IMG/VR virus record: IMGVR_UViG_3300005836_000012
Strand: one strand, 5' to 3'
DNA from: a virus
Length of the DNA: 64,000 nt
The position numbers were made by a program, and so were the translations under genes. The notes under the pieces are model-generated. The model saw nothing but the letters and a program-made list of their open reading frames with translations, was not told the DNA's origin and did no database searches. This document shows positions 1-64,000 of the stretch, piece by piece. How positions within the stretch are numbered: position 1 is the first letter of the stretch; every line of letters begins with the position of its first letter.

Positions 1-694
1 AACGACGATCCAGTGCCGGCCCGGCGACCTCGTGCTCGCTGGTGTTCCCGCAAGCCTCGTCACGACAACCGGCATCGACACGGTTGCGGGCCAGTTGATC
101 CTCGGCGGTGTTGGCGCCCAGGTGCAGGTCGCCGTCACAGTTCGCGCCGGCGTCGGGGCCATGGCGCTGTCCGGCATTCCGGCTGCGGTTCAGCTGGCCA
201 CCGGCATCAACGCGGTCCCTGGCGACCTGCTGCTGCATGGCCATCCGGCGCAGGTGCAGGCGACCGAGGCGACCGTCATCGGCTGCACGGTCGGTGACAT
301 GGCCCTCGCTGGGGTTCCATGCACGGTCAGCCTATTCGTCCCGCCGCCTCCTCCGCCACCCCCGACCGTTGGGCACGGTGGCGGCCCTGGCGGCACAGGA
401 CCGTCGCCGCAGCGGCGCAAGCGCCTGTCGATCGTCGTTGCCGATCGGGCTGTCGTCGTGGCCCGCCTCGCGGTCAGGACCACGGCGATCATCCGCCCGA
501 TGGCCGCGGCCGCGACAGAGGTGGCCGAGTCGGCGCGGCTGGCTGCTCAGGTTGTGCAGCGCGCGCACTGGCCATCGCGCCGCATGAGCGTCGAGGCGGC
601 CGAGACGTGCATCGAGAAGGGCGCCGGCGCGCGGATGGTGTCGGACGACCCGGACCTGCGCGAGTTCTTCGACCTGCTCGCGGAGATTGACTGA
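1..694 (+). CDS. Tandem-repeat (22-aa unit) protein, C-terminal part; 5' end outside window (codon phase starts at nt 2)
   Basis: Frame open from nt 2 to TGA 692-694. About five 22-residue G-x-L-x-L-x-G-V-P-A-type units, a Pro8 tract (nt 341-364), then a charged C-terminal domain. Stop overlaps the next ATG (TGATG). Same repeat family as ORF 63186-64000. Confidence 0.6.
   Translation, partial: TTIQCRPGDLVLAGVPASLVTTTGIDTVAGQLILGGVGAQVQVAVTVRAGVGAMALSGIPAAVQLATGINAVPGDLLLHGHPAQVQATEATVIGCTVGDMALAGVPCTVSLFVPPPPPPPPTVGHGGGPGGTGPSPQRRKRLSIVVADRAVVVARLAVRTTAIIRPMAAAATEVAESARLAAQVVQRAHWPSRRMSVEAAETCIEKGAGARMVSDDPDLREFFDLLAEID
2..334 (+). repeat. In-frame 66-nt (22-codon) tandem repeats, about 5 units
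   Basis: Units read directly: GDLVLAGVPASLVTTTGIDTVA / GQLILGGVGAQVQVAVTVRAGV / GAMALSGIPAAVQLATGINAVP / GDLLLHGHPAQVQATEATVIGCTV / GDMALAGVPCTVSLF. Confidence 0.8.
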
Positions 695-1509
695 TGCGCC
701 TGGAGGGCACCCCGTTCACCTACGCGCGCGTGCGCCTGTGTGGCTGTGACCTGCGCAAGGGCAAGGGCATCGACACGGCAGTGAAGCGCACGGCCGACAA
801 GCGCGGACCGGGGCTGACCAAGCGCATCGGCAAGGTGCTGACGAAGCACGCGAAGGAGGTGGCGCCGAAGATCGCCAAGCGCTACGCGGCGCTGACCAAA
901 GGCAACGAGGACATCATCGCGCGGCTGATGGAGCTGCTCGACCCGCAGTCGATGTCGGAGGCGATCGAGTCGGAACTGGACTACGCCATCCGGCAGGTGT
1001 TCAAGATTCAGGCGATCATCGGCATCACGCAGCTGGGCCTGGAGGTCAGCGCCGACATGGTCACGCAGATGGACAAGGCCGCACGGGCGTGGGCCGCAAC
1101 GCGCGGCGGCGAGCTGATGCGGGACACGGCCGACACCACGATCGAGGCGATGCGGGCGGTGTTCGCCAGAGCGATCGACGAGGGGATGTCAGCCGACAAC
1201 CTGGAAAGCGCCGTGCTCGACGCCGGCTCATTCAGCCTAGCGCGGGCCGCGATGATTGCCCGCACAGAGCTGGCTTTTGCGCACGTAAGCGGGAACGTGG
1301 CCGGCTGGCGCGAGACGGGTCAGGTCGATCGAAAGCGCTGGATTCTCGGCGACAACCACGACATCGACGACGTGTGCGACGACGCGGTGGACGCCGGCGA
1401 TGTCGGCTTGGACGAGGAGTTCGTCGACGGCATCGACTTTCCACCTGCTCACCCCAACTGCGTTTGCGATGTGCTCCCGATCCTGAAAGAATCCGACACC
1501 GGCGACTAG
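694..1509 (+). CDS. Head morphogenesis protein, SPP1 gp7 / Mu F family
   Basis: 271 aa. ARTELAFAH...GW block and C-terminal PPAHPNCVCDV (HPNCRC-type motif) typical of MuF/gp7 minor head proteins. Start overlaps upstream stop. Confidence 0.8.
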   Translation: MRLEGTPFTYARVRLCGCDLRKGKGIDTAVKRTADKRGPGLTKRIGKVLTKHAKEVAPKIAKRYAALTKGNEDIIARLMELLDPQSMSEAIESELDYAIRQVFKIQAIIGITQLGLEVSADMVTQMDKAARAWAATRGGELMRDTADTTIEAMRAVFARAIDEGMSADNLESAVLDAGSFSLARAAMIARTELAFAHVSGNVAGWRETGQVDRKRWILGDNHDIDDVCDDAVDAGDVGLDEEFVDGIDFPPAHPNCVCDVLPILKESDTGD

Positions 1510-1519
1510 GGGTCAAGCG

Positions 1520-1780
1520 ATGGATGTCTGGGTGGTTGGTGAATCGATCAAGGAAACGCCAGAAGGCTGGTGCTGGGACTTCCATGGCGTGTTCACCAGC
1601 GAGGCCCTAGCCGTCGCACGCTGCCTCAAGCCGACGATGTGGATCGGACCGTATCGGATCGACACGCCGATTCCGCTGGAGCGGCAGCCATTCTGGCCTG
1701 GCGCCTACTACCCAAGCGCAGGCAAGGAAACGGCCAACCAGAGCTACGACATCACCGGGCAGCCGCCCAAGAAGGAGTGA
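1520..1780 (+). CDS. Hypothetical protein
   Basis: 86-aa GC3-rich ORF co-directional with head genes. No motif recognised. Confidence 0.45.
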   Translation: MDVWVVGESIKETPEGWCWDFHGVFTSEALAVARCLKPTMWIGPYRIDTPIPLERQPFWPGAYYPSAGKETANQSYDITGQPPKKE

Positions 1781-1784
1781 CGCC

Positions 1785-2105
1785 ATGTTCAAGCCGATCG
1801 GAAACAGCCAGTTCTGCGCCGTGCTGGTCACGGCCGTCCAGTGCAACCTGCCTGGTGGAGGCGACGGGTTGCGCGTCGTCAACCGAGGGGCCGGCGACGT
1901 GGCGCTGCTGCTGCAAAGCGATGCAGCCGCGAACATCAAGGCCGTCCTCCCTGCGGCCGCGGCGAACGGCCCAGCGGCGAACGTCGGCATGCTGATCCTG
2001 GCCAACGCGCCGGCGGAGGTGCTGCAGCTGCCGATCGGCGTGACCGGCGTCAGCCTGATCGGGTCGGCCAACGCGAGCGTCTACCTGACCCGCGGGCACG
2101 TCTGA
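1785..2105 (+). CDS. Hypothetical protein (Ala/Gly/Val-rich)
   Basis: 106 aa. AAGGAG lies 7 nt upstream of the ATG. No motif recognised. Confidence 0.5.
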   Translation: MFKPIGNSQFCAVLVTAVQCNLPGGGDGLRVVNRGAGDVALLLQSDAAANIKAVLPAAAANGPAANVGMLILANAPAEVLQLPIGVTGVSLIGSANASVYLTRGHV

Positions 2106-2112
2106 GGCGGCC

Positions 2113-3624
2113 GTGAACGATAACGGGCTCGGTCGGCGGACCTTCGGCCTTGCCGGCGCGCTGCTCGCGCTGCTCAAGGTCAAGCCGGTGGACAACGCCG
2201 CGCATGACGCTGCCACCAGCCCGCTGAACCTGAAGCGTCCGCCAACGGAGCGCCAGGCCAAGGCCGGGAACTACCCGAAGGGCCACACCAGCGTGGCCGG
2301 CATCCAGATCAGCATCGAGAACCCGGCCGGCAGCCTTCGGAGCGCCAAGTGGGCACCGTTGTCAGCGCACTACGGCTACATCCGCGGCACCGATGGTGCT
2401 GACGGCGATCAGGTCGACGTGTTCGTCCGCCCAGGAACGGCAAACGACTGGGTCGGCGATGTCTACGTCGTCAACCAGCTCGACGCCAGCGGCAGCTTCG
2501 ACGAGCACAAGGCGATGATCGGATGGGCAGACGAGCGCAGCGCTGTGCGTGCGTATGCAGCCAACTACCCGCGCGGGTGGCGCGTCGGGCCGGTCAGCAC
2601 GATGCGTAGCAGCGACTTCCGCAACTGGGTGCGCAATGGCAACCACAAGGCGCCGATCGAAAAGTTGACCGGCGTGCTCGCGCTTCTGAAGTACAGCCCA
2701 GACCAGCCGCGCGACGAACTGGGTCGATGGACTGATGAAGGCGGCGGTGGTGCCGCCGGCGGTGCGGCGGCGATCGAATCGCGCTTTGCCAGCAAGCTGG
2801 GCATGACGGCGATCGGCAAGGACGCGAGCGGCGCGACCCAGTACCACGTCACGGACGAGACGAAGTTCGCAGCCGCCGTGCAGGAATACCACGCGCTGGC
2901 AGAGAAGGATGCGCCTGGGCTCGGCGACCGCATCCTGAACACCGACATCGCGCGCGAGCTATCGAAGGACTACCTGGCGGACCGCAGCCAGTCAGCTGCT
3001 GTGCACGAACCGGCCAGCACGTTCATCAAGGAGCTGTACGCGCGCAGGCTGGCAGCGGAGACGCCAACCGGCCGCGCACCAGTCGTCCTGTTCACGGCTG
3101 GAGGCACAGGCGCCGGCAAGTCGACCGGGATGACCCTGCAAGAAAACAAGGGCATGGTCGCGAAGGCCGATGTCATCTATGACACGAACATGAACACCTA
3201 CGGCAGCGGGGCCAAGAAGATCGACCAGGCGCTGGCCAGCGGGCGCGATGTCCAGGTGCTGTTCGTCCACCGCGATGCCGTCGATGCGCTTGTGTCTGGC
3301 GCGCTGCCGCGAGCAATGCGCCAAGAGAAGCAGTTCGGCAGCGGCCGCACCGTGCCGCTGGCCGAGCACGCCAAGACGCACGAGGGCGCCTATACCACTG
3401 TGAAGGCGATCGGCGAGAATTACGCGGCGACAGGTCGCGTGTCCGTGAACGTCGTGGACAACAGCCGCGGACGAGGCGGCGCGAAGGTGTCCAGCCTGTC
3501 GGAAATCAGTCAACCCAAGGTCAGCATGGAGGCCCTGAAGGGCGCACTCAATGAGCAGTTCAAAGCCGGGAAAATCTCCAGCACCGTCTACACCGGGTTC
3601 GCCGGGCATCCGCCCGGTGGTTAA
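2113..3624 (+). CDS. Two-domain protein: inorganic-pyrophosphatase-like N-domain + zeta-toxin-like P-loop kinase C-domain
   Basis: GTG start with GAGG 6 nt upstream. N-domain GNYPKGH..IENPAGS..YGYIRGTDGADGDQVDVFV (PPase-type DGDxxDV acidic signature). Gly/Ala linker. C-domain Walker A FTAGGTGAGKST with zeta/AAA_33-like layout. Confidence 0.6.
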   Translation: MNDNGLGRRTFGLAGALLALLKVKPVDNAAHDAATSPLNLKRPPTERQAKAGNYPKGHTSVAGIQISIENPAGSLRSAKWAPLSAHYGYIRGTDGADGDQVDVFVRPGTANDWVGDVYVVNQLDASGSFDEHKAMIGWADERSAVRAYAANYPRGWRVGPVSTMRSSDFRNWVRNGNHKAPIEKLTGVLALLKYSPDQPRDELGRWTDEGGGGAAGGAAAIESRFASKLGMTAIGKDASGATQYHVTDETKFAAAVQEYHALAEKDAPGLGDRILNTDIARELSKDYLADRSQSAAVHEPASTFIKELYARRLAAETPTGRAPVVLFTAGGTGAGKSTGMTLQENKGMVAKADVIYDTNMNTYGSGAKKIDQALASGRDVQVLFVHRDAVDALVSGALPRAMRQEKQFGSGRTVPLAEHAKTHEGAYTTVKAIGENYAATGRVSVNVVDNSRGRGGAKVSSLSEISQPKVSMEALKGALNEQFKAGKISSTVYTGFAGHPPGG

Positions 3625-3845
3625 CCTGGAGGCGCGCCGTCGTCCATGGCCTGCTGGGATGTCCCTGCAGCAGTTCGGCCGTGATCTGGCGGAGAGCACT
3701 GCGCGCGGTTTGAGGCGGGTGACGACCGGCCAGAAGTGAGCCGGCGCAGGCCGGCGGCCGTTTGCTCGGCCAGCAGCCTGCCGTATTCAAACAGCGCCGG
3801 CACGCTATGCGGCCATGCCCGCTTGGTCGTTTTCTCGTTCATCAT
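3621..3845 (-). CDS. Hypothetical small protein (weakly supported)
   Basis: ATGATG at 3845 with GGGAG 5 nt upstream, 74 aa. The C-terminal half is low-complexity and the ORF runs through GC hairpins at 3740-3771, so it may be non-coding. Confidence 0.3.
   Translation of the reverse strand: MMNEKTTKRAWPHSVPALFEYGRLLAEQTAAGLRRLTSGRSSPASNRAQCSPPDHGRTAAGTSQQAMDDGAPPG
3740..3771. terminator. Candidate bidirectional terminator between convergent units
   Basis: GCCGGC-gcag-GCCGGC (3740-3755) followed by GGCCG-tttgct-CGGCC (3756-3771). Short T runs on either strand. Sits between the plus-strand head genes and the minus-strand cassette. Confidence 0.35.
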
Positions 3846-3871
3846 TGTCACTCCCGATTGACATTCTACCA

Positions 3872-4768
3872 TCACCCGCGTGGCGCTGGGAGCGCATCCG
3901 GGTGGTACTTCGCAATGATCTTGTTCATGCGGTCGACCAGGTCCAGCCGCTTGAACGTCACGTGCCCGTTGCCGTTTCTGAAGCTGCGCACGCTCAGGTA
4001 ATCGTCGGCCGCATCGGGGTCCGTGGTCTTGTCGCACGCCATCAGCCGGCCGTACCAGCCTTTGCGCGCGCTGTCCGCCTCGGGCTTGCCGTCCAGCACG
4101 GTCATCACGCGCGACAGGTCGTCGAGCATGTCGCCCTTGCTGAAAGTGACGTGGCCCAGCGACGTGCCAGCGCTGCCGTAGCGACCGGCTGAACTGACCT
4201 GACTGCGCACGTACGTCAGCACGATCCGCTTGCCAAACTTCTGCGGGAGGTTCGTCTTGTAGTCCCAGGACAGGGCCTTGAAGCATGCGATCACGCCGCG
4301 GTCGAACATTTCACCGCGCGCGTCGTGGAGCATCCCGAAGGTGCTGCGGACGTTCGACTCGGTGAATTCCGGCACGTCGCCGTTCATGATCGCTTCGTCC
4401 CATTTCTTGCGGGCCGCGGCATCCATGAGCGAGCGCAGGCCTGACTCGTGCATCAGGTACTGCCACGCGTTGCAGTCGATGCCCAGGCGCAGCTTCTTCT
4501 CCAGGTCTGCAGCTGGCGACGCGTCGTGATCCCAGGGCTGGCCGCGGCTGTTCGTGCGGATGCGCGAGGCGGCGATCGACAGGCCGTCTCCGTGGCGGCC
4601 GTATTCGGTGCTGAGAAGCACGCGGGGCATCCCGAGGTGGCCGACTTCCGCGATCGTGGCCGCGTCCTTGATCAGTTCGAACGCTTGGCGCATGCGGTCG
4701 ATCACGGCCGCGCGCTGGTTCACCATGTTGGCGACGCTGACGGATGGGACAAGTTCAGTGGTGCTCAT
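3872..4768 (-). CDS. Hypothetical protein, possibly DUF4942-like
   Basis: 298 aa from ATG 4768, with AGGAGG 8 nt upstream. C-terminal FRNGNGHVTFKRLDLVDRMN resembles the conserved DUF4942 block (recalled from memory, needs an HMM check). Confidence 0.6.
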   Translation of the reverse strand: MSTTELVPSVSVANMVNQRAAVIDRMRQAFELIKDAATIAEVGHLGMPRVLLSTEYGRHGDGLSIAASRIRTNSRGQPWDHDASPAADLEKKLRLGIDCNAWQYLMHESGLRSLMDAAARKKWDEAIMNGDVPEFTESNVRSTFGMLHDARGEMFDRGVIACFKALSWDYKTNLPQKFGKRIVLTYVRSQVSSAGRYGSAGTSLGHVTFSKGDMLDDLSRVMTVLDGKPEADSARKGWYGRLMACDKTTDPDAADDYLSVRSFRNGNGHVTFKRLDLVDRMNKIIAKYHPDALPAPRG

Positions 4769-4953
4769 TCGATCAACCTCCTGGTTGCTGCGATGCGGAT
4801 GCGTTCCCATTGCTGGGCGCGCTGGGTGAAGAACCGCGCGGCGCCGTTGTTGCCGATCTGGGCAGCCTTGATGGCCCGACAGTAGTACGCCACGCGTTCG
4901 GCCGGCGCGCGCTCCATGAGCGACGCGAGCTGGAGTTCACGATGCAGCGTCAT
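4765..4953 (-). CDS. Hypothetical small protein
   Basis: 62 aa. AGGAGA upstream of ATG 4953. Stop overlaps the downstream ATG (ATGA). Confidence 0.5.
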   Translation of the reverse strand: MTLHRELQLASLMERAPAERVAYYCRAIKAAQIGNNGAARFFTQRAQQWERIRIAATRRLIE

Positions 4954-5113
4954 TGAGTCTCCTGATCAGGTCGGCGCGGTGCCGGATGTAGAACGCCAGC
5001 AACTTCGCCACCTCGGGCGGCCGCAGGTCAGCTGACCGCGCACCCTCTTTGGCGATGTAGGCGTTGCACTCGGCAATCGCTTCGCGAATCCTGCGGGCGT
5101 ATTCGGCGGTCAT
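4937..5113 (-). CDS. Hypothetical small protein (58 aa, below ORF-track cutoff)
   Basis: Hand translation MTAEYARRIREAIAECNAYIAKEGARSADLRPPEVAKLLAFYIRHRADLIRRLNDAAS. ATG 5113 overlaps the upstream stop (ATGA). Confidence 0.45.
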   Translation of the reverse strand: MTAEYARRIREAIAECNAYIAKEGARSADLRPPEVAKLLAFYIRHRADLIRRLNDAAS

Positions 5114-5337
5114 GCGTTGCTCCAGTTCCAGTCGATCACGTTGCCGACCACGCAGCCGAGCTGCACGGCCGAATCGCTGCCGGTGGCCAGCGAGCGCCAG
5201 GCCAGCACCTTGCGCCCCATCATCACGTCGACGGTCGGCCGCGAAAACACGGTCGTCGTGGTCCGAAACCGCGGGCTGACCGCGTCGCCGTAATGCTGGC
5301 GGATGATCTGCGCTGCGTTGTTGCGGGTGACGATCAC
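5110..5337 (-). CDS. Hypothetical small protein (GTG start)
   Basis: 75 aa (IVTRNNAAQIIRQHYGD...). GTG 5337 overlaps the upstream TGA (GTGA), preceded by GAAGGGGG. The long ORF-track version (to 5541) has an Arg-rich, implausible N-terminus. Confidence 0.45.
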   Translation of the reverse strand: MIVTRNNAAQIIRQHYGDAVSPRFRTTTTVFSRPTVDVMMGRKVLAWRSLATGSDSAVQLGCVVGNVIDWNWSNA

Positions 5338-5558
5338 GATGCCGCCCCCTTCAAGCCAGCCGGCAGATTCGCCGAGAGCACCGCCGCCAAGACTTCCGCG
5401 CTGGGCGGACCTTCCGGCGCGCCGATCGTGCTGCTGCCGTTCACGGCAACGAACCCAGCCGCCAGCAGTTCTTCGCGCTTCCCGGCATCCGCGCGGAGCC
5501 AGCGCCCGACTTCGGCGCCGCCCTGCCAGAACCAGGTGCAATCGAAACCGAACTTCAT
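5334..5558 (-). CDS. Hypothetical small protein
   Basis: 74 aa from internal ATG 5558 (MKFGFDCTWFWQGG...). The upstream part of the ORF-track ORF is Arg/Gln-rich junk that overlaps the next gene. Confidence 0.5.
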   Translation of the reverse strand: MKFGFDCTWFWQGGAEVGRWLRADAGKREELLAAGFVAVNGSSTIGAPEGPPSAEVLAAVLSANLPAGLKGAAS

Positions 5559-5560
5559 GA

Positions 5561-5671
5561 TCAGCCCTTTCTGGCCTTGACCTTCTTGCAGCCCTTGCAC
5601 ATCACGACGAACCCGCCCAGCATCAGGACGCTGAACCGGCCGCCGCACTTGCACTTCTTGCCCTTCTTCAT
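5561..5671 (-). CDS. 36-aa Cys-rich mini-protein (CxC...CxxC)
   Basis: MKKGKKCKCGGRFSVLMLGGFVVMCKGCKKVKARKG. AAGGAG 5 nt upstream of ATG 5671. ATGA overlap with the upstream gene. Confidence 0.5.
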   Translation of the reverse strand: MKKGKKCKCGGRFSVLMLGGFVVMCKGCKKVKARKG

Positions 5672-5823
5672 GACCGCTCCTTGATCGAGGCCAGGACCAT
5701 CACGCCGCTGTGCACCGCCACGAAGGCGCTGCACACCATCACGGCGACCACCGCAGCAGCACCGGCGAACACCGCCGCCACCACTCCGACCGCCACCACC
5801 GCAACCGCCTCAAAGACCTTCAT
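5668..5823 (-). CDS. Small hydrophobic membrane protein (51 aa)
   Basis: MKVFEAVAVVAVGVVAAVFAGAAAVVAVMVCSAFVAV.... AAGGAG upstream of ATG 5823. First gene downstream of the leftward promoter. Confidence 0.55.
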   Translation of the reverse strand: MKVFEAVAVVAVGVVAAVFAGAAAVVAVMVCSAFVAVHSGVMVLASIKERS

Positions 5824-5848
5824 CGCAAATCTCCTTTTCCACAACGCT

Positions 5849-5877
5849 AGTGTGCGCCAAACACAATTAAATGTCAA
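5849..5877 (-). promoter_or_regulatory. Sigma70-like promoter, leftward (TTGACA-N17-CACACT)
   Basis: Minus strand: TTGACA (5877-5872), 17-nt spacer, CACACT (5854-5849), then leader GTGGAAAAGGAGATTTGCG-ATG. Confidence 0.55.
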
Positions 5878-5883
5878 GCGATA

Positions 5884-5912
5884 TTGACAAATATGTCGAG
5901 CTATGGCACATT
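5884..5912 (+). promoter_or_regulatory. Sigma70-like promoter, rightward (TTGACA-N17-CACATT)
   Basis: TTGACA 5884-5889, 17-nt spacer, CACATT 5907-5912, then leader GTGGAAAGAAAGGAGCTTGCG-ATG (5940). Confidence 0.55.
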
Positions 5913-5939
5913 AGAACTGTGGAAAGAAAGGAGCTTGCG

Positions 5940-6545
5940 ATGAAGATGGGATACCACTGGAGGCCGGAAGGATCGGTGAAGGTGTCCAGCAAGATCAGCG
6001 GCGCTGTCGTCTACTTGAGCCGCGGATCGAAGACCGGGCGCCCCTCAGCGGTCGGATACCGCACTGCGGGCGGCAAGATGATGGCGTTCAACTACTCGTT
6101 CAAAAGCGACGAGAGACGCGCCGAGTACGTGGCCGAATTCCTCAAAGGGTGCGACGCGACCGTGGCTGCCAGGAAGGACAGAGCGGCGGCGCGCAAGGCC
6201 GACATGGCCAAGCCCCACAACCTGAAGGTCGGCGACGTGCTCCACGGTTCTTGGGGCTACGACCAGACCAACGTCGAATTCTGGGAAGTGACCAAGCTGA
6301 TCGGCAAGCGGATGGTCGAGATTCGCGAGAACGTGTGCGAGTCGATCGAGACTGGGTTCATGAGCGGCAACGCGGTCCCCCTGGCTGGCAAGTTCACCAG
6401 CAAGGCAGCCGAGGTGCGCAGAGTCAACGAGAGAAACAGCGTCAAGCTGAAGTCCTTCGGCTGCTACCTGAGCAAGGCTGACGAGGTGACGGTCGATGGC
6501 AAGAAGGTCGGATACAGAGCGATGGGCTGGACGAGCTACGCCTGA
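5940..6545 (+). CDS. Hypothetical protein
   Basis: 201 aa from ATG 5940 (AAAGGAG 6 nt upstream). The ORF-track start at 5871 lies inside the promoter. Confidence 0.6.
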   Translation: MKMGYHWRPEGSVKVSSKISGAVVYLSRGSKTGRPSAVGYRTAGGKMMAFNYSFKSDERRAEYVAEFLKGCDATVAARKDRAAARKADMAKPHNLKVGDVLHGSWGYDQTNVEFWEVTKLIGKRMVEIRENVCESIETGFMSGNAVPLAGKFTSKAAEVRRVNERNSVKLKSFGCYLSKADEVTVDGKKVGYRAMGWTSYA

Positions 6546-6602
6546 CTGGCCGAAAATGAGAGCGCGCGGGGTCATCCCGCGCGCAACAACAAGGAACGCA
6601 AA

Positions 6603-6839
6603 ATGACAACGAGAGCAAAGTTCCGCTGTGACAAGGTCGTCGACTTCGGCGGCGGCCAGCGCGAAATCAGCCTGAGCGTGGTCTATGACCCGAAGGGCAA
6701 CGAGGAAGACCGAAACTTCACGAAGGCCACGCCCAGTGGCACGGTGGTGATGCGCATCGACAACCCGGCAGCCTCGGTGCAGTTCGTGCCAGCGCAGTTC
6801 TACTACGCCGACTTCAGCGACGCGCCCGGCTACAGCTGA
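6603..6839 (+). CDS. Hypothetical small protein
   Basis: 78 aa, MTTRAKFRCDKVVDFGGGQREISLSVVYDP.... Typical small conserved phage ORF shape, family not identified. Confidence 0.55.
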   Translation: MTTRAKFRCDKVVDFGGGQREISLSVVYDPKGNEEDRNFTKATPSGTVVMRIDNPAASVQFVPAQFYYADFSDAPGYS

Positions 6840-6848
6840 TCGTTGAAC

Positions 6849-6870
6849 GGGGGCGCCGGGAGGCGTCCCC
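6849..6870 (+). terminator. GC-rich stem-loop (9 bp incl. one G-U, GGGA loop), weak terminator candidate
   Basis: GGGGGCGCC-ggga-GGCGTCCCC directly after the 6839 stop. No U tract. Confidence 0.3.
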
Positions 6871-6974
6871 AGCGTGGTCGCCATACAGCGATTCGCTGAC
6901 ACCCCGCTGACAATCGTTTGCGGAAATCCCCGCGCGGCGCGAGAATCGCGCCCATCGCAGCGCAGGGGGCCGCC

Positions 6975-8588
6975 ATGTCCATGCAGGTCTTTGCCCAGAT
7001 TCGCAAGGTTGACGAGGCGAAGCGTCTCGTTTTCGGGCAAGCCGCCGCCGAGGTGGTCGACCACGCCGGCGAAATCATGGACTACGCCAGCAGCAAGCCG
7101 AATTTCCAGAAGTGGTCGGCCGATGTTGAGGCCGACAGCGGTGGCAAGTCGCTTGGCAATCTCCGGGCCATGCACGGAAAGGTCGCCGCCGGCAAGCTGG
7201 TCGGGATCGAGTTCCTCGACGACAAGAAGGCGATCGACATCTGCACCAAGGTGGTCGACGACGCCGAGTGGAAGAAGGTGCTGGAAGGCGTCTACACCGG
7301 GTTTTCCATGGGCGGCAGCTATGCCTCCAACCCGACAATCGAGAAGGTCGACGGCAAGGACGTGAAGCGCTACACCGCGATCCCGACCGAAATCAGTCTG
7401 GTCGATCGCCCGTGCATCCCCACGGCCAAGTTCTTCGACATCCAGAAGATGGACGGCAGCGTCGCACAGGTGGCGTTCAAGGAACCGGACCCGCTGGCCA
7501 AGCAAGCCGAGGCAGCCGACGACGGCGAGTCGATCCAGGGCACACCGGAGGAAGTCTCCGCGCTGTGCAAGGTGATGAACGACAAGGGCCTGTCCCTGGC
7601 CGATGTCCTGGCCAACCTGGAGAAGGTGGCGGCGCGCTCCGACGTGAACCCGAAGGAGGGCACCAGCGAATACGGCCAGGTCGCCTTCGCCGACGCGCGG
7701 AACAAGAAGTACCCGATCGACACCGCGGAGCACATCCGCGCGGCGTGGAACTACATCAACAAGGGCAAGAACGCCGGGAAGTACAGCGCCAAGGACGTGG
7801 CCGCGATCAAGTCGCGCATCGTCGGCGCGTGGAAGAAGCACATCGACAAGGAAGGCCCGCCATCCGCCGAGAAGATCGACGAGGCCACCGACCTGGAGAA
7901 GATGGACAAGGTGGAATTCACGACCGACCTGCGCAAGTCCCTGTGCGGGTGCCTGTGCGGCGTCCTGGATCAGCTGATGTACCTGCGCCAATCGGCGGCC
8001 TACGAGGCGTTCCAGGAGGGCGACAACAGCCCGCTGCCGGGCCGGATCGACGCCGTGATCGCTCTCACGGCCACGGTGCTGCAGGAAGCGGTCGGCGAGG
8101 CCGTCGCTGAAATCAAGGCGGGCACCGAAGCCGGCGGCGGAGAAGCTGGGGAAATGGAAATGGCCGAGGTTGCCGGGCTGCTGCGCAAGGCGCACGACGC
8201 TCCGCTGCTCGCCCTGCTGAAGGCGGAGCCCGAGGCCGCGCTGCGCGCCGCTGGCGAGGAAATCGCCAAGCTGCTGGCGCCGAAGGACGCGGCCCTGTCG
8301 GCCGACGCCGCGCTGGCCAAGCTGGTTTCCGACGCGATCGCGCCGCTGCAGAAGCAGCTGGAGGCGGCCGCAAGCAAGATCGATGCGCTGGAGAAGCAGC
8401 CAGCGCCGGCACGTGTCAGCCTGCGAGCGGTGGCCAAGTCCGCCGACACGGTGGCCGAGCACCACGAGGTGACCGGGGCCGAGGTCAAGCCAGTTCTGGA
8501 CGGCATGGGCAAGGCCAACGAGGCGGCGACGCTCATCAAGGCCATTCATCAACAGGGCGGCCGTCCGATGCTTCGGATGACCAAGTAG
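6975..8588 (+). CDS. Prohead protease (HK97/S78-like) fused to scaffolding domain
   Basis: N-terminus VFGQAAAEVVDHAGEIMD..LRAMHG..GVYTGFSMGG..EISLVDRPCIPTAKF (His/Ser protease layout). Mid KYPIDTAEHIRAAWNYI motif. Ala/Glu-rich coiled-coil C-terminus. Sits immediately upstream of the capsid gene. Confidence 0.7.
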   Translation: MSMQVFAQIRKVDEAKRLVFGQAAAEVVDHAGEIMDYASSKPNFQKWSADVEADSGGKSLGNLRAMHGKVAAGKLVGIEFLDDKKAIDICTKVVDDAEWKKVLEGVYTGFSMGGSYASNPTIEKVDGKDVKRYTAIPTEISLVDRPCIPTAKFFDIQKMDGSVAQVAFKEPDPLAKQAEAADDGESIQGTPEEVSALCKVMNDKGLSLADVLANLEKVAARSDVNPKEGTSEYGQVAFADARNKKYPIDTAEHIRAAWNYINKGKNAGKYSAKDVAAIKSRIVGAWKKHIDKEGPPSAEKIDEATDLEKMDKVEFTTDLRKSLCGCLCGVLDQLMYLRQSAAYEAFQEGDNSPLPGRIDAVIALTATVLQEAVGEAVAEIKAGTEAGGGEAGEMEMAEVAGLLRKAHDAPLLALLKAEPEAALRAAGEEIAKLLAPKDAALSADAALAKLVSDAIAPLQKQLEAAASKIDALEKQPAPARVSLRAVAKSADTVAEHHEVTGAEVKPVLDGMGKANEAATLIKAIHQQGGRPMLRMTK

Positions 8589-8630
8589 CAACCACCCAAC
8601 ACACCTTCCCCCCTCATCGAGGAGAGAGTC

Positions 8631-10157
8631 ATGAACGACAAAGTCTCTGCCGAAACGCTGAACCTGATCAAGGCGGCCCAGCTGTCCGGCACCAGCGAGG
8701 TCCCGCCCGAACTGATGAAGGCCTGGACCCAACCAGGCAGTGCGGTCAGCGGCATCAATGCCTACGACCTGGAAGCGCCAGCCAAGCAGCTCTATCCGGT
8801 CATCACGCCGCTGCGCAACGAGCTTCCGCGCGTCTCTGGCAAGGGCGGCATTCAGGCCAACTGGCGAGCGATCACCGGCATCAACACCACGAACCTCGCG
8901 CTGTACCTTGCGACCGGCAAGCGTGGTGGCGTGATGACGACCACGACCCAGGACTACACGGCGGCCTACAAAGGCATCGGCCTGGAGGATTCGGTCGAGT
9001 TCGAAGCCGACTATGCGGCGGAGTTCTTTCAGGACCTGAAAGCCACCGCAGTCGAGGGCCTGCTTCGCGCCACGATGATCGGCGAGGAGAAGATCATTCT
9101 GGGCGGCAACAACGGGCTGTCGCTGGCCAACACGGGGTCGATCACCCTGACCACGGCCAACACGGGCGGCACGCTGAACAACCAGTCCTACGGAGTCGGC
9201 TGCGTCGCGCTCACGTTCGAGGGCTTCCAACTCGCAAGCCTGACGACCGGCATTGTCCAGTCCTACACCCGGACGAACGCCGACAGTTCCACCGACCTGA
9301 TCAACGGCGGCACCAACCTGAAGGCCACCCAGGCCAACGTGACGGTGAACACCCAGGCCGGCACGATCAGCGCATCGGTGACCCCGATCGCAGGCGCTGT
9401 GGCGTACGCGTGGTTCTGGGGCGCCGCCGCCGCCAACTTGACGCTCGGAGCGATTACCACGATCAGCAGCGCACTGATCACGGCCAACGCGACCGGCACC
9501 GGGGCTGGCAACGGCACGGCGAACTACGCCGCGCTCGGCGCGACGAACAACAGCACGAACTCGCTGGCGTTCGACGGCTTTCTGACCATCGCGAGCCAGT
9601 CCGCGCTCGGTTCGTACCAGGGCACGCTGGCCGTTGGCGTCCCGGGCACGGGAACCGCACTGACCAGCGACGGCGCGGGCGGCGTCGCAGAAATCGAGAC
9701 GGCGCTGAAGTCCTTCTGGGACAACTACCGCTTGTCCCCCGATACGCTCTGGGTGTCGGCGCAGGAAATGAAGAACATTTCCGCCAAGGTGGTGTCAGCA
9801 TCCGCGTCCAACCCGCTGGCGCTGCGCTTCACGGTGAACGCCGACCAGAGCATGATGGCCGGCGGCATCATCGTGCGCGAGTACCTGAATCGCTACGCGA
9901 TGGACGGCAACACGGTGCTGAAGATCAGGCTGCACCCGAACATGCCGGCTGGCACGATGCTGTTCACCACGAGTCGGCTGCCCTACCCGCTGTCGAACGT
10001 GACGAACGTGGCGCAGATCAGGACGCGGCGCGACTACTACCAGATCGAATGGCCGCTGCGCACTCGGAAGTACGAATACGGCGTCTACGCCGACGAGGTG
10101 CTGCAGCACTACTTCCCGCCGGCGATCGGGGTGGTCACCAACATCGCCAACGGCTGA
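8631..10157 (+). CDS. Major capsid protein (HK97-fold type)
   Basis: 508 aa after protease-scaffold, strong RBS GAGGAGAG. LYPVITPLRNELPRV..ANW block typical of capsid proteins. Followed by a terminator-like hairpin. Confidence 0.75.
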   Translation: MNDKVSAETLNLIKAAQLSGTSEVPPELMKAWTQPGSAVSGINAYDLEAPAKQLYPVITPLRNELPRVSGKGGIQANWRAITGINTTNLALYLATGKRGGVMTTTTQDYTAAYKGIGLEDSVEFEADYAAEFFQDLKATAVEGLLRATMIGEEKIILGGNNGLSLANTGSITLTTANTGGTLNNQSYGVGCVALTFEGFQLASLTTGIVQSYTRTNADSSTDLINGGTNLKATQANVTVNTQAGTISASVTPIAGAVAYAWFWGAAAANLTLGAITTISSALITANATGTGAGNGTANYAALGATNNSTNSLAFDGFLTIASQSALGSYQGTLAVGVPGTGTALTSDGAGGVAEIETALKSFWDNYRLSPDTLWVSAQEMKNISAKVVSASASNPLALRFTVNADQSMMAGGIIVREYLNRYAMDGNTVLKIRLHPNMPAGTMLFTTSRLPYPLSNVTNVAQIRTRRDYYQIEWPLRTRKYEYGVYADEVLQHYFPPAIGVVTNIANG

Positions 10158-10223
10158 TTGTCTCCTAGCGTCCGTTCCCGGCCCATCCATGGCCCGGGTT
10201 CCTGACCCAGCGGACGCGTTTTG

Positions 10224-10258
10224 GCCCCCAGCTCCAGCAATGAGGCTGGGGGCGTTTC
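10224..10258 (+). terminator. Rho-independent terminator candidate after capsid gene
   Basis: GCCCCCAGC-(12-nt loop)-GCTGGGGGC followed by GTTTCC. Confidence 0.5.
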
Positions 10259-10300
10259 CAGAAGGACCGCAGTGAATCGACACCGGAAAGAGAGCAAGCG

Positions 10301-10537
10301 ATGAATGGCGCGAATGTCTTTGAACGTCCGAACCCGTTCCTTCAGCAGATGAAGGTGCTGAAGTGCCCGCCTGGCATGGCTGAAATCAGCATCGACGGCT
10401 TCCAACTGCAGCCGGACGAAAACGGGCACGTGATGGTGCCGGCCGACAAGGCCCTCCGCCTGCGCGACCACGGCTGCATGATCCTGAGCGACGCCGACGT
10501 GGCTGCCATGCAGGCCGCCGCGGCGAAGAAGAAGTAA
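10301..10537 (+). CDS. Hypothetical small protein
   Basis: 78-aa GC3-rich ORF between capsid and connector genes. Confidence 0.5.
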   Translation: MNGANVFERPNPFLQQMKVLKCPPGMAEISIDGFQLQPDENGHVMVPADKALRLRDHGCMILSDADVAAMQAAAAKKK

Positions 10538-10555
10538 GGGTGACGGGGTGCGAGG

Positions 10556-11362
10556 GTGGCCGACCTGACCAGCATCGCGCGCGTCAAGACGTACGCGCCA
10601 CTCGCCAACACCTCGAACATGGACGCGCGGATCGCCTCGCTCGTCAGCAGCGAGTCGGCGACGCTGGTCAACTACCTCAACATTTCCGTCCCGTTCGAGA
10701 CAGCGACCGACGTGCTGCTCGACGGGCGCGGGGAGCGCCGCCTATCCCTGCCGGTACAACCGGTGCTGGAGGTCAGCGCCCTGGCGATCAACGGGGTCGA
10801 CGTGCCCATCGTGGCCAACATGCGCCAGAGTGGCGCCGTGCTGGATCAACGCACCGGCACGCTCGTGCTGACCAACGGCCAGCGCTTCCCGATGTCTCCG
10901 CTGTCGATCGAGGCATCATGGGACGCCGGCTTTCGCTTCACCATGACGGCCAACGTCCCGGCAACCACCGGCAACGCGACCACGTCCACCTACACCCCGA
11001 GCGGCAACGTCGTGGACGGCGGATTCATGGCTGTCGTCGGGCAGATCGACAACGGCACCGTGACCTTCACGGAGGCGGCGAACGCGTCGAACCCGCAGCC
11101 GAACGAGTACGCCGCGAGCGACGGCACCCTGACGTTCAACGTGGCGAATTCCAACGCGCCGGTGAACATCATGGGCTACTACGTGCCCGGGCCGCTCCTC
11201 CAGGCGTGCAACCAGATGATCGCGCTGGCCCTGCAGCAGTCGGTCACGGTCGGCGTCAAGGGCAAGAACATCCTCGGCGAGGCCGTCAGCTACGACACCA
11301 CCCAGATGAACGACGACATCAAGGCGATCGTCGCCCCGTACCGAAAGATGGCCCCGGGATGA
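10556..11362 (+). CDS. Head-tail connector (gp6-like) protein with inserted Thr/Asn-rich domain
   Basis: GTG start. N-terminus LTSIARVKTYAPLANTSNMDARIASLVSSESATLVNYL resembles Phage_connect_1-type adaptors. Position fits. Confidence 0.5.
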   Translation: MADLTSIARVKTYAPLANTSNMDARIASLVSSESATLVNYLNISVPFETATDVLLDGRGERRLSLPVQPVLEVSALAINGVDVPIVANMRQSGAVLDQRTGTLVLTNGQRFPMSPLSIEASWDAGFRFTMTANVPATTGNATTSTYTPSGNVVDGGFMAVVGQIDNGTVTFTEAANASNPQPNEYAASDGTLTFNVANSNAPVNIMGYYVPGPLLQACNQMIALALQQSVTVGVKGKNILGEAVSYDTTQMNDDIKAIVAPYRKMAPG

Positions 11363-11829
11363 CCAGCCTGCTGACCGTCGACGTGCGCGCCGAGCAGTTG
11401 CTGGCGCAGTTGGCCGGCGTCGACCGACAGATGACGGCCGACGTGAAGACGGCCGTCGATCGCCTGACGATCGAGGTGCAGTCGCACGTCAAGGACAGGA
11501 AACTGTCCGGCCAGGTGCTGCACGTCCAGACCGGCACGCTGCGCCGAAGCATCAACCGAGCGACGATCGAGCAGGGCGGCACGGTGACGGGCCAGGTGGG
11601 CACGAACGTGCGCTATGCAGCGATCCACGAATACGGGTTCCAGGGCACGGTCGGCGTGCGCAGCTATGTTCGCAGCCTGCCAGGAGGCGGCGCAGCCACG
11701 GTGCGGGCGCACTCGCGCCGCATGAACATGCCGGTTCGCAGCTTCCTGCGCAGCACGCTGGCCGACGATGCCGACCACATCCGCATGACGCTGCGCGAGG
11801 CGGCGGTGCGCGCGCTGAAGGCGTTCTGA
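11359..11829 (+). CDS. HK97 gp10-family head-tail joining / tail completion protein
   Basis: ATGA overlap. VRYAAIHEYG motif and 156-aa size typical of the gp10 family. Confidence 0.55.
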   Translation: MTSLLTVDVRAEQLLAQLAGVDRQMTADVKTAVDRLTIEVQSHVKDRKLSGQVLHVQTGTLRRSINRATIEQGGTVTGQVGTNVRYAAIHEYGFQGTVGVRSYVRSLPGGGAATVRAHSRRMNMPVRSFLRSTLADDADHIRMTLREAAVRALKAF

Positions 11830-11832
11830 TGT

Positions 11833-12303
11833 ATGGACAGCCCATCGATCAATCGACAGGCCATCTGGGACTCGGTGGCCGACTTCTTCCGTGCCATCAC
11901 GAACCACGACGGGTCGCTGGTGTTCAAGTCGTTCTTCACCAACGCCCGGCACTGGATCGATGTCCAACCGCCGGACCAGCCCGCGGCGACGCTGGACCCG
12001 ACCACGGAGAAGCGCAAGGTTCGCCGTGGCATGCCTCCGATCATCGAAATGACGGCGCTGCTGCGCGTCTATGTCTTCACCAACGCCGAAATCGACACGA
12101 ACGTCGATGCGAACGGCATGCTGAATCCGATCATCGATGCGGTGGAGCGGTCGATCGTCATCGACGACGTGATCAACGAATGCGCGACGCTCGGCGGCAG
12201 GGTGAGTCACTGCGCGATCGACGGCAAGGTGGAACGATTCAGCGGGTCACTCGGCAACGAGGCGGTCGTCGTGATCCCCATCATCATCATCGTCTCGCCA
12301 TGA
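11833..12303 (+). CDS. Hypothetical neck/tail-terminator candidate
   Basis: 156 aa between the gp10-like gene and the tube gene. Function inferred from position only. Confidence 0.4.
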   Translation: MDSPSINRQAIWDSVADFFRAITNHDGSLVFKSFFTNARHWIDVQPPDQPAATLDPTTEKRKVRRGMPPIIEMTALLRVYVFTNAEIDTNVDANGMLNPIIDAVERSIVIDDVINECATLGGRVSHCAIDGKVERFSGSLGNEAVVVIPIIIIVSP

Positions 12304-12322
12304 GGCACCGAAGGAGCACACC

Positions 12323-13060
12323 ATGACTCAATACGCTTTCGGCTCGGGCGTTCTGTTCGGCCGCAGCAACGACAACTCCCCGCCCACCCCGGTCCGCTTC
12401 GGCGGTTTGCAGGGCTGCAACATCGACTTCGCCTTCACGGTCAAGGAGCTGTACGGCCAGTACCAGTTCCCGATCGCGCTCGGCCGCGGCACCGGCAAGA
12501 TCACCGGCAAGGCGGACTTCGCGCAGCTGAACGCTCAGGTCTACAACGACCTGTTCTTCGGCTACTCGAACCCGGCATCCGGGAGCAAGCCAATCGCCGT
12601 CAGCGAGGCCCAGACGGTCACGGCGAACGCAGTGACGGTCACCAACGCCGCGAACTACGTGCGCGACCTGGGCGTGGTCCTGGCCAGCGACAACAGCCTC
12701 TACACGCGGGTCACGGCCAACATGGTCGGGCAGCAGTACAGCTGCAACGAAACGACCGGCGTCTACACGTTCAACGCGTCGCAGAACGCGGCCGCGGTGC
12801 TCGTGAGCTACGAGTACAACGCATCGGCCAACGGCAAGACGATCAGCCTGACCAACCAACTGCTGGGCAACGCGCCGACGTTCCTGGCGGCCTTCCAGAC
12901 CACGTTCCGCACCAAGACGCTGACCATGGTGCTGAACGCGTGCATGTCGTCGAAGCTGTCCTTCCCGACCAAGCTGGAGGACTTCACGATCCCGAGCTTC
13001 GACTTCCAGGCGTTCGCCGACGACAGCGGCAACCTGGGCACGATGTACCTGGCCGAGTGA
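12323..13060 (+). CDS. Major tail (tube) protein
   Basis: 245 aa, RBS GAAGGAG, immediately upstream of the G/GT chaperone pair. Beta-rich Thr/Asn composition. Confidence 0.65.
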   Translation: MTQYAFGSGVLFGRSNDNSPPTPVRFGGLQGCNIDFAFTVKELYGQYQFPIALGRGTGKITGKADFAQLNAQVYNDLFFGYSNPASGSKPIAVSEAQTVTANAVTVTNAANYVRDLGVVLASDNSLYTRVTANMVGQQYSCNETTGVYTFNASQNAAAVLVSYEYNASANGKTISLTNQLLGNAPTFLAAFQTTFRTKTLTMVLNACMSSKLSFPTKLEDFTIPSFDFQAFADDSGNLGTMYLAE

Positions 13061-13067
13061 GGGAAGC

Positions 13068-13460
13068 ATGTCGCTCGACACCATCAAGTTCACCGAGTAC
13101 CAGGTCGGAGAAGGCCAGGATCAGGACACCATCCGCCGCTACACGCCGGACACGCGACGTGGCGGCGCGTGGGTTCGCTTCGGTCTGGACGAGTTCCGGC
13201 TCCCCGCCCTTGGCCTGGCCGAGGTGCAGGAGCTGGAGCCCGACGTGCACGCGCTGGAGGGCTTGCAGAGCGGGGCATCGCCGAGCGCGGAGCAGTGGAA
13301 GTCGGCGCACCGCATCATCTGGGCGTCCATGCGGCGCAACTACACGACGCTGGAGCTGAACGACGTGATCGGGCTCGTGGACCTGAGCAACGTCAAGCAG
13401 GTCCTGGAGGCGATTTTCGGCACCAGCGGCTACAAGAAGGTGGCCCCGGGGGAGGCGTAG
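13068..13460 (+). CDS. Tail assembly chaperone (gpG-like)
   Basis: 130 aa between tube and tape measure. Slippery CCCGGGG lies 3 codons before its stop. Confidence 0.7.
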   Translation: MSLDTIKFTEYQVGEGQDQDTIRRYTPDTRRGGAWVRFGLDEFRLPALGLAEVQELEPDVHALEGLQSGASPSAEQWKSAHRIIWASMRRNYTTLELNDVIGLVDLSNVKQVLEAIFGTSGYKKVAPGEA

Positions 13461-13780
13461 CCGGGCCGGTTGACTGGCCCGCAATCTATGCGGCGCTGAT
13501 CACCGAGTTCGGCTGGACGTGGGAGTACATCGACGAAGAAATGACGCTGCCGCGGCTGCTGGCGATCCAGATGCAGTGGCAGCGCGTTCCCCCGCTCGGG
13601 CAGTGCGTCCAGGCGCTCGCCGTGTGGGCCGGCGCGATCCACCGGCCGATGGATGACGGCTCGCGGTCCACAGCGCAGGCGGCCAACGACGCCGACATGG
13701 GCGAGCTGGTGATGATGATGGGCGGCGTGACTGAGGAGCTTCCGGCATGGCTGCAACAGGGTCTGACGAATCAGTCCTGA
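13068..13780 (+). CDS. Tail assembly chaperone G-T fusion (-1 programmed frameshift at 13445-13451)
   Basis: The -1 frame after the slip reads PGGGVAGPVDWPAIYAALITEFGWTWEYIDEEMTLPRLL... to 13780, overlapping the tape-measure start. Confidence 0.6.
13445..13451 (+). promoter_or_regulatory. X XXY YYZ slippery heptamer C CCG GGG
   Basis: In the gpG frame: gcC CCG GGG gag gcg tag. The -1 frame stays open for a further 110 codons. Confidence 0.6.
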
Positions 13781-16605
13781 TCCGCTTCGGCGCGAGCATC
13801 GATGACGCCAAGGCGAATATCGGCGCGCTTGCGAGTTTCATTCGCGGATTCGCGGAAGGCGTCACCGCCGAACTGAAGGATGCCGGCGGTCCTATCGCCG
13901 ACCTGGGCAAGCGATTCAAAGACCTTGGCGAGGAGTTCACGAAGGCCGGCACTAAGGCCCTCGGCAGCTTCGGCCCTGTCCTGGAGTCAGCGCTCAACGT
14001 CTTCGGGAAGTCCGCCACCCTCATCGGGCTTTCTGCTGTCGGCGCAGCGGTCGGGGTCGAGAAACTGTCGGCCGCCAACGCGGAAATGGTCCAGTCCACG
14101 CGCGATTTGGCGCGCGCGCTCGGCATCACGACCAACGAGGCCAGCGTGATGCAGGCCGTGTTCGGCGAGGTTGGCGCGAGTCAGAGCGAGTACCTGGGGC
14201 TCTCAAAAGGCCTGTCGAACCAGCTGCGAACCAACGAAGCTGCAATGGTCAGCCTCGGGCTCGTGACGCGGGACGCCGTCACCGGCAATCTGCGCCCGTT
14301 GAACGAGTTGACGATTGATGCGATAGCCCTGCTCCGCGAGTACAAGGAGGGAACGGATCGGTCGGTAGCGGCTCGTGAACTGTTCGGCCGTGGACTATCT
14401 GCGTCGTCGCGCCTGCTGCAGGTCAACAACGAGATGGTCGAAAAGAACCGAACCCTCGTCGAGGAGCTGGGGCTGACGGTCGGCGAAAGCGCCGTCAACG
14501 CGTGGAAGGATTACGACGAGGCGTCACACAAAGCAGAACTGACGCAGCACGCATTCGCGAAGGCGATCCAGGAGTCCGTGCTTCCTGTCGGCACCGAACT
14601 GCTCGAATGGTTCAACAACCTGGCTCCAGCAGCGATCGAGGTGCTGCGCGGCGCCATCGGTGGGCTATCGACCGCGTTCCTTGGCCTGACCAACGGCGTG
14701 CGCGTCGTGTGGGAGGTCATCAACGCGATGGTGATCAGCGCCGCGGAGCCGATCCGCGCGCTCGGCGCAGCCATCGGCAAGGCCCTTGTTGGCGATTTCG
14801 AAGGTGCGGCCCAGGAAATCAAGGGCGTCGGCTCAACGATCGGCGGTGCATGGGAGGGCGCGCTCAAGAAGATCGACGCATCCTCGCAAGAGACGCACGA
14901 CCGCATCGCCAGCATCTGGGCATTCACGGGAGGGCCGCAGGGGGCTGGTGATAGCGGATCGCCAAAGGGATCGAAGAACGCACCTGACATCGCAGGAGAC
15001 AAGGAAAGGCTGAAGGCCGAGGAGCAGGCCCGCAAGGAAGCCGAGAGAGAGGCCGCAAGAGCGGAGAGGGAGCGCCAGCGGGCAGCGAAAGAGCAGGAAC
15101 GCCTCGCCAAGGCTGCGGCGCAGGAAAGGGCGCGGATCGCAGTCGCCGAATACGGCCTCGCCAAAGCGCAGAACGAGGCGTCGCTCGGCGAGCAGCAGGA
15201 GTACCTACGCGAGTCGATGTCGATCACCGACGACGCCTACAAGAACAACCTGATCAGCACGAAGGAGTACTACGACGCAAAGCTGGCGATCGAAACCAGG
15301 GCAATCGACCTGTCCATCGAGGCGAAGAAGCGCGAGACAGAGGAGGTTCGCACGCAGGCGAAGTCGCCAGACCTGAAAGAACCAGAGAAGCTGAAATTCC
15401 AGGCGCAGGAGGCCAAACTAGCCGGCGAAATCAACGTCCTGGAGCAAAAGCGCATAGACCTCGTGCGCTCCAACGCGTCCGAGTACAACGCCGAAGAACA
15501 GCGCCGCGCCGATGCGATGGAAGGCATCAGGATCAACGCGGCGAAGGCTAGCGGGCAGGCTGAGATAGCGGCAATGCAGGAGTCCACGTCACAACGTCGG
15601 GCGCTGCTGCAGATCGACGCCGAGCAAGAGGTGATCGAGCGCGCGCAGGCTGAACGCAGGGCCTACGAGGTGGAGCGTGCCGGGCTGAGTGCGCGCCTGG
15701 AGTTGGCCCACGGCGACGCGACCAAGCGAGCGGAAATCTTCGCCCAGATGGCAGACCTCGATCAGCAGCACGAGAACCGGCTGACCCAGATCAGCAACGC
15801 CGGCATCCGCGAGCGCCAGAAGTACATGCTGCAGGCCAACCAGCAGATTCGCGGCAGCTTCGAAGGCTTCCTGAACGACATCATGTCGGGCACCAAGAAG
15901 CTGTCGACGGCGTTTCACGAGTTCGTGACGGCAACGATCCTGGCGGTGCAGAACATGATCGCCAAGAAGCTGGGCGACAAGATTTTCGACAGCCTCGGTG
16001 GCAACAAGGTGGTCGAAATGCTGGTCAAGCCGTTCGACATGGCGATCGACTGGCTGGTCGGCCTGTTCGCGAAGAAGGAGGCCATCCAGACGGCTGCCAC
16101 GGCGGCTGGCACGGCCGAGCGTACGGCCATCGAGGGCGCAGCCGAGGAAGAATCCCTGCTGGCGATGGCGGCGGGCGCGGTGAAGCGCATCGCCATTTCC
16201 GCGTGGGAGGCAGCGGCATCGGTCTATGCGTCGATCGCCGCGATCCCTTACGTCGGTCCATTCCTGGCCCCTGCGATGGCCATCGGCGCGGCCGCGCTCG
16301 TGCTCGGGTTCGCCAAGAACATTGCGAGCGCCGAGGGCGGCTGGTGGCAGGTGCCGGGCGACCAGATGGCGCAGCTGCACAAGAACGAAATGGTGCTGCC
16401 ATCGACCGAGGCTCAGGGCGTGCGCACGCTGATCGCCAACGCCCAACGCGGCATGAAGCCGACCGGCGGGGGTGGCGGGGATACGTTCGTCGTGCACGCT
16501 ACCGACGCGAAATCGTTCAAGGCACTGCTGATGGACAATGCGGGCGCCGTCGCCGGTGCCGTTCGAGAGCACGCGCGTAACGGCGGCATCCAGGCACGCT
16601 CATGA
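13747..16605 (+). CDS. Tape measure protein
   Basis: 952 aa after G/GT. Central charged coiled coil (AEEQARKEAEREAARAERERQRAAKEQERLAKAAAQERAR). C-terminal Gly/Ala hydrophobic segments. Confidence 0.85.
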   Translation: MAATGSDESVLIRFGASIDDAKANIGALASFIRGFAEGVTAELKDAGGPIADLGKRFKDLGEEFTKAGTKALGSFGPVLESALNVFGKSATLIGLSAVGAAVGVEKLSAANAEMVQSTRDLARALGITTNEASVMQAVFGEVGASQSEYLGLSKGLSNQLRTNEAAMVSLGLVTRDAVTGNLRPLNELTIDAIALLREYKEGTDRSVAARELFGRGLSASSRLLQVNNEMVEKNRTLVEELGLTVGESAVNAWKDYDEASHKAELTQHAFAKAIQESVLPVGTELLEWFNNLAPAAIEVLRGAIGGLSTAFLGLTNGVRVVWEVINAMVISAAEPIRALGAAIGKALVGDFEGAAQEIKGVGSTIGGAWEGALKKIDASSQETHDRIASIWAFTGGPQGAGDSGSPKGSKNAPDIAGDKERLKAEEQARKEAEREAARAERERQRAAKEQERLAKAAAQERARIAVAEYGLAKAQNEASLGEQQEYLRESMSITDDAYKNNLISTKEYYDAKLAIETRAIDLSIEAKKRETEEVRTQAKSPDLKEPEKLKFQAQEAKLAGEINVLEQKRIDLVRSNASEYNAEEQRRADAMEGIRINAAKASGQAEIAAMQESTSQRRALLQIDAEQEVIERAQAERRAYEVERAGLSARLELAHGDATKRAEIFAQMADLDQQHENRLTQISNAGIRERQKYMLQANQQIRGSFEGFLNDIMSGTKKLSTAFHEFVTATILAVQNMIAKKLGDKIFDSLGGNKVVEMLVKPFDMAIDWLVGLFAKKEAIQTAATAAGTAERTAIEGAAEEESLLAMAAGAVKRIAISAWEAAASVYASIAAIPYVGPFLAPAMAIGAAALVLGFAKNIASAEGGWWQVPGDQMAQLHKNEMVLPSTEAQGVRTLIANAQRGMKPTGGGGGDTFVVHATDAKSFKALLMDNAGAVAGAVREHARNGGIQARS

Positions 16606-17192
16606 GCAACGACGTTTTCCCGGCGCTGGCAGGCATCACGTGGCCCGTGATCCGCGCGCCGATGTTCAGCACGATCATCCAGACAGGCAGCGACCTATCG
16701 GAGCTGCGAGGCACCTTCGCGCCGCAGCCGGTGTACGACTTCACGCTGACGTACGACATCCTGCGCAGCGACTCGCACGCCGAGTTTCAGACACTGTGCG
16801 GGTTCTTCGAAAACCACGGCGGATCGTTCGACTCGTTCCTGTTCACCGACGTGAGCGACGCGAACGTCAGCAATCAGGTCTTCGGCACCGGCAACGGCGT
16901 GGCGACGGTCTTTCAGCTGATCCGCGGGATGGGTTCCTCCAACGTCGCCGTGAAGAACATCGCCAACGCGGCCGTCACGATCAACAACTCCCCGGTGGCG
17001 AACTTCACCACGAGCAACGGTGTGCTGACCTTCACCCCAGCGCCTGCAGCGAACGACGTGCTGCGCTGGACTGGCAGCTACTATTTCCGCTGCCGCTTTG
17101 GCGAGGATTCGCAGGAGTTCGAGCAGTTCATGCGCCTGTTCTGGCAGGTCGGGCAGATCAAGCTGCGGGGCGCCTTGGGGCTGCAGATATGA
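16602..17192 (+). CDS. Distal tail protein, DUF2460 / RcGTA g12-like
   Basis: FPALAGITWPVIRAPMFSTIIQTGS..EFQTLCGFFENHGGSFDSFLFTD, as in the TIGR02217-type family. ATGA overlaps on both sides. Confidence 0.65.
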   Translation: MSNDVFPALAGITWPVIRAPMFSTIIQTGSDLSELRGTFAPQPVYDFTLTYDILRSDSHAEFQTLCGFFENHGGSFDSFLFTDVSDANVSNQVFGTGNGVATVFQLIRGMGSSNVAVKNIANAAVTINNSPVANFTTSNGVLTFTPAPAANDVLRWTGSYYFRCRFGEDSQEFEQFMRLFWQVGQIKLRGALGLQI

Positions 17193-18034
17193 AGGCGGCC
17201 ACCGCCAACCTCGTGACGCTGCTGGCCACCGTGCGGCAGTATTTCATGGAGGACGTGGCCGTCGTCTCGCTGTCCAACGGCAACACCGTCACCCTGAGCA
17301 CGAATCGGGCGAACGCGCCGGCGACGCAGCCGATCTTCAAACGCGGAGGGGTCCGCACGCAGATCGGCGTCGAGGTCAGCCAGATGTCGGTCGACCTGCT
17401 GTGCAACAACCAAAGCCTGATCGATGGTCACTTGGCGATCGACTTCACCGTCAACGGCGGGCTGGATGGCGCGAACATGGTCTGCACGCGCTACTTCTCG
17501 GCCAACGCGAGCGAGGCGGCCGCTGGCCGCGTAGCAGGCAATCTGCACGTCTTCCAGGGCGGCTTCGGCGACATCGGCATGGATGCGAAGGGCATCCACT
17601 TCAGCGTGATGTCCGACATGGAACTGCTGAACATCCAGCTCCCGAGAAATATGTACCAGGCCGGCTGCATCCACGACCTCTACGACGCAGGCTGCACGCT
17701 CAACCGCAACGCGATGTCGGTAGGGGGAACGGTTCAGGCGAACGCGACCGTCTACAGCGTGCCAACCTCGCTGACCAACCCGGACGACTACTTCGCGCTC
17801 GGGATCATTTCCTTCGCCAATGGACCCCTGGCCGGCGTGTCGCGCACCATCAAGGGCTACGCCAACGGAGTCATCACACCAGTGCTTCCACTGCCTTCAG
17901 CCCCAAACTCGGGCGACGGCTTCGTGGCGGCGCCTGGCTGCGACAAGACGTTCATCACGTGCAACACGATCCTGCTGAACGGCAATAACTTTCGGGGCTA
18001 CGAGTTCATCCCGACACCTGAAACGTCGTACTGA
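17189..18034 (+). CDS. Tail tip protein, DUF2163 + BR0599-like C-terminus (RcGTA g13-like)
   Basis: Internal ATG 17189 overlaps the upstream TGA. C-terminus GCDKTFITCNTILLNGNNFRGYEFIP matches the BR0599 motif. Confidence 0.65.
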   Translation: MKAATANLVTLLATVRQYFMEDVAVVSLSNGNTVTLSTNRANAPATQPIFKRGGVRTQIGVEVSQMSVDLLCNNQSLIDGHLAIDFTVNGGLDGANMVCTRYFSANASEAAAGRVAGNLHVFQGGFGDIGMDAKGIHFSVMSDMELLNIQLPRNMYQAGCIHDLYDAGCTLNRNAMSVGGTVQANATVYSVPTSLTNPDDYFALGIISFANGPLAGVSRTIKGYANGVITPVLPLPSAPNSGDGFVAAPGCDKTFITCNTILLNGNNFRGYEFIPTPETSY

Positions 18035-18459
18035 TGGATCAACGCCAGGCAGTAATCGCTGAAGCGCACCGGTGGATCGGCACGCCGTGGCACCACGGGG
18101 CCGAACTGATCGGGGCGGGGGTCGACTGCGCCCGGATGTTGAAGTGCGTCTATGTCGGCGCCGGCCTCGTTGTTGACTTTCCGATCGACCAGTACCCGCA
18201 CGACTGGATGCTGCACCGCGACGAGGAACGTTTCATCGCGATCGTCGCCAAGTACGCGACACAAGTTCAACGCCCGCTCCCTGGTGATATGGCGCTGTGG
18301 CGCTACTTCCGCACGTTCAGCCACGGCGGGATCGTCGTCGAGTGGCCGATGGTGATCCACGCGCATCGGCCGGTCGGCAAGGTCACGATGTCGAACGCCT
18401 ACGAGCGCCCGCTGGCTGGTCGTCCGGTGCAGTTCTGGCGCCCGCGGGGGCTCGAATGA
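18034..18459 (+). CDS. NlpC/P60-family tail peptidase (RcGTA g14-like)
   Basis: AHRWIGTPWHHGAELIGAGVDCARML contains the catalytic-Cys context of NlpC/P60. 141 aa. Confidence 0.7.
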   Translation: MDQRQAVIAEAHRWIGTPWHHGAELIGAGVDCARMLKCVYVGAGLVVDFPIDQYPHDWMLHRDEERFIAIVAKYATQVQRPLPGDMALWRYFRTFSHGGIVVEWPMVIHAHRPVGKVTMSNAYERPLAGRPVQFWRPRGLE

Positions 18460-21194
18460 GCGGCCTGTTCGGCAAGAAGACGACGATCAACAACGACGCG
18501 CCGCGCATCGGCGCGGTTCGCGTTCAGAGCAGCACGCAGGGCATCCCGATCGCGATCGTCTACGGGATGACGCGGGTGTCGCCGAACCTGCTGCAGTACA
18601 CGGACTTTCTGGCCACCCCGCAGACGACGAGCCAGAAGTCAGGCAAGGGCGGCGGTGGCGTGACGACGGTCACCACCACCTACAGCTACCAGGCTGCCGT
18701 CATGCTGGGCTTGAGCGAGGGGCCGCTGCCGAACAACGGCACGACCGACATGATCGGCACGGCATGGGTCGACAAGCAGGTCACCAGCGGTGCGAATCTG
18801 GCGCTGACGGAGTTCCGCGGCACCTACGCTCAGGCCGGCTGGTCATTCATGGCGGCACAGCACCCAGCCGATGGCAGGAGCCTGCGCGGGCAGGCCTACG
18901 TCGCGCGCAGCGACTTCCCGTTGAGCACTAATGCCGGTCTTCCCAACCTGTCATTCGAGCTTCGCGGCTTGCTGTGGCAGGACGACTGCGAACCAGACAT
19001 CAACGTTGGCCGCCTCCTTCCAGACCTGCTCTCGAACGTGAACTACGGGGCGCTGTACAACCACATCGGCGCGCTGACCGACATGGTCGCCTACTGCGAG
19101 GCGGCCGGGTTCAAGGTCAGCCCCAACTACAACGAGCAACGGCCGGCGAGCGAAATGGTCGCCGAGCTGTGCAAGATCGCGAACAGCGCGCCCTTCTGGA
19201 GCGAGGGGGTACTGAAGGCGTCGCCCTACGCTGACCAGATCGTCACGCGCACTCCGTTTGCCCCGCTTCCAGGCACCGACTCCTACACGGAGGACCTGAA
19301 CCCGGCCAACTTCTCGGTCATCAGCGGCAACTCGTCCCTGTTCACATACGACAGCGGAACCTACGGCAATCAGGTGACGATCGCGAGCCAGAACAGCGCA
19401 AACATCGCGCTGATGCGGCACACCGTCAGTTCGCACGCGATCGAAACCTTCACGGTCAAGTTCATCCGCAACAACTCCAACACGGACGACGCGGCGTCGA
19501 TGGTCCTGAAGGCGTCAGGCAACGCGGCCCTCGGAATCGTCCCGCAGCGCGAGCAAGGAATCGACACCTTCAAGCGGCCGTATCTTTCGCTGCCAGAAGG
19601 GCTGGTTCTGATCGGCACCACGGAATTGCCGCTGCACGTCTGGTTCACGCTCAACGTGAACATCCTGCCAGGGGTCGATGCCAGTACCTACGCGCTGATC
19701 TACACCGCGAACGGCGTGTCGTTCAACTCCGGGACGATCCACACCGACTATGCGGGCCTGAACTACAACCAGGTCGACCTGACCGCCGACAGCTCCGGGC
19801 TCACGTCGTCTGTCACCTACGCATGCATCGCGACAACGGCTGGCATAGGGGCTTGCGCGCTTGGCAATACGCCGGTGACCTACACGCCGAACCTGACGAT
19901 TCAGTACGACCTGAGCACCGCAAACGCCACATCCGGTGGCAGCGACTTCATCAGCGCCCACGGCGATCCCCCGATCAAGGTCAAGCGCACACGTCAGGCG
20001 GACGCCTACAACGTGATCCAGGTGTCGTGTCTTGACCGCAGCGACGCGTACAACAAGGCGGTCGTCGAGGCGAGCGATCTGGACCTCGTGCAGCGCTTCG
20101 GGCGCCGCGTAGCGCCGGTCATCCAAGCCGAAATGATCTGCAGCACGGACACCGCGCGCGCCGTCGCGCAAACCGCCTTGCAGCGCTCGGTCTACCTGCG
20201 CAACACGTACGAGTTCACGGTCGGCTGGCGCTACTCGCGGCTGGAGCCGATGGACCTCGTGACGCTGACGGACGCGCAGACCCAGCTGGCAGCCAAGCCG
20301 GTACGCATCACCGCAGTGCAGGAGAACGACAGCGGCGCGCTCGACATGGAGGCCGAGGACTTGTTCATCGGCGTCTCGACACCTGGCGCCTACCAGCAGC
20401 AAAGCGGTTCAGGCTACACCACGAACACCGGTATCGATCCAGGCAACGCGAATGCGACGGTGGTCTTTCAGCCGCCCACGGAGTTGAGCGGCACGCCGCA
20501 AATCTGGATCGGCGCGTCCGGTGGCCCCGACTGGGGTGGCGCTGAAATCTGGGGCAGCGACGACGGCACCACGTTCGCGCGCGTCGGGATCATCACGGCG
20601 CCGGCGCGCTACGGCGTGGTCACCGCGAACTGGCCGGCGAGCGCAGACCCGGACACGACGGGGAATCTTGCGGTAAGCCTGGCAAACAGCGGCGGCGATC
20701 TGACGAGCGCCACCCAGTTGCAGGCGAACGGTGGGGACACGCTCTCATATGTCGGTGCGAACGGATCGGGCGAGCTGATCGCCTACACCACGGCCAACCT
20801 CACCGGGACGCACAACTACTCGCTGACCAGCTACATCCGCCGCGGCCTCTACTGCAGCTTCTCGACGGCGCACCTGGTCGGCGAGTCGTTCATGCGGCTG
20901 GACGGGGCCGTCGCCAAGGTCGACATCGATGCGGGCCGCGTCGGGCACACGCTGCACTACAAGCTGCGCAGCTTCAACCAAGTCGGCGGTGGTCTTCAGG
21001 ACCTGTCGACGGCGATCGAGTTCAGCTACGTCGTCCAGCCGCTCGGCATTGTCGTGACCAACGGCGTGGTCCCGTCCACAATCCAGGCCGGGGAGCTGCT
21101 TTGCGTGCCCGAGGGGACGCAGTATCAGGTGCTCGGTCGAATGAAGGACTACGGGCGGATCAACCTGCACGGGCGACTGATCGTCGGCGCCTAG
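18456..21194 (+). CDS. Host-specificity / central tail fibre protein (gpJ / RcGTA g15-like)
   Basis: 912 aa from ATG 18456 (ATGA overlap). N-terminus MSGLFGKKTTINNDAPRIGAVRVQSSTQGIPIAIVYG typical of Phage-tail_3 proteins. Confidence 0.7.
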   Translation: MSGLFGKKTTINNDAPRIGAVRVQSSTQGIPIAIVYGMTRVSPNLLQYTDFLATPQTTSQKSGKGGGGVTTVTTTYSYQAAVMLGLSEGPLPNNGTTDMIGTAWVDKQVTSGANLALTEFRGTYAQAGWSFMAAQHPADGRSLRGQAYVARSDFPLSTNAGLPNLSFELRGLLWQDDCEPDINVGRLLPDLLSNVNYGALYNHIGALTDMVAYCEAAGFKVSPNYNEQRPASEMVAELCKIANSAPFWSEGVLKASPYADQIVTRTPFAPLPGTDSYTEDLNPANFSVISGNSSLFTYDSGTYGNQVTIASQNSANIALMRHTVSSHAIETFTVKFIRNNSNTDDAASMVLKASGNAALGIVPQREQGIDTFKRPYLSLPEGLVLIGTTELPLHVWFTLNVNILPGVDASTYALIYTANGVSFNSGTIHTDYAGLNYNQVDLTADSSGLTSSVTYACIATTAGIGACALGNTPVTYTPNLTIQYDLSTANATSGGSDFISAHGDPPIKVKRTRQADAYNVIQVSCLDRSDAYNKAVVEASDLDLVQRFGRRVAPVIQAEMICSTDTARAVAQTALQRSVYLRNTYEFTVGWRYSRLEPMDLVTLTDAQTQLAAKPVRITAVQENDSGALDMEAEDLFIGVSTPGAYQQQSGSGYTTNTGIDPGNANATVVFQPPTELSGTPQIWIGASGGPDWGGAEIWGSDDGTTFARVGIITAPARYGVVTANWPASADPDTTGNLAVSLANSGGDLTSATQLQANGGDTLSYVGANGSGELIAYTTANLTGTHNYSLTSYIRRGLYCSFSTAHLVGESFMRLDGAVAKVDIDAGRVGHTLHYKLRSFNQVGGGLQDLSTAIEFSYVVQPLGIVVTNGVVPSTIQAGELLCVPEGTQYQVLGRMKDYGRINLHGRLIVGA

Positions 21195-21204
21195 GGAGCA
21201 TCGA

Positions 21205-21726
21205 ATGTCTGAAATCGTCCTGCAGAACGAAGCCAGTCCGGGAGCGCTCGGCGCCAATCTCGTGGCGATCTTCATCGATGCGAACGGCGTGCTGTCCTAC
21301 GTCGGGAATGACGCAATAGTCAAGCAGCCGCTGACGAGTGCCAGCTTCGCCAACGTGGCCTATGCCAACCAGGTGAACACATTCACCAAGGCGCAGGCGG
21401 TCACGCCCGGGACGTTCGCCAACACGGGTAACACGACGCTGGACGCCAACGCGTCAAACATCTTCCGCCCGGTAGGAGGCCAGTTGACTGGCAATGTCGG
21501 CCTGCCCAACCCGTCGAACCTCCGCGATGGGCAGACGTTCACGTTCTTCCTGCAGCAAGGATCGGGCGGCAACCTGACGATGACCTACGGAAGCCTGTTC
21601 AAGTTCGCCACCGCGAACGAGCGGACGCTGACGGCAGCGGCGAGCGCCCGCGATGTCGTGAGCTGCGTCTACGACGCGACGGCAAACCTGATCTTCTGCG
21701 GTGCGCGGCAGAACGTGGCCAGCTGA
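21205..21726 (+). CDS. Hypothetical tail-fibre-associated protein
   Basis: 173 aa, Asn/Thr/Gly-rich, directly after the host-specificity gene. Confidence 0.5.
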   Translation: MSEIVLQNEASPGALGANLVAIFIDANGVLSYVGNDAIVKQPLTSASFANVAYANQVNTFTKAQAVTPGTFANTGNTTLDANASNIFRPVGGQLTGNVGLPNPSNLRDGQTFTFFLQQGSGGNLTMTYGSLFKFATANERTLTAAASARDVVSCVYDATANLIFCGARQNVAS

Positions 21727-22565
21727 TGTACACCGTCCCCATCGGGCTGTTCACGTCCGCTTTAGGGTCGGCCGGCAACGATCCGAACGCGCAAGCGATC
21801 TATGGAAACCTCGTTGCGTGGTGGACGCTCAACGACAGCGCCAACACGCCCACCTACATCGACAGCTTTGCCAGCCACAACATGACGCTGCGAAGCAGCA
21901 GCGGCACGCTCAACACCAGCACGCTGTCGGTCGGCGGCGGGATCGGCGGATCAAATGCCTCTGGCATGGGCGGGTCGCCGACGCGCACTGCCTACGTGCC
22001 GCGAGCAGATACCGTGCTGGACCTGGGGGACTTCGACTTCACGTTCGGAGGCTGGTTCAAGACCCAGGCGGCTGCTGCGACGACAGCGTTTCTGATGGGG
22101 CGCGTCGGCGGCCACGCGAACGGGGTGTTCAATCAGTTGCGCGCGTGGATTTTCATCGACAACGACACCTTCATCAAAGCGCGCTACAGCTCGGATGGCA
22201 GCAACCTGACTGCGACGGCCAACTCTGGCATCGCCTTCAGCAACAGCATCAACAACCTCTGCGTGATGACGTACGACAAGACCGGGGGCAGGCTGCACCT
22301 GCGCATCGGGAACCAGAACGGCAGCATCACGCACGCCAACGTGGCGCTAGGGGCCGCTATCGCCACGGCCAACGTCGACACCAACTTCACGATCGGGGCC
22401 GGCCTTCAGAACGACAGCGTCACCGACCTCACGACCAACCGCGAGGGCGTATTCACCGCAGACGAGTGCTTCGTGGCCAACCTGGCAATGACGGACGCCC
22501 AGTTCACCTACATGACGAACAGCGGTTCAGGCAAGACGTTCACACAACTGGTTGCCGATCAGTAG
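21726..22565 (+). CDS. Concanavalin-A-like lectin/LamG-domain tail protein
   Basis: LDLGDFDFTFGGWFK...NNLCVMTYDKTGGRLHLRIGN pattern typical of LamG/laminin-G jelly rolls. Confidence 0.5.
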   Translation: MYTVPIGLFTSALGSAGNDPNAQAIYGNLVAWWTLNDSANTPTYIDSFASHNMTLRSSSGTLNTSTLSVGGGIGGSNASGMGGSPTRTAYVPRADTVLDLGDFDFTFGGWFKTQAAAATTAFLMGRVGGHANGVFNQLRAWIFIDNDTFIKARYSSDGSNLTATANSGIAFSNSINNLCVMTYDKTGGRLHLRIGNQNGSITHANVALGAAIATANVDTNFTIGAGLQNDSVTDLTTNREGVFTADECFVANLAMTDAQFTYMTNSGSGKTFTQLVADQ

Positions 22566-22608
22566 CATGGCGCTACACTGCGACCCGCAGACAAGGAAAG
22601 GACGATAG

Positions 22609-22806
22609 ATGGCAAACATCGCACCGACCCGAAAAGTCTCAGCCGGCATCCTCGCTGGCGCCATCGTCGCCGTGGCAGCGTGGGCGTCGAAGTCCTACGC
22701 GCAGGTCGAGATTCCGACCGAAATCGGCATGGCCATCACGACAATTGTCACCTTCGTCGTGCAGTGGACAGTGCCGGACGCCGAAGACGAACCAGCACCG
22801 CAGTGA
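22609..22806 (+). CDS. Small membrane protein, holin candidate
   Basis: 65 aa with two hydrophobic helices and an acidic C-terminus. First gene of the lysis block. Confidence 0.45.
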   Translation: MANIAPTRKVSAGILAGAIVAVAAWASKSYAQVEIPTEIGMAITTIVTFVVQWTVPDAEDEPAPQ

Positions 22807-22820
22807 GCCGTTCAGCGCGC

Positions 22821-23135
22821 ATGCCGATCGACCTTGACCCGGAGACAGTCAAGCAGACCGCCCCGGGCCTGTTCGGGGCTCTCGGCGCGATCTGGTTTCT
22901 CCGCGGGTCATGGCCGGTTCGCGTCGGTCTAGCGGTTCCCGGTTGTGCGTTGAGCTACTTCGCGGCCGACGAGATATCGCGGGTCAGCGGGATGCCTCCG
23001 GGCCTGAGTGGGTTCCTGGTCGGCTTGCTTGGCATGGTGTTCGTCGCCAAGGTGGTCGAAACGTGGCAGGGGTTGGACCTGAGCGCGATCATCAAGCGAT
23101 GGCTGCAAAAACGCCTTGGAGTCGACAGTGACTGA
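22821..23135 (+). CDS. Membrane protein, holin/antiholin candidate
   Basis: 104 aa from internal ATG 22821, with 3 hydrophobic segments. The upstream part of the ORF-track ORF is Arg-rich. Confidence 0.45.
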   Translation: MPIDLDPETVKQTAPGLFGALGAIWFLRGSWPVRVGLAVPGCALSYFAADEISRVSGMPPGLSGFLVGLLGMVFVAKVVETWQGLDLSAIIKRWLQKRLGVDSD

Positions 23136-23415
23136 CTTCCCGGTCCCGGCGATCCTGAGTGTGGCCTGCCTGTGGCTGATCGGTCTGCTGTCCATCGCCG
23201 GAATCCTATCGAGCGGCTTCCGAGAGAACTGGCTGCAATGGACTGGCATGGCGGGTCTTGCGGTGTGGTCGTTCGGACGTGCCTCGGTCCTTGAGGACCG
23301 TGAGACGGTGAATCTGTACCAGTTCGTCGTGCACCTATCGCTTGTGGTCTACGGTCTCGGCACCGCGCTAGAGGTCTGGCGCCGGCGGAGGCGAGCATGG
23401 AGAGATACCGAATGA
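23116..23415 (+). CDS. Membrane protein (3 TM)
   Basis: TTG 23116 or GTG 23128 start. Hydrophobic helices and an Arg-rich C-terminus. Confidence 0.45.
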   Translation: MESTVTDFPVPAILSVACLWLIGLLSIAGILSSGFRENWLQWTGMAGLAVWSFGRASVLEDRETVNLYQFVVHLSLVVYGLGTALEVWRRRRRAWRDTE

Positions 23416-24182
23416 CCCATATCGTCCAGGTGTGCGGCCGGCTGCTGTGGGTGGCATGGGTCGCTGCGTTGATCGTGACCGCGCTCACGGCGCACGCCGT
23501 CGATGACGGTCTTCTCACCAGCGATGGCAACGTGAACCTGACCTGCGGAACGACCCCGCGGCCGATTCCGCTGCCGGTCCCGACGAAGATGATCCCGCCG
23601 CAGATCGACATGCCGGCGCAGCTCAAGGGCACGGGCACCGCGGCGATCACCGAAGCGAACGGCCGAGGGATGGCTGTCGGGTGGTGGGTGCCGCACGTCG
23701 AGGGGGCGACGCTCTACCTCTACGCGGTGACGTGGCGGTACCTGACGGACCACCCGGGCCTGGCTGCGAAGATCGCGCTGCTGGCCGTCGTTCCTGGGTC
23801 CGATGCGGCATCCGTCGCCGCGATCGGGGCGGCCTACGACCCGGTGTTCGACATCCGCGATATGTGCGACGTGTGGTTCCCAATGGTGGCCGCCCTGAAC
23901 GCCTCGCGACCGCCGCCACTGCCGGCCAACCCACCACCGCCGCCAGCTGCCGTCTACGAGGTGACGCCGGACGGATCGAAACCCGATCGGCAATACTTCC
24001 CGGCGACGCAGAAGACGGACGGCGCATGGACGCGCAGCGTCACGTCACCGGGACGCATCGCCAAACTGACGGTGGCGGACTGCGCACGCATCCAGATCAT
24101 CGAGTACGGCATCACGCGCTACTGCGCCGTGCTCCCACCAGGCAACTTCGTGGCCGCTGTTCGGCTTCGGGTGACGCAATGA
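23412..24182 (+). CDS. Secreted protein with signal peptide and Pro-rich linker
   Basis: ATG 23412 (ATGA overlap, GGAGAG upstream). LLWVAWVAALIVTALTAHA signal-like N-terminus. PPPLPANPPPPP tract. Confidence 0.5.
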   Translation: MTHIVQVCGRLLWVAWVAALIVTALTAHAVDDGLLTSDGNVNLTCGTTPRPIPLPVPTKMIPPQIDMPAQLKGTGTAAITEANGRGMAVGWWVPHVEGATLYLYAVTWRYLTDHPGLAAKIALLAVVPGSDAASVAAIGAAYDPVFDIRDMCDVWFPMVAALNASRPPPLPANPPPPPAAVYEVTPDGSKPDRQYFPATQKTDGAWTRSVTSPGRIAKLTVADCARIQIIEYGITRYCAVLPPGNFVAAVRLRVTQ

Positions 24183-24556
24183 CGCCGCACGTGACGGATG
24201 GCGACTGCGAGGGCACAATGTCGCCTGCCGAACTATTTCACCTGGTCCTGCGCCTGCAACACCAGCAGGCCGCAGACCTTGCCGACATAAACCGGAGGTT
24301 GCAAACCATGTCCACCGAATCGCAAGCACTGCTCGCCAAGACTGGCGAGGTCGCAACTGGCAGCGCCGCGCTGCAGGGCCTGACGCAATCGCTCAAGGCA
24401 GCTGTGGACGCCGGCGGCGGCGCAGTCGCAGCGCTGGCGGCCGAGCAGGCGGCGCATGCGGCGACGAACGCCGACGTGGTGGCGGCCACCGATCAGATGG
24501 AGGCCGTGCGCGCCGCCGAGGCCGACACGGTGGCGAACAACACGCCAACGCCCTGA
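24179..24556 (+). CDS. Hypothetical Ala-rich coiled-coil protein
   Basis: 125 aa from ATG 24179 (ATGA overlap). Confidence 0.45.
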   Translation: MTPHVTDGDCEGTMSPAELFHLVLRLQHQQAADLADINRRLQTMSTESQALLAKTGEVATGSAALQGLTQSLKAAVDAGGGAVAALAAEQAAHAATNADVVAATDQMEAVRAAEADTVANNTPTP

Positions 24557-24568
24557 ACGGGGCGACCT

Positions 24569-25108
24569 GTGAGCACGCCAGAGGTCATCAAGGCGGTCAT
24601 CGACACCGCCATCAATCCGGCCCTGGCATTCCTGCCTGCTCACATGGACAGCCCGGCAGCCCGCGTGCTGCTGGTGGCGATCGGGCTGCAGGAGTCAGGG
24701 CTGGTCAACCGCTTCCAGCTGACCGACACGCGCGGCGGCAAGGGGCCGGCCAGGGGCCTGTGGCAGAACGAGCGCGGCGGCGGTGTGCGGGGCGTGTGCA
24801 ACTCCAGTGCCACGACTGAGCAGGCCAGGCTACTCTGCCACGAGCGCGGCGTCTCGTTCGATCCTGGGGCCATCTGGGCACGCCTGGAGTACGACGACGT
24901 GCTCGCTGCCGGCTTCGCCCGCCTGATTCTCTGGGCCGATCCGTTGCCCCTGCCAAACCTGTTCGATGCCGACGCCGGCTGGTTGTGCTACCTGCGCAAC
25001 TGGCGGCCCGGCAAGCCCCGTCCTGAGCCCTGGGCGGGGTATCACATGGCCGCCGTCGCGGCCGTCGTCCCACCAGCTCCCAAGACACCACCGGAGAATG
25101 ACCTATGA
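24569..25108 (+). CDS. Lytic transglycosylase-like endolysin
   Basis: GTG start. LVAIGLQESGL (catalytic Glu context) and GLWQ motif of the SLT/goose-lysozyme-type fold. Confidence 0.55.
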   Translation: MSTPEVIKAVIDTAINPALAFLPAHMDSPAARVLLVAIGLQESGLVNRFQLTDTRGGKGPARGLWQNERGGGVRGVCNSSATTEQARLLCHERGVSFDPGAIWARLEYDDVLAAGFARLILWADPLPLPNLFDADAGWLCYLRNWRPGKPRPEPWAGYHMAAVAAVVPPAPKTPPENDL

Positions 25109-25464
25109 AACGACTCGCTGACCGCTGGCTGCTGCCGCTGTTCCTCGCCTGTGCCATGTTCGCTGCCGGCTGTGCCCAGCTCGGCGTGCCGACGCCGGAA
25201 ACACTGAACCAGAAGATCGCTGTCGCCGTGGCAAGCGTCACGACCGTCCGACAATCGACCGTCACACTGCTGATGGCCGGCAAGATCAGCGCTGCCGATG
25301 CGCAGAACATCCAAGCGCAGGCCGACAACGTGATCGCGGGGGCGCAGATCGCGCGCACAATCGCGCCCACGGACCCCGCGGCGGCTGATGCGAAGCTGCA
25401 GGCCACGATCCAAGTGCTGACGGCTCTCCAGAGCTATCTGGCGGCGAAGCAAGGAGGCAAGTAA
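25105..25464 (+). CDS. Lipoprotein, possible spanin component
   Basis: N-terminal LLPLFLACAMFAAGC lipobox-like signal. 119 aa, directly after the endolysin. Confidence 0.5.
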   Translation: MKRLADRWLLPLFLACAMFAAGCAQLGVPTPETLNQKIAVAVASVTTVRQSTVTLLMAGKISAADAQNIQAQADNVIAGAQIARTIAPTDPAAADAKLQATIQVLTALQSYLAAKQGGK

Positions 25465-25652
25465 TGGGAAACGCACTCGCACTCGTGACGCTGCTGCTGC
25501 AGTTCACCCAGCAGGCATCCGCCATCGCGGCGCTGCTGCAGAAGGCCCACACCGAAGGGCGTGACGTGACGACCGAAGAACTCGACGGCCTGTTCGCAGG
25601 TGATGCGGCCGCACGCGCAGCGCTCCAGGCTGCCATCGACGCAGCGCATTGA
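25464..25652 (+). CDS. Hypothetical small protein
   Basis: 62 aa. ATG overlaps the upstream TAA by 1 nt. Confidence 0.4.
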   Translation: MGNALALVTLLLQFTQQASAIAALLQKAHTEGRDVTTEELDGLFAGDAAARAALQAAIDAAH

Positions 25653-25694
25653 AGGCCGCCACCGGTAGCGGTGGCAACGACAGAGGCCTAACGG

Positions 25695-25949
25695 ATGATG
25701 CGCGGCAGACGGCGCGCGGAGCTGACCGACGATCAGCTGCTTTTGCCTGCCAGCAAGCTGCCGAACATGACGTTCAGCGAGCGCGAGAGGCGCGAACGGC
25801 TAATGCGAGCGCGCCACAATTCCCCGCTGACGGCAGCCGAGAGACTGAGCAACGCGGATCGGCAACTGCGTGTGATCCGCGGCGAGCTGGAAGCAGTGGA
25901 GCGCGAGATAGCCTCGCGAGAGCGCGCTATCGCAAGGTTGCGACGATAG
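25695..25949 (+). CDS. Hypothetical Arg/Glu-rich small protein
   Basis: 84 aa, last plus-strand ORF before the convergent junction. Confidence 0.4.
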   Translation: MMRGRRRAELTDDQLLLPASKLPNMTFSERERRERLMRARHNSPLTAAERLSNADRQLRVIRGELEAVEREIASRERAIARLRR

Positions 25950-25983
25950 CTGCTGGTGGTGTTTCCGGCGCCGGCAACTGGCT

Positions 25984-26117
25984 CATGTCGGCTCCGTCTT
26001 GTTGGCGCGGCCCCAAATCGATCAGGCGGTCGCTGGCGCGGGTGTTTGAAACCGGCTGCCTATGGGTTGCCCTGCGGTCGATTGGGGCCACATTCACGTC
26101 TGCTCCGTCTTGTTGGC
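25984..26117. repeat. Direct 23-mer repeat (2 mismatches) 111 bp apart, flanking a GGCCCCAAATCGA / TCGATTGGGGCC inverted repeat
   Basis: CATGTCGGCTCCGTCTTGTTGGC (25984-26006) vs CACGTCTGCTCCGTCTTGTTGGC (26095-26117). Inverted arms at 26009-26022 and 26078-26089. Confidence 0.7.
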
Positions 26118-26594
26118 AGCACGCGCGGCGACTTGGTGCCGTGCCCAGTTTGCTGTCTGCTCTTCGGTCATTTCATCCGGGCAGTATTCCAACATCAGCG
26201 CATCAATCTTCGCCTCCGCTGCGGCCAGAGCGGCGCGCAGTTCGGCTATCTCTGCGTCTTGGTTTGCAAACTGCCAGCGAGCGCGTCGCGCGGCATCCAA
26301 CATCGTCTTTGCCGCCAGCCTGATTTCTTGGACGGTGCGCAGGCGATCAACGATGTCGCTGCTGTCAATCAGGTATTCAGGAAACGCATCGCTCGCGTCA
26401 TCAGGCATCTGAAGCGCTGCGATTGCTGCGGCCCAGGAGAGAGGCTTGCGGCGGCGGTAGTCTGCATACACAGGCCCAAGTTCTCGATGATTCTCTATCT
26501 CCATCAACTGCCAGTCATCTGGGATCGAATCAATCAGCGCCTTGCACGCCACCAGTTCCCGTAGCGCTGCCTCAATCTCGCTTGAACGGCTCAT
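26094..26594 (-). CDS. Hypothetical protein
   Basis: 166 aa from ATG 26594 (ATGA overlap), coiled-coil C-terminus. Last gene of the leftward operon. Confidence 0.5.
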   Translation of the reverse strand: MSRSSEIEAALRELVACKALIDSIPDDWQLMEIENHRELGPVYADYRRRKPLSWAAAIAALQMPDDASDAFPEYLIDSSDIVDRLRTVQEIRLAAKTMLDAARRARWQFANQDAEIAELRAALAAAEAKIDALMLEYCPDEMTEEQTANWARHQVAARAANKTEQT

Positions 26595-26920
26595 CGTTGC
26601 TCTCCGGTGGGTGGCTCTGCTGTGAACTCCACACCAGACATCATTCGACCGTTCACCATCACCATTGACGGAGCCCAACCTGGGCCATTGATGAAGCGAA
26701 GCCACGTTTCGTATGGCACTGGGCTATCTATCTCTGAGCCCCATGGGTGGTCTGCGCACCAGCAGGCAAGTTCTTCGGCTGTCTCAAAAGCCGGTGTATA
26801 TGGCTTGTCGCTGACCGTCTGGAACATCTGGTACCACTTGCCTTTGCGTGGCTTAAATCCCTCTTTACAGCCGTCGTCCCAGCGTGATCCGGGCTGCACT
26901 CGCATTACTTCACGTCCCAT
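26591..26920 (-). CDS. Hypothetical protein
   Basis: 109 aa from ATG 26920 (GGAGA 5 nt upstream). Trp-rich. Visibly lower GC than the genome average. Confidence 0.45.
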   Translation of the reverse strand: MGREVMRVQPGSRWDDGCKEGFKPRKGKWYQMFQTVSDKPYTPAFETAEELACWCADHPWGSEIDSPVPYETWLRFINGPGWAPSMVMVNGRMMSGVEFTAEPPTGEQR

Positions 26921-27353
26921 GTTTGTCTCCGGTAGGTGTCGTCTTCCACGGCCACGCCGCCATAGGGCTGATCCCGCGCTTGGCTTCGTCGCTGGGTTCG
27001 GGGGAGACTGCGAATATGGTTGCCAATTCTCGCGCTCGCGTTGCAGCCGAATCATCTAGGTGCGCGCTGTAGACCTCATAGCCTTTCTCGCGATGGTCTT
27101 GGTGTATGTCAACACCCTGCTGCATGATTTTGCGCACCCACGACCAAAGCTCGCCATCTGTCGGCTGCGCAACCGGCTCTGCCTTGGAGTCGCGGGCCGC
27201 TAGCTTCTCGGCTTCAATTTTTCCTACAGCACGGATAGCGGATGCTATGTACGCACCACATTGATGATCTGGTCGGTCTCCAATCTTCTGCCAATGCTCG
27301 GCCTCTGACGCAGCTAGTTCAATGCCGGCAAGGAATGCATCACGCTCGGTCAT
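26910..27353 (-). CDS. Hypothetical protein
   Basis: 147 aa from ATG 27353 (GGAGAG upstream). Confidence 0.5.
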   Translation of the reverse strand: MTERDAFLAGIELAASEAEHWQKIGDRPDHQCGAYIASAIRAVGKIEAEKLAARDSKAEPVAQPTDGELWSWVRKIMQQGVDIHQDHREKGYEVYSAHLDDSAATRARELATIFAVSPEPSDEAKRGISPMAAWPWKTTPTGDKHGT

Positions 27354-27621
27354 TCTTCTCTCCTGCATCGGTTGATGGGGCGAATTTGCGCCTGAAGGTG
27401 ACGTGCACGGAGTAGCCAAGCGCGTCAGCAATGGCGGTGATGGTGCTAGTCTTCAATTCCTGCTGCCCGAGTTCGATGTTCGTGATGCTCGTGCGTTCCA
27501 GGCCGCAGCGCGAAGCGAGTTCCTTCTGCGTGAGCCTAGCCATCTTGCGCATGATGCGTATCGATCTACCGAGGCCGACCGCATCATTGGTCAATGGCAC
27601 CACCGCGATTAGGACTTCCAC
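27340..27621 (-). CDS. XRE-family helix-turn-helix transcriptional regulator
   Basis: LGRSIRIMRKMARLTQKELASRCGLERTSITNIELGQQ is a classic Cro/CI-type HTH. Start ambiguous (GTG 27621/27603, TTG 27594). Confidence 0.75.
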   Translation of the reverse strand: MEVLIAVVPLTNDAVGLGRSIRIMRKMARLTQKELASRCGLERTSITNIELGQQELKTSTITAIADALGYSVHVTFRRKFAPSTDAGEKNDRA

Positions 27622-27817
27622 CGAGGTTCCTGAAATTCACGCTGCAAAACGGGCAAGGCTCTGGCGCTACTGGTGCTGCGGACAAGCGGTCGATGGCGGC
27701 TTCAATCGCGCGACGCATAGCCTCTTGCAGCCCGCAACCGCGCTTGCCAGCTTGCACGTAGGCCCGCACGGCTTCATTCACCGCGTCATCGCTGACTGGT
27801 GCTGCTCTGGTGGTCAT
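27584..27817 (-). CDS. Hypothetical small protein
   Basis: 77 aa from ATG 27817 (ATGA overlap with the Lar-like stop, AAAGGA upstream). Confidence 0.4.
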   Translation of the reverse strand: MTTRAAPVSDDAVNEAVRAYVQAGKRGCGLQEAMRRAIEAAIDRLSAAPVAPEPCPFCSVNFRNLGGSPNRGGAIDQ

Positions 27818-28035
27818 GCGGAATCCTTTCTGCGATTCCAACGAGTAATAGCTAGCCTGATATAGGCCGCCGAGCCACGATCATCTGCCACGTCAGATCC
27901 ATCACGCACTATCGGCTGCGCTGGGCATCGATTGTTGACACACGCCACCCATCCCCAGGCGTTGCCTTCGCGCTCTGGGTCTTTGGGTCCAGTCCTTGGG
28001 GCTTTCCCACAAAACGGGCACGGCTTCGGGCTCAT
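27814..28035 (-). CDS. Lar-family restriction-alleviation-like protein
   Basis: MSPKPCPFCGK...CVNNRCPAQ...AAYIRLAITRWNRR matches the Lar layout (CPFCG, second Cys pair, AI..WNRR). Confidence 0.55.
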   Translation of the reverse strand: MSPKPCPFCGKAPRTGPKDPEREGNAWGWVACVNNRCPAQPIVRDGSDVADDRGSAAYIRLAITRWNRRKDSA

Positions 28036-28051
28036 GTGCGCTCCTGCGTGG

Positions 28052-28438
28052 TCACGGCAGAACCAGCGTCCCGCCGTTGAACAACCAAATCTGCCGGTAC
28101 GTGTGCAGGCGCCCGGAGTTGATCTGCTTGCTCGTGTGCGTGAACGTACCCGTGAACAGCGCCTGATTCATGTCGGCGTCGTACAGCCAGATGCCAGCGC
28201 TGAAGTCGAGTTGTTGGACTGGAAGCGGACCAGAGAACCATTCGACGCCATCCACGACTGCTCGGACTCCGTTCTGGGCCAGGTAGCTCGTTGAAAGGTC
28301 CACCGTGGGTTCATCCGAGACTCCGCTGCAGGCCGGCATCGAGCCGCAGTTGATGGGATTCAAGGTGACCGTCGCAGCTTGCGCGTTGACGATGATGCCG
28401 GCGAGGATGGCTGAGACGTAGAGGGGTAACTTGTTCAT
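28052..28438 (-). CDS. Secreted protein (signal peptide), function unknown
   Basis: ATG 28438. MNKLPLYVSAILAGIIVNAQA then mature domain. GGAG upstream. Confidence 0.5.
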   Translation of the reverse strand: MNKLPLYVSAILAGIIVNAQAATVTLNPINCGSMPACSGVSDEPTVDLSTSYLAQNGVRAVVDGVEWFSGPLPVQQLDFSAGIWLYDADMNQALFTGTFTHTSKQINSGRLHTYRQIWLFNGGTLVLP

Positions 28439-28498
28439 TGCATTAGCTCCGTCGATGCGCTTTGGAAAGAGCGAAAGCGCTGCGCTCATTTGAGACAG

Positions 28499-28693
28499 TC
28501 AGGCGTCGCGCGGTCCGGTGGTGCTCGGATTCTCGTCACGCTGCCAGGCCACGAGGACGAGAGCGCCGCCGCATGTGGCCAGCGACAGCCAGCCCCACCA
28601 GCTCGTTGCGTAGAAAGCCCAGCCACCGACAACGACGGCCAGAACGCCAAGCCAGAACAATGTCGCGCTGCGTTGATTGAACGTCATGGGCAT
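28499..28693 (-). CDS. Small membrane protein (2 TM, Trp-rich)
   Basis: 64 aa, LFWLGVLAVVVGGWAFYATSWWGWLSLATCGGALVLVAW. Confidence 0.45.
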   Translation of the reverse strand: MPMTFNQRSATLFWLGVLAVVVGGWAFYATSWWGWLSLATCGGALVLVAWQRDENPSTTGPRDA

Positions 28694-28707
28694 GGCACGT
28701 CTCCTTT

Positions 28708-28896
28708 TCAGAACAGCCGCGGTCGTTGCTCGTCGCGGATGCGCTCCAGCGTTTCGAGCACCGATTGCAAGATGGTGATGCGCTCGTCGGCCTGCGCCTG
28801 CGTGATGCGCTTCTGTTCGATGAAGCGAGGATAGACCCGCTCGCGCATTCCTATCTCGCGCTTCACTTCTGCGATCTGCTGGTCGATGGTGATCAT
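28708..28896 (-). CDS. Hypothetical small protein
   Basis: 62 aa from ATG 28896 (ATGA overlap). MITIDQQIAEVKREIGMRERVYPRFI... looks like a conserved small phage protein. Confidence 0.5.
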   Translation of the reverse strand: MITIDQQIAEVKREIGMRERVYPRFIEQKRITQAQADERITILQSVLETLERIRDEQRPRLF

Positions 28897-29087
28897 GGGT
28901 GCTGCCATAGCGTCATCGCTCGCACCGCTTCGTTGATCGCAGATTGGGCTTCCTTGAAAGCGTCCAACTCGCGCAGCAGTGGAGCGTCCATCGTGTCGCG
29001 GTTGCCGTCGCGCAGCGCACGCTCCCATGTCTGCAGCAGGATGCGTGCGCTGCGTAACCTGGTAATGAGCGGCCGTTGCTTTTTCAT
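28893..29087 (-). CDS. Hypothetical small protein
   Basis: 64 aa from ATG 29087 (alternative 29096). The rest of the 188-aa ORF-track frame is Arg/Ala junk overlapping the RusA-like gene. Confidence 0.4.
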   Translation of the reverse strand: MKKQRPLITRLRSARILLQTWERALRDGNRDTMDAPLLRELDAFKEAQSAINEAVRAMTLWQHP

Positions 29088-29128
29088 GGATGGCATCTTC
29101 CGTTTTTGTGCTGACGCGCTGCTGACGG

Positions 29129-29620
29129 TCATGCGAACGGGTCGTCTTCGTCGACGACGGCCGGCAGCGCCAGCGCTTGTTGATCGGCCACCAGCAGTTG
29201 CCAAATCGTCACTTCGGCCCGCGGGTTGCCGGCGTCGAAGCGTTTGTACGTGTGGCGCTCCACCACCTGCCGATCGTTGCGGTAGACGCCGGACTGCAGC
29301 AGTACGCGCTGCGACGGTACGATCGGATTCGATGGCTTCGTGCGGCTCCAGCGATCCTGCAGGATGTCCAGCAGCAGCTGCTCGTCCATGTCGGGGCGCT
29401 GCGATCGGTAGTAGAGGACCAGCCGCATGCGCAGCGGCCCCTCCAGGCGCAGGCGGCACCGCGGCGGGACCTGGCGCAGCGCGTCCTTCTCGTAGGCCAG
29501 CGCCTCGGGCGACTTGATGAACAGCCGGCGCTCGGTGTCCTGGCCTTTGTCGACCGTGACGAGCTGGCGCCGGTTCTTCATCGACGGCACCTGGCCCAGG
29601 ATGGTGAAGGACAGACGCAT
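29129..29620 (-). CDS. rusA: RusA-like Holliday junction resolvase
   Basis: ATG 29620 (GAGG 8 nt upstream). GQVPSMKNRRQ and RPDMDEQLLLDILQ...GVYRNDRQVV parallel the RusA PSxNxR and DxDN...DD blocks. Confidence 0.5.
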   Translation of the reverse strand: MRLSFTILGQVPSMKNRRQLVTVDKGQDTERRLFIKSPEALAYEKDALRQVPPRCRLRLEGPLRMRLVLYYRSQRPDMDEQLLLDILQDRWSRTKPSNPIVPSQRVLLQSGVYRNDRQVVERHTYKRFDAGNPRAEVTIWQLLVADQQALALPAVVDEDDPFA

Positions 29621-29735
29621 CAGGCGCGCCTCGTGAGCCGCAGCCACACCCAATGCAGAAACGCCGTGAGTTCTGTCCGGTGCTGGCGGCGGCAGGACCA
29701 GCAGCACGTCCAGAAGATGCGGATGCGCCGGCGCT

Positions 29736-29939
29736 TCACCGCATCACCCCTCTGGTTGGAACGGTGTTGCGAAGTGGCGTGAGCACCGGAGTCAGCCACG
29801 CGCCAAACGATCCGGTGAGCGGGTGCGGCCGCTCGCGGCGCGGCTCGCACACACGATCCACCAGCCTGCCGGCCTGAGCCTCAACGTACAGCGCGCATTC
29901 CTCGCGCACCGGGCACCAGCCGCCCATGCACTGCAGCAT
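29736..29939 (-). CDS. Hypothetical small Cys-containing protein
   Basis: 67 aa from ATG 29939, directly after the upstream stop. Confidence 0.35.
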   Translation of the reverse strand: MLQCMGGWCPVREECALYVEAQAGRLVDRVCEPRRERPHPLTGSFGAWLTPVLTPLRNTVPTRGVMR

Positions 29940-29940
29940 G

Positions 29941-30351
29941 TCAGTCGTCCTGCGATGGTGGCTCGGGGCGGCCATCTGGCTCCGGGCCTGCACCCGGAAA
30001 CACCGGCTCGCCATGCTGCGAGCGCCATGCGCGATCTTGTGCCATCCCGTCGCCGATGCCCATCTGGTCGGCCCACTCGCGCACCGTATCCCGAGCTGGC
30101 TTCATCGCCTGGGCGATCTGCTTCAGCCCTTCGATGCGTCCTGGCTGCCGCGGCAATGCTCGCTTCGGCTCGTGTTCCTTGCGCCAGGCGTTGAACTGAG
30201 CGACCGACATGGTGCGGTAGTGCTCGTAGCAGCTCTCGCACCACGGCATGTCCGATCTGGCTGGATGCCCCTTGCACCACGTGCACCAGCGCGGCCGTGT
30301 TTCCGTGGTCGCGCCCTGATCCTTGCTGCCGTCGAATTTAGCCCGCGTCAT
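29941..30351 (-). CDS. Hypothetical protein with CxxC...CxxC zinc-ribbon
   Basis: ATG 30351 (GAGGGGA 7 nt upstream). RWCTWCKGHPARSDMPWCESCYEHY. Confidence 0.5.
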   Translation of the reverse strand: MTRAKFDGSKDQGATTETRPRWCTWCKGHPARSDMPWCESCYEHYRTMSVAQFNAWRKEHEPKRALPRQPGRIEGLKQIAQAMKPARDTVREWADQMGIGDGMAQDRAWRSQHGEPVFPGAGPEPDGRPEPPSQDD

Positions 30352-31225
30352 GGTATTTCCCCTCAATGATCTTTGCCCAGTTGAGCGGTTTCACGACCCA
30401 CTCCAACTCCACGATGAACGGCCTGCGCCCTGGCGTGTGGGTCTGCCCGGTCAGGTAGGTCGACTTGCCGATGTAGGTGAACAGGCGACGCATGTGCAGC
30501 AGGCCAGCGTCGGCGTTCGGCCACTGCTTCAGCACCGCAGTTTCCCGCCAGCGTGCGCGCAAACCATCCGCTCGCGCTCCGATCCACTGCTCCGGATCGT
30601 GCTGCGGAAGCGCAGGTAGCACCTCTTGCCAGAGTTCCAGCACCTTCAGGTGTGGGCAATCGGGTGGCTTGTAGGTGGTCTGCGGCTTCGACGCGGACGA
30701 ACCAGCCGTAGGCTGGTGTATTTCTCCTGATCCTGGTCCTGTTCCTGATCCAGTACCAGTGATGGAATCCGGCGGAGTCCCGGTCATGTCCGGCGGTGTC
30801 ACGCGTGACGGGGGTGGGACATTGGAGCGTTGGCGCTGCTTTCGCTCCCTGTCAGATCGGCGGCCGTCGCGCATGCGTTCGACGATTTCGGCGATCACGT
30901 GGTGGTACAGCCGGCCGTCGCTGGCCACGTACCAGCCGCGCATCAGCGCCTCACGGTTGGCCGTGAAAACCCGAATGTCCATTCCGATGTGCGCCGCGAT
31001 CAGGTCGTCGTTCGCATCCAGGCTGCCGCATGGGGTCTGCGTCCATGCGGTCGACCAGAGCATCAGCAGCCACGGCCGCATGTCTGGCGGCGCCAGCACC
31101 CAGGTGGTCGAGGCCCGGATGCGCTCCAGGTCCATCTCAAACTTCCACCCCCGCGCACGCACGTCGTGCGGATAAGGTGGGTCCGGCGTTGTCGTCGGCA
31201 CCGCAGCGAGCCGCGGCGCGTTCAC
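30338..31225 (-). CDS. Replication-associated protein, DUF1376/YdaU-like N-domain
   Basis: RGWKFEMDLERIRASTTW..RPWLLMLWSTAWTQTPCGSLDANDDLIAAHIGM..GRLYHHVIAE. Gly/Ser/Thr/Pro linker. Second gene after the Cro-like gene. Confidence 0.5.
   Translation of the reverse strand: MNAPRLAAVPTTTPDPPYPHDVRARGWKFEMDLERIRASTTWVLAPPDMRPWLLMLWSTAWTQTPCGSLDANDDLIAAHIGMDIRVFTANREALMRGWYVASDGRLYHHVIAEIVERMRDGRRSDRERKQRQRSNVPPPSRVTPPDMTGTPPDSITGTGSGTGPGSGEIHQPTAGSSASKPQTTYKPPDCPHLKVLELWQEVLPALPQHDPEQWIGARADGLRARWRETAVLKQWPNADAGLLHMRRLFTYIGKSTYLTGQTHTPGRRPFIVELEWVVKPLNWAKIIEGKYHDAG
30728..30763. repeat. Hexanucleotide tandem repeat in the linker-coding part of the replication gene
   Basis: TGATCC TGGTCC TGTTCC TGATCC AGTACC AGTGAT, followed by TCCGGCGG-GTC twice (30768, 30789). 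Confidence 0.6.
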
Positions 31226-31464
31226 GTCTGAAGCGGCTGATCAGCGAACCAGGCTGGCCGCACGTCCTTCAGTCGCCGCGCGTACAGCTCGGGCAGTTCC
31301 TTGTCGAGCGGCAAGATGTAGATCGCCTGGCGTGCAACTCCGATGAGGTGGGCAACGCCTGCGGCAGCGCCGCGCGTGTGTCCCCACTCCCGGGCATACC
31401 TGTCCAGGGCATCCGCCTTTGTGATCCGGGGCGGTTCCGGTCGATCCATATTGACTGGTGGCAT
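31222..31464 (-). CDS. Cro/YdaS-like HTH regulator
   Basis: GAAAGVAHLIGVARQAIYILPLDKELPELYARRLKDVRPAWF resembles the YdaS/Cro-type HTH. First gene of the leftward early operon. ATG 31464 or 31449. Confidence 0.45.
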   Translation of the reverse strand: MPPVNMDRPEPPRITKADALDRYAREWGHTRGAAAGVAHLIGVARQAIYILPLDKELPELYARRLKDVRPAWFADQPLQT

Positions 31465-31470
31465 GGTGCT

Positions 31471-31499
31471 ACTGTAGGGCATAGAGCACACGTTTGCAA
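31471..31499 (-). promoter_or_regulatory. Leftward early promoter candidate (TTGCAA-N17-TACAGT)
   Basis: Minus strand: TTGCAA (31499-31494), 17 nt, TACAGT (31476-31471), then only 6 nt before ATG 31464. Confidence 0.45.
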
Positions 31500-31518
31500 G
31501 AGATTTCGACATACATGC

Positions 31519-31547
31519 TTGACAAGGCACGGGGCAGGCCCCAAACT
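31519..31547 (+). promoter_or_regulatory. Rightward early promoter candidate (TTGACA-N17-CAAACT)
   Basis: TTGACA 31519-31524, 17-nt spacer, CAAACT 31542-31547. GGAG RBS and ATG 31585 downstream. Confidence 0.4.
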
Positions 31548-31584
31548 GCCTACATCGAATCAACCATGACACCGGAGCGAATCG

Positions 31585-31821
31585 ATGACTACCCAGCAAG
31601 TCCAGTTCTTCAAGGCCCGCTACGGCCGCCGCCGCTCGTTCCTGAGCCAGCGCGATGCGGATGCCTACGATGAAGGCTGGCACGACACGGAGGTGGACTG
31701 GGCGCGCCGGGGGCCGTACATGGACGGCGTGATGGATCACGAGGCGGCGGATGACGCGCGCCGGGATTTCCGCGAGGAACAGGCCGACATCGGTTGCGAA
31801 TTCGACGCGGAGGACGCATGA
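31585..31821 (+). CDS. Hypothetical small acidic protein
   Basis: 78 aa, GGAG 7 nt upstream. First gene of the rightward early operon. Confidence 0.55.
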   Translation: MTTQQVQFFKARYGRRRSFLSQRDADAYDEGWHDTEVDWARRGPYMDGVMDHEAADDARRDFREEQADIGCEFDAEDA

Positions 31822-32207
31822 ACCAGACCCAAGCAATCGCCAAGCTGCGCAAGGTCATCGGCTCCAAGATGGCCTATCGGGTCGACCCGAAGGCGCCGGA
31901 CGCCGAAGAACGCGAGGCATCCCGTGCCGCCGCCGCCATCGTGCGCGATGAACTGAAGGTGGCCGAAGAAGCGCGAGACGCACGCCGCGCGGCGGTGCTG
32001 GCCGGCGATCTGGAGTATCAGGCGCTGAAGATGGCCGCGAATGACCTGCTGGCCCAGCGCGACAAGTTGCACAGCCGGTGCTACCGCAAGCGCGTCACGG
32101 TCGGACGCCTGAGCGGCGTCGCCGGGGTCAGTTTCTTCCACCAGGTCGCGGACGGCGACAACTGGGCCGAGGTGGTCGAAAAGGTCACGGCCAAGGTGGC
32201 CGCATGA
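31818..32207 (+). CDS. Hypothetical protein
   Basis: 129 aa from ATG 31818 (ATGA overlap). Confidence 0.5.
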   Translation: MNQTQAIAKLRKVIGSKMAYRVDPKAPDAEEREASRAAAAIVRDELKVAEEARDARRAAVLAGDLEYQALKMAANDLLAQRDKLHSRCYRKRVTVGRLSGVAGVSFFHQVADGDNWAEVVEKVTAKVAA

Positions 32208-32385
32208 AGATCACCACCGAGTACGTCTACCCACCGATCCCGTGCCGGCAGTACGACTGGTCGGCTGTCGACTCCGACACGTACGACTGGGCGCCGGATG
32301 GCCAGGGCCAGGCCGCGGACCAACCGAGCAGGCGGCAATCGATGACCTGTTGGAACAGATCGCTGAACGCAACGCTGGAGACTGA
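32204..32385 (+). CDS. Small conserved-looking protein needing a -1 shift within 32300-32314
   Basis: Frame A: MKITTEYVYPPIPCRQYDWSAVDSDTYDWAPDGQG. The -1 frame continues PGRGPTEQAAIDDLLEQIAERNAGD-stop at 32383-32385. The unshifted frame turns Arg/Ser/Cys-rich. Confidence 0.4.
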
Positions 32386-32386
32386 A

Positions 32387-32539
32387 ATGAAGATTTCCCC
32401 GTACTACATGACCCCGACTGGCCTCGCCACCGTGCGCGCCGCCGCTGCGCTGATGGGCGCCCGCCTGCGCGCGATGCGGCTGGAGCGCCAGGCTTCCGTG
32501 GTCCTGACGCGGCCCGAGCCGCAGCTGGTGATCCGGTGA
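32387..32539 (+). CDS. Hypothetical small protein (50 aa)
   Basis: ATG lies 1 nt after the shifted-frame stop. MKISPYYMTPTGLATVRAAAALMG.... Confidence 0.4.
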   Translation: MKISPYYMTPTGLATVRAAAALMGARLRAMRLERQASVVLTRPEPQLVIR

Positions 32540-32820
32540 TTGCCGAAGGCGGCACATTCAAGCTGTCGGGGCAGCCGCCGCGGGTGGCGCATTCGGACGC
32601 ATCGCCGAGCGAGCACTACTGGAACCCGGCGAGCACGCACGGCAGCGCGATGGTCAAGGCGGCATGGCACCGCCGCCGCGATGGGTTCCTGCACCGCGCG
32701 GAACCGTGGGCGGTCTTCTACTGGCTGGACCTGCCAGGCGCCGACTGCGGATCGATGGCGATGGCCTACGCGGTGGTCGACGACTTCGGGACGCTGCAGA
32801 TCATCGGGGGGCTGTCATGA
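32536..32820 (+). CDS. Hypothetical protein
   Basis: 94 aa, GTG start overlapping the upstream TGA (GTGA). Confidence 0.45.
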   Translation: MIAEGGTFKLSGQPPRVAHSDASPSEHYWNPASTHGSAMVKAAWHRRRDGFLHRAEPWAVFYWLDLPGADCGSMAMAYAVVDDFGTLQIIGGLS

Positions 32821-32830
32821 GGGCGGCGCC

Positions 32831-33007
32831 GTGACCGACGCCAAGGTCAGGCTTGGCGCCGAAACGCAGAACCGAATCGCGCTCACGATCGTCCTGCTCG
32901 GCGAGGCGTCCGTGTCCACGGAGCAAGCGCACAAGTTGCTGATGCTTCTCTGCGAAATGGCCTACACCGAAGGCGTGCTGGCCGCCCTGAAGGAAATGAA
33001 GCGATGA
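32831..33007 (+). CDS. Hypothetical small protein (58 aa)
   Basis: GTG 32831 with GAGGG 7 nt upstream. The remainder of the ORF-track frame is Arg-rich. Confidence 0.4.
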   Translation: MTDAKVRLGAETQNRIALTIVLLGEASVSTEQAHKLLMLLCEMAYTEGVLAALKEMKR

Positions 33008-33162
33008 CCACCACCGAGCGCATCCTGGTCCGCCTGATCCGCCGCCTGATGCTGATCCTGGCATCCGTGGCCACCGTCAGCAAGCCGTCAGTTGCGCGCG
33101 GCATCCTGCGCACCGTCACCGAAACAAGGCGGGTCATTGACCTGATGGAGCGCGCGAAGTGA
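33004..33162 (+). CDS. Hypothetical small protein (52 aa, below ORF-track cutoff)
   Basis: Hand translation MTTTERILVRLIRRLMLILASVATVSKPSVARGILRTVTETRRVIDLMERAK. ATGA and GTGA overlaps at its two ends. Confidence 0.4.
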   Translation: MTTTERILVRLIRRLMLILASVATVSKPSVARGILRTVTETRRVIDLMERAK

Positions 33163-33500
33163 ACACGTGCAAGACCTGCAAACACTGGAAGGATGAAGAA
33201 GCGGACACCCAGATGTGCCATCCGCTTGATCAAGACACTTGTAAGCCGATGGAGCGCGGCTTTGAGGTGCGCATCTGCAAGCATCCTGCGCAGACGTTCT
33301 GCGAGTCGCCGATCGAGGCCAACGGTTTCGGGGTTGCTGATGGCTCCGAATACCGCGCGGTCCTTGCAACGGGGCAGGACTTCGGCTGCGTGCGACACGA
33401 ACCGATCGACTGGTGCGAGCTGGGCTGGCGCGTCGTTCCATACGCCTGCGCGGTGGCTGCGGCCGTGTGGCTGTGGGCCATGGGGCAGCCGGCGCCATGA
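33159..33500 (+). CDS. Cys-rich protein with C-terminal hydrophobic helix
   Basis: 113 aa. CKTCKHW..C..C..C..C pattern, then YACAVAAAVWLWAMG. Confidence 0.5.
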   Translation: MNTCKTCKHWKDEEADTQMCHPLDQDTCKPMERGFEVRICKHPAQTFCESPIEANGFGVADGSEYRAVLATGQDFGCVRHEPIDWCELGWRVVPYACAVAAAVWLWAMGQPAP

Positions 33501-33691
33501 GCGCCGCCATCATCATCCCGACCCGCCAGCGCTGGTGGCTCGGCCAGCAGTTCGCAGCGTGGCGCCTGCGTCGTCTGCGTCGTGAGCTGGCCGGCATGGA
33601 GCAGTACACCGCCCAGGTCGAGCGCGCGCTGCGCGAGTGCCGCTATCGGGAGCAGCAGCTGCGGGTGCGGTTGGCGCTGCTGGAGCCATGA
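33497..33691 (+). CDS. Hypothetical small Arg-rich coiled-coil protein
   Basis: 64 aa from ATG 33497 (ATGA overlap). Confidence 0.4.
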   Translation: MSAAIIIPTRQRWWLGQQFAAWRLRRLRRELAGMEQYTAQVERALRECRYREQQLRVRLALLEP

Positions 33692-34185
33692 GCGACGACA
33701 TCGAGCGCGGCGCGCTGTTCAGCCCCTGCGGGAAGTTCCGCTATCACCTCCGCCGCGGCTGGTCGCGCGACGCGGCGCTGATGTTCGTGATGCTCAACCC
33801 ATCGACGGCCGACTCGTCGACCGACGACCACACGATCCGGCGCTGCATGGGCTTCGCGCGCAGCTACGGCTTCGGCGGCATTCAGGTGGTGAACCTCTAC
33901 GCCTATCGAGCCACGAGTCCGCTGGACCTGGACCGCGCGGGTTACCCGGTCGGCCCGGAGAACGACAGCTGGATCGAGGCGGCGACGCGCGAGGCAGTCG
34001 AGACTGGGGGCGACATCTGCGTGGCATGGGGATCGAACGCAAACCGGAAAGCGCGACCGGCCGAGGTGCTGCGGATCATCCGCGCCGCCGGCGGCCGCAC
34101 GATGTGCCTGGGCCGCACGCATTGGGGGCAGCCGATCCATCCGCTCTACGTGCCGTCGTCGCGCCGATTGCAGGAGTTCAAGTGA
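33688..34185 (+). CDS. DUF1643-family protein
   Basis: FVMLNPSTADSSTDDHTIRRCMGFARSYGFGGIQVVNLYAYRAT...ICVAWGSN...GQPIHPLY matches the conserved DUF1643 blocks. Confidence 0.65.
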   Translation: MSDDIERGALFSPCGKFRYHLRRGWSRDAALMFVMLNPSTADSSTDDHTIRRCMGFARSYGFGGIQVVNLYAYRATSPLDLDRAGYPVGPENDSWIEAATREAVETGGDICVAWGSNANRKARPAEVLRIIRAAGGRTMCLGRTHWGQPIHPLYVPSSRRLQEFK

Positions 34186-34415
34186 TGCAGTGGCTGCTGA
34201 TCGGTGGCACGAACCACGGACAGGTGGTCGGCCCGGTGCCTGACGGAAACCACCCGCGATCAGCCGGCTCGTTTCCTTCCGACTACTCGCCCAACAACGT
34301 GATGTGGCACGGCAAGCTGTACCGCCTTGGCGTGTGCGGCCGCGCCGCAGATCGCATGACGATCGCCGCCATTGGGGCGCTGATCGATTCCACCAAACTG
34401 GAGCCAATAGGATGA
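34185..34415 (+). CDS. Hypothetical small protein
   Basis: 76 aa. ATG 34185 abuts the upstream TGA. Confidence 0.4.
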   Translation: MQWLLIGGTNHGQVVGPVPDGNHPRSAGSFPSDYSPNNVMWHGKLYRLGVCGRAADRMTIAAIGALIDSTKLEPIG

Positions 34416-34612
34416 CGAAGCACCAGGAACAGATTCTTCTCGTCGCGACCCTGCGCAGCGACCTGCGAGAAGCGAAGCAAACGCAGGAATTCCTGGCTGC
34501 GGAGCGCGACCGATTCAGGACCGAGACGGTCGCGCTGACCGCCCAACTGAGCAGGCTTGAGCAGGTGGTGAACGTGATGCGCGCGACGCTGCAGATCGAC
34601 TACCGTGGGTGA
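34412..34612 (+). CDS. Hypothetical small coiled-coil protein
   Basis: 66 aa, ATGA overlap. Confidence 0.45.
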   Translation: MTKHQEQILLVATLRSDLREAKQTQEFLAAERDRFRTETVALTAQLSRLEQVVNVMRATLQIDYRG

Positions 34613-34784
34613 CCTGGCCGACGACTTCCGAGCGCTGCGCGACGACCGCAAGGAGCGCCGCGCGCGCCTGGGCGTGAACTGCCCGCGCTGCGTCGCGGAG
34701 CACCCGAAGCGCAACCCGACCACCCTACTGCCAGGCCAGCGCTGCAGGTGGTGCAACTATCGGGACAGAAGGCCGAAGCAATGA
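34605..34784 (+). CDS. Zinc-ribbon mini-protein (59 aa, below ORF-track cutoff)
   Basis: GTG start. ...NCPRCVAEHPKRNPTTLLPGQRCRWCNY.... Stop overlaps the next ATG (ATGA). Confidence 0.4.
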   Translation: MGDLADDFRALRDDRKERRARLGVNCPRCVAEHPKRNPTTLLPGQRCRWCNYRDRRPKQ

Positions 34785-35011
34785 GGTTCAACCTGCAGCG
34801 GATGCGCGACCCGGTAACGGCCGTCGATGTCATCAAGTTCGACGGAGAGGTGCATGCCTTTGACCTGGTGAAGTTGTCACTTGATAACTTTGACCGAGCG
34901 CTGCTCGACGACGTGAACAACGATACATCGGCGACCGCAGCGGACTACCTCCTGGTCCTGGAAATGCTTTTTCGACGGCTGCAGGAACAGGACGCGCGGA
35001 GCAAGCCGTAA
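34781..35011 (+). CDS. Hypothetical small protein
   Basis: 76 aa from ATG 34781. Confidence 0.45.
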   Translation: MRFNLQRMRDPVTAVDVIKFDGEVHAFDLVKLSLDNFDRALLDDVNNDTSATAADYLLVLEMLFRRLQEQDARSKP

Positions 35012-35069
35012 GGGCCGCGTCAGAGGCGCGGCGCATCATCGACTCCATCGACACCGGAGGATTGAAAGC

Positions 35070-35807
35070 ATGGATACCGAAGCGTTAGGCATGGTGCCAC
35101 CGAACACCACGGGCACCTATCAACAGGTCGCCGAGCTGTTCGCGGCGCTGGCCAAGGCACAGGGCAAATTCAGCCCGATCGTGCGCAACCAGACGGCGAA
35201 GATCAAACCGGGCGCCAACGCGCAAGACCGAACGCCATACACATTCGCCTATGCCGACATGGCGGAAATCATCAGCGCCACGCGCCCGGCGCTCGCGGAG
35301 AACGGCCTGGCGCTCGTCCAGCCCATGGTGCCGCTCGGCGGCATGCTGACGCTGCGCACGATTCTGTGCCACGCCGGCGGCGCCACGATGTGGACCGAGT
35401 GCCAGGCGCCGAACATGAACGACATGGACATCAAGATTTTCGGCGGCCGTCTGTCCTACCTGCGCCGATACCAAATGTCTGGTTTGCTGTCCGTCCATGC
35501 CGAAGACGACATCGACAGCGACGGTCGCGATGCTGGCGACGGAGGCGGCACGGCCGGCGAGTACGGTGACGAGCACGGCCAGCCGCCAGCGCAACCGATG
35601 CAGCGCGCAGCGTCAGCTCCTGGAGCGAAGATCGATGCCGGATCGTTGGCCTGGATCGGGCGCAAAACCAAGTCGCTGTCGATGGATCAGACGATGATCG
35701 ACGCGACAGCCAAGCGGCTGAACCTGCCGTCCGACTTCGCCCAGCTGACGCAGGAGCAGTTCGTGATCCTGCGCGCCGACCTGAACAAAGCCGGCAGGCC
35801 AGCGTGA
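35070..35807 (+). CDS. erf: ERF-family single-strand annealing protein
   Basis: YTFAYADMAEIISATRPALAENGLALVQ..TILCHAGG..FGGRLSYLRRYQMSGLLSVHAEDDIDSDG follows the ERF conserved blocks. Confidence 0.7.
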   Translation: MDTEALGMVPPNTTGTYQQVAELFAALAKAQGKFSPIVRNQTAKIKPGANAQDRTPYTFAYADMAEIISATRPALAENGLALVQPMVPLGGMLTLRTILCHAGGATMWTECQAPNMNDMDIKIFGGRLSYLRRYQMSGLLSVHAEDDIDSDGRDAGDGGGTAGEYGDEHGQPPAQPMQRAASAPGAKIDAGSLAWIGRKTKSLSMDQTMIDATAKRLNLPSDFAQLTQEQFVILRADLNKAGRPA

Positions 35808-36406
35808 TCGACCTGTCTCCCCTGCACCTGGACGAAACCTCCCACACCTACACGTGGAACGGCTCGGTGGTGCCTGGGGTGACCGGGCTGCTGGACAAGA
35901 TGGGCTACCTGGCCGGTGTGCCGCGCAGCATCCTGGATTCCGCGCTGCACCGCGGCACGCGCGTACACACCGCGTGCGAGCTGGACGACGAAGGAAACCT
36001 GGACGAAGAAACGGCAGCCGACGTGATGGGCTACGTCAAGTCGTGGCGCAACTTCAGCGACGCGCACCAGGTGCGATGGATTCACATCGAGCAGCCCATG
36101 TACCACTCGGTGCTGCGCTATGCCGGCAAGCCTGACCGCATCGGTCTGGTCGCCACGAATGGAGCATCGCGCACCCTGGTCGACATCAAGTCTGGGCCGT
36201 GGCACCCGATCATCGCCGCGCAGCTGGCGGCATACAGCCGGCTGTCGGATGCGTGCGGTGTCCGCAGCGATTGTGCGATGTCCGTGCACCTGTCAGCGGA
36301 CGGTCAGCCGCGCGTGCGTGAATTGAGCATTGCCGAGCTGAACGAGGGCTGGGCGCTATTCACCGGGCTGCTGAACGCCCACAACTGGAAGGCAAAGTAC
36401 CTATGA
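35804..36406 (+). CDS. PD-(D/E)xK (Cas4/RecB-like) nuclease
   Basis: GTGA overlap. GKPDRIG...TLVDIKSG gives the D...(D/E)xK signature. Partner position next to ERF. Confidence 0.6.
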   Translation: MIDLSPLHLDETSHTYTWNGSVVPGVTGLLDKMGYLAGVPRSILDSALHRGTRVHTACELDDEGNLDEETAADVMGYVKSWRNFSDAHQVRWIHIEQPMYHSVLRYAGKPDRIGLVATNGASRTLVDIKSGPWHPIIAAQLAAYSRLSDACGVRSDCAMSVHLSADGQPRVRELSIAELNEGWALFTGLLNAHNWKAKYL

Positions 36407-37146
36407 CTACGAAGGAACAGATCACCACCGCGCTGGCGCTCCCGAGCCCGGATGTCCTGGCCGCGCAGGCGAAGCAGGCCAGCGTGATGCTGGTTGACGT
36501 TGTGGTCAGCAGCGACGCCGAGCTGCAACTGATGACCGACGAACTTCGGCAGGCCAAGGCAAAGCGCGACGCGATCGAGGATCGCCGGCTGCAGATCACG
36601 CGTCCGCTGGATCAGTCGAAGGCCTCCGTGATGGACCTGTTCCGCGCCCCGCTGGCGATCATGGATGCCGCGATCGAGGCCGGCAAGCGCGCCTGCCTCA
36701 CCTACACGCGCGAGCGCGACGCGCGCATCGCCCGCGAGCAACGGGAAGCGCAGGAGAAAGCCGACGCGGAACGCCGCCGGCTGCAGGCCGAGGCCGACGC
36801 GTTGGCGCTGAAGGCGCGGCAGGAGGCGATGGCCGGCAACGCTGCGGTCGCCGAAGCCACGGCAGCCGTGGCCACGCAGAAGATGCAGGAGGCGCTGACC
36901 ACCGTCGCCCCGATCTACACCGCACCCGCGCGCACGGCCGGCGCGCACCAGGCCAGGCGCTGGACCGTGCGCATCACCGACAAGCGGTCGCTGGTGTACT
37001 ACTTGCTCGACAAAGACCCGCAACTATTCGATGCTGCCGTGAATGTCGACGAAGCGAAGCTGCGCAGCTGGGCCACGCTGCACAACGGCCAGCGCACAAT
37101 GCCAGGCATGGAAGTGATCGAGGCCACGTCGATGGTGCTGCGGTGA
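36403..37146 (+). CDS. Hypothetical coiled-coil protein
   Basis: 247 aa, Ala/Glu/Arg-rich centre, ATGA overlap. Confidence 0.5.
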   Translation: MTTKEQITTALALPSPDVLAAQAKQASVMLVDVVVSSDAELQLMTDELRQAKAKRDAIEDRRLQITRPLDQSKASVMDLFRAPLAIMDAAIEAGKRACLTYTRERDARIAREQREAQEKADAERRRLQAEADALALKARQEAMAGNAAVAEATAAVATQKMQEALTTVAPIYTAPARTAGAHQARRWTVRITDKRSLVYYLLDKDPQLFDAAVNVDEAKLRSWATLHNGQRTMPGMEVIEATSMVLR

Positions 37147-37460
37147 ATTGGCTGCGCATGACCGTCTGGCACTGGTTGGGCTACGCCAACGGGCTTCCTC
37201 CGAATCAGGAGGACATGCGGCGCATCGTTTCCAAACTCTACGGAGAAGTCAGCGCGCAGATCAACGCCCAACTCTCAAGCCAATTCAATGACATGCGCGC
37301 GAGCCTGCATGAACCCCACCGTCAACGATTGGATGTCGCCGCGAAAATTCTTGGTGGTGCCTGCGCCGGCCGGATGTTCGCGAGCGAAGGCGAGGCGCGC
37401 GCTGCGGTAGGAGACGCCATCAAAATGGCGGACTGGCTGATTCAGGACGCGTTGCGGTGA
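37143..37460 (+). CDS. Hypothetical protein
   Basis: 105 aa, GTGA overlap. Confidence 0.45.
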   Translation: MNWLRMTVWHWLGYANGLPPNQEDMRRIVSKLYGEVSAQINAQLSSQFNDMRASLHEPHRQRLDVAAKILGGACAGRMFASEGEARAAVGDAIKMADWLIQDALR

Positions 37461-37822
37461 GTGAAACCGTCGCCCAGGGCGACCTATTCGCCGAGTGGGC
37501 AGACCTGGCCCGCCGCGCGCGCGACCTCGGCATGAAGCGCGCCGCCATCCACGCAGACGAGGTGCAGGCCGGATGGACGAACCAAGCCTACGCTGCGCTG
37601 CGCTGCTTCCTCGCCACCAAGGCGCTCGGGGCCACGTTCATCAGCGAGGAGGTGCGCGCCTACGCCACGGAGCATGGAATGCCTGACCCGCCGGACGACA
37701 GGGCATGGGGCAGCGTGATGACGCGCGGGGCGAAGGCCGGGCTGTATCGGCGGCATGGGTTCACAACCTCGATCAACCCGGCTGCGCACTGTCGGCCAGT
37801 GACGCAGTGGGTGAAGCAGTGA
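37457..37822 (+). CDS. Hypothetical protein
   Basis: 121 aa, GTGA overlap. Confidence 0.5.
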   Translation: MSETVAQGDLFAEWADLARRARDLGMKRAAIHADEVQAGWTNQAYAALRCFLATKALGATFISEEVRAYATEHGMPDPPDDRAWGSVMTRGAKAGLYRRHGFTTSINPAAHCRPVTQWVKQ

Positions 37823-38325
37823 TGCTCATGCGGAGGACGCCGCTGCGATCGAAGTGGCGATTCCCGGAGCGCCCGGACAGGAGCGCAGAATTCGCCAGCA
37901 TCGAGCCCTACCGACCCCACGCAGTCATGGCCAGCGACGTAGGCGGCGAAATGCCGGCGCCAACCCCCAAGGATCAGCCGCTGCGCAGCGAACTGTACCG
38001 GCGCTATGTGGCCATGCTCCCGTGCTACTGCTGCGGTGTGGTGGGCTACAGCCAGGCCGCGCATGCCGATCAAGGCAAAGGGCTTGCGCTGAAGTCTGAC
38101 GATCGCACGTGCTACCCGTTATGCGGGCCGCATCCGTCAGGCAGCCACTTCGGGACCGTGCCTGGCTGCCATCACCGCATTGGCAGCGCTGGACACTTCA
38201 CGCGCGATGTGCGCCGCTCGTTTGAACTGGATGCGCTGACGAACACGCAGGCGGTCCTTTGCGCGCTGGCGCCCACGGACACGGTGCTGCGCCAGCTGCT
38301 GCAGCGGATCGGGCTGCTGCCGTGA
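37819..38325 (+). CDS. HNH-like nuclease (DUF968-type Cys/His layout)
   Basis: LPCYCCGVVGYSQAAHADQGKGLALKSDDRTCYPLCG....GCHHRIG. Start GTG 37819 or ATG 37822. Confidence 0.5.
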   Translation: MMLMRRTPLRSKWRFPERPDRSAEFASIEPYRPHAVMASDVGGEMPAPTPKDQPLRSELYRRYVAMLPCYCCGVVGYSQAAHADQGKGLALKSDDRTCYPLCGPHPSGSHFGTVPGCHHRIGSAGHFTRDVRRSFELDALTNTQAVLCALAPTDTVLRQLLQRIGLLP

Positions 38326-38492
38326 CCGAAGAACAGCAGCAAATGATGGAGGACTGCGAGGCCAGGGAGTCAAAGCTGACCGACTGGGAGCGCGGGTTCA
38401 TAGACAGCATGACCCGGCGCCGGCCGGACCTTCCGTTGTCGCAGTCGCAAGCCGAGACGCTGGACCGCATCTGGGATCGGGTGACGGCGTGA
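38322..38492 (+). CDS. Hypothetical small protein (56 aa)
   Basis: GTG 38322 overlaps the upstream TGA. TEEQQQMMEDCEARESKLTDWERGFIDSM.... Confidence 0.4.
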   Translation: MTEEQQQMMEDCEARESKLTDWERGFIDSMTRRRPDLPLSQSQAETLDRIWDRVTA

Positions 38493-38929
38493 CCGTCGAG
38501 CGATTCCTGCTGACCGATGACACGGCAGCGCACCGCCTGTTCACCTACCTGAAGGCCGAGCGCCGGCGCGCCGCCGCCGCTGGCCAGCCGCTGATGATCA
38601 CGGTGGCCCACTACCGGATGCCCCGCACCGACGTGCAGAATCGGGAAATGTGGGCAATCCTGGAGCAGATCGCCGAGCAGGTGACGACCACCGATGGCCA
38701 CCACTCTCGCGAGACGTGGAACCGCTACGCGAAGGAACACCTGCTGCCCGAGACGAACAGTCGCGGGCTGGAGAAGTGGCGCAGCCTGCCCAACGGCGAG
38801 CGCGAGCTGGTGATGTCCACCAGCGACCTGGACGAAGCCGAAATGCACCTGTATCTGCAGCAGTTGAAGGCATACGCGCAGGCCGAGCTGGGGGTGGAGT
38901 TGTCAGCGCAGCGTCAGCAGTCCGCATGA
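38489..38929 (+). CDS. ninB: NinB/Orf-family recombination mediator
   Basis: 146 aa like lambda NinB. RTDVQNREMWAILEQIAEQV parallels lambda RSLDQNRKLWACLGDVSRQV. The C-terminal block also aligns by eye. Confidence 0.65.
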   Translation: MTVERFLLTDDTAAHRLFTYLKAERRRAAAAGQPLMITVAHYRMPRTDVQNREMWAILEQIAEQVTTTDGHHSRETWNRYAKEHLLPETNSRGLEKWRSLPNGERELVMSTSDLDEAEMHLYLQQLKAYAQAELGVELSAQRQQSA

Positions 38930-39318
38930 AGATGCCGGCCATGCTGGTCCCCATCACCGCCAACCAGGCGCACGTCCTGCGCATGCTGGTCGAGACGATG
39001 ACGCCGCAGACCCACCCCGGGCTGGAGGTGGTCGACTTCGAGGATGCCTGGGCCATCCACGCAGCCCTAGCAACAGCCAAACCCATGACATCGGAGCACG
39101 AAATGACAGACCCCCGCGGGTACAAGCTGACCCCGAAACAGCCCGGCTTGCCGGTTCGGTACTTCGCCGCCACGCATCGATCGCAGCCCATGGCTCGCAT
39201 CGCTGAATCCCTCTACGAGTGCGAGGTGATGGGCCACGCGGACTACATGAAGGCCATCGCTGACGGCGTGAAGATCGAGGACGTGAAGACGAATGGACCC
39301 GGGCCAGTACAACCTTGA
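38926..39318 (+). CDS. Hypothetical protein
   Basis: 130 aa from ATG 38926 (ATGA overlap). Confidence 0.45.
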   Translation: MKMPAMLVPITANQAHVLRMLVETMTPQTHPGLEVVDFEDAWAIHAALATAKPMTSEHEMTDPRGYKLTPKQPGLPVRYFAATHRSQPMARIAESLYECEVMGHADYMKAIADGVKIEDVKTNGPGPVQP

Positions 39319-39874
39319 CATCAGGGCTGCGGCCCTCCTGTCGCTGATCGATGACGGCAGGCCAATGGTCGGCGTCGAGGTGGGCGTCTACCGAGGCGAC
39401 CTGTCAGCCGCGCTGCTACACGCGCGCCCGCAGTTGTGCATGCTCTTGGTCGATTCCTGGGGCGATCCAGATCGGGGCAGCCCCTACTATCAAACCGGCG
39501 ACCATCACGCATCGATGACCACAGCAGAGCAAGAGGCGGCGCGCCAGCTCTGCATGTCCAACATCGAACGATTCGGCTACCGCGCTGTGACCCGCCACAT
39601 GAAATCGGCAGAGGCAGCGCTTCGGCTATCTGATCGAAGCGTGGACTTCGTCTTCCTCGACGCGGATCATTCGTTCGAGGGCGTGACGGAAGACCTGAAC
39701 CTGTGGCTGCCGAAGATCAAAGACGGCGGCTGGATCGGAGGCCACGACTACGCGAACCCGGCACTGCCTGACACCAAAGTCAAGGAAGCGGTGGATGCGT
39801 TCTTCGGTGAACCGCCACGGCTGCTAGACGACATGGTGTGGGTGATGCCCGCCCCATTCTTTGCTGCAAAGTAG
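39293..39874 (+). CDS. Class I SAM-dependent methyltransferase (Methyltransf_24-like)
   Basis: VGVEVGVYRGDLS (motif I) and DFVFLDADHSFEGV...GGWIGGHDY. Confidence 0.6.
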   Translation: MDPGQYNLDIRAAALLSLIDDGRPMVGVEVGVYRGDLSAALLHARPQLCMLLVDSWGDPDRGSPYYQTGDHHASMTTAEQEAARQLCMSNIERFGYRAVTRHMKSAEAALRLSDRSVDFVFLDADHSFEGVTEDLNLWLPKIKDGGWIGGHDYANPALPDTKVKEAVDAFFGEPPRLLDDMVWVMPAPFFAAK

Positions 39875-39903
39875 CAGCAAACAATCCACCACCGGAGCCC
39901 ACC

Positions 39904-40428
39904 ATGCAATTCAGCATTGACGAGCCGCGCACGATGACCCTGCGCAACTTCCAACCACGCAGCGAGCACCACGGGCAAGACCTGGTGCCGGCCTTCAGCA
40001 TGCACCTGAAGATGGTCGCCGCCTTCGGCATCCTGGATTCGCTGGACCCGGAACTGCGGCCGATGCTGTGGGATGGTTCAAAGGCCCGCGACCACAAGCT
40101 GCAGGGTCCGTTCAAGCTGAAGGACATCGAGCTGGTGGGCTGGCAGCTGATCGTGCGCCGCGCCACGTCCGACATCACGATCGACGGCTGCACCGTCACC
40201 GGCTTCATCATCGAGCCGAAGGATGACGGCATCGTGCAGATGCTGCTGAAGGTCAACGGTACCTGCGACGACCCGATGACCCGCGGCACCCTGGACGGCC
40301 TGATCGGTCACGAGGTGGACGTGGCCCTGATCGCGCCGCAGGCCGACATGATCGGAGACGGTAAGACGGCCACCGATCTGTTCGTGGCCGGGTCCGATGG
40401 CGGCGAACCTGCCGCCGCCACCTCCTGA
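39904..40428 (+). CDS. Hypothetical protein
   Basis: 174 aa from ATG 39904 (GGAG 7 nt upstream). Last gene of the rightward early operon. Confidence 0.55.
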   Translation: MQFSIDEPRTMTLRNFQPRSEHHGQDLVPAFSMHLKMVAAFGILDSLDPELRPMLWDGSKARDHKLQGPFKLKDIELVGWQLIVRRATSDITIDGCTVTGFIIEPKDDGIVQMLLKVNGTCDDPMTRGTLDGLIGHEVDVALIAPQADMIGDGKTATDLFVAGSDGGEPAAATS

Positions 40429-40430
40429 CA

Positions 40431-41984
40431 CTACAGGTCCAGCGTGCGCTTTCCGGCCGTCACGGCGTCCGGTGCACTCGCCATCCTGGCCCGGCCCACC
40501 GCCCATTGGCGCAGCGCCGTGATGCGATCCGAGGCCGTCTTGGCCAGGGGAACTGTGGCCTGCGCCGCCATCACCAGGTCAGCTGTCGTGACAGGCCTGG
40601 CGCCGTCCGCGAAGGCCGCGAACATTGCATCAGGGACCAGGGCCGCCAGTTCCGCGCCGGTGAATTCCGGCGTAACTTCAGCGACTGCCGCCACGTTGAT
40701 CGAGGCCACGTCCCGGCCGTTGTCCTTCAGGGCCGCTTTCAGGATCGACTGGCGCTCGCTCGCGCTGGGCAGGTCGACAAAGAACACCTCGTCGAAACGT
40801 CCCTTGCGCATCAGCTCGGGGGGCAACTTCGACACATCGTTCGCCGTGGCCACCACGAACACGCTACCGGCCCGGTCCTGCATCCACTGCAGGATCACAC
40901 CGAGCGCATCCGAGCTGACCCCGCCGTCCGCCGCTCCCTGGGTTGCCCCGCCAAGCGCCTTCTCCATTTCGTCCAGCCAGAGGACCGCGGGCGCCACCGT
41001 TTCGGCCACCTTGAGGGCCTTGCGGATGTTCGCCTCGCTGTCACCGACCCACTTGGATTTCAACGCGCCCATGTCCAACCTGAGCAGCGGCATCCCCCAG
41101 GCGGCCGCGATCGCCTTTGCGCTGAGTGACTTGCCGCAACCCGGCACGCCTGCCAGGAGCACGCCCTTCGGCGCCTTCAGGCCATACGCGCGAGCCTTGG
41201 CCGTGAACGCCGACCGGCGCTGCATCAGCCAGCCCTTGAGAACTTCCAGCCCGCCCACCCCATCCAGGCCGCTGGCCAAGGGGGTGCACCACTCCAGCAC
41301 ACGCTCGCGGGCGATCACCCGTTGCTTTTCGCTGGCCACGGTCGCCGGATCGATCTTCCGGGTGGCGATCAGGGAGCGCGCGAACGTGCTCTGCGCTTCT
41401 TCAGCTGACAGGCCGACCGCCGCATCGATCGCCGCCTCGCGCGTGCCGTTCGGCGCTGCCTCGGGCTGCATCGCCTTCGGGAGCGCTTCCACTGCCGCAT
41501 CCAGCAACTGGGCGATTTCCTCACGGTCAGGGAGCGGCACATCGACCACGATGGCGTGTCCGGCCAGCTCGGGCGGGACTTCAGCGCTGGGGGTCAGCAC
41601 GATCACGGCGCGGGCCTGGTCGCGCGGTGCCTGGGGCAACGAGCGGCACAGCGAGCGCAACGCACGCTTCACAGTCGGATCGCCCAGCCACTTGTCAGCC
41701 AGGTCGCGCATCACCCAGACCTGGCGCGCCTTGCTGTCGCGCACCTGGGCCAGCGCTTCCGCCGGATCGGTGCAGCGGCCGTCGACCACCGTGCCGTCCA
41801 GCTTGGTGACCCCGTTGGCGCAATCCCAGGAAACCGGGGCGTATTGGGCAGACGCGGCCGCATCCATGACGATGCGTTCGGCGCGTGCTTCTTCACGCGT
41901 CACCAGCCAGATCAGCGGGTTTCGCGCGCGCAGCAGGGCCGCAACGTCAGCGGCGCAGCGGGCGCCGGCCGTGGTGTAGGTCAT
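40431..41984 (-). CDS. AAA+ ATPase (classic CDC48/FtsH-type module)
   Basis: Walker A GVPGCGKS, Walker B VLWLDEMEK, second region of homology ATANDVSKLPPELMRKGRFD. ATG 41984 with AGGAGA upstream (alternative ATG 42008). Confidence 0.85.
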   Translation of the reverse strand: MTYTTAGARCAADVAALLRARNPLIWLVTREEARAERIVMDAAASAQYAPVSWDCANGVTKLDGTVVDGRCTDPAEALAQVRDSKARQVWVMRDLADKWLGDPTVKRALRSLCRSLPQAPRDQARAVIVLTPSAEVPPELAGHAIVVDVPLPDREEIAQLLDAAVEALPKAMQPEAAPNGTREAAIDAAVGLSAEEAQSTFARSLIATRKIDPATVASEKQRVIARERVLEWCTPLASGLDGVGGLEVLKGWLMQRRSAFTAKARAYGLKAPKGVLLAGVPGCGKSLSAKAIAAAWGMPLLRLDMGALKSKWVGDSEANIRKALKVAETVAPAVLWLDEMEKALGGATQGAADGGVSSDALGVILQWMQDRAGSVFVVATANDVSKLPPELMRKGRFDEVFFVDLPSASERQSILKAALKDNGRDVASINVAAVAEVTPEFTGAELAALVPDAMFAAFADGARPVTTADLVMAAQATVPLAKTASDRITALRQWAVGRARMASAPDAVTAGKRTLDL

Positions 41985-42014
41985 CGACTTCTCCTGTTGG
42001 TTTTCCATGTGCGT

Positions 42015-42043
42015 ATTGTGTGCCCGCACAGATTAATTGTCAA
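42015..42043 (-). promoter_or_regulatory. Leftward promoter (TTGACA-N17-CACAAT) for the AAA+ gene
   Basis: Minus strand: TTGACA (42043-42038), 17 nt, CACAAT (42020-42015), then 6 nt before ATG 42008. Confidence 0.5.
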
Positions 42044-42049
42044 TAGGGC

Positions 42050-42079
42050 TTGACAAAGTAATCATGCAAACCTCACAAT
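42050..42079 (+). promoter_or_regulatory. Rightward promoter (TTGACA-N17/18-(T)CACAAT)
   Basis: TTGACA 42050-42055. TCACAA/CACAAT at 42073-42079. AAGGAG RBS and ATG 42119 downstream. Confidence 0.5.
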
Positions 42080-42118
42080 AGGGGCGTTGAAAGATCAACC
42101 ACCAGAAGGAGCGAAACG

Positions 42119-42979
42119 ATGGATTCGACACTGATTCGACCGGGGCTGTTGGTCAGCCTCAAGAGCGCCATTCGCGGCGGGGTGAGCTACCAGACCCGCA
42201 CGATCGACGCCGATCACGCTCAGGGTGATGCCCGCGTGGCGAAGTGGGAAACCACCCGCGAAATCGCCAACGCGGCTGAGCACGAAGCCGGCCTGAAGGC
42301 GCGCAGTCTGGCCCGCACCGCGGTGACCCGTGCCTGCTGCTGGTCGTCGTTCGGGCTACTGTGCCCGATCGCCAAAGAGGACGCGCTGGCCGAAGGGATC
42401 GCGGAGGCCCGCAAGATCGCTGACGCCTTCAACGCCGTGGCCCAGTGCTCGCGGCTTGAAGTGTTCGTGATCACGGGGCGGATCGCTGACAACGACATGG
42501 AAGCGGCAAAGGCGATCGGCAGCGAGGTGCGCGAACTGCTCGCGGCCATGGAAAAGGGCGTGAAGGCGGCCGATCCGAAGGCGATCCGTGAGGCAGCCGA
42601 TCGCGCCAGGGCTGTCAGCGGGATGCTCTCGGATGACGCGAAGGCGAAGGTGGGCAAGGCGATTGCCGAAGTTCGCAGCATCGCCCGCGACATCGTGCGC
42701 CGGGTGGAGAAGGACAGCGAGTCGGCGGCCAGCGTGGTCGAGAACTGCAAGCTGGAAGCGCTCGCGGCGGCGCGCTTCGCGGTGCTGGACATGGAAGACG
42801 AGCCCAGCGAGGCGGCACAGATCGCGCTGCCGATGCTCGCGATCGACCTGGAGTCAGCCGATGAAGTGAAGGTGGCCGACGTTGTCTTGCCGGCGATCGA
42901 CTTCGACCCTGCCGCCACCGGCGTGACGTTCGAATCGAAGCAGCCGGCGCCCTACGTCCCCGCCTTCGACATCGGGTGA
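42119..42979 (+). CDS. Hypothetical protein
   Basis: 286 aa, AAGGAG 7 nt upstream. Ala/Glu-rich helical protein, family not recognised. Confidence 0.6.
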   Translation: MDSTLIRPGLLVSLKSAIRGGVSYQTRTIDADHAQGDARVAKWETTREIANAAEHEAGLKARSLARTAVTRACCWSSFGLLCPIAKEDALAEGIAEARKIADAFNAVAQCSRLEVFVITGRIADNDMEAAKAIGSEVRELLAAMEKGVKAADPKAIREAADRARAVSGMLSDDAKAKVGKAIAEVRSIARDIVRRVEKDSESAASVVENCKLEALAAARFAVLDMEDEPSEAAQIALPMLAIDLESADEVKVADVVLPAIDFDPAATGVTFESKQPAPYVPAFDIG

Positions 42980-42983
42980 AACC

Positions 42984-43301
42984 ATGCCCTGCATGACGCA
43001 ACCGAACTTGACGCCGATCCAGAAGCAAAGGCAGCGCACCGCTGTCGAGCGCCTGGCGGCGGCGATCGGCGAAGGCACCGTCAAGGTGGTGGTCGGCCGG
43101 ACCGGGGGCATCGCCTTCACCGGCTGGACCGACCGGGAGGGCGTCAGCGACCTGTGCGCCTACAGGGCAATCGCCAACAGCCCAGCCATGCGCCGCGCGC
43201 TGATCCGCGCGGAGGCAATGAGCGGGAACAAGATGGACCCCCGGACCCTTGCGTCCGGGGTGCACTCTCACGATGGCGGCGCCACGTGGGGAAGGGACTG
43301 A
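42984..43301 (+). CDS. Hypothetical protein
   Basis: 105 aa GC3-rich ORF. Confidence 0.5.
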   Translation: MPCMTQPNLTPIQKQRQRTAVERLAAAIGEGTVKVVVGRTGGIAFTGWTDREGVSDLCAYRAIANSPAMRRALIRAEAMSGNKMDPRTLASGVHSHDGGATWGRD

Positions 43302-43302
43302 C

Positions 43303-43584
43303 ATGACCTGCGTTATCCACATCGTCGGCGCTGCAACTGGCGTGACCACCAAGCACGATGGCGCATACCTTGTCGACTGCGACGTGGACTGGGAAGGCGG
43401 TATTGGCGCCGTCATCAGCACGAAACTACGTGGCTGTGCAATGCGCTTCGACGATGTTGGCGAAGCGATGGAGTTCTGGCGCCGCCAGAGCACGGTGATG
43501 CCATTCCGACCGGACGGCAAACCGAACCGACCGCTCACCGCCTTCACCATCGAAATCTTGCGCGACGGCGCGGAGCCGCTATGA
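43303..43584 (+). CDS. Hypothetical protein
   Basis: 93 aa from ATG 43303 (GGGGAAGGGA upstream). Confidence 0.5.
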   Translation: MTCVIHIVGAATGVTTKHDGAYLVDCDVDWEGGIGAVISTKLRGCAMRFDDVGEAMEFWRRQSTVMPFRPDGKPNRPLTAFTIEILRDGAEPL

Positions 43585-44321
43585 CACGCGAAACGAAGAA
43601 CCCGGTGCGCCGGGCAGCTCCAGGCAGGCACACGGACGACGCCTGGGACCATCCGGCATTCGGCGTGATCGAACTGAACAGCAGCAGCTGGTCGATCGGC
43701 GGCACGCGGCTGGCCGGCAGCGACCTGGCCCACACACACACGATGTCGATCAAGATTTACCGAGGCTACATGGAACGCAGTTTCGGGGTGAACGCGATCC
43801 GCCACGATGGGCGCATACCGATCGCCGAAGTGGAGCTGTCTGAGGCTCAGTGGGCGCGGTTCGTCAGTAGTCAGGGCTGGGGCGGCGGCACGCCCTGCAC
43901 GATCCGCTGCGCGCGTGACCCGGAAGCCGCCATTGACGAACCGCCAATGATCGGCCACATCGAGGCGCCGCAGGAGACAGCCATGCGCGAGGCCCGCGAC
44001 AAGGCGGCGAAGGTGATCGAGCAGGTCGACGCCGCGTGCAAGTCGCTTCGCGCCATCCTGGATCGCCCGGGCAGCCCGCGCAAGGGAGACATCGAAGCGG
44101 CGGTGCATGGCCTGGAGATTTCAGCCGGACACTTCGCCGGGAACGCCGAGTTCTATCTGAAGCAATTCGCCGACGTGATCGACAAGACGGTCCAGGACGG
44201 CAAAACCGAGCTGGAGGCGTTCGTCAACCACGTGGCGGTCAACACCGGGTTGGAAGCGCTGCGAAGCGGCGCGTCGCCGGTGATGATCGAGTCGACGGTC
44301 AACAGCGCGGAACCGCTGTGA
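43581..44321 (+). CDS. Hypothetical protein
   Basis: 246 aa, ATGA overlap. Confidence 0.55.
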   Translation: MTRETKNPVRRAAPGRHTDDAWDHPAFGVIELNSSSWSIGGTRLAGSDLAHTHTMSIKIYRGYMERSFGVNAIRHDGRIPIAEVELSEAQWARFVSSQGWGGGTPCTIRCARDPEAAIDEPPMIGHIEAPQETAMREARDKAAKVIEQVDAACKSLRAILDRPGSPRKGDIEAAVHGLEISAGHFAGNAEFYLKQFADVIDKTVQDGKTELEAFVNHVAVNTGLEALRSGASPVMIESTVNSAEPL

Positions 44322-44509
44322 TCCGCGAACTTGCTTGGGCCATCGTTACCATGTCAGTCATCGCCTACTGGCTGCTGGTGCTCGACCCGGAGTGGATGGA
44401 GCGCCGGCCACCGGACCGCGGCACATGCGATTGCGCACAGCAGGCGCAAGGTTTGTGTCAGGATCGCAACCGATACTGCCCGACAGACACCATACGAGGC
44501 ACCGAATGA
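44318..44509 (+). CDS. Small membrane protein
   Basis: 63 aa, GTGA overlap. LAWAIVTMSVIAYWLLVL helix plus a Cys-rich tail. Confidence 0.4.
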   Translation: MIRELAWAIVTMSVIAYWLLVLDPEWMERRPPDRGTCDCAQQAQGLCQDRNRYCPTDTIRGTE

Positions 44510-44592
44510 AGCTGCGACACCGGCTGTGGATCATCCTGGCTTTGGTTGAGGGCGCCGCTGGCGTATTCTTCTTTCTGCGCGTGTTCCTGTGA
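44506..44592 (+). CDS. 28-aa single-helix peptide
   Basis: MKLRHRLWIILALVEGAAGVFFFLRVFL. ATGA and GTGA overlaps at both ends. Confidence 0.35.
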   Translation: MKLRHRLWIILALVEGAAGVFFFLRVFL

Positions 44593-45191
44593 GAGTCACG
44601 CTGCTGGGCGCCGGCGCACTCGGGCGCGAGTTCTACGAGTGGATTCGCTGCAATCCGGTGGTCGAGGTGCGGTTCGCCGATGACGTGCTGAAGGGCAGTC
44701 GCATCATCACGAGCGACGGTCCGACGACGGTGCTCGACCCTGCCGAGATTCCAGCGACCGAGCTGATGCTGGTCACGATCGCCGACCCGGTGAAGCGGGC
44801 GGCTGCGGTTGCTGCGCGTCCGACGCAGTCCTGGGCCACCTCGACCACATCCCCGAGCGTTCACGCATTTGACAGCCGCTGGGACGACGGCACGATGCAG
44901 GCCCCCTTCACTCTCGTGAGCGTCAACGCGAAGATCGGGAAGCACTGCATCATCGGCGCGTACAGCAGCGTCGGGCACGATGTCGTCATCGGCGACTTCT
45001 GCACGCTGTCCAGCCATGTCGATCTGTGCGGCCGCGTGAAGCTCGGCCAGCGCGTGTTCCTCGGGAGCGGCGCGCGCGTGCTGCCTGGGGTGGCGGTCGC
45101 TGATGACTGCTACATCGGCGCCGGCAGCGTGGTGGTGGTCGATGCCATGGTGCGCGGCACCTACTTCGGCGTGCCAGCGAGGCGCATGTGA
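44589..45191 (+). CDS. NeuD/PglD-family sugar N-acyltransferase (left-handed beta-helix)
   Basis: N-terminal Rossmann-like VTLLGAGALGRE. C-terminal hexapeptide repeats IGKHCIIGAYSSVGHDVVIGDFCTLSSHVDLCGRVKLGQRVFLGSGARVLPGVAV. Confidence 0.7.
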   Translation: MRVTLLGAGALGREFYEWIRCNPVVEVRFADDVLKGSRIITSDGPTTVLDPAEIPATELMLVTIADPVKRAAAVAARPTQSWATSTTSPSVHAFDSRWDDGTMQAPFTLVSVNAKIGKHCIIGAYSSVGHDVVIGDFCTLSSHVDLCGRVKLGQRVFLGSGARVLPGVAVADDCYIGAGSVVVVDAMVRGTYFGVPARRM

Positions 45192-45346
45192 ACCGCTGGC
45201 ATTTCTGGTTGTTCTGTAGCGGCAGCGGGTGTGCGGCTTACACCGTTGCCTGGCTGCTGAACCACATCGGCGCGCCGCCCAGCGTAGTGTTAGAGGGCGC
45301 CTGGGCTGTCGTCGTTCTTCTAGCGCTCTGGGAGAACAAGCAATGA
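45188..45346 (+). CDS. 52-aa two-helix membrane peptide (unlisted, weak)
   Basis: GTG 45188 overlaps the NeuD-like stop, and TGA 45344-45346 overlaps the Rieske ATG (ATGA). However GC3 is low. Confidence 0.3.
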   Translation: MNRWHFWLFCSGSGCAAYTVAWLLNHIGAPPSVVLEGAWAVVVLLALWENKQ

Positions 45347-46242
45347 TCCACCAAGGTCGACCTGCCATGATCCACCTGATCGGCAACGCCAGCGAGCTGG
45401 CCAACGAGGGCGACTACATCCGCCTGCCCATCGGAATCGATGACGTGGTGGTGATGCGCGAGGCCGGCGAACTGGTCGCCTTCGACAACGTTTGCACGCA
45501 CCGCGGCGCCCGCATCCATGAAGGGCTTGTCGGCAACCGCGAGCCGGTGTGCCGATACCACGGGCGCCGCGCGCGCGCCGACTGCGTGAACCGATACCAG
45601 ATCATCGTGGCCGGCTACTGGCTGTTCGTGAAGGTCGGCGGCGAGCCGGACGACGACACCGAGTTCATCGGCGACCCGACGCGAGCGATAGACGCGCTGC
45701 TGAACATCGGCCCGCTGGAGCGCGTGGCGATGCACACCCAGTTCTACGGCTCGCCGTGGACGATCGCTGTCGAGAACGCGCTCGACTGGACCCACGTCAG
45801 CACCGTTCACCCCGGAAGCCTCGGGCGCATGGGCATCAAGCCAATCGGGGGATGCCCAGGGCCGTCCGGCAGCAGCGTCGAGTTGTTCCGCGCCGATAAT
45901 CGCGCGCTGGCCAGACTGGCGCCAGACAACCCGCTGCCCTGTGACTACGTGCACCTCTACCTTGCCCCATACGCCTGCGTCAGCAGCACCCGAGGGCTCA
46001 CGGTGAGCGTGCAGCACTACCTACCAGCCGGCCCGCACCTGACGCGCTTCGTGACCCGCCTGTATGCCAAGCCGGGCACTCCGCGTGGCCTGGCAACCCA
46101 GGTGCACAAGCTGAACACCCAGGTATTCGACGAAGACGCGGCCGTGTGCGCGAGCGTGCACCCCGAGTTCATCGGCAAAGGCCCGCTGTCGGCTCAGGAG
46201 TGGCGCATCCAGGCGTTCCGCAACGTGTGGACGCCCCGGTGA
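45343..46242 (+). CDS. Rieske [2Fe-2S] non-haem-iron oxygenase (alpha-subunit-like)
   Basis: CTHRGARI...CRYHG Rieske ligands. ENALDWTHVSTVH gives the D-x2-H-x4-H mononuclear iron site. GGGAGA upstream of ATG 45343. Confidence 0.75.
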   Translation: MIHQGRPAMIHLIGNASELANEGDYIRLPIGIDDVVVMREAGELVAFDNVCTHRGARIHEGLVGNREPVCRYHGRRARADCVNRYQIIVAGYWLFVKVGGEPDDDTEFIGDPTRAIDALLNIGPLERVAMHTQFYGSPWTIAVENALDWTHVSTVHPGSLGRMGIKPIGGCPGPSGSSVELFRADNRALARLAPDNPLPCDYVHLYLAPYACVSSTRGLTVSVQHYLPAGPHLTRFVTRLYAKPGTPRGLATQVHKLNTQVFDEDAAVCASVHPEFIGKGPLSAQEWRIQAFRNVWTPR

Positions 46243-46571
46243 GGCTGATCGCCCCGCTCCACGACCTGGTGGTGACGGCCCCGCGCCGCGCCGACAAGCC
46301 GAACAGCCCGCACCGCGCCAGCACCGTGATGTCCGGCAGCGCCTGGGTGTGGCTGGAGGATCAAACGGTGGACGACCTGATCCGTGTGCACGGCCGAAAG
46401 TCGCTGTGCGACGTGACGCCAAACTACGTGTCGATGGTCTGGGGCAGCCCGCCGCCGCAGCGAATCTCCACGCTTCGGATCATCGACTGCCCGACCTGCC
46501 AAGCGGGCCAGGCCAAACGGATGACAACCTGCCCCATGTGCGGGGGCGCGACCAGGGTGCTGAACATATGA
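46239..46571 (+). CDS. Hypothetical protein with C-terminal CxxC-x12-CxxCGG zinc ribbon
   Basis: 110 aa, GTGA overlap. IIDCPTCQAGQAKRMTTCPMCGGATRV. Confidence 0.45.
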   Translation: MRLIAPLHDLVVTAPRRADKPNSPHRASTVMSGSAWVWLEDQTVDDLIRVHGRKSLCDVTPNYVSMVWGSPPPQRISTLRIIDCPTCQAGQAKRMTTCPMCGGATRVLNI

Positions 46572-47647
46572 CGATCCGCGTGCTGATCCCGAAGATGCCC
46601 AGCCCGGACGAGCTGCACCACTACTTATCGCGCATGCACGCCCGCCGCGTCTACGTGAACGGCGGGCCGCTCGTCAGCGAGTTGGAGGAGCGCATCCGAT
46701 CGATCATCGGCGTCGAGTGCCGCATGGTGTCAACCGGCACCTCGGCGATTCAGCTGGCGCTCCAGGCGCTGCACCTGCCGCCGAACAGCCGCGTCGCCGT
46801 CCCCGCGGCCACCTTCTCAGGCACCGGGCTGGCGATCAGGGCCGCAGGCCACCTTCCGGTGCTGTGCGACGTTGATGCCCAGAGCTGGCACCTGCAGCCC
46901 AGCGACGTACCTGCCGCCTGCGCGGCCGCGGTTCCTGTCGCGGCATTCGGCATGCCGGTGAACATCGGGCCGTGGGTGGCCTGGGCTGATGCGATGAACA
47001 AGCCGGTCGTGGTTGATGCCGCTGGAGCGCTCCTGGATCAACCTACCTGCGACAGCCCGCTGGTGCTGTTCGCCTTCAGCCTGCATGCCACCAAGTTCAT
47101 CGGAGCCGGCGAGGGGGGATGCGTCGCGGGGGCCTCGCGCTGGCTGCTGGATCGAGTCGCGGACCTGTCGCGCTTCGGCATGGTCGGCGGGACGAATGCC
47201 AAGATGTCGGAGTACCACGCGGCCGTAGCCCACGCCAGCCTGGACAGCGCCGACACGCGCTGCGAGCACATGCGGATGACGCGGCATCGGTATCACAGCC
47301 GGCTGCTCAAGCGGATTCCAGGCATCCAGTTCCAGCGCCCACCGATCGAACTGCTGTGGCGAGGGGCGGCGTCCCTGATGCCGATCCTGCTGCCAGAGGA
47401 CCGCCCGGCCATGCCCACGATGCACGCGCTGGAGCGCGTCGGGGTCGAGACGCGGCAGTGGTACAGGCCGTTCCTGAATGAGCGGCCAGACATGCCAGTG
47501 AGCCCGAGCGCGCGCCGTTTCGGCGACGACATGCCGGTCACCATGACGCTGATCGAGCGCCTGATCGGCCTGCCGTTCCACTACTTCCTGACGCTCGACG
47601 ACATCGACGCCGTCTGTCATCACCTGGAAACGATATGCGCATCCTGA
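46568..47647 (+). CDS. DegT/DnrJ/EryC1/StrS-family PLP sugar aminotransferase
   Basis: 359 aa from ATG 46568 (ATGA overlap). FAFSLHATKFIGAGEGG carries the PLP-lysine context. Fold-type I layout. Confidence 0.75.
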   Translation: MTIRVLIPKMPSPDELHHYLSRMHARRVYVNGGPLVSELEERIRSIIGVECRMVSTGTSAIQLALQALHLPPNSRVAVPAATFSGTGLAIRAAGHLPVLCDVDAQSWHLQPSDVPAACAAAVPVAAFGMPVNIGPWVAWADAMNKPVVVDAAGALLDQPTCDSPLVLFAFSLHATKFIGAGEGGCVAGASRWLLDRVADLSRFGMVGGTNAKMSEYHAAVAHASLDSADTRCEHMRMTRHRYHSRLLKRIPGIQFQRPPIELLWRGAASLMPILLPEDRPAMPTMHALERVGVETRQWYRPFLNERPDMPVSPSARRFGDDMPVTMTLIERLIGLPFHYFLTLDDIDAVCHHLETICAS

Positions 47648-48624
47648 TCACGGGTGGCTGTGGCTTCCTAGGGGGCCATCTGATCGAGGCCGCGATCGCC
47701 GCGGGGCACTACGTCGAGACGATCGACAGCATCACCTACGCCGGCAACATGCAGAACCTGCCATGGAGGTTTCAGGGCTACCGCAACGCCGACGTGTGCG
47801 ATCGCACGCTGATCGATGCCACGCTCCAGCGGGTTCGGCCGGACTGGGTGATCCACGCCGCGGCGGAGACGCACGTCGGGAGAGCGGTCAATGATGCGGA
47901 GGTCTTCCTGCAGACCAACGTCATCGGCACGCACGTGATGCTGGAGGCCTCGCTGTCGTACTGGCGGGAGATTGAGCACAGCCCCACGTTCCGCTTCCTG
48001 TACGTCAGCACGGACGAGGTGCACGGGAGCCTGGGGTTCAACGACCCGCGCTGGACCGAGGATAGTCCGATCGCCCCGAACAACCAGTACAGCGCGAGCA
48101 AGGCGGCCGGGGATCATCTGTGCCGCGCCTACTGGGTGACGCAGCGGCTTCCAGTGATCGTGACGCACTGCGGCAACAACTACGGCACCCGCCAGCACCC
48201 GGAGAAGCTGATCCCGACGCTGATCGGTCAGTGCCTCGCAGGTCGGCCGATGACGCTGCACGGGGATGGACAGCACGTCCGAGACTGGATCGCCGTCGAG
48301 GACCACTGCTCTGGCCTGCTGGCCGCCTGCGAGCGCGGGAATCCTGGCGAAACCTACGCGTTCAGCGCCGGCCAGGAACTGCGCAACGTGGAGGTGGCGA
48401 AGACCATCGGCGGCGTGTTCGGGGCGGCGACGATCGAGCTGATCGCGGAGCGCGCGGGGAACGATCGCCGCTACGCACTGGACTGCAGCGCGACGCGGGC
48501 AGCGCTCGGCTGGCATCCCCGGCGCAACCTGCTGCTGGAAGTCAATCGGCTGGTGCAATGGCACAGGGCGGTGGGCGAGAAGTTCGCCGCCGACTACGGG
48601 GTAGGTGCGCGGAGGTTTGGATGA
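47635..48624 (+). CDS. rfbB: dTDP-glucose 4,6-dehydratase-like NDP-sugar dehydratase
   Basis: ILITGGCGFLGGH, YVSTDEVHGS, YSASKAAGDHL (YxxxK), NNYGTRQHPEKLIP, GDGQHVRDWIAVEDHC. Confidence 0.8.
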   Translation: MRILITGGCGFLGGHLIEAAIAAGHYVETIDSITYAGNMQNLPWRFQGYRNADVCDRTLIDATLQRVRPDWVIHAAAETHVGRAVNDAEVFLQTNVIGTHVMLEASLSYWREIEHSPTFRFLYVSTDEVHGSLGFNDPRWTEDSPIAPNNQYSASKAAGDHLCRAYWVTQRLPVIVTHCGNNYGTRQHPEKLIPTLIGQCLAGRPMTLHGDGQHVRDWIAVEDHCSGLLAACERGNPGETYAFSAGQELRNVEVAKTIGGVFGAATIELIAERAGNDRRYALDCSATRAALGWHPRRNLLLEVNRLVQWHRAVGEKFAADYGVGARRFG

Positions 48625-50576
48625 CCGAGACGGTGGTGCCAGCGAAGGAGGCCGCGAACCGGCCGACCTTGCCGCAGATTCAAATCCAGAACATCGACCT
48701 GCCGGAAATCGAGCGAGCCGTCTACGGAAGACAGCACGAGGAGGCCTGCAAGCTGTTCGTCGCGGCGCTGCAGCGGCTGAAGATGGGGGCCGGCTTCACC
48801 ACGCTGCCGATGACAGTCGAGGCGCTGAAGATAGGCTACACCCGCATGGCGTCGGCCATGGTTGCCATGCTGGCGGACCCGAACATGGGCTTGGGCTCTG
48901 AGGGCTTCGACATCTTCGGAGCCGAGCACGCGATCACGGACACCATGTTCCGGGCCAGCGCCTACGGCACCAGCGACTTCCTGCTCGCGATCCTTGGGAA
49001 CCGGCTCGACGCGCAGCAGAGCGGCAACAACCAGCCGGGATTCAGGGCCGCAGCTCAACAGGCGGTGAAGTTCATGGTCACGCACAGCCTGGCCAGTGCG
49101 CTGGACCTGGATCACGAACAGATTTTCAAGCAAGACCCCAAGTCGTTCTTCGGCCTGTGGTGCGGCATGCTCGCCCCGCTGCTGGTGCTGACCGAGGCAG
49201 CGACGGCGCGGCGCGAAAAGTTGCTCGGGCTGGGCTACGTCTTCGAAGGCGTCGCCGTCCGCCAGCTGATGCTGCCCAGCGTCAGCGACGCGTTCATGTA
49301 CGCCAGCTACGCCACCAGACCCGACAAGCACAAGGCGAAGGCCGCGATCATCGCGGCGATGCGCCGCGGGATGCTTGGCGCCGGCGTCGAGGAACCGAAG
49401 CCGGAAGTCATCGCCGCGCGCCGCCTGGTGCGCCACCACCGTCCGACGATCCTGGTGTGCGTCGAGTGGTTCGGCGGGCAGCATGCCATGTATCGCTGCT
49501 ACTGCCTGATCATCCGCCAACTCCGCAAGCGCTACCGCCTCGTGGCGATGTCCAGGGCGATCGACATCGACGAAATCGGCAAGGCGGAGTTCGACGAGTG
49601 GCACGAGGTGCCGGCGGAAAACCTGGCCCTCGGCGACCTGGTCAAGCGCGTGGCCGACATCGCCCCGGACATGATCTATCACCCGTCGCTGGGGATGGCG
49701 ATGTGGTGGGTGGCGCTTTCCTCGCTTCGGCTGGCCCCGATCCAGTTCGCCACGCTCGGGCACCCGGCCTCGTCGATGTCTCCGACCATGGACTACATCC
49801 TGTGCGACGAGGGAGCGTTCGGCGATCCAACCCTCGCGGTCGAGCGGATCGTCACCTATCCGAACGGCAGCGCCCGCTACGTCCTGCGGACTGACGAGGA
49901 CGTGCCGCCGCCTTTGCCAGTCAGCGAGGTGTCAGCCGACCCGATCAACATCGCGATCCCGGCCATGATGTGCAAGGTCACCGTTCCATTCCTCAAGGCT
50001 TGCAAGCTGGTCAGCGAGCAGGCTGGGCGCTCCGTGCGTTGGCACTTCTTCATCAACATGCTCGGCCTGAACCTGATCGCTGCCGCGGCGGAATTGAGGG
50101 CGTGGCTGCCGGACTGCCTCACCTACGAGCGGAACACGTACAAAGGCTACATGGACGCCCTGCGGCATTGCCACATCGTCGCGAGCACGTTTCCATTCGG
50201 GGGGACCAACTCCATCATCGACAGCATGATGGTCGGCGTCCCGCCGGTGTGCATCGAGGGCCAGGAACCGCACGAGCGCTTCGACGCAGCCATCATCCGC
50301 AGGGCGCAGCTTCCTGACTGGCTGATCGCCAACGATGTCGAGGGCTGGATCGCGGCCATGGTCCGGCTGATCAAGGAGGACGGCACGCGCAACGCGATCC
50401 GCGATCACCTCCTGACCTTCGACCTGAAGGGCGAGTTCTATGGTCCATCCGAGCACGGCGACGCCTTCGCGCGCGCGGTGGACCTGATCTTCGACAACCA
50501 CGAGGCGATCCAGGCGTTGCCGGATCGCGCGCCGATCGATAGCACCATGTGGAGCGCGCCATGTTCGTCAAGCTGA
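48621..50576 (+). CDS. GT41-family (OGT / HMW1C-like) glycosyltransferase
   Basis: 651 aa, GGAGG RBS. Helical N-domain. APDMIYHPSLGM..LRLAPIQFATLGHPASSMSPTMDYILCDE and CHIVASTFPFGGTNSIIDSMMVGVPPVCIEG match GT41 catalytic blocks. Confidence 0.65.
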   Translation: MTETVVPAKEAANRPTLPQIQIQNIDLPEIERAVYGRQHEEACKLFVAALQRLKMGAGFTTLPMTVEALKIGYTRMASAMVAMLADPNMGLGSEGFDIFGAEHAITDTMFRASAYGTSDFLLAILGNRLDAQQSGNNQPGFRAAAQQAVKFMVTHSLASALDLDHEQIFKQDPKSFFGLWCGMLAPLLVLTEAATARREKLLGLGYVFEGVAVRQLMLPSVSDAFMYASYATRPDKHKAKAAIIAAMRRGMLGAGVEEPKPEVIAARRLVRHHRPTILVCVEWFGGQHAMYRCYCLIIRQLRKRYRLVAMSRAIDIDEIGKAEFDEWHEVPAENLALGDLVKRVADIAPDMIYHPSLGMAMWWVALSSLRLAPIQFATLGHPASSMSPTMDYILCDEGAFGDPTLAVERIVTYPNGSARYVLRTDEDVPPPLPVSEVSADPINIAIPAMMCKVTVPFLKACKLVSEQAGRSVRWHFFINMLGLNLIAAAAELRAWLPDCLTYERNTYKGYMDALRHCHIVASTFPFGGTNSIIDSMMVGVPPVCIEGQEPHERFDAAIIRRAQLPDWLIANDVEGWIAAMVRLIKEDGTRNAIRDHLLTFDLKGEFYGPSEHGDAFARAVDLIFDNHEAIQALPDRAPIDSTMWSAPCSSS

Positions 50577-50815
50577 CTTCTGTGCCAGTCAAGAACCTTG
50601 ACGATGGCGCCTTGCATGCGATGTACGTCGAGGCTGCCGATGTGGCGGCGATCAGTCGCGGCATCCTAAACACTGTCCCGGCAGAGGGTTGCACGATGGT
50701 GCTGATCATGCGGGACGGCGGCGTGGCAACGCTTGCCGTCAGCGAATCGCCAGGCGTTGTGGCCAAGATGGTGGAGGACGCGCTGGCGCGCGCCGTCCAG
50801 ATGCCGCGGCCATGA
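50561..50815 (+). CDS. Hypothetical small protein
   Basis: 84 aa (ATG 50561, alternative GTG 50549). Confidence 0.45.
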   Translation: MFVKLTSVPVKNLDDGALHAMYVEAADVAAISRGILNTVPAEGCTMVLIMRDGGVATLAVSESPGVVAKMVEDALARAVQMPRP

Positions 50816-51303
50816 TCTACGAACTGGAGCTATACCGCCGGACGCGCACCGCCGCGCCCGACCTGCCGACCGACATCCCGGCATCGACGCTGCTGCGCAA
50901 GGAAATGCGCGAGGCCAGCGATGGGCTGATGTTCTTCGCCCTGCACCGCCAGTCGGTTGTCGCCGTTGCAACGCACGCTGCGAACGTCATCCTGCAGATG
51001 GCCCGCACGCTTGACGCCACGGGAGAAACACCAGGGGTTCCTGATCTGGTCAACGGAGCCTGCACGCTGATCCAGGAGGTGCGCGACCGCATGGACCGCG
51101 CCCTGCTGCTGAACGACGGCGAGCAGCTGCGCTGGTCGACCTGCATGCTGGAAATCCAGGTGCGCGGCATCCTGGCCATCCTGGTCGGCACCGTGCCCTA
51201 CACCACCCTGATGGAGACGATCGCCGAGCGCGGCGACCTTCACGCCATCCTGACCGCCTGCGGCGCGCTGCCGCCAACCCAAACCACCGAGACACCCCAA
51301 TGA
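50812..51303 (+). CDS. Hypothetical helical protein
   Basis: 163 aa, ATGA overlap. Confidence 0.5.
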   Translation: MIYELELYRRTRTAAPDLPTDIPASTLLRKEMREASDGLMFFALHRQSVVAVATHAANVILQMARTLDATGETPGVPDLVNGACTLIQEVRDRMDRALLLNDGEQLRWSTCMLEIQVRGILAILVGTVPYTTLMETIAERGDLHAILTACGALPPTQTTETPQ

Positions 51304-51518
51304 TGGACCGCGAGAAGTTCCTGCACACCCTGTCGGCGATCGTGGAGCACGCGCCGCTGACAGCCGAAACCCAACTGGCATCCACCGGCCTATGGGATTC
51401 CATGGCCTGGGTGCAGGTGATCGGAATGCTCGATGACTGCGGCATCGAGGCGAACGGCGAGCAGGTCAGCAAATGCGAGACGGCCGCCGACGTGCTGAAG
51501 CTGGCGAGGCTGGGATGA
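51300..51518 (+). CDS. Acyl/peptidyl carrier protein (phosphopantetheine-binding)
   Basis: 72 aa. LASTGLWDSMAWVQVIGMLDD has the carrier-protein DS(L/M) Ser context in helix II. Confidence 0.6.
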   Translation: MMDREKFLHTLSAIVEHAPLTAETQLASTGLWDSMAWVQVIGMLDDCGIEANGEQVSKCETAADVLKLARLG

Positions 51519-51856
51519 AGCGCCTGCGAGCCGTCGCGCTGTGGCTGTTCTGGCGCTTCGGGTTTGGCCTGCTGCTCTACATGGCCTTGGCTCACGGTAG
51601 CGATGGCGCGGCGAACTTCGCCAAGTTCTACGTCTGGATGGTCGCCGTCCTTCTGTTGCTGGTCGCCATCGGCATGCTTGCTGACATCGATTTGTCGAAC
51701 AAGCCGTCCGTCATACCGCTGTGGCTGAATGTCGCAGTCGACACGGTTGCCTTCTGCGTCATGCTGTGGTTCGGCTGGATCGCCACGGCTGCGGCGTACC
51801 TGTTTTCAATAGTGATCGCTGCGGCCGCGCAGCGCCGCATGGGAGCGAAAGAATGA
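51515..51856 (+). CDS. Integral membrane protein (about 4 TM)
   Basis: 113 aa from ATG 51515 (ATGA overlap). Long hydrophobic segments. Confidence 0.55.
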   Translation: MKRLRAVALWLFWRFGFGLLLYMALAHGSDGAANFAKFYVWMVAVLLLLVAIGMLADIDLSNKPSVIPLWLNVAVDTVAFCVMLWFGWIATAAAYLFSIVIAAAAQRRMGAKE

Positions 51857-52824
51857 ACCGCCGCGAACGTCTGAACGCCACCATCCGCGGCGTGGTCGCG
51901 GTGATCCCTCCGAACGGCGTGAACAACGAGGAACTGGACGCGCTGCACGGCAACGACTTCGCCACGAAGTCAGCCGGGATCACCGGCGTGCTGCGGCGCC
52001 ACAGAACCGCTCCCGAGGCCTCGATGCCGACCGAGTTCGCCTGCGCGGCCGCGGCGCGCCGGCTGATGGTGAACCTCGGATGGGACGCGAGCAGCATCAA
52101 CGCGCTGGTGTTCGTCACGCAGACCCCGGGGGTGGAAATGCCCAGCGGCGCACACGCGATCCACGAGGCGCTCGGGCTTCCCGCCAACTGCGTCCCGGTG
52201 CAGGTGAACTGGGCCTGCGCAGGTTTCGTCTATGGCCTGTGGCTCGGCGCCCTGCTGGGCGGCGGGGACCGCACGCAGCGCATCCTGGTGCTGGCCGGCG
52301 ACACGATCACGCGGCGCTGCGACCCGAACGACAGGGCTACCTCGGCTGTCTTCGGGGACGCCGCGAGCGCCACGGCGATCGAGGTCGGATCGAATCAGGG
52401 CGCCATGCGCTTCGTCCTGGGCACCGACCCGGAGGGATGGCACAAGCTGTCCATGGCTGACGGCAAGCCGATGACGATGGACGGGACGGCCGTCTTCAAC
52501 TTCACGCTGCGCCGCGTTCCTGCCCTGCTCTCGGACGTGCGCGAGGCCGGCGTGCCGGACCTGTGGCTGTTCCACCAGGCCAACGCCTTCATGCTCGACC
52601 ACATCGTGCGCAAGGCCGGGATTCACCCCTCCGTGGCCCCCACGAACCTACAGGTGCGCGGCAACACCAGCAGCGCATCCATCCCCCTCCTGATGTGCGA
52701 CATGGGCCGTCAGGCGCTGCGCGGCAAGCGCGTGGCCATGGTCGGCTTCGGCGCCGGCTGGACCTGGGGGGCTGTCAACGTCGAATTGCACGGCCTGGAC
52801 TGTGCGGAGGTGATCGAGCTATGA
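51853..52824 (+). CDS. KAS III (FabH)-family 3-oxoacyl-ACP synthase / acyltransferase
   Basis: Cys-His-Asn triad contexts NWACAGFVYG, LFHQANAFM, RGNTSSASIP. 323 aa, ATGA overlap. Confidence 0.75.
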   Translation: MNRRERLNATIRGVVAVIPPNGVNNEELDALHGNDFATKSAGITGVLRRHRTAPEASMPTEFACAAAARRLMVNLGWDASSINALVFVTQTPGVEMPSGAHAIHEALGLPANCVPVQVNWACAGFVYGLWLGALLGGGDRTQRILVLAGDTITRRCDPNDRATSAVFGDAASATAIEVGSNQGAMRFVLGTDPEGWHKLSMADGKPMTMDGTAVFNFTLRRVPALLSDVREAGVPDLWLFHQANAFMLDHIVRKAGIHPSVAPTNLQVRGNTSSASIPLLMCDMGRQALRGKRVAMVGFGAGWTWGAVNVELHGLDCAEVIEL

Positions 52825-53525
52825 CGGCCAGGTATCTGGTGACCGGCGCCTACGGTGGGCTGGGCGCGGAGGTCTGCAAGCGGCTGCGCGCGCAGGGCGC
52901 GGAGGTTCACGGCATGGTGCGCGCTGTCGGCGGGCCTGATGTCGATCTGTACGGCTACCACCAGATGGACTTCAGCCACGCCACGCCATCCCAAGTGGCG
53001 ACCGCCGTTCTGAAGATCGCATCCGCCTTCGACGGTGTGGTTCACACTGCTGGCTCCGAGGTGGTGCACCCGCTGGTCGGGCATCAAGACGCCCAATACA
53101 ACCGCGCCATGGCCGCAGCGCACAGCGCCTTCGGCATCCTCATGGCTGCAGCTGAAGGCGCCGTGATGAAGGGCGGCAGCATCGTCATGATGTCCAGCGT
53201 GGCCGCGCATCGCGGGGTGGCCGGCATGGTGGCCTACAGCGCCGGCAAGGCGGCGATCGAGGCCATGGTGCGGAGCGGCGCGCTGGAGCTGAAGCGCCGC
53301 AGCATCCGGGTCAACTGCGTGGCCGCTGGCGCCTTCCGCAGTCCGATGCACGACCGCATCACCCGCGGCATGAACGAGGCCAGCCAGGACGCCTACGCCC
53401 AGAAGCACCCGATGGGCATCGGCGCCCTGTCGCACGTGGCCGACGCCGTGATGAACCTGCTTCAAGGCGCGAGCTGGCAGACCGGCAGCACGGTGGTGGT
53501 CGATGGCGGATTCTTGGCGGGATGA
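52821..53525 (+). CDS. Short-chain dehydrogenase/reductase (FabG-like)
   Basis: VTGAYGGLGAEV (TGxxxGxG), SSVAA...YSAGKAA (S...YxxxK). 234 aa. Confidence 0.75.
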   Translation: MTARYLVTGAYGGLGAEVCKRLRAQGAEVHGMVRAVGGPDVDLYGYHQMDFSHATPSQVATAVLKIASAFDGVVHTAGSEVVHPLVGHQDAQYNRAMAAAHSAFGILMAAAEGAVMKGGSIVMMSSVAAHRGVAGMVAYSAGKAAIEAMVRSGALELKRRSIRVNCVAAGAFRSPMHDRITRGMNEASQDAYAQKHPMGIGALSHVADAVMNLLQGASWQTGSTVVVDGGFLAG

Positions 53526-53880
53526 GGCATGATCCTGAACGCTTGCGGAAATGATGTGACTGTTCCCGTGGTCATCTGCGCCACATTGGCAGTCGCTGCG
53601 GTTGCGGTCTGGTGCCGGCTATTTTGGATGATGCACTGCGACGTTCGAGCGTACGAGTCTAGAATGCGCTCGACGCCAACCTCGCAGTTGCCACGTCCCC
53701 GAAAACCCCCCGCAGGTCGGATGGTCCTGCCTCCGGTGTCGCCTGCGGGGTGTCTAGGGTCCAGTTACATCGAGAGGGGCCAACCCCGACACGTTTTGAA
53801 TGCAGAGCCGGTTACTCCGGTCGACGCAACGGACCGTGGGGCGGCCCCATACGCGCAGCCCGCAAGGGCAACAGTGAGCC

Positions 53881-53909
53881 GCCCCCAGGCAGAGCAAGGG
53901 CCTGGGGGC
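53881..53909 (+). terminator. 10-bp GC stem-loop (GCCCCCAGGC/GCCTGGGGGC), terminator or RBS-occluding hairpin
   Basis: Loop AGAGCAAGG. Ends 5 nt before ATG 53915. Arm sequence resembles the 10224 hairpin. Confidence 0.4.
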
Positions 53910-53914
53910 TGACC

Positions 53915-54121
53915 ATGACGCTGGACGAAGCGCTGCGCCGCCCAGGCTTCTGGGTCGCTTGGACCGGAGTCTGGGGCTGCCCGTTTGAAGTGGCAGCCGA
54001 CCTGACCGTCTACCAGCTGAACCAGAGGAACGTGCGCGATGGCGTGCTGCGCCGCGACCGCTGGAACGAATCCGCCATCACCTTGGTCGAGCCGCTGAAC
54101 ATGGGGCCGCCCGGCGGCTGA
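53915..54121 (+). CDS. Hypothetical small protein
   Basis: 68 aa from internal ATG 53915. MTLDEALRRPGFWVAWTGVWGCPFE.... Confidence 0.45.
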   Translation: MTLDEALRRPGFWVAWTGVWGCPFEVAADLTVYQLNQRNVRDGVLRRDRWNESAITLVEPLNMGPPGG

Positions 54122-54229
54122 TCGTTCAAAAACGGAACACCTGAGCCCCAACGGCTCCCCTGTGCAGCGCGGAACAATTGCGCCAGAATTGCACACCTGT
54201 TCCGAACCCCCCAAGACACGGGGTAAACC

Positions 54230-54778
54230 ATGGCACACCACAACTGGCATGACGCCAAGCGCACCTACGTCGAAGGCACCGAGCAACCGGACGGCACCCG
54301 GGTGTGGCAGAGCCTGGAGCAGGTCGGCCTGCTCTACGCCATCAGCGACTCCAGCATCCGCAAGCGGGCAGCCAGGTCAGCCGAGGACTGGGGCACCCAG
54401 CGGGACATCTATCGCACCAAGATTGCACAGGCCAAGCAAGCCAAGCGAATCGACGTTCTAGCAGCGCGCGGCGCGGAGTTCGACGGCAAGGCTTTGCGGG
54501 CTGCCGAGCAGGTGCTGGATCAGGTGCTGCTGCGCATGCTCCAGGCCGGGCAGGGCAACAAGCTGGTCGCGGCTGCCGAACTCCAGCGCTTGGCGGCCTG
54601 CATCCGCACCGCTCACGTGGCCGGGCGCCTGGCCATGGGCGACACCACCGAAATCGTCAAGCAGGTCGACACCCTCACCCGGGAATTCGACCTGTCCACG
54701 CTGACCGACGAGGAATTGGCCAAGCTGGACGAACTGCGGGCAAAAATGCACGGCACGGCACCGGATGTTCGTCACTGA
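54230..54778 (+). CDS. terS: Terminase small subunit
   Basis: 182 aa immediately upstream of TerL. N-terminal HTH-like LEQVGLLYAISDSSIRKRAARSAEDW and coiled-coil C-terminus. Confidence 0.6.
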   Translation: MAHHNWHDAKRTYVEGTEQPDGTRVWQSLEQVGLLYAISDSSIRKRAARSAEDWGTQRDIYRTKIAQAKQAKRIDVLAARGAEFDGKALRAAEQVLDQVLLRMLQAGQGNKLVAAAELQRLAACIRTAHVAGRLAMGDTTEIVKQVDTLTREFDLSTLTDEELAKLDELRAKMHGTAPDVRH

Positions 54779-54780
54779 TC

Positions 54781-55029
54781 ATGCGTATTTACCCGATGGA
54801 CGATTGCCACGACTGGGATGTCTGGCACTGCCGCCGATGCGTCGAGCCGCGCGACATCCTGTGGATTGACAGCGAGTCGTGCCGCTGGGCGCAGTTCCAA
54901 CACGCCGAGTACGACGGGGTCGAGCTGGTGGTGCACCAGGCGGACCGCATCCACATCTTCGACCAGCGTCGGCTGGTGCTGATCGACCCGGTGGCCACAG
55001 CCGAACCATCCCGTGTCAGTCGTCGCTGA
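54781..55029 (+). CDS. Hypothetical small protein between TerS and TerL
   Basis: 82 aa from ATG 54781. Cys/His/Trp-rich N-terminus. Confidence 0.45.
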   Translation: MRIYPMDDCHDWDVWHCRRCVEPRDILWIDSESCRWAQFQHAEYDGVELVVHQADRIHIFDQRRLVLIDPVATAEPSRVSRR

Positions 55030-56518
55030 CCAGCGCGTCCCGTCCGAGCTGGCAAGCCGGGGGGAGTGGGGGCGCCGGTCGTTCCGCTACTTCTTCCGCC
55101 ACTTCGCGTGGCCCGTGCTGTACCCAGGGGTGGAGTTCGTCGACGGCTGGCACATCGACGCGGTGTGCGAGCACCTGGAGGCACTGAAGCGGGGGCAGAT
55201 AAGGCGGCTGGCCATCAACATGCCGGGCCGGCACCTCAAGTCATCCCTTGTCAGCCAGGCCTTCAACGCCTGGGACTGGATCGCCGACCCGCAGCTGACG
55301 CACCTGACGGCCAGCTACGTCACGGCGCTGGCGGTGCGCGACGCGGTGGGAACGCGGCGCATCATCCAGTCGAAGCTGTACCAGGACTGCTACGGCGGCC
55401 GATTCGCGCTCCAGCCCGACCAGAACGAGAAGACGATGTACGCCAACACCCGCGGCGGCTACCGGCGCCCGGTCGGGGTCGACGCCGGCATCATGGGCTA
55501 CGGGGGCAACCGGCGGACGGTCGACGACCCGGTGGACCCAGCTGCTGTATCCAACGCCGGCGCGATCGAGCGCGGTGTGGAGTGGTGGAAGGGCACGTTC
55601 AGCACGCGGGGGAACGATCCGCTGAACGACACGATCATCCTGGCCCAGCAGCGCCTGAGCGACGGCGACACCACCGGCTACGTGATGAAGAACGAGCGCG
55701 GCTGGGAGTACCTGGTGATCCCGGCGCGCTACGAGCACGAGCACCGCCGCCCGCCGACCATCATCGGATGGGTGGACCCGCGCAAGAAGGAACGCGAGGT
55801 GATACAGCCATCCCGGCTGCCCGACAGCGCGGTCGCGGAACTGGAAGCCAACCTTGGCGAGTACCACCGGCTCGCCCAGCTCCAGCAGCGCCCGACGAAC
55901 CGCGGCGGGATCATCTTCCCGCGCAGCCACTACCGCTTCTGGACGAAGGCGACGCTGCCCAAGATCGACTACGTGGCGCTGTCGGTCGACTGCACCTTCA
56001 AGGACGGCCCCACCAACGACCATGTGGCGATCCAGGCGTGGGGCTTCGCGCTCTCGCACAGCCAGAACATCCTGCTGCACCGCGTCAAGGAGCGCATGTC
56101 CTTCGCGGCGACCTGCGATTCCGTCAAGTCGGTCTATGCACTGTTCGAGCAGCTGTGCATAGCGGTGCTGATCGAGGACAAGGCCAACGGCAGCGCGGTG
56201 GTCGAAACCCTCGCGGGGACGGTTCCTGGTGTGGTTGCGGTCAACCCGGAGGGCGGCAAGGCGGCCCGGGCCTTCGCCATGCAGGCCGACCACGAGGCGC
56301 ACTGCATCGTCCTCCCGGCCCCGGAGGAAGACCCGAAGATCGAGGTCTTCCTGGTCGCCAGTTCGGCGTTCACCGGCCTGGAAGGCGGCGACGATGACGA
56401 GGTGGACGCCATGACGCAGTTCGTGAACTGGAAGCGCGTGCGGTTCAAGACCACCGGCCTGCAGCAGCTGATGAAGGCGCAGTACGAGGCGGCGCAGGCA
56501 GCGAAGGCGGCCGCCTGA
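55013..56518 (+). CDS. terL: Terminase large subunit
   Basis: RRLAINMPGRHLKSSL (PxRxGKS-type Walker A variant). C-terminal nuclease block ALSVDCTFKDGPTNDHVAIQAWGF. 501 aa. Confidence 0.8.
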   Translation: MSVVADQRVPSELASRGEWGRRSFRYFFRHFAWPVLYPGVEFVDGWHIDAVCEHLEALKRGQIRRLAINMPGRHLKSSLVSQAFNAWDWIADPQLTHLTASYVTALAVRDAVGTRRIIQSKLYQDCYGGRFALQPDQNEKTMYANTRGGYRRPVGVDAGIMGYGGNRRTVDDPVDPAAVSNAGAIERGVEWWKGTFSTRGNDPLNDTIILAQQRLSDGDTTGYVMKNERGWEYLVIPARYEHEHRRPPTIIGWVDPRKKEREVIQPSRLPDSAVAELEANLGEYHRLAQLQQRPTNRGGIIFPRSHYRFWTKATLPKIDYVALSVDCTFKDGPTNDHVAIQAWGFALSHSQNILLHRVKERMSFAATCDSVKSVYALFEQLCIAVLIEDKANGSAVVETLAGTVPGVVAVNPEGGKAARAFAMQADHEAHCIVLPAPEEDPKIEVFLVASSAFTGLEGGDDDEVDAMTQFVNWKRVRFKTTGLQQLMKAQYEAAQAAKAAA

Positions 56519-56733
56519 AGGGTTCCACGCGGAAGCAAGGGGGGGTGTTGTCGCGGGCCGGTCGCTACTCCGACTGGCGGTTTCTGCAGGTAGCGCGAAG
56601 CCTTGCCTCGCGATCAATGCCGCCACCATTCCGCATAGGATGCGTGTCTGCTTTCCACGCCGCCGCGACCCGATGATTTTACGGGAAGCGTGACACGTGA
56701 AACAATGCAACCCCATCGAACATCGGGGGGCTG

Positions 56734-58473
56734 ATGGCCGCGCGCGAGGATATGGGTCAACAGGTCGCGCCAGGGGTCATCCAGCGGGTGAGCCAGGGGC
56801 TGTCGTACATCGTCAGCGGCGTCACCCCTGCCAGCTGGTTCGGCCCGAGCCAGCCGCTGCGCCCGCTCGTACAGGACCAGACCGAAGGCCGGCAGTTCGA
56901 CTACCCGGTCGGCTACAACCTGCGGATCACGCCGCGCGAGGGGGAGATTCCATTCTCCATGCTGCGCAGCTTCGCCGATGGATACGACCTGCTCCGTCTT
57001 GCCATCGAGACGCGCAAGGACCAGATCGAGGCCTACGACTGGGAAATCGTCCCCGCTGACCCGAAGGCCCCGAAAGGGGCGATGAAGGACGAAATCAAGG
57101 CGGTCACCGACTTCCTGCAGAAGCCGGACAAGGAACTGCTATGGCCGCAATGGCTGCGCCGGATGATGGAGGAGCTGTTCGTCATCGACGCGATGGCGTT
57201 CTACCCGCGCGCCGACATGGGGGGCCACCTCTACGCGCTGGAGGTGCTGGACGGCGCATCGCTCAAGCGCGTGCTGGACCTGGAAGGCCGCACTCCCATG
57301 CCGCCATCGCCGGCCTATCAGCAAATCCTGCACGGCATCCCGGCCAACGACCTGACCACGGACGACATCACCTACATCATGCGCAACCCGCGCGTGAATC
57401 GGGTCTATGGACTGTCGCCCGTAGAGCAAATTTTGATGACCGTGAACATCGCGATCCGCCGCCAGTTGACCCAGTTGTCGAGTTACACCGAGGGCACGAT
57501 GCCCGAGGCGCTGGCCCAGGTTCCAGAGTCGTGGACCAGCAAGATGATCGCGGATTTCCAGACGTGGTTCGACGGGTTGCTGGCCGGCAACATCGCGCTG
57601 CGCCGGCGAATCACGTTCATCCCGAAGCTCGACAACATCTACATGCCGCGCGCCGAGGTGATGAAGGACGAATACGACGACTGGCTGGCCCGCATCGTCT
57701 GCTTCGCCTTCAGCATCAGCCCGACAGCCCTGATTAAGAACCCGAACCGCGCGACGAGTCAGTCGATGTCCGACACGGCGAAGGAGGAGGGCCTGCAGCC
57801 GCTGCTGAAGTTCATCGGCGCCGTGATGACGCAGCTGATCACGCAGTACATGGTGCCGGGCCTGCGCTTCCAATTCGCGACGGTCAACCAGACGAATCCG
57901 CTGGAACAAGCCCAAATCGACGACCTCTACATCAAGGACAAGGTGCTGACGCCGGACGAGGTTCGGGAGGGCCTGGGGCGCGAGCCACTGACCCCGGAAC
58001 AGCGCGCAGAGGCGTTTCCAGCTCCCCCGCCGATGCTGGCGCCGGGACAGGAGAAACCAGAGGACTCGGCGATCAACCTGCCGAACCCGGACAAGCCATC
58101 AGCGACGGCCGTGCCGCGGACGAACACGGCGACGGACATCGAAAAGGCGCTGGGCGGCCTGCAGTTGCATGTCCACGCCTCCCCGGTGACCGTGGACGCC
58201 CCGGTCCAGATGGGCGACACGCACGTGCACGTTCCGAAGCAGACGGCCCCGGCGGTCACGGTCGGGGCTCCGATCGTCAAGGTCTACGGCGACACGAAGG
58301 TCCAAGCGCCACCGATGCCGATGAAGAAGGTGGTCCGAGCGCGCCGCGATCCGCACAGCGGCGAGTTGTTCGGCGAGGTGACGAGCGAGGTGGTCGACAG
58401 CGCCGCGGTCACGCAGTCGCTGGCCAAGGCGCTGCAGCAACACAGGGGGGCCGACGATGCCGAAACTGACTAA
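56734..58473 (+). CDS. Portal protein
   Basis: 579 aa after TerL. Conserved-looking core (FSMLRSFADGYDLLRLAIETRKDQI, VYGLSPVEQILMTVNIAIRRQ). Pro/Ala-rich C-terminal tail. Confidence 0.75.
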   Translation: MAAREDMGQQVAPGVIQRVSQGLSYIVSGVTPASWFGPSQPLRPLVQDQTEGRQFDYPVGYNLRITPREGEIPFSMLRSFADGYDLLRLAIETRKDQIEAYDWEIVPADPKAPKGAMKDEIKAVTDFLQKPDKELLWPQWLRRMMEELFVIDAMAFYPRADMGGHLYALEVLDGASLKRVLDLEGRTPMPPSPAYQQILHGIPANDLTTDDITYIMRNPRVNRVYGLSPVEQILMTVNIAIRRQLTQLSSYTEGTMPEALAQVPESWTSKMIADFQTWFDGLLAGNIALRRRITFIPKLDNIYMPRAEVMKDEYDDWLARIVCFAFSISPTALIKNPNRATSQSMSDTAKEEGLQPLLKFIGAVMTQLITQYMVPGLRFQFATVNQTNPLEQAQIDDLYIKDKVLTPDEVREGLGREPLTPEQRAEAFPAPPPMLAPGQEKPEDSAINLPNPDKPSATAVPRTNTATDIEKALGGLQLHVHASPVTVDAPVQMGDTHVHVPKQTAPAVTVGAPIVKVYGDTKVQAPPMPMKKVVRARRDPHSGELFGEVTSEVVDSAAVTQSLAKALQQHRGADDAETD

Positions 58474-58846
58474 GGCCGGCCGCACCCTGATCCGTGACAC
58501 GGTGGCTGACAAGCTGCGAGGCGGCCGGCATGTCACCTATGACGGCGACGGGCGCGAGCTGGTCGAGTGCGCGATCCCGGCGACGTGGGAGCCCTACGGC
58601 GACGGCGACTGCAGCTTCATCTTCAAGGGCCTGGCGCAGGGCAAGTGCTCGCGCATGGGCATGGCGACGGCCTGGGCCGCGTTTCCGCCAGGCGACATTC
58701 ACAAGACGCAGGCGCTGATCGGTGGAACAATCGGGCGCACGCTGTCGAAGTGGGTGGACGTTGCGCTGGAGGATCAGCAGCTGTACGTCGGCATGCTGGT
58801 CGACATCGACCAACTTGCCTACACAATCGAGTTCCCGAAGGAGTGA
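58457..58846 (+). CDS. Hypothetical protein
   Basis: 129 aa, overlaps the portal 3' end by 17 nt. Confidence 0.5.
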   Translation: MPKLTKAGRTLIRDTVADKLRGGRHVTYDGDGRELVECAIPATWEPYGDGDCSFIFKGLAQGKCSRMGMATAWAAFPPGDIHKTQALIGGTIGRTLSKWVDVALEDQQLYVGMLVDIDQLAYTIEFPKE

Positions 58847-58849
58847 CGT

Positions 58850-59323
58850 ATGGCACGAGGCGACATTCACTGGTTCAATTCGGCTGGCCTTCAGGGCTTC
58901 AAGAAGTTCTACGACCTGTCGAGCGAGACGCTGAAGCTGGGCATCGTCAACGGGGCGAACGTCCCAACGGTCAACACGCCGAATCCGGCCTGGGGCGCGA
59001 ACGGCACGATCAACTTCAGCGCCGACCAGGTCACGACGAACGCCGGCGGCTACAGCGGGCCGATCACGCTGGCATCGGTCACATTCACCCAAGTGGCCAA
59101 CCTCGCCACTCTCGCGGCGAACAGCGTGGTGATCGCGCAGGACAGCGGCAACGGCTTCTCCAACGCCAACTTCGGGATCATGTACGACGACACGCACGCG
59201 AACAAACCCGCCTTCGCGTTCGTCGACCTAGGCGGCCCGATCGGCAACGCGAACGGGCCGGTGAACATCAACTTCAACAGCAGCGCTGTCAGCGGCCCGA
59301 TCCTCACGACGACCGCCCCCTGA
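58850..59323 (+). CDS. Hypothetical Asn/Gly/Thr-rich (structural-looking) protein
   Basis: 157 aa, GGAG upstream. Confidence 0.5.
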   Translation: MARGDIHWFNSAGLQGFKKFYDLSSETLKLGIVNGANVPTVNTPNPAWGANGTINFSADQVTTNAGGYSGPITLASVTFTQVANLATLAANSVVIAQDSGNGFSNANFGIMYDDTHANKPAFAFVDLGGPIGNANGPVNINFNSSAVSGPILTTTAP

Positions 59324-59347
59324 GGCTGAAAGGGCGGCGGTGATTCG

Positions 59348-60784
59348 GTGGGCTACTCAGACGAGCTGTTCGCGCGAAAGCTGCAGCACAGCGGGATAGC
59401 CCCAACGCCGTCCCCGGACCCTGTGTTTCCGCTCTCGGCTGATGCCGGGGGCCGGTATCTGAAGCAGAACGACGGCACGCCGTTTCCGATCCTCGGCCGC
59501 ACATCGTGGGCGATCGTGTCGCTCTCGGCAGCGAACTACCGCGCCTATATCGACGACACGGCAGAGCGCGGATACAACACGATCGAGTGCGCGATCCCAC
59601 ATCACTGGCCGACCACAAACCAGCCGCCATTCGGCGGAGACGGAACGCTTCTTCCTTTTACGCATCGTCTTGATGGGTCGGATTACGCAGGGTCGCTGAC
59701 GTACTCAAACATCAACAACGAGGCGGCAGATTTCACCACGCTGAGCGAGCCATACTGGTCGTTCGTCGATGCCTTGCTGGACTACGCACGCGGCAAGGGC
59801 ATCCTGGTTCTGCTGTTCCTTTGCTACAACGGCAGCGTTGACACCCAAGGATGGATGGCTGAAATGGTCGCCAACGGAGCGACCAAGATGCAGGCATACG
59901 GCGCTGCGCTAGGCGCTCGATGGGCTGCGAAGACCAACATCGTATGGATGCTCGCTGGTGACTTCGGGGGCCCGAGCGCTCCGTATAGCGGCCCGCAGGA
60001 CACAGTGGAAAGCGCGTTCGTCACCGGCCTGACCGGCGTGACGAAGGTCTGCAACTTCTACAGCGCCGAACTCAGCGACGAGTCATCGTCAAGCGACGCG
60101 TCAACCACGAACCTGCAGGCAGCCATCAACTTGAATGGTGGGTACTCTCACGGCGGCGCCAGCGCGTTTTGGTGCAGACATGCATGGGACGCAAACCAGG
60201 GGCCGTCGTTCCTGCTCGAAGCTATCTACGATGAGGAGGGGCCTGACGGAAGCGATGAGAACAGCAACGCCACACAGCCGGTGCGTCGCGCGAACTGGTG
60301 GGGATGGCTGAAGTCGATCGGCGGGCACGTTCTAGGTAATGGGTATGTGTGGAAGTTCCTGCCAAGCGGCACGCCTCCCGGAACCGACAACTACGCGAGC
60401 CACCTAAACACGGCCTCGACGCAGCAGATGACGCTGATGGCTGCGTTCATTAAAAGCATCGAATGGTGGCGGCTGGTCCCGTCAGAGACAGTCGTGACCT
60501 CTGGCGGCGGGAATATCACCGATGTGCCGGCAGCCGACTACGTTCCTGCTGCGTACACCAGTCTCGGTGATCTACTGGTGGCATACATGCCGACCGGATG
60601 GGGAGGCAGCACCGGCATCGACATGACCGTGATGAGGGGAACAGCGACCGCGCAATGGTTCGATCCATCGGACGGCACGTACCACTCGATCGGATCGATC
60701 GCAAACACCGGATCGCACACGTTCACATCCCCAGGCAATAACGCGGCCGGTCAAGCTGACTGGGTTCTGAGGCTCGACGCATGA
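59348..60784 (+). CDS. Glycoside-hydrolase-like protein (DUF4038/GH140-type TIM barrel + collagen-binding-like C-domain)
   Basis: GTG start. RYLKQNDGTPFPILGRTSWAI, GYNTIE, NIVWMLAGDFGG. C-terminal WWRLVP...AQWFDPSDGTY...ADWVLRLDA as in DUF4038 plus Collagen_bind_2 proteins. Confidence 0.6.
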   Translation: MGYSDELFARKLQHSGIAPTPSPDPVFPLSADAGGRYLKQNDGTPFPILGRTSWAIVSLSAANYRAYIDDTAERGYNTIECAIPHHWPTTNQPPFGGDGTLLPFTHRLDGSDYAGSLTYSNINNEAADFTTLSEPYWSFVDALLDYARGKGILVLLFLCYNGSVDTQGWMAEMVANGATKMQAYGAALGARWAAKTNIVWMLAGDFGGPSAPYSGPQDTVESAFVTGLTGVTKVCNFYSAELSDESSSSDASTTNLQAAINLNGGYSHGGASAFWCRHAWDANQGPSFLLEAIYDEEGPDGSDENSNATQPVRRANWWGWLKSIGGHVLGNGYVWKFLPSGTPPGTDNYASHLNTASTQQMTLMAAFIKSIEWWRLVPSETVVTSGGGNITDVPAADYVPAAYTSLGDLLVAYMPTGWGGSTGIDMTVMRGTATAQWFDPSDGTYHSIGSIANTGSHTFTSPGNNAAGQADWVLRLDA

Positions 60785-61518
60785 GCATTGCATTCGTCCA
60801 ATCCGTGACTGGTGCCGGGGCAACGCTCGCGATCAACGGCGTGGTCCAGGGACACCTTCTGGTGATTCAGGACACTTTCTTCAAGGCGGGCTCAAGCTCC
60901 TATACGGAAACCAAGCCGAGCGACGCCAACGGAACGGTACAGGATGCTGTGCGTGTGGGCAGCGCATTGTTCAACCTCGATTCGGTCGGCACGTCCATCT
61001 GCTTCGTCGAGAATGCGTCGGCAGGAACGCATACGGTGACACCTGATGCGACGACCGGATCGCGGCACCTCACGATCACCGAGTTCAGCGGAATCCTGCA
61101 TAGCGGATCGCTGGATCAATCGAATCATGGGGAGTCGAACACTGCTGACATCACGTCAAGAAGCACGAACAGCACCGCGAACACGACGCAGAACGACGAG
61201 CTACTGATCGCTGGACTCGCGCTTGCTGCGTTCACAGGATCAGCGAACGTCGGCTACACAGACCCTCCCACAGGCGGATGGACGAAGCTGCAGTCATTCG
61301 TGAATGACTCGTCGGACGTGGCTGGATTCCACGCCTATCAGATCGTCGCCGCAACTGGCCCGCAAAGCTGCACGTTCAACTGGACAGCGCACGAGGCAGC
61401 AATGGGAGCGCAGGCAGTCATTGCCACGTTCAAGGCCGGCGACGACAGCACGGCCGACACCAAACTCGTCAAGCAGGGAACGCGTCCACGGGCCTTCGGC
61501 CCAGGCATCGCACGTTGA
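60781..61518 (+). CDS. Hypothetical protein
   Basis: 245 aa, ATGA overlap. Visibly lower GC3 than the genome average. Confidence 0.5.
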   Translation: MSIAFVQSVTGAGATLAINGVVQGHLLVIQDTFFKAGSSSYTETKPSDANGTVQDAVRVGSALFNLDSVGTSICFVENASAGTHTVTPDATTGSRHLTITEFSGILHSGSLDQSNHGESNTADITSRSTNSTANTTQNDELLIAGLALAAFTGSANVGYTDPPTGGWTKLQSFVNDSSDVAGFHAYQIVAATGPQSCTFNWTAHEAAMGAQAVIATFKAGDDSTADTKLVKQGTRPRAFGPGIAR

Positions 61519-61531
61519 AAAGGAGCACCAC

Positions 61532-62089
61532 ATGTCACGCCAATTCTGGGCCGAACTGATCGCATGGGCGACAGCCGATGGCACTGCCATCGCGAGCAGC
61601 ACGTCGGAGACGATCGTCTTTCCGAACGTCACCATCCCCGGCAACTACATGGCGGACGGCCGCGTGCTGCGGCTCACCGCGACGGGGCGCCTCGGCACCA
61701 CCGGCACGCCCACGATGCGCTTCCGACTGCGATGGGGCGGCGTTGCTGGGACGCTGATCTGGGACACCAACACGATCACCTGCGGCAGCGGGGTCACGGC
61801 CTCGCAGTGGCGCGTGATGATCGAGATTCAGACGCGCTCGAACGGCGCCAGCGGCACGCTGTTCGCCATGGGGGAGGGCATCATCGGCAGCGCCCTTGCG
61901 ACCACCGTTGGCAGCGCAACCGGGGCGCCAGCGTCAGGCGTCTACAGCTCTGGCGGGAACAACACGCCGGCCGCTGTGACGTGCGACCTGACGGCAGACA
62001 CGGCCCTGTCCTTCACAGCCGCATGGGGCACGTCGAACGCGTCGAACACGCTGACCGGCCACAACTACTTCCTGGAGTCGATGAACTGA
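61532..62089 (+). CDS. Hypothetical beta-rich protein
   Basis: 185 aa from ATG 61532 (AAAGGAG 7 nt upstream). Confidence 0.55.
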   Translation: MSRQFWAELIAWATADGTAIASSTSETIVFPNVTIPGNYMADGRVLRLTATGRLGTTGTPTMRFRLRWGGVAGTLIWDTNTITCGSGVTASQWRVMIEIQTRSNGASGTLFAMGEGIIGSALATTVGSATGAPASGVYSSGGNNTPAAVTCDLTADTALSFTAAWGTSNASNTLTGHNYFLESMN

Positions 62090-62265
62090 TGGACGACATC
62101 GAGCGACTGAAGCAAGAGGCAGCGGAGCAAAGCAAGGCGGGCCGCGAGGTGAGCGGCATGGCGACGGCGTTCCCGAAAAATCCCCCGCCGCCCGGCATGT
62201 CCTACTCGCGCAACCTCGCGCGCTTTCTCCAGCAGGGCGCCTTCGCGGTCCAGACCAAAGGCTGA
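62089..62265 (+). CDS. Hypothetical small protein (58 aa)
   Basis: ATG 62089 abuts the upstream TGA. MDDIERLKQEAAEQSKAGRE.... Confidence 0.4.
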   Translation: MDDIERLKQEAAEQSKAGREVSGMATAFPKNPPPPGMSYSRNLARFLQQGAFAVQTKG

Positions 62266-62267
62266 AC

Positions 62268-62477
62268 ATGAGCGACGATGCCGAACGCGCGAAGATGGCA
62301 ATGCTGCAGTACGCGCGGGCCAACAACATCGATAGCGCTCCGTTCGTGGCAGCGCTTGCGGAGGTGGTCGGCATGATCGCCGCGGTACTCGACCGCGAGG
62401 CGGGCTATCAGCGCTTCGACGAGCGCATGGCCGAGTTCACGGAAATGGCCCGCGCCTCGTATCTGAGGCCACGGTGA
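62268..62477 (+). CDS. Hypothetical small protein
   Basis: 69-aa GC3-rich ORF. Confidence 0.45.
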   Translation: MSDDAERAKMAMLQYARANNIDSAPFVAALAEVVGMIAAVLDREAGYQRFDERMAEFTEMARASYLRPR

Positions 62478-62481
62478 TGCG

Positions 62482-63189
62482 ATGCCCACGCGCTTCTACC
62501 TGCAGGCCAGCGGATCGATAAAGGCGCCGAACAACCCGGCGTTCGATGCAGGGTGGGAGCAGACCGGACAAGCCGGCCGGCTGCCGATGACGCTGAAGAA
62601 GCTACTGAAAGCGCCAACGGCTCTCGCGAACTGGACCGCGATCACCGTCCCGATCACGACGACGCAGCAGATTCTCGGCAATCAGTTCGTCTCGGATCAG
62701 GTCTTCGATCCGGTCCGCCTGGATGCCTCTGTGCTGTTTTCGATGGTCCTGCGCGGGCTCGAAAACGCGACCACGAACAACGTCTTCCTGGCCTATGTGC
62801 TCCGGGCCTTCACGGCAGACGGGCTCACCTCGCTTGGCACGCTTGCATCGAGCATGACGAATGCCGGCACCGAGTTCGTGGCAACGGCAGCTACCCGCAT
62901 CTTCGGAAACGGCACGACAACCATTGCGCTGACAGCCACGACCATCAGCCAGCCATGGCGGCTGGTGATCGACATCGGCGGGCATGCTCAAGCGCCGACC
63001 GTGGCGGGTTCGTACACTTATCGAACCGGGTCCAGCGCCGCCACCGATTTCGCCCTCACTTCAGCGCTGACGACTGACCTGAATCCGTGGATCGAGCTAT
63101 CGACTAACCTGAACGCACTGGTGATGAACAACTACCAGTCGATCAAGGCAGACAGCGGAATCAGCACCTCACTCGGGGCTGTGCGATGA
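62482..63189 (+). CDS. Hypothetical beta-rich (jelly-roll-looking) protein
   Basis: 235 aa, Thr/Ala/Asn-rich. Stop overlaps the next ATG. Confidence 0.5.
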   Translation: MPTRFYLQASGSIKAPNNPAFDAGWEQTGQAGRLPMTLKKLLKAPTALANWTAITVPITTTQQILGNQFVSDQVFDPVRLDASVLFSMVLRGLENATTNNVFLAYVLRAFTADGLTSLGTLASSMTNAGTEFVATAATRIFGNGTTTIALTATTISQPWRLVIDIGGHAQAPTVAGSYTYRTGSSAATDFALTSALTTDLNPWIELSTNLNALVMNNYQSIKADSGISTSLGAVR

Positions 63190-64000
63190 GCTTCCCGCAG
63201 CGGCGAGTTCCCAACTTCAGCTTCGCGCGCGTCGAGCCGGCGCCGCCGAGCGGAGCCACGGATGTCTTCTGCAGCGTCGGGAACCTGATTCTCGGGCGCG
63301 TCAACGCCACCATTGCCGTCCCGCTGACCATCAACGCGAGCATCGGCAACCTCGCTCTCGGTTCGGTCAATGCCGCGGTGAAGATTGCCACGGCCGTCAA
63401 TGCGACCCCAGGGCAGTTGACGCTCGGCGCCAAGAACGCCAGCGTGGCCATCGCCACGGCCATCAACTGCGGCGTCGGCAACCTCGTGCTCGGCAGCGTG
63501 GCGGCCAGCGTCAGCACAAGCGCGGCCACCACGATCGCGGCGACGGTCGGCGACCTCACGCTCGGCGCGGTGCAGGCCGCTGTCGTCACTCAAACGACGG
63601 TCGGCGCTTCTCCGGGTTCGCTGGTGCTTGGGGGAGTTCCGGCCTCGGTGGCGATCCAAACCACGATCGCGGCCACGGTTGGCCAGCTGGTGCTTGGCGC
63701 AAAACAGGCCGCGGTGGTCCTTCCGACCGTTGTGCCGGCTGCACCCGGCGCGCTGGTGCTGGGTGGGACTCATGCGGCGGTCGCATCGCAGACTACCGTG
63801 GACGCGTCTACGGGCAGCCTCGTGCTCGGTGGCGTCCCGGCCGCGCTCGTGCTGCCTACCGTCGTTCAGGCATCCAGCGGCGTGCTGCTGCTTGGCGGCG
63901 TGCCGGCATCCGTGTCGCTGCCGACCGTCATCGCCTGCTCGGTCGGCCAGCTCGTGCTGGGCTCCGTTGCCGCCGACGTAGCGCTGGGCAGCGAAACGAC
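63186..64000 (+). CDS. Tandem-repeat (22-aa unit) protein, N-terminal part; open at the window edge
   Basis: Not in the ORF track (no stop in the window). ATG 63186 overlaps the upstream TGA. MSFPQRRVPNFSFARVEPAPP... then 11 repeat units to nt 64000. Confidence 0.65.
   Translation, partial: MSFPQRRVPNFSFARVEPAPPSGATDVFCSVGNLILGRVNATIAVPLTINASIGNLALGSVNAAVKIATAVNATPGQLTLGAKNASVAIATAINCGVGNLVLGSVAASVSTSAATTIAATVGDLTLGAVQAAVVTQTTVGASPGSLVLGGVPASVAIQTTIAATVGQLVLGAKQAAVVLPTVVPAAPGALVLGGTHAAVASQTTVDASTGSLVLGGVPAALVLPTVVQASSGVLLLGGVPASVSLPTVIACSVGQLVLGSVAADVALGSET
63270..64000 (+). repeat. In-frame 66-nt tandem repeats, about 11 units
   Basis: Examples: GNLILGRVNATIAVPLTINASI / GNLALGSVNAAVKIATAVNATP / GQLTLGAKNASVAIATAINCGV / GNLVLGSVAASVSTSAATTIAATV .... 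Confidence 0.8.

What the first reader, a model, noticed from the sequence alone, without database searches (positions are those of the whole stretch)
51300..53525. Carrier protein + KAS III + ketoreductase trio, with a membrane protein, in a phage genome
The block comprises a 72-aa carrier protein with the DS(M) phosphopantetheine context, a FabH-family enzyme with the full Cys-His-Asn triad, and a FabG-like SDR. They are chained by ATGA overlaps around a 4-TM protein. Established: this trio suffices to make a 3-hydroxyacyl-carrier thioester. KAS III homologues also act as carrier-dependent acyltransferases onto sugars or aglycones in natural-product pathways. Fatty-acid or polyketide-type carrier chemistry is very unusual for a phage of this size. 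It points to an acyl decoration of the amino sugar, or to a lipid-linked product.
Basis: partly seen in the sequence, partly recalled or inferred. Interest (0 to 1): 0.7.

Follow-up and report, generated by a model that had tools for sequence, protein, structure and literature searches.

The report
Phage acyl-amino-sugar protein glycosylation operon
A bacteriophage carries its own small carrier-protein/condensing-enzyme/reductase set which, by its neighbours and relatives, most likely makes a 3-hydroxybutyryl-type side chain for an unusual amino sugar that a phage glycosyltransferase then attaches to a protein, an operon shared by many uncultured phages.

Summary
Window 51300-53525 encodes a 72-aa acyl carrier protein (invariant W32-D33-S34), a non-conserved 113-aa membrane ORF, a KAS III with the Cys122-His241-Asn271 triad, and an SDR ketoreductase, joined by ATGA overlaps.

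The trio is the distal part of a ~9-kb translationally coupled operon (44589-53525). Upstream lie a VioB-like N-acyltransferase, a Rieske oxygenase, a C4 sugar aminotransferase, a dTDP-glucose 4,6-dehydratase, an HMW1C-like protein N-glycosyltransferase and a conserved 163-aa helical protein.

The same operon occurs in at least 13 phage contig lineages (KAS III 37-72% identical). One relative has the sugar/transferase core without the trio, so the trio is a plug-in module.

Bacteria (Undibacterium, Caulobacteraceae) carry the same enzyme set. The closest described system is the Pseudomonas syringae "viosamine island", which makes dTDP-4-(3-hydroxybutanoylamino)-4,6-dideoxyglucose for flagellin glycans.

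Best reading: the trio makes 3-hydroxybutanoyl-ACP as N-acyl donor for a viosamine-type sugar. The acyl-decoration reading is supported by context; the lipid-linked/membrane-protein reading is not.

The acceptor is unknown. A virion protein is favoured, and a DNA target is weakly hinted by one relative. I call it a new variant of a known kind; neither the KAS III nor the transferase has a relative in this context among 50,697 deposited phage records.

The parts
44589..45191 (+). Left-handed beta-helix (hexapeptide) N-acyltransferase, VioB/PglD-like; proposed to put the acyl group on the 4-amino sugar
   Evidence: Pfam Hexapep 3.5e-17. The best solved relative is VioB, 7TXP, E 3.4e-17 over the full length, followed by PglD and perosamine N-acetyltransferase. 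Present in all cassette versions except truncated loci.
45367..46242 (+). Rieske non-haem iron oxygenase (start uncertain, 45343 or 45367); optional tailoring enzyme, substrate unknown
   Evidence: Pfam Rieske 8.3e-12 plus VanA_C/Ring_hydroxyl_A. CxH...CxxH at residue 43 and ExxxDxxHxxxxH at residue 136. Co-occurs with KAS3-SDR-LbH in bacteria L007/L008. Absent in L101 and L103.
46568..47647 (+). PLP-dependent sugar aminotransferase (DegT/DnrJ/EryC1), C4-type (VioA/DesI-like)
   Evidence: Pfam 2e-41. Top NCBIfam match is DesI, dTDP-4-dehydro-6-deoxyglucose aminotransferase, 6.8e-32, below its cut-off. Best PDB match is 2PO3.
47635..48624 (+). dTDP-glucose 4,6-dehydratase (RmlB-like); optional in relatives
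   Evidence: TIGR01181 7.1e-94, 314 bits against a cut-off of 365. Pfam GDP_Man_Dehyd 4.6e-56. Present in window, L002, L090, L098, L101 and L103 only.
48621..50576 (+). HMW1C-like GT41-related glycosyltransferase (cytoplasmic protein N-glycosyltransferase family)
   Evidence: Full-length matches to solved NGTs 8P0O (1.8e-62), ApNGT 3Q3E (4.9e-56) and 8J30. NCBIfam NGTferase 3.3e-74 but far below its cut-off. Pfam HMW1C_N 28.9 bits against 27. About 65 clusters found, almost all without a name and from metagenome or read assemblies; none seen on a contig longer than 68.4 kb.
50561..50815 (+). Small ORF (about 84 aa) of unknown function; start set by the L002 homologue
   Evidence: ORF, ATG at 50561. 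A similar 91-aa ORF sits at the same place in L002. No family hit.
50812..51303 (+). p163: conserved all-alpha protein that always follows the glycosyltransferase; function unknown
   Evidence: About 50 representatives at E<=1e-3. AF2 pLDDT 94.6, helical bundle. No significant fold match. Present directly after the GT in all cassette versions, including L103 which lacks the trio.
51300..51518 (+). Dedicated acyl carrier protein; predicted phosphopantetheine site Ser34 (codon 51399-51401)
   Evidence: invariant WDS, profile matches almost exclusively to ACPs, predicted ACP fold.
51515..51856 (+). 113-aa hydrophobic ORF (3-4 TM segments); lineage-specific insert, probably not part of the chemistry
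   Evidence: Hydropathy. No homologue in any related phage or cellular locus. No family above threshold.
51853..52824 (+). KAS III (FabH-family) condensing enzyme, Cys122-His241-Asn271
   Evidence: Pfam ACP_syn_III and ACP_syn_III_C above cut-off. Best PDB match is 4EFI, 1.1e-59. Triad invariant. In the NJ tree 12 of 13 phage sequences cluster together.
52821..53525 (+). Classical SDR, 3-oxoacyl-ACP reductase-like
   Evidence: Pfam adh_short_C2 3.6e-30 and KR 1.5e-11. Among the top NCBIfam matches is 3-oxoacyl-ACP reductase, below its cut-off. Best PDB match is MupS. Motifs.

Best explanation
The ACP, KAS III and SDR form a self-contained short-chain 3-hydroxyacyl-ACP generator. It is the acyl-supply module of a phage glycosylation operon (44589-53525).

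Proposed steps:
1. A host phosphopantetheinyl transferase converts the phage ACP to its holo form on Ser34, and host FabD loads malonate. This is inferred; I found no phage PPTase or FabD among the roughly 65 ORFs scanned.
2. KAS III (Cys122 acyl-enzyme, with His241 and Asn271 for decarboxylation) condenses acetyl-CoA with malonyl-ACP to give acetoacetyl-ACP.
3. The SDR reduces it to 3-hydroxybutanoyl-ACP. With no dehydratase, enoyl reductase or elongating KAS in the operon, the chain stops there.
4. In parallel, dTDP-glucose (from host RmlA) is converted by the phage 4,6-dehydratase and the C4 aminotransferase to a dTDP-4-amino-4,6-dideoxyhexose (viosamine type).
5. The VioB-like hexapeptide transferase moves the 3-hydroxyacyl group onto the 4-amino group. 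The Rieske oxygenase may modify the product further.
6. The HMW1C-like glycosyltransferase, probably working with p163, attaches the finished sugar to an acceptor during lytic growth. The acceptor is most likely a protein, and a virion protein is favoured.

Shown here: gene identities, catalytic motifs, operon structure, conservation and modularity. Inferred: the chemistry, the chain length, the donor for the N-acyltransferase, and the acceptor.
For: (1) Identities and intact catalytic motifs of all three proteins.

(2) Translational coupling of the whole operon by ATGA overlaps.

(3) The same gene set and order (LbH-Rieske-DegT-[RmlB]-GT-p163-ACP-KAS3-SDR) occurs in L001, L002, L005, L088-L092, L096, L098, L100 and L101, at 37-72% KAS III identity.

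(4) Modularity. L103 keeps LbH-DegT-RmlB-GT-p163 but lacks ACP, KAS3, SDR and Rieske together. That is what an optional acyl-supply unit would look like.

(5) Bacterial loci carry KAS3-ACP-KAS3-SDR-LbH-Rieske next to DegT and a TPR-GT41 enzyme (L007 Undibacterium curvum; L008 Caulobacteraceae). KAS3-SDR pairs, often with a second KAS3 and sometimes with LbH, DegT or an ACP, recur across many phyla.

(6) The described viosamine island of P. syringae pv. tabaci has vioA, vioB, vioS (KAS III), vioR (reductase) and acp. It yields D-Qui4N(3-hydroxy-1-oxobutyl)2Me, and a vioR deletion loses the modified viosamine (PMC3927599).

(7) The best solved relative of the LbH enzyme is VioB. The aminotransferase is closest to C4 enzymes.

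(8) Biochemical precedent. A discrete ACP (NzsE), a KAS III (NzsF) and FabG make 3-hydroxybutyryl-ACP from acetyl-CoA and malonyl-ACP (as summarised in PMC11610953).

(9) The KAS III and SDR score far below the NCBIfam cut-offs for housekeeping FabH and FabG (176 against 249 bits; 88 against 298 bits). They are therefore specialised paralogues.
Against: - No biochemistry exists for any of these proteins.
- VioB/PglD-family enzymes that have been characterised use acyl-CoA rather than acyl-ACP (my own knowledge). The hand-over from ACP to the sugar is therefore the weakest step.
- The authors of the viosamine-island paper drew a different order: N-acetylation first, then elongation on the sugar.
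- Chain length and primer are inferred only from the absence of other FAS genes.
- I could not compare directly with the P. syringae proteins, because their sequences were not in the collections I could reach.
- The window ACP alone does not reach the Pfam threshold.
- The acceptor is unknown. N-x-S/T sequons in structural proteins are only weakly enriched, z about 2.
- One relative (L101) places the cassette beside thymidine-hypermodification genes.
Confidence: 0.6

Rival explanations
1. Elongation on the sugar, the order drawn for the viosamine island. The LbH enzyme first N-acetylates the amino sugar with acetyl-CoA. KAS III with malonyl-ACP then extends the N-acetyl to N-acetoacetyl, and the SDR reduces the sugar-bound ketone.
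For: This is the pathway proposed in PMC3927599. The LbH gene is present whether or not the trio is (L103 against the others), which also fits 'acetylate first, elaborate later'. Characterised VioB/PglD-type enzymes use acetyl-CoA (own knowledge).
Against: KAS III chemistry needs a thioester-bound acyl group on the active-site Cys and leaves the product on ACP. An amide-bound acetyl is not a known Claisen substrate (established enzymology of the family). The carbazole precedent shows that the same trio yields 3-hydroxybutyryl-ACP as a free donor.
Confidence: 0.1
2. KAS III acts as a non-condensing, carrier-dependent acyltransferase (as some KAS III-like enzymes do in natural-product pathways). 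It would put an acyl group on a sugar hydroxyl or on the acceptor, and the SDR would act on the sugar, for example as a 4-keto reductase.
For: KAS III-like acyltransferases exist (own knowledge). The SDR also gives a weak Epimerase-family hit.
Against: The full Cys-His-Asn decarboxylative triad is invariant in all phage and cellular members. The SDR groups with 3-oxoacyl-ACP reductases and MupS rather than with sugar 4-ketoreductases. The 4-keto group is already consumed by the aminotransferase. The vioR phenotype fits acyl-chain reduction.
Confidence: 0.08
3. The whole cassette, trio included, builds a sugar that decorates phage DNA (for example on 5-hydroxymethyl-pyrimidines) rather than protein.
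For: In L101 the cassette lies directly after AAA_33, HMUDK_hel, thymidylate-synthase-like and YfbR-like genes. In L005 it follows DNA polymerase A. Phage glycosyltransferases are known to hypermodify DNA (bioRxiv 10.1101/2023.12.21.572611).
Against: No homologue of the L101 thymidylate-synthase-like or HMUDK genes is found in the 64-kb window or in any other cassette locus (tblastn). No such Pfam family appears among the window ORFs scanned. The transferase aligns over its full length, including the acceptor-binding N-terminal domain, with protein N-glycosyltransferases. A 34%-identical homologue sits inside a head-gene module (L102). The DNA-glycan preprint mentions none of these enzyme types.
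Confidence: 0.08
4. The trio is an auxiliary metabolic module that boosts or rewires host fatty-acid or lipid synthesis, or makes a lipid-linked or small-molecule product, with the membrane ORF as partner.
Against: - Scores are far below the housekeeping FabH and FabG cut-offs.
- The closest cellular relatives sit in glycan-type clusters rather than fab operons.
- The membrane ORF is not conserved.
- The trio never occurs in these phages without the sugar genes.
- No dehydratase, enoyl reductase or elongating KAS is present.
Confidence: 0.04

Closest known systems
Viosamine island of Pseudomonas syringae pv. tabaci 6605 (vioA, vioB, vioS, vioR, acp, vioM, vioT) and the homologous part of the P. 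aeruginosa PAK flagellin glycosylation island (PMC3927599)
   Same: It has the same enzyme classes: C4 aminotransferase, hexapeptide N-acyltransferase, KAS III, 3-oxoacyl-ACP reductase, small dedicated ACP, and a transferase for the finished sugar. Its product is an N-(3-hydroxybutanoyl)-4-amino-4,6-dideoxyglucose. The reductase is genetically required for that sugar.
   Different: This cassette is phage-borne. It has no methyltransferase. It adds a Rieske oxygenase, a 4,6-dehydratase and p163. The transferase is a 651-aa HMW1C-like enzyme rather than the 1173-aa VioT. The acceptor is unknown, whereas the island's acceptor is rhamnose on flagellin. Direct sequence comparison with the Pta 6605 proteins was not possible.
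Bacterial KAS3-ACP-KAS3-SDR-LbH-Rieske cassettes next to DegT and TPR-GT41 genes (Undibacterium curvum L007; Caulobacteraceae MAG L008)
   Same: These hold the closest cellular homologues found (KAS III 39-41%, SDR 40-42%, LbH 31-35%, Rieske 28-29%, ACP 29-37%). They include the Rieske enzyme and a GT41-family transferase.
   Different: The cellular versions have two KAS III paralogues flanking the ACP. Phages keep only the one downstream of the ACP, with a deletion of about 17-24 residues. The cellular transferase has TPR repeats and is only 21% identical. There is no p163. These cellular cassettes are uncharacterised as far as I could find.
NzsE (ACP) / NzsF (KAS III) / FabG in carbazole (neocarazostatin) biosynthesis
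   Same: A discrete ACP, a KAS III and a ketoreductase make 3-hydroxybutyryl-ACP from acetyl-CoA and malonyl-ACP as a building block handed to another enzyme (PMC11610953).
   Different: That system is an actinomycete secondary-metabolite pathway. [quoted passage not shown] Homology to the phage proteins was not tested.
HMW1C / ApNGT cytoplasmic protein N-glycosyltransferases
   Same: The phage transferase is homologous over its full length (E 1.8e-62 to 3.2e-55 against solved NGTs). These enzymes glycosylate Asn in N-x-S/T sequons of adhesins in the cytoplasm (PMC3012730 abstract).
   Different: Known NGTs transfer plain hexoses from UDP-sugars. Here the enzyme is embedded in a dTDP-amino-sugar pathway and scores far below the NCBIfam equivalog cut-off (250 against 1000 bits). 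Donor and acceptor are untested.
Virus-encoded glycan pathways: mycobacteriophage virion glycosylation; giant-virus viosamine pathways
   Same: Viruses that carry their own sugar-modifying enzymes and glycosyltransferases to decorate virions (PMC11256854 abstract; PMC9614988 listed; details from my own knowledge).
   Different: None of these is reported to carry an ACP/KAS III/reductase acyl-supply module or an HMW1C-like transferase. No such report turned up in my searches.
Housekeeping type II fatty-acid synthesis (AcpP, FabH, FabG)
   Same: Same protein folds and catalytic residues.
   Different: Scores are below the equivalog cut-offs. The ACP carries a W-D-S motif rather than the usual D-S-L context. 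The genomic context is glycan biosynthesis, and no FabD, FabZ, FabI or FabF is present.

Membership tests
Acyl carrier protein (Pfam PF00550 PP-binding) | Significant match to the family model | tested here: inconclusive
   The window protein alone gives E=0.032, 14.9 bits against a cut-off of 20.8. All 6 orthologues match at E<=0.1, best 1.2e-7. A 16-sequence profile hits 29 PDB sequences, all but one named as ACPs, best 2e-8.
Acyl carrier protein (Pfam PF00550 PP-binding) | Conserved Asp-Ser phosphopantetheine site at the N-terminus of helix II in a small helical bundle | tested here: met
   W32-D33-S34 is invariant in 16 sequences and aligns with the DSL of AcpM. In the AF2 model helix II starts at residue 36. 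The top 50 structural matches are all ACP/PCP carriers, TM 0.6-0.77.
Acyl carrier protein (Pfam PF00550 PP-binding) | Post-translational 4'-phosphopantetheinylation | not testable with these tools
   Needs mass spectrometry of the expressed protein with AcpS or Sfp.
KAS III / FabH family | ACP_syn_III and ACP_syn_III_C domains above the Pfam gathering score | tested here: met
   57.2 bits against 24, and 70.7 bits against 26.6.
KAS III / FabH family | Cys-His-Asn catalytic triad | tested here: met
   C122, H241 and N271 are invariant. They align with the CAGF, HQAN and GNTS motifs of N. meningitidis FabH.
Housekeeping FabH (NCBIfam NF006829 / TIGR00747) | Score above the curated cut-off | tested here: not met
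   176.2 bits against 249, and 130.3 against 292.1. It is a specialised paralogue, not the fatty-acid-synthesis initiator.
Classical SDR, 3-oxoacyl-ACP reductase type | TGxxxGxG cofactor motif and Ser-Tyr-Lys catalytic residues; Pfam adh_short above cut-off | tested here: met
   TGAYGGLG at 8, SSV at 125, YSAGK at 139. adh_short_C2 scores 105.7 bits against 27.
FabG equivalog (TIGR01830) | Score above the curated cut-off | tested here: not met
   87.6 bits against 297.75.
Viosamine-island-type N-acyl-viosamine pathway | Co-located C4 aminotransferase, hexapeptide N-acyltransferase, KAS III, reductase and ACP | tested here: met
   All five lie in one overlapping operon. The composition matches PMC3927599.
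Viosamine-island-type N-acyl-viosamine pathway | VioM methyltransferase and VioT-type transferase | tested here: not met
   There is no methyltransferase in 44589-53912. The transferase is HMW1C-like and 651 aa, against 1173 aa for VioT.
Viosamine-island-type N-acyl-viosamine pathway | Orthology to the Pta 6605 proteins; product D-Qui4N(3-hydroxybutanoyl) | not tested
   Sequences AB499894/AB061230 are not in the reachable collections. The product needs chemistry.
HMW1C-like protein N-glycosyltransferase (NGT) | N-terminal all-alpha domain plus GT-B catalytic domain, homologous over the full length to solved NGTs | tested here: met
   Residues 27-613 align with residues 10-606 of 8P0O at 1.8e-62, and with 3Q3E at 4.9e-56. 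HMW1C_N scores 28.9 bits against 27.
HMW1C-like protein N-glycosyltransferase (NGT) | NCBIfam NGTferase equivalog cut-off; UDP-hexose donor; Asn-x-Ser/Thr acceptor | tested here: not met
   250.6 bits against 1000. Donor and acceptor cannot be tested here. Sequon enrichment in virion proteins is weak.

The most novel reading that the evidence does not exclude
A lineage of uncultured siphophages with GTA-like tails uses an HMW1C-type cytoplasmic glycosyltransferase to attach an N-(3-hydroxyacyl)-4-amino-4,6-dideoxyhexose to its own virion proteins. The sugar would be built with a phage-encoded ACP/KAS III/reductase module and possibly oxidised further by a Rieske enzyme. If so, this would be the first phage-encoded carrier-protein-dependent glycan tailoring. 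It would also be an NGT-family enzyme using a dTDP-activated acyl-amino sugar, and an acyl-ACP-dependent VioB-type transferase.
Probability: 0.3. Interest if true: 0.8.

Novelty: new variant of a known kind. Interest (0 to 1): 0.6.

Why it matters
Carrier-protein (ACP) chemistry is hardly known in phages, and self-encoded virion glycosylation is documented for only a few phage groups.

Here a complete, translationally coupled pathway for an N-acylated amino sugar plus its transferase is conserved across many uncultured phages with genome-sized contigs of 40-68 kb (about 65 transferase clusters). It has no relative among 50,697 deposited phage records.

If the product decorates virions, it could affect adsorption, stability or recognition by hosts and predators. 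If it decorates host proteins or DNA, it would be a new takeover or anti-defence route.

For enzymology it offers compact, separable parts: an NGT homologue that probably uses an unusual dTDP-sugar donor, a VioB-type transferase that may accept acyl-ACP, and a minimal three-protein 3-hydroxyacyl-ACP generator.

It also puts a testable function on widespread but uncharacterised bacterial KAS3-ACP-KAS3-SDR-LbH cassettes.

Tried and rejected
- **Nucleotide search of 44500-54000 against deposited phages:** no match. The KAS III protein search found only 20 records, all below 60% identity and mostly unannotated contigs, which I judge to be cellular-type fabH on those contigs. The transferase found none.
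- **Word-indexed homologue search with the 72-aa ACP:** one relative only. Orthologues had to be read out of the related loci instead.
- **p163:** the confident model gave no significant fold match. Weak MazG/PRA-PH-like hits and one Pfam PRA-PH member are not enough to name it.
- **DNA-hypermodification reading,** prompted by L101: no thymidylate-synthase-like or HMUDK homologue in the window or the other loci.
- **Lysogenic-conversion reading:** no integrase recognised, no sigma-70-like promoter in 42900-55200, and the cassette sits at the end of the early/nin operon. This evidence is weak and negative only.
- **N-x-S/T sequon enrichment as a pointer to the acceptor:** structural proteins have the highest densities (10, 12 and 9 sites), but only z about 1.3-2 against shuffles. 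Not decisive.
- **Literature searches** for phage ACP/FabH, phage viosamine and phage NGT: nothing relevant.
- **IMG/VR loci L093-L095 and L097:** they carry a KAS III without the transferase. Three of the four have low GC (about 0.38-0.44). I set them aside as unrelated or host-derived.

Full report
**1. What is there**

The window is essentially a whole phage contig. The proteins it encodes are recorded on a 64,114-bp contig. It encodes TerL (55013-56518, at most 38% identical to any deposited phage), a portal, a head-maturation protease, a tape measure and a J-like tail protein. It also has a phiJL001-gp84/BR0599-type baseplate hub (17189-18034), Erf, exonucleases and RusA, and NinB.

On the + strand at the reported coordinates lie four ORFs:
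- a 72-aa ORF (51300-51518);
- a 113-aa hydrophobic ORF (51515-51856);
- a 323-aa KAS III (51853-52824);
- a 234-aa SDR (52821-53525).

I read the sequence, and every junction is an ATGA overlap. Third-position GC of these ORFs is 0.78-0.86 in a 65% GC genome.

**2. Are the three calls right?**

KAS III. Both Pfam KAS III domains score above their cut-offs. The best solved relative is 4EFI (1.1e-59), followed by many FabH structures. Cys122, His241 and Asn271 are invariant in 20 relatives and in 38 phage and cellular sequences. It scores well below the NCBIfam cut-offs for housekeeping FabH.

SDR. Pfam adh_short_C2 scores 3.6e-30 and KR 1.5e-11. The motifs TGAYGGLG, HTAG, SSV and YSAGK are in place. 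The only PDB match at E<=1e-15 is MupS (5.4e-16). It also falls below the FabG equivalog cut-off.

ACP. On its own the sequence is a sub-threshold PP-binding match (E 0.032). I extracted the ORF at the equivalent position from 15 related phage and bacterial loci. The bacterial one in Undibacterium has a recorded Pfam PP-binding hit. All share an invariant W-D-S. A 16-sequence profile retrieves 29 PDB sequences, all but one named as ACPs, with a best E of 2e-8. The AF2 model (pLDDT 85.6) is a small helical bundle whose top 50 structural matches are all ACP/PCP carriers (TM 0.6-0.77, rmsd mostly 2-3.5 Å). Ser34 sits just before helix II.

**3. The membrane ORF is not part of the unit**

It has no homologue in any related locus. 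In L002 an unrelated soluble 66-aa ORF occupies that position. In L005 and L001 the ACP gene abuts KAS III directly. Small variable ORFs are scattered through the cassette in all relatives.

**4. The trio is the tail end of a larger operon**

From 44589 to 53525 the genes are chained, mostly by ATGA overlaps. In order they are:
- a hexapeptide N-acyltransferase whose best solved relative is VioB (7TXP, 3.4e-17, full length; then PglD and perosamine N-acetyltransferase);
- a Rieske oxygenase with intact 2Fe-2S and mononuclear-iron motifs;
- a DegT-family aminotransferase closest to C4 enzymes (DesI, PseC, LegC, WecE);
- a dTDP-glucose 4,6-dehydratase (TIGR01181 7.1e-94);
- a 651-aa HMW1C-like glycosyltransferase aligned end to end with solved protein N-glycosyltransferases (8P0O 1.8e-62, ApNGT 3Q3E 4.9e-56);
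- a small ORF;
- a 163-aa protein (p163);
- then ACP, the membrane ORF, KAS III and SDR.

I found no PPTase, FabD, RmlA, dehydratase (FabZ-type), enoyl reductase or elongating KAS among the roughly 65 ORFs I scanned.

**5. Relatives**

The same cassette, in the same order, occurs in 12 other phage contig lineages besides the window, as fetched loci L001, L002 (with fragments L003 and L004), L005/L006, L088-L092, L096, L098 (with fragment L099), L100 and L101. KAS III identity runs from 37 to 72%. Several of these carry the same GTA-like tail genes as the window.

In a neighbour-joining tree 12 of 13 phage KAS III sequences form one clade. That clade is sister to a proteobacterial group and is marked by a deletion of about 17-24 residues relative to the cellular glycan-cluster enzymes.

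The transferase family comprises about 65 clusters (90% identity). Almost all carry no name and come from metagenome or read assemblies. Many have longest contigs of 40-68 kb, the rest are shorter fragments, and none lies on a contig longer than 68.4 kb. I read this as a phage-specific lineage.

The cassette is modular:
- L103 has LbH, DegT, RmlB, GT and p163 but lacks ACP, KAS III, SDR and Rieske together.
- L101 has the trio but no Rieske enzyme.
- L098 and L096 add a PhyH-type dioxygenase.
- RmlB is present in only some.
- p163 always follows the transferase, with or without the trio, so it belongs with the transferase and not with the ACP.

**6. Cellular counterparts and the closest known system**

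The nearest named cellular KAS III homologues (38-42% identical) are ~350-aa proteins, mostly of Proteobacteria. In Undibacterium curvum the gene lies in the order TPR-GT41, DegT, KAS3, ACP, KAS3, SDR, LbH, Rieske. A Caulobacteraceae MAG has the same core. KAS3-SDR pairs, often with a second KAS3 and sometimes with LbH, DegT or an ACP, recur in many Bacteroidota and other genomes.

The phage transferase and the Undibacterium TPR-GT41 enzyme share a GT41 catalytic domain (21% identity over 291 residues, E 1e-9).

The described system with this composition is the "viosamine island" of Pseudomonas syringae pv. tabaci 6605. It comprises vioA (aminotransferase), vioB (acetyltransferase), vioS (KAS III), vioR (3-oxoacyl-ACP reductase), acp, vioM (methyltransferase) and vioT (transferase). 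It produces D-Qui4N(3-hydroxy-1-oxobutyl)2Me at the tip of the flagellin glycan. A vioR deletion loses the modified viosamine, and the P. aeruginosa PAK glycosylation island has homologues (PMC3927599; PMC4622738).

There is also a biochemical precedent for the trio on its own. A discrete ACP (NzsE), a KAS III (NzsF) and FabG make 3-hydroxybutyryl-ACP from acetyl-CoA and malonyl-ACP (as summarised in PMC11610953).

**7. Mechanism I think most likely (confidence about 0.6 for the role of the trio)**

- Host enzymes make holo-ACP and malonyl-ACP.
- KAS III forms acetoacetyl-ACP.
- The SDR reduces it to 3-hydroxybutanoyl-ACP. The chain stops there because nothing in the operon can dehydrate or elongate it.
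- The dehydratase and aminotransferase make a dTDP-4-amino-4,6-dideoxyhexose.
- The VioB-like enzyme N-acylates it.
- The Rieske enzyme may add an oxygen somewhere.
- The HMW1C-like enzyme transfers the sugar.

The identities, motifs, coupling, conservation and modularity are shown here. The chemistry is inferred from family knowledge, from the Pseudomonas genetics and from the carbazole biochemistry.

The weakest link is the hand-over from ACP to the sugar. Characterised VioB/PglD-type enzymes use acyl-CoA (my own knowledge), and the Pseudomonas authors drew N-acetylation followed by elongation on the sugar. I regard that order as chemically unlikely for a KAS III, but I keep it as a rival.

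**8. The acceptor**

HMW1C-type enzymes glycosylate Asn in adhesins in the cytoplasm (PMC3012730 abstract). A 34%-identical phage homologue sits alone inside a SU10-like head-gene module, between capsid-region genes and the adaptor (L102). Virion glycosylation by phage-encoded transferases is already proposed for mycobacteriophages (PMC11256854 abstract). In the window the cassette lies at the end of the early/nin operon, directly upstream of the packaging genes. No promoter-like site and only weak terminator-like sites are found around it, which fits lytic-cycle expression.

These points favour a virion protein as acceptor, but the evidence is thin. N-x-S/T sequons are densest in structural proteins (8631-10157: 10 sites; 18456-21194: 12; 21726-22565: 9). 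Against shuffled versions of the same proteins this is only z of about 1.3-2.

One relative (L101) has the cassette directly after HMUDK-, thymidylate-synthase- and YfbR-like genes, which raises a DNA target. Those genes have no homologue in the window or in the other loci, so I rate this low for the window. A host protein such as flagellin or an adhesin remains possible.

**9. Novelty and verdict**

The trio is a new variant of a known kind. It is a phage-resident, single-KAS III version of the acyl-supply module of viosamine-type glycan pathways, coupled to an HMW1C-like transferase and a conserved unknown partner. I found no description of it in the searchable literature.

The lipid-linked/membrane-protein alternative is not.

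Interest is 0.6. The chemistry is explainable by precedent. However, phage-encoded carrier-protein chemistry feeding a probable protein glycosylation system, conserved in dozens of uncultured phages, is unexpected and directly testable.

Noticed in passing
window 48621-50576: An HMW1C-like (NGT-family) glycosyltransferase in a phage. The family has about 65 clusters, almost all unnamed and from metagenome or read assemblies, none on a contig longer than 68.4 kb. It has no match in 50,697 deposited phage records.
   Followed up: yes
window 50812-51303: p163 is a conserved all-alpha protein (AF2 pLDDT 94.6) that always lies directly downstream of the transferase, with or without the ACP trio. 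It has no significant fold or family match, only faint MazG/PRA-PH-like hints.
   Followed up: partly
window 45367-46242: A Rieske oxygenase with intact 2Fe-2S and mononuclear-iron motifs travels with KAS3-SDR-LbH in both phages and bacteria. Its substrate is unknown, and no cognate reductase was seen in the window.
   Followed up: partly
window 59348-60784: An apiosidase-like glycoside hydrolase domain plus a collagen-binding-2 domain (Pfam 1.3e-37 and 6.7e-11), encoded just after the portal and small head-region genes. It may be a virion-associated glycan-degrading enzyme.
   Followed up: no
L101 3747-7009: A related phage has AAA_33, HMUDK_hel, thymidylate-synthase-like and YfbR-like genes (a thymidine-hypermodification set) immediately upstream of the same sugar/ACP cassette.
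   Followed up: partly
L102 10001-11773 and 21063 onward: A 34%-identical transferase sits alone inside a SU10-like head module. The same contig encodes a giant (>2900 aa) protein with GGDEF and ART-PolyVal domains.
   Followed up: no
L098 6980-7741; L096 7287-7970: Some cassette versions carry an extra PhyH-type Fe(II)/2-oxoglutarate dioxygenase right after the transferase.
   Followed up: no
L007 8710-11062; L008 8705-11002: Cellular cassettes have two KAS III paralogues flanking the ACP, both with Cys-His-Asn. Phages keep only the downstream one. Two condensing enzymes might mean a longer (C6) hydroxyacyl chain in the bacterial versions; this is speculation.
   Followed up: partly
window 3872-4768 (- strand): A DUF4942 / methyltransferase-like gene (Pfam 5.5e-50) lies on the opposite strand in the middle of the head-gene region.
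   Followed up: no
window 40431-42029 (- strand): A 532-aa AAA+ ATPase (phrog_8638, 546 bits) is encoded antisense to the surrounding + strand early genes.
   Followed up: no
window 26000-28000: A GC dip (0.586 against about 0.65) coincides with the strand switch and an XRE-type HTH regulator (27340-27621, - strand). It looks like an immunity or switch region, but I recognised no integrase. The window has no tRNA genes.
   Followed up: partly
window 8631-10157, 18456-21194, 21726-22565, 58850-59323: Structural proteins are markedly Asn-rich (5.6-12% against about 2% in early proteins) and carry most of the genome's N-x-S/T sequons.
   Followed up: partly

Follow-up and report, generated by a model that had tools for sequence, protein, structure and literature searches.

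What does a long, highly regular repeat protein do next to a minor head protein in a phage genome? The question is raised by a gene, here called the stalk gene, of the virus recorded as IMGVR_UViG_3300005836_000012. By the window we mean the whole stretch of its DNA that was analysed, 64,000 nucleotides long.

A repeat protein encoded across the ends of the window

The last six nucleotides of the window (AACGAC, 63995..64000) are identical to its first six (1-6), and the window is a circularly permuted phage genome with a terminal overlap of 6 nt. The genome is therefore about 63,994 bp long, circular or permuted, and the protein joined across its ends has 500 residues, not 502. The open reading frame at 63186..63998 is open at its 3' end and that at 2..694 at its 5' end, and both the reading frame and the repeat register run on across the join (63186-64000 into 2-694). 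The joined stalk protein comprises a 23-residue leader, 16 repeat units, eight prolines, a Gly-rich segment, RRKR, a predicted helical domain and an acidic Leu/Phe tail:

63186..63254, + strand: start of the stalk gene and 23-residue leader MSFPQRRVPNFSFARVEPAPPSG (ORF list)
63255..63986, + strand: repeat units 1-11, of 22 or 24 residues each (unit HMM)
2..334, + strand: repeat units 12-16 (unit HMM; AF2 model of the C-terminal part)
341..424, + strand: hinge, with Pro8 at 341-364, Gly-rich GHGGGPGGTG at 371-400 and basic QRRKR at 410-424 (sequence)
425..691, + strand: C-terminal module, with hydrophobic stretch LSIVVADRAVVVARLAV, predicted helices and acidic/hydrophobic tail DDPDLREFFDLLAEID at 644-691 (similarity to relative P0001; AF2)
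692..694, + strand: stalk stop codon TGA, sharing base 694 with the MuF start codon (TGATG; ATG at 694-696)

The stalk ATG overlaps the stop codon of an upstream gene of 235 codons (ATGA), and the end of the leader, VEPAPPSG, aligns by eye with LDVPAVTTG in P0001 and LEVPPAPG in P0021, both of which precede unit 1. A -1 frameshift joining the upstream gene to the stalk was rejected: before 63108 the stalk frame is closed, no slippery heptamer is present, and any such fusion would remove the end of the domain encoded upstream. At the other end, GGAG lies 7 nt upstream of the MuF ATG and, as judged from its sequence, the MuF gene is translationally coupled to the stalk gene.

Using an HMM of the unit, we identified 16 copies in the stalk, 11 before the window end and five after the window start, each with an i-Evalue of 1e-5 to 1e-8; a search of all six frames found no further units elsewhere in the window. 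Neighbouring units are 22 residues apart in 12 of 15 cases and 24 residues apart in the other three. Residue identity at lag 22 was 0.374, compared with 0.109 +/- 0.016 (maximum 0.162) in 1,000 shuffles. Nucleotide identity at lag 66 was only about 0.50, too low for Tandem Repeats Finder, which reported nothing at the stalk repeats. Rather than being a recent duplication, the repeats are old and have been conserved as protein sequence. Their consensus is x-T-x-[IV]-x-[AC]-x-x-G-x-L-x-L-G-G-V-x-A-x-V-x-x, in which G9 and L13 are invariant. The initial annotation had described a 22-residue periodicity with 11 and about five units, a Pro8 tract followed by Gly-rich and charged parts, N-A-T or N-A-S tripeptides in the first units and a stop codon overlapping the start of a MuF-family gene, and all of these hold at the positions given here.

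An AF2 model built on a 26-row alignment (pLDDT 74, pTM 0.64) has three strands per unit throughout, with pLDDT declining from about 85 to 69 along units 1-11. In a model of the C-terminal part, units 12-16 again have three strands each, at a pLDDT of about 65-71. DSSP assigned three strands per 22 residues over residues 26-267 and over residues 3-111 of the C-terminal part; the modelled coils have the form that marks the beta-solenoid class, with about 18-25 residues and two or three short strands stacked in register. The top Foldseek matches of the first model in the PDB were mostly beta-helices (adhesins, TPS domains, autotransporter passengers and phage tailspikes), but no match in the PDB or BFVD was significant (best E 0.39 and 0.022, respectively), and the TM-scores of the PDB matches normalised to the query were at most 0.48. 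The AF2 model is a monomer, to which a single-chain solenoid and a trimeric beta structure look alike. We conclude from the models that the 16 units most likely fold as a triangular beta-solenoid, in agreement with the regular beta-solenoid or fibre suggested at first reading and with a consensus of alternating, inward-facing hydrophobic residues. Beta-solenoids usually rise by 4.8 A per coil; AF2 and this general geometry imply a rod of about 8 nm.

Residues encoded at about 337-445 were modelled without secondary structure, and pLDDT falls below 50 from about 413. For the C-terminal part, pLDDT was 60.6 overall and below 50 in places; helices were predicted at low confidence and the hydrophobic stretch was modelled as a coil of unsure form. 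The whole C-terminal part, including its repeats, is 38% identical to P0001 (E 6e-31). An acidic cluster and Leu-rich tail end 41 of the 159 sequences tested, about a quarter (duplicates and the window protein counted), and in the tail-bearing relatives a GG(G) stretch followed by an R/K cluster recurs before the tail. All features of this subgroup are present in the window protein, namely GHGGGPGG, QRRKR, predicted helices and the acidic tail. We infer that the C-terminal module is the end by which the protein attaches or oligomerises. A word-indexed protein search with the C-terminal 121 residues alone returned no homologue. No similar acidic/Leu tail was found on the scaffold, the protease or other window proteins; a shared tail would have argued for a capsid-targeting signal, and this idea was therefore dropped.

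The repeat family and the portal-MuF island

The repeat is not private to the window. A profile of the unit, A1, retrieved 1,837 protein clusters from public metagenomes at E<=1e-3 and 755 at E<=1e-10 (clusters at 50% identity), and we use it to define the family as the 22-residue 'GxLxL(T)G(F)xPxV' phage stalk repeat. Among 150 listed relatives, lengths range from 190 to 2103 residues, with 3-24 matched stretches. Pfam, PHROGs and NCBIfam contain no family that matches either half of the stalk at E<=0.1 and none that is consistent in the relatives; neither the repeat, the C-terminal module nor the small companion protein introduced below is described in these libraries. Searches of PDB sequences with the unit profile, P0001 and a companion profile gave nothing meaningful, and the earlier statement that the repeat belongs to no known family stands. 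The stalk gene had no match in 50,697 phage records (nucleotide, tblastn), nor did the stalk in IMG/VR by DNA pattern or protein, and a word-indexed protein search returned only two homologues. Relative P0016 had no relative in 185,579 representative prokaryote genomes, and the exact decapeptide LTLTGFAPTV occurred in 185,579 prokaryote genomes on only six contigs, all from MAGs, three of them with several units. These scans indicate that the family is essentially absent from cellular genomes, and it is essentially confined to phages.

Among 53 relatives examined for non-repeat domains, Laminin_G_3 was found in four, and Apiosidase with Collagen_bind_2, Beta_helix, GDSL lipase and Ig in one each; P0001 carries PKD/Ig. 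These lectin, Ig/PKD, glycosidase or esterase domains sit before or within the stalk. By homology, the N-terminus of the stalk is shown to bear a variable putative 'head' of one of these types in most relatives. The window stalk carries none on its own chain, with only the 23-residue leader before unit 1, and candidates are encoded in the island that precedes it:

56734..58473, + strand: portal protein of 579 residues without a MuF domain, left border of the 6.2-kb island (phrog_2662, positions 26-444 of 717)
58850..59323, + strand: companion protein of about 150 residues, phrog_644-like (profile of six companions)
59348..60784, + strand: free-standing glycoside hydrolase, Apiosidase-like catalytic domain and Collagen_bind_2 (Pfam, phmmer)
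60781..61518, + strand: free-standing 'head' gene, 245 residues (homologous to the N-terminal domain of P0089)
62482..63189, + strand: free-standing 'head' gene, 235 residues (homologous to the stalk-fused N-terminal domain of P0036 and P0111)
694..1509, + strand: stand-alone MuF-like minor head protein, 271 residues (PF04233, phrog_2468)

The best cultured relative of the portal, at 43.6% identity, is the 774-residue portal-MuF fusion of Brevundimonas phage Polewnik. The window MuF protein (PF04233 Phage_Mu_F, 34.8 bits against a cut-off of 29.6, E 3e-8; phrog_2468, E 5e-24) is homologous to residues 542-774 of the same fusion (E 1e-19). In Polewnik, the closest cultured relative, portal and MuF are fused and the island is absent, whereas in the window they are separate genes 6,214 bp apart. 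By this comparison, a 6.2-kb accessory island is shown to have split a putative ancestral portal-MuF fusion gene. The C-terminal module of the stalk has no similarity to the Polewnik protein, and its derivation from the linker of the ancestral fusion was rejected.

The absence of a head on the stalk, and the match of three neighbouring genes to heads or inserts, had escaped the initial annotation. The 235-residue protein aligns with P0036 over 244 columns, extending into the first P0036 unit (BLASTP E 6e-10; phmmer 1.4e-11), and its last 17 or so residues, SIKADSGISTSLGAVR, resemble a repeat unit. The 245-residue protein matches P0089 (phmmer E 4.4e-13; query 71-226 to target 77-226) upstream of the target repeats at 270-489; P0089 consists of a head, 10 units and the acidic/Leu tail. 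GC3 of the 245-residue gene is 0.70, compared with 0.85-0.92 in core structural genes. The glycoside hydrolase (PF13204, E 1e-37; PF12904, E 7e-11) is homologous to an insert of P0052 lying between two repeat blocks (phmmer E 3.7e-57; target 396-844, repeats 195-964). Such fusion and fission of genes in other phages suggests that the three free head or insert proteins probably dock on the stalk. The companion was recognised by the six-companion profile at E 1.4e-10 among the genes of the block and 6.8e-9 among all window ORFs.

The stalk gene lies inside a head-assembly module in eight of the 13 neighbourhoods examined, in several head-gene backgrounds. It directly precedes MuF in the window and in loci L003 and L011, and falls between MuF and Peptidase_S78/Phage_capsid in L015. 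In L004 and L010 it separates SU10_portal from a scaffold-like gene, which SU10_MCP follows in L010; in L008, where no portal domain was called, it is just upstream of a scaffold-like gene and SU10_MCP; and in L006 it is followed by a gene for 295 residues and then by a P22 coat gene. The phrog_644-like companion occurs in seven of the 13 neighbourhoods, beside the stalk gene in the window and at six other phage loci, and the copy in L001 matches phrog_644 at E 3e-23. In L009 a separate Laminin_G_3 gene, encoding 234 residues, abuts the stalk gene. Family members also occur outside head modules: the gene for P0012 follows the tape measure in a tail module, and that for gp37 of Gordonia phage Gibbles, a minor tail protein by annotation, is flanked by lysin A and lysin B. 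P0004 has ricin-lectin, collagen-like and PKD fibre genes around it.

Proposed role and alternatives

Our preferred reading, held with about even confidence, is that the protein is the subunit that forms the stalk and anchor of a modular fibre on the outside of the virion, with the head or neck as its probable site. A beta-solenoid rod would be joined by the Pro8/Gly hinge to the family-conserved C-terminal module, which would anchor or oligomerise the fibre. Heads would be supplied in trans by the genes for the 235- and 245-residue proteins and the apiosidase-like glycosidase, docking on the stalk, and the fibre would present these glycan-binding or glycan-degrading modules at a distance from the particle, where they would be the first to meet the host surface. 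The stalk family and its conserved companion of about 150 residues also lie between portal/MuF and scaffold, protease or capsid genes in other phage lineages. The initial annotation had suggested a capsid or portal-vertex location, which is plausible because relatives are encoded in head modules of several head-gene backgrounds; the position itself is one that we infer.

A fibre on the tail side is an unlikely alternative. The C-terminal module would then bind an adaptor, the collar or the tail, and the head-module position would be a permissive insertion site. The settings of P0012 and P0004 are in line with this, as is the annotation of the only cultured examples, gp37 of Gibbles and gp41 of RobinSparkles (both Gordonia phages), as minor tail proteins, and phage SU10 sets a precedent with long fibres attached to the adaptor next to the portal (PMC9509320). 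However, P0012, P0004 and the cultured examples lack the acidic/Leu tail module, and all seven readable relatives with the tail or a closely related window-type C-terminal module are encoded in or next to head modules. The window also has its own, separate tail-tip genes at 18297-22565.

We think it distinctly unlikely that the protein is packaged in the head and ejected. Under this explanation the C-terminal module or the coupling to MuF would target the stalk to the procapsid beside the portal, for release with the DNA. MuF-associated cargo is thought to be released with phage DNA, and the stalk stop codon overlaps the MuF start in three phages. An InPase/zeta-toxin-like protein encoded after MuF is a candidate cargo, tail-bearing relatives lie just upstream of scaffold genes, and the basic cluster and acidic tail are possible binding sites for DNA or for scaffold-like proteins with their basic C-termini. 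Yet MuF-associated cargo would be expected to be an effector, bearing a toxin or enzyme domain, that is part of the MuF protein or whose gene directly follows that of MuF, whereas the stalk is encoded upstream, has no such domain at its C-terminus or elsewhere and shares only translational coupling with such cargo. The ConA-like lectin, PKD/Ig, glycosidase and GDSL esterase domains of relatives make sense outside the particle and would be too bulky for the tail channel when folded. In L015 the stalk gene comes after MuF, and the stretches of SU10-like phages that were examined gave no MuF domain call. The initial annotation had raised an ejected protein on account of the MuF gene next door; that suggestion is weakened because relatives carry host-surface modules and an island that split a portal-MuF fusion accounts better for the adjacency. 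We regard a packaged or ejected protein as less likely than an external fibre.

In endosialidase-type fibres a C-terminal chaperone is cut off after folding. It is improbable that the C-terminal module is such an intramolecular chaperone or trimerisation domain, possibly cut at the Gly/basic site, on a trimeric beta stalk attached through another part: the region is predicted to be helical, the GGG stretch and basic cluster form a conserved boundary and the confidence of the monomer model is only moderate, but Pfam shows neither Peptidase_S74 nor any other chaperone domain, the arrangement of residues in the unit agrees with a three-sided solenoid that one chain forms around its own hydrophobic core, and, with N-termini that vary, no other conserved part is left to act as the anchor.

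The external fibre that we favour may have a further property. An ORF at 48120-50576 matches PF18071 HMW1C_N (28.2 bits, cut-off 27), and the glycosylation operon spans about 44.6-53.5 kb, 8-18 kb from the island and not inside it; the phage also has an amino-sugar operon. The stalk carries N-A-T or N-A-S at residues 40, 50, 72 and 84, within units 1-3, and N-F-S at residue 10. These five N-x-S/T sequons compare with 1.5 expected (p ~0.01, shuffling), a modest excess that stems partly from the A-[ST] pattern of the unit itself, and the capsid and tail proteins carry more. Pfam detected no TPS or Fil_haemagg domain in the stalk. The islands of relatives encode a Maf-like MptE domain (L008 and L010) or GT25 and GT11 (L015). 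It is a speculative suggestion that the stalk may be glycosylated by the HMW1C-like glycosyltransferase of the phage; the family offers a concrete candidate substrate for this unexplained asparagine glycosyltransferase, and were the stalk fibre its substrate, this would be a virus that makes its own N-glycosylated adhesin.

Only tentatively, and with much less confidence than in a fibre as such, do we propose that the tail-bearing members are a class of fibres, widespread in uncultured phages but not yet described, that sit on the head or the portal vertex. Its elements would be a near-universal C-terminal capsid or portal anchor, a phrog_644-like base, a beta-solenoid of adjustable length and swappable lectin or enzyme heads, fused or in trans, with the member described here also a substrate of the HMW1C-like enzyme. 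Fibres outside the phage tail tip are poorly understood. The family defined here is very large (1,837 clusters) and described in no curated library, and it has a grammar of variable head, 22-residue stalk, conserved end module and small companion, and repeatedly turns up in the head-assembly operon. Should the anchoring reading be true, an annotation becomes possible for thousands of virome proteins now called 'hypothetical proteins', adhesion fibres of the head or neck gain a testable candidate, and a natural scaffold with swappable heads becomes available for engineering phage binding.

Comparison with known systems

As modelled, the stalk resembles the HMW1 and HxuA TPS domains, EspP, Hbp, TibA, PfbA and the depolymerase of Klebsiella phage P560 in being a single-chain parallel beta-solenoid with coils of about 20 residues and three strands per coil. 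Such beta-helical adhesins and tailspikes, which rank first among the structural matches to the AF2 model, carry surface-binding modules or form them themselves. HMW1 and TibA each receive their glycans from a dedicated glycosyltransferase in the cytoplasm, and the window phage likewise encodes an HMW1C-like enzyme. The stalk differs in that it has neither a sequence match nor a significant structural match to these proteins and lacks a TPS or autotransporter secretion domain as well as a catalytic groove; its repeat is also far more regular.

Portal-MuF fusions (phrog_2662; the 'putative portal protein' of Polewnik; the 'portal and MuF-like fusion protein' of Arthrobacter phage Sonali) are matched in their two halves by the window portal and MuF proteins. 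In the window, by contrast, the halves are separate and the stalk gene provides the translational coupling into MuF.

Virion glycosylation has been described for the mycobacteriophages Corndog, Che8 and Myrna (Freeman et al. 2023, cited in PMC12363180). As far as the parts of the sources available to us describe them, mycobacteriophage islands are like ours in that accessory genes have entered the head operon behind the portal gene, with glycosyl- or methyltransferases beside them in relatives. The Corndog, Che8 and Myrna systems, by the same partial accounts, glycosylate capsid and tail-tube proteins, and these accounts mention no such repeat stalk.

By analogy, the proposed accessory head fibre would make first contact with the host in the manner of T4 Hoc, phi29 gp8.5 and the capsid fibres of Agrobacterium phage 7-7-1 and Caulobacter phage phiCbK. 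For 7-7-1, the proteins that make up these fibres have yet to be identified (PMC12796354). We detected no homology of the stalk to any of these four, and its predicted fold is a beta-solenoid, in contrast to the Ig domains or coiled coil of known head fibres. The capsid-binding part of T4 Hoc is at its C-terminus, and the stalk, like Hoc, would attach by its C-terminus.

A repeat gene joined across the window ends

The repeat ORF beginning at 63186 is open at the end of the window, and an in-frame ORF enters at base 2 and ends at 694. The first six bases of the window recur as its last six, which marks a circular or permuted assembly of ~63,994 bp. Gene order at both ends supports the join, with TerL (55013) and portal (56734) at the right and MuF (694), protease/scaffold (6918), capsid (8631), adaptor, tape measure and tail genes at the left. 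After removal of the overlap, the joined product, here the stalk protein, has 500 residues. Every feature that the initial annotation had listed for this repeat protein was found in it, including an acidic end, DDPDLREFFDLLAEID:

63186-64000 joined to 2-694, stalk gene, whose stop overlaps the MuF start as TGATG
341-364, Pro8
371-400, Gly-rich stretch
410-424, QRRKR
694-1509, MuF gene, 34.8 bits against PF04233

A unit HMM iterated on the stalk protein and two homologues resolved 16 units, 11 before the junction and 5 after it, and found none outside the stalk gene over six frames of the window. Units were spaced by 22 residues in twelve cases and 24 in three, and residue identity at lag 22 was 0.374 compared with 0.109 ± 0.016 in 1,000 shuffles. 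TRF reported no repeat in the gene because DNA identity reaches no more than ~0.50 at lag 66. Cys replaces Ala at unit position 6 in 5 of the 16 units (residues 29, 95, 251, 275 and 365); it is also found there in P0001, the closest homologue, and, by eye, at a comparable place in nearly all units of another relative, P0011. The position could be a disulfide or metal-binding site, or merely a small-residue site.

The unit consensus, x-T-x-[IV]-x-[AC]-x-x-G-x-L-x-L-G-G-V-x-A-x-V-x-x, alternates hydrophobic residues on three strands and places Gly or Pro at turns, a pattern that fits what a putative three-sided single-chain beta-solenoid would need. AlphaFold2, given residues 1-271 and a 26-row alignment of stalk segments, returned a model (pLDDT 74, pTM 0.64) in which each unit between residues 26 and 267 has three short strands. 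The C-terminal part modelled poorly (pLDDT 60.6), with five further coils, a hinge without secondary structure and helices over the final ~80 residues. Foldseek found no significant match to the stalk model; beta-helices dominated the top PDB matches, none of them significant (PfbA, an antifreeze protein, the TPS domains of HxuA and HMW1, autotransporter passengers, TibA and phage depolymerases), and BFVD gave no useful match. With fairly high confidence, the stalk protein is most likely a beta-solenoid rod, which may be single-chain or oligomeric.

A large family of unannotated stalks

The initial annotation could not assign the repeat to a known family, and indeed Pfam, PHROGs, NCBIfam and PDB sequences hold no family for the stalk protein. 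We scored a 44-position profile of two units (A1), made from the window protein and its relatives P0001 and P0002, against 1.84 billion representative proteins; at E ≤ 1e-3 it matched 1,837 clusters, of which 755 passed E ≤ 1e-10 and 97 passed E ≤ 1e-30. For the 150 matches listed of the 1,837, lengths ranged from 190 to 2103 aa with 3-24 matched stretches. The most frequent unit spacing in the proteins retrieved was 22 residues, and every member with a source name was labelled 'hypothetical protein'. Members are nearly missing from the 185,579 representative prokaryote genomes scanned and likewise from cultured phages, in which matches were weak and came only from Gordonia phages Gibbles and RobinSparkles, plus two M. 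abscessus prophages. Gibbles gp37 and RobinSparkles gp41, the only cultured-phage examples, are annotated 'minor tail protein'; the Gibbles gene (L007 8788-10158) is not in the tail module but sits between lysin A and lysin B.

Relatives carry further domains. Across 53 members, non-repeat parts contained Laminin_G_3 in four, and apiosidase with Collagen_bind_2, Beta_helix, GDSL lipase and Ig in one each. In P0001, an N-terminal ~230-aa domain and a PKD/Ig domain precede 12 units; P0052 (996 aa) has an apiosidase-like glycosidase domain mid-stalk with repeats on both sides, so the stalk tolerates internal domain insertion. By eye, the window protein keeps the short junction sequence found ahead of unit 1 in P0001 and P0021, and the variable N-terminal domain (the 'head') is missing. 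We are confident that the window protein belongs, as a member without a head of its own, to a large family of phage stalks that lacks annotation.

Judged from the domains of its relatives, the stalk protein is most likely an external fibre. The initial annotation had weighed a fibre or beta-solenoid against an ejected protein, the latter suggested by the adjoining MuF gene; the relatives' domains favour the fibre, and ejected cargo is less likely.

C-terminal module, gene neighbourhoods and modification

We tested 159 sequences, a set that counts duplicates and the window protein, for a C-terminal end made of an acidic cluster and then a run rich in Leu/Phe (the 'tail'). It was present in 41, as in ...DDDEDVLMLLL, ...EEEEALLLLLLL and ...DEEDELVTLLLTL. 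In an alignment of these tail-bearing proteins (A4), the last unit is followed by GG(G), then by an Arg/Lys cluster and a short hydrophobic stretch (read by eye, such as PIIVTIDGQDFVV in P0100); a helical region, charged and variable, leads on to the tail. Within this order, the window protein resembles P0001 and P0021 more closely (38% identity over the C-terminal part, repeats included; E 6e-31). No other window protein has an acidic/Leu tail, and scaffold-like proteins of the window phage and related phages have basic C-terminal ends.

Position of the stalk gene in the 13 neighbourhoods read, with coordinates of the companion gene
Window, L003 (P0001), L011 (P0021, PF04233): directly 5' of MuF, overlapping
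L015 (P0036): between MuF and Peptidase_S78/Phage_capsid; companion 2075-2551
L004, L010: between SU10_portal and a scaffold-like gene, SU10_MCP next in L010; companions 9175-9642 and 6152-6583
L008: just 5' of a scaffold-like gene and SU10_MCP, portal domain not called; companion 2356-2802
L006: ahead of a 295-aa gene and a P22 coat gene; companion 711-1157
L009: just 5' of a terminase-portal-coat block, separate Laminin_G_3 gene abutting
L005 (member without tail motif): in the tail module, 3' of tape measure
L001, L014 (fibre/lectin cluster), Gibbles: no position class; companion in L001 9537-10001

The ~150-aa companion (phrog_644 in L001) is found alongside the stalk gene in six loci, and window ORF 58850-59323 is a further member of its family, which has no Pfam or PDB relative. 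It travels with the stalk across phages with several different head-gene sets. Judged purely from gene neighbourhoods, the best-supported placement is on the virion head or neck, with the C-terminal module as the mount.

Several of these head modules also carry modifying genes: methyltransferases with an MptE-like (Maf-type) domain (L008 984-2366, L010 4759-6162), a cut-off gene whose C-terminus resembles them by eye (L006 1-708), GT25 (faint match) and GT11 glycosyltransferases (L015 5967-6599 and 8036-8824), and a radical-SAM/SPASM gene adjoining the adaptor gene in L006 and L008. Together they suggest that virion proteins may be modified. The window itself has an HMW1C_N domain, a dehydratase and an aminotransferase at ~44.6-53.5 kb. 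The stalk carries 5 N-x-S/T sequons where 1.5 are expected, and four are N-A-[ST] in units 1-3, but the unit pattern favours A-[ST] in its own right and the capsid protein (10), a tail protein (12) and ORF 21726-22565 (9) have more; the stalk is one candidate substrate of the HMW1C-like enzyme, no more. No other protein of the genome reaches the sequon density of the 279-aa product of 21726-22565, encoded 3' of the central tail fibre gene (32 per 1000 aa; 4.8 sequons expected), which is another candidate.

The island between portal and MuF

From the stop of the window portal gene (56734-58473) to the MuF start is 6,214 bp. Within this island lie the companion and stalk genes, along with three genes matching, by phmmer, parts fused to stalks elsewhere:

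59348-60784, glycosidase between the two repeat blocks of P0052 (3.7e-57)
60781-61518, N-domain of P0089, a tail-bearing member (4.4e-13)
62482-63189, N-domain of P0036 (1.4e-11)

The last alignment extends into the first unit of P0036, and the window product ends in the unit-like SIKADSGISTSLGAVR. From this pattern of fusion and fission, we infer that heads would be supplied in trans to the headless window stalk. GC3 of the three 'head' genes is 0.70-0.78, compared with 0.85-0.92 in core structural genes, which suggests that they arrived more recently and is consistent with horizontal acquisition of exchangeable modules. Island genes 61532-62089 (185 aa) and 58457-58846 (129 aa) had no detectable relatives in the libraries or among ~160 family proteins; by eye, the 185-aa product resembles a beta-sandwich virion protein and has N-x-S/T sequons.

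Portal sequences place Brevundimonas phage Polewnik (43.6% identity) nearest to the window among cultured phages. Its 774-aa portal (L013 8869-11193) is homologous to the window MuF over residues 542-774 (E 1e-19), and its head genes directly follow this portal-MuF fusion gene, with no island. In the window phage, an accessory island seems to have split a portal-MuF fusion gene.
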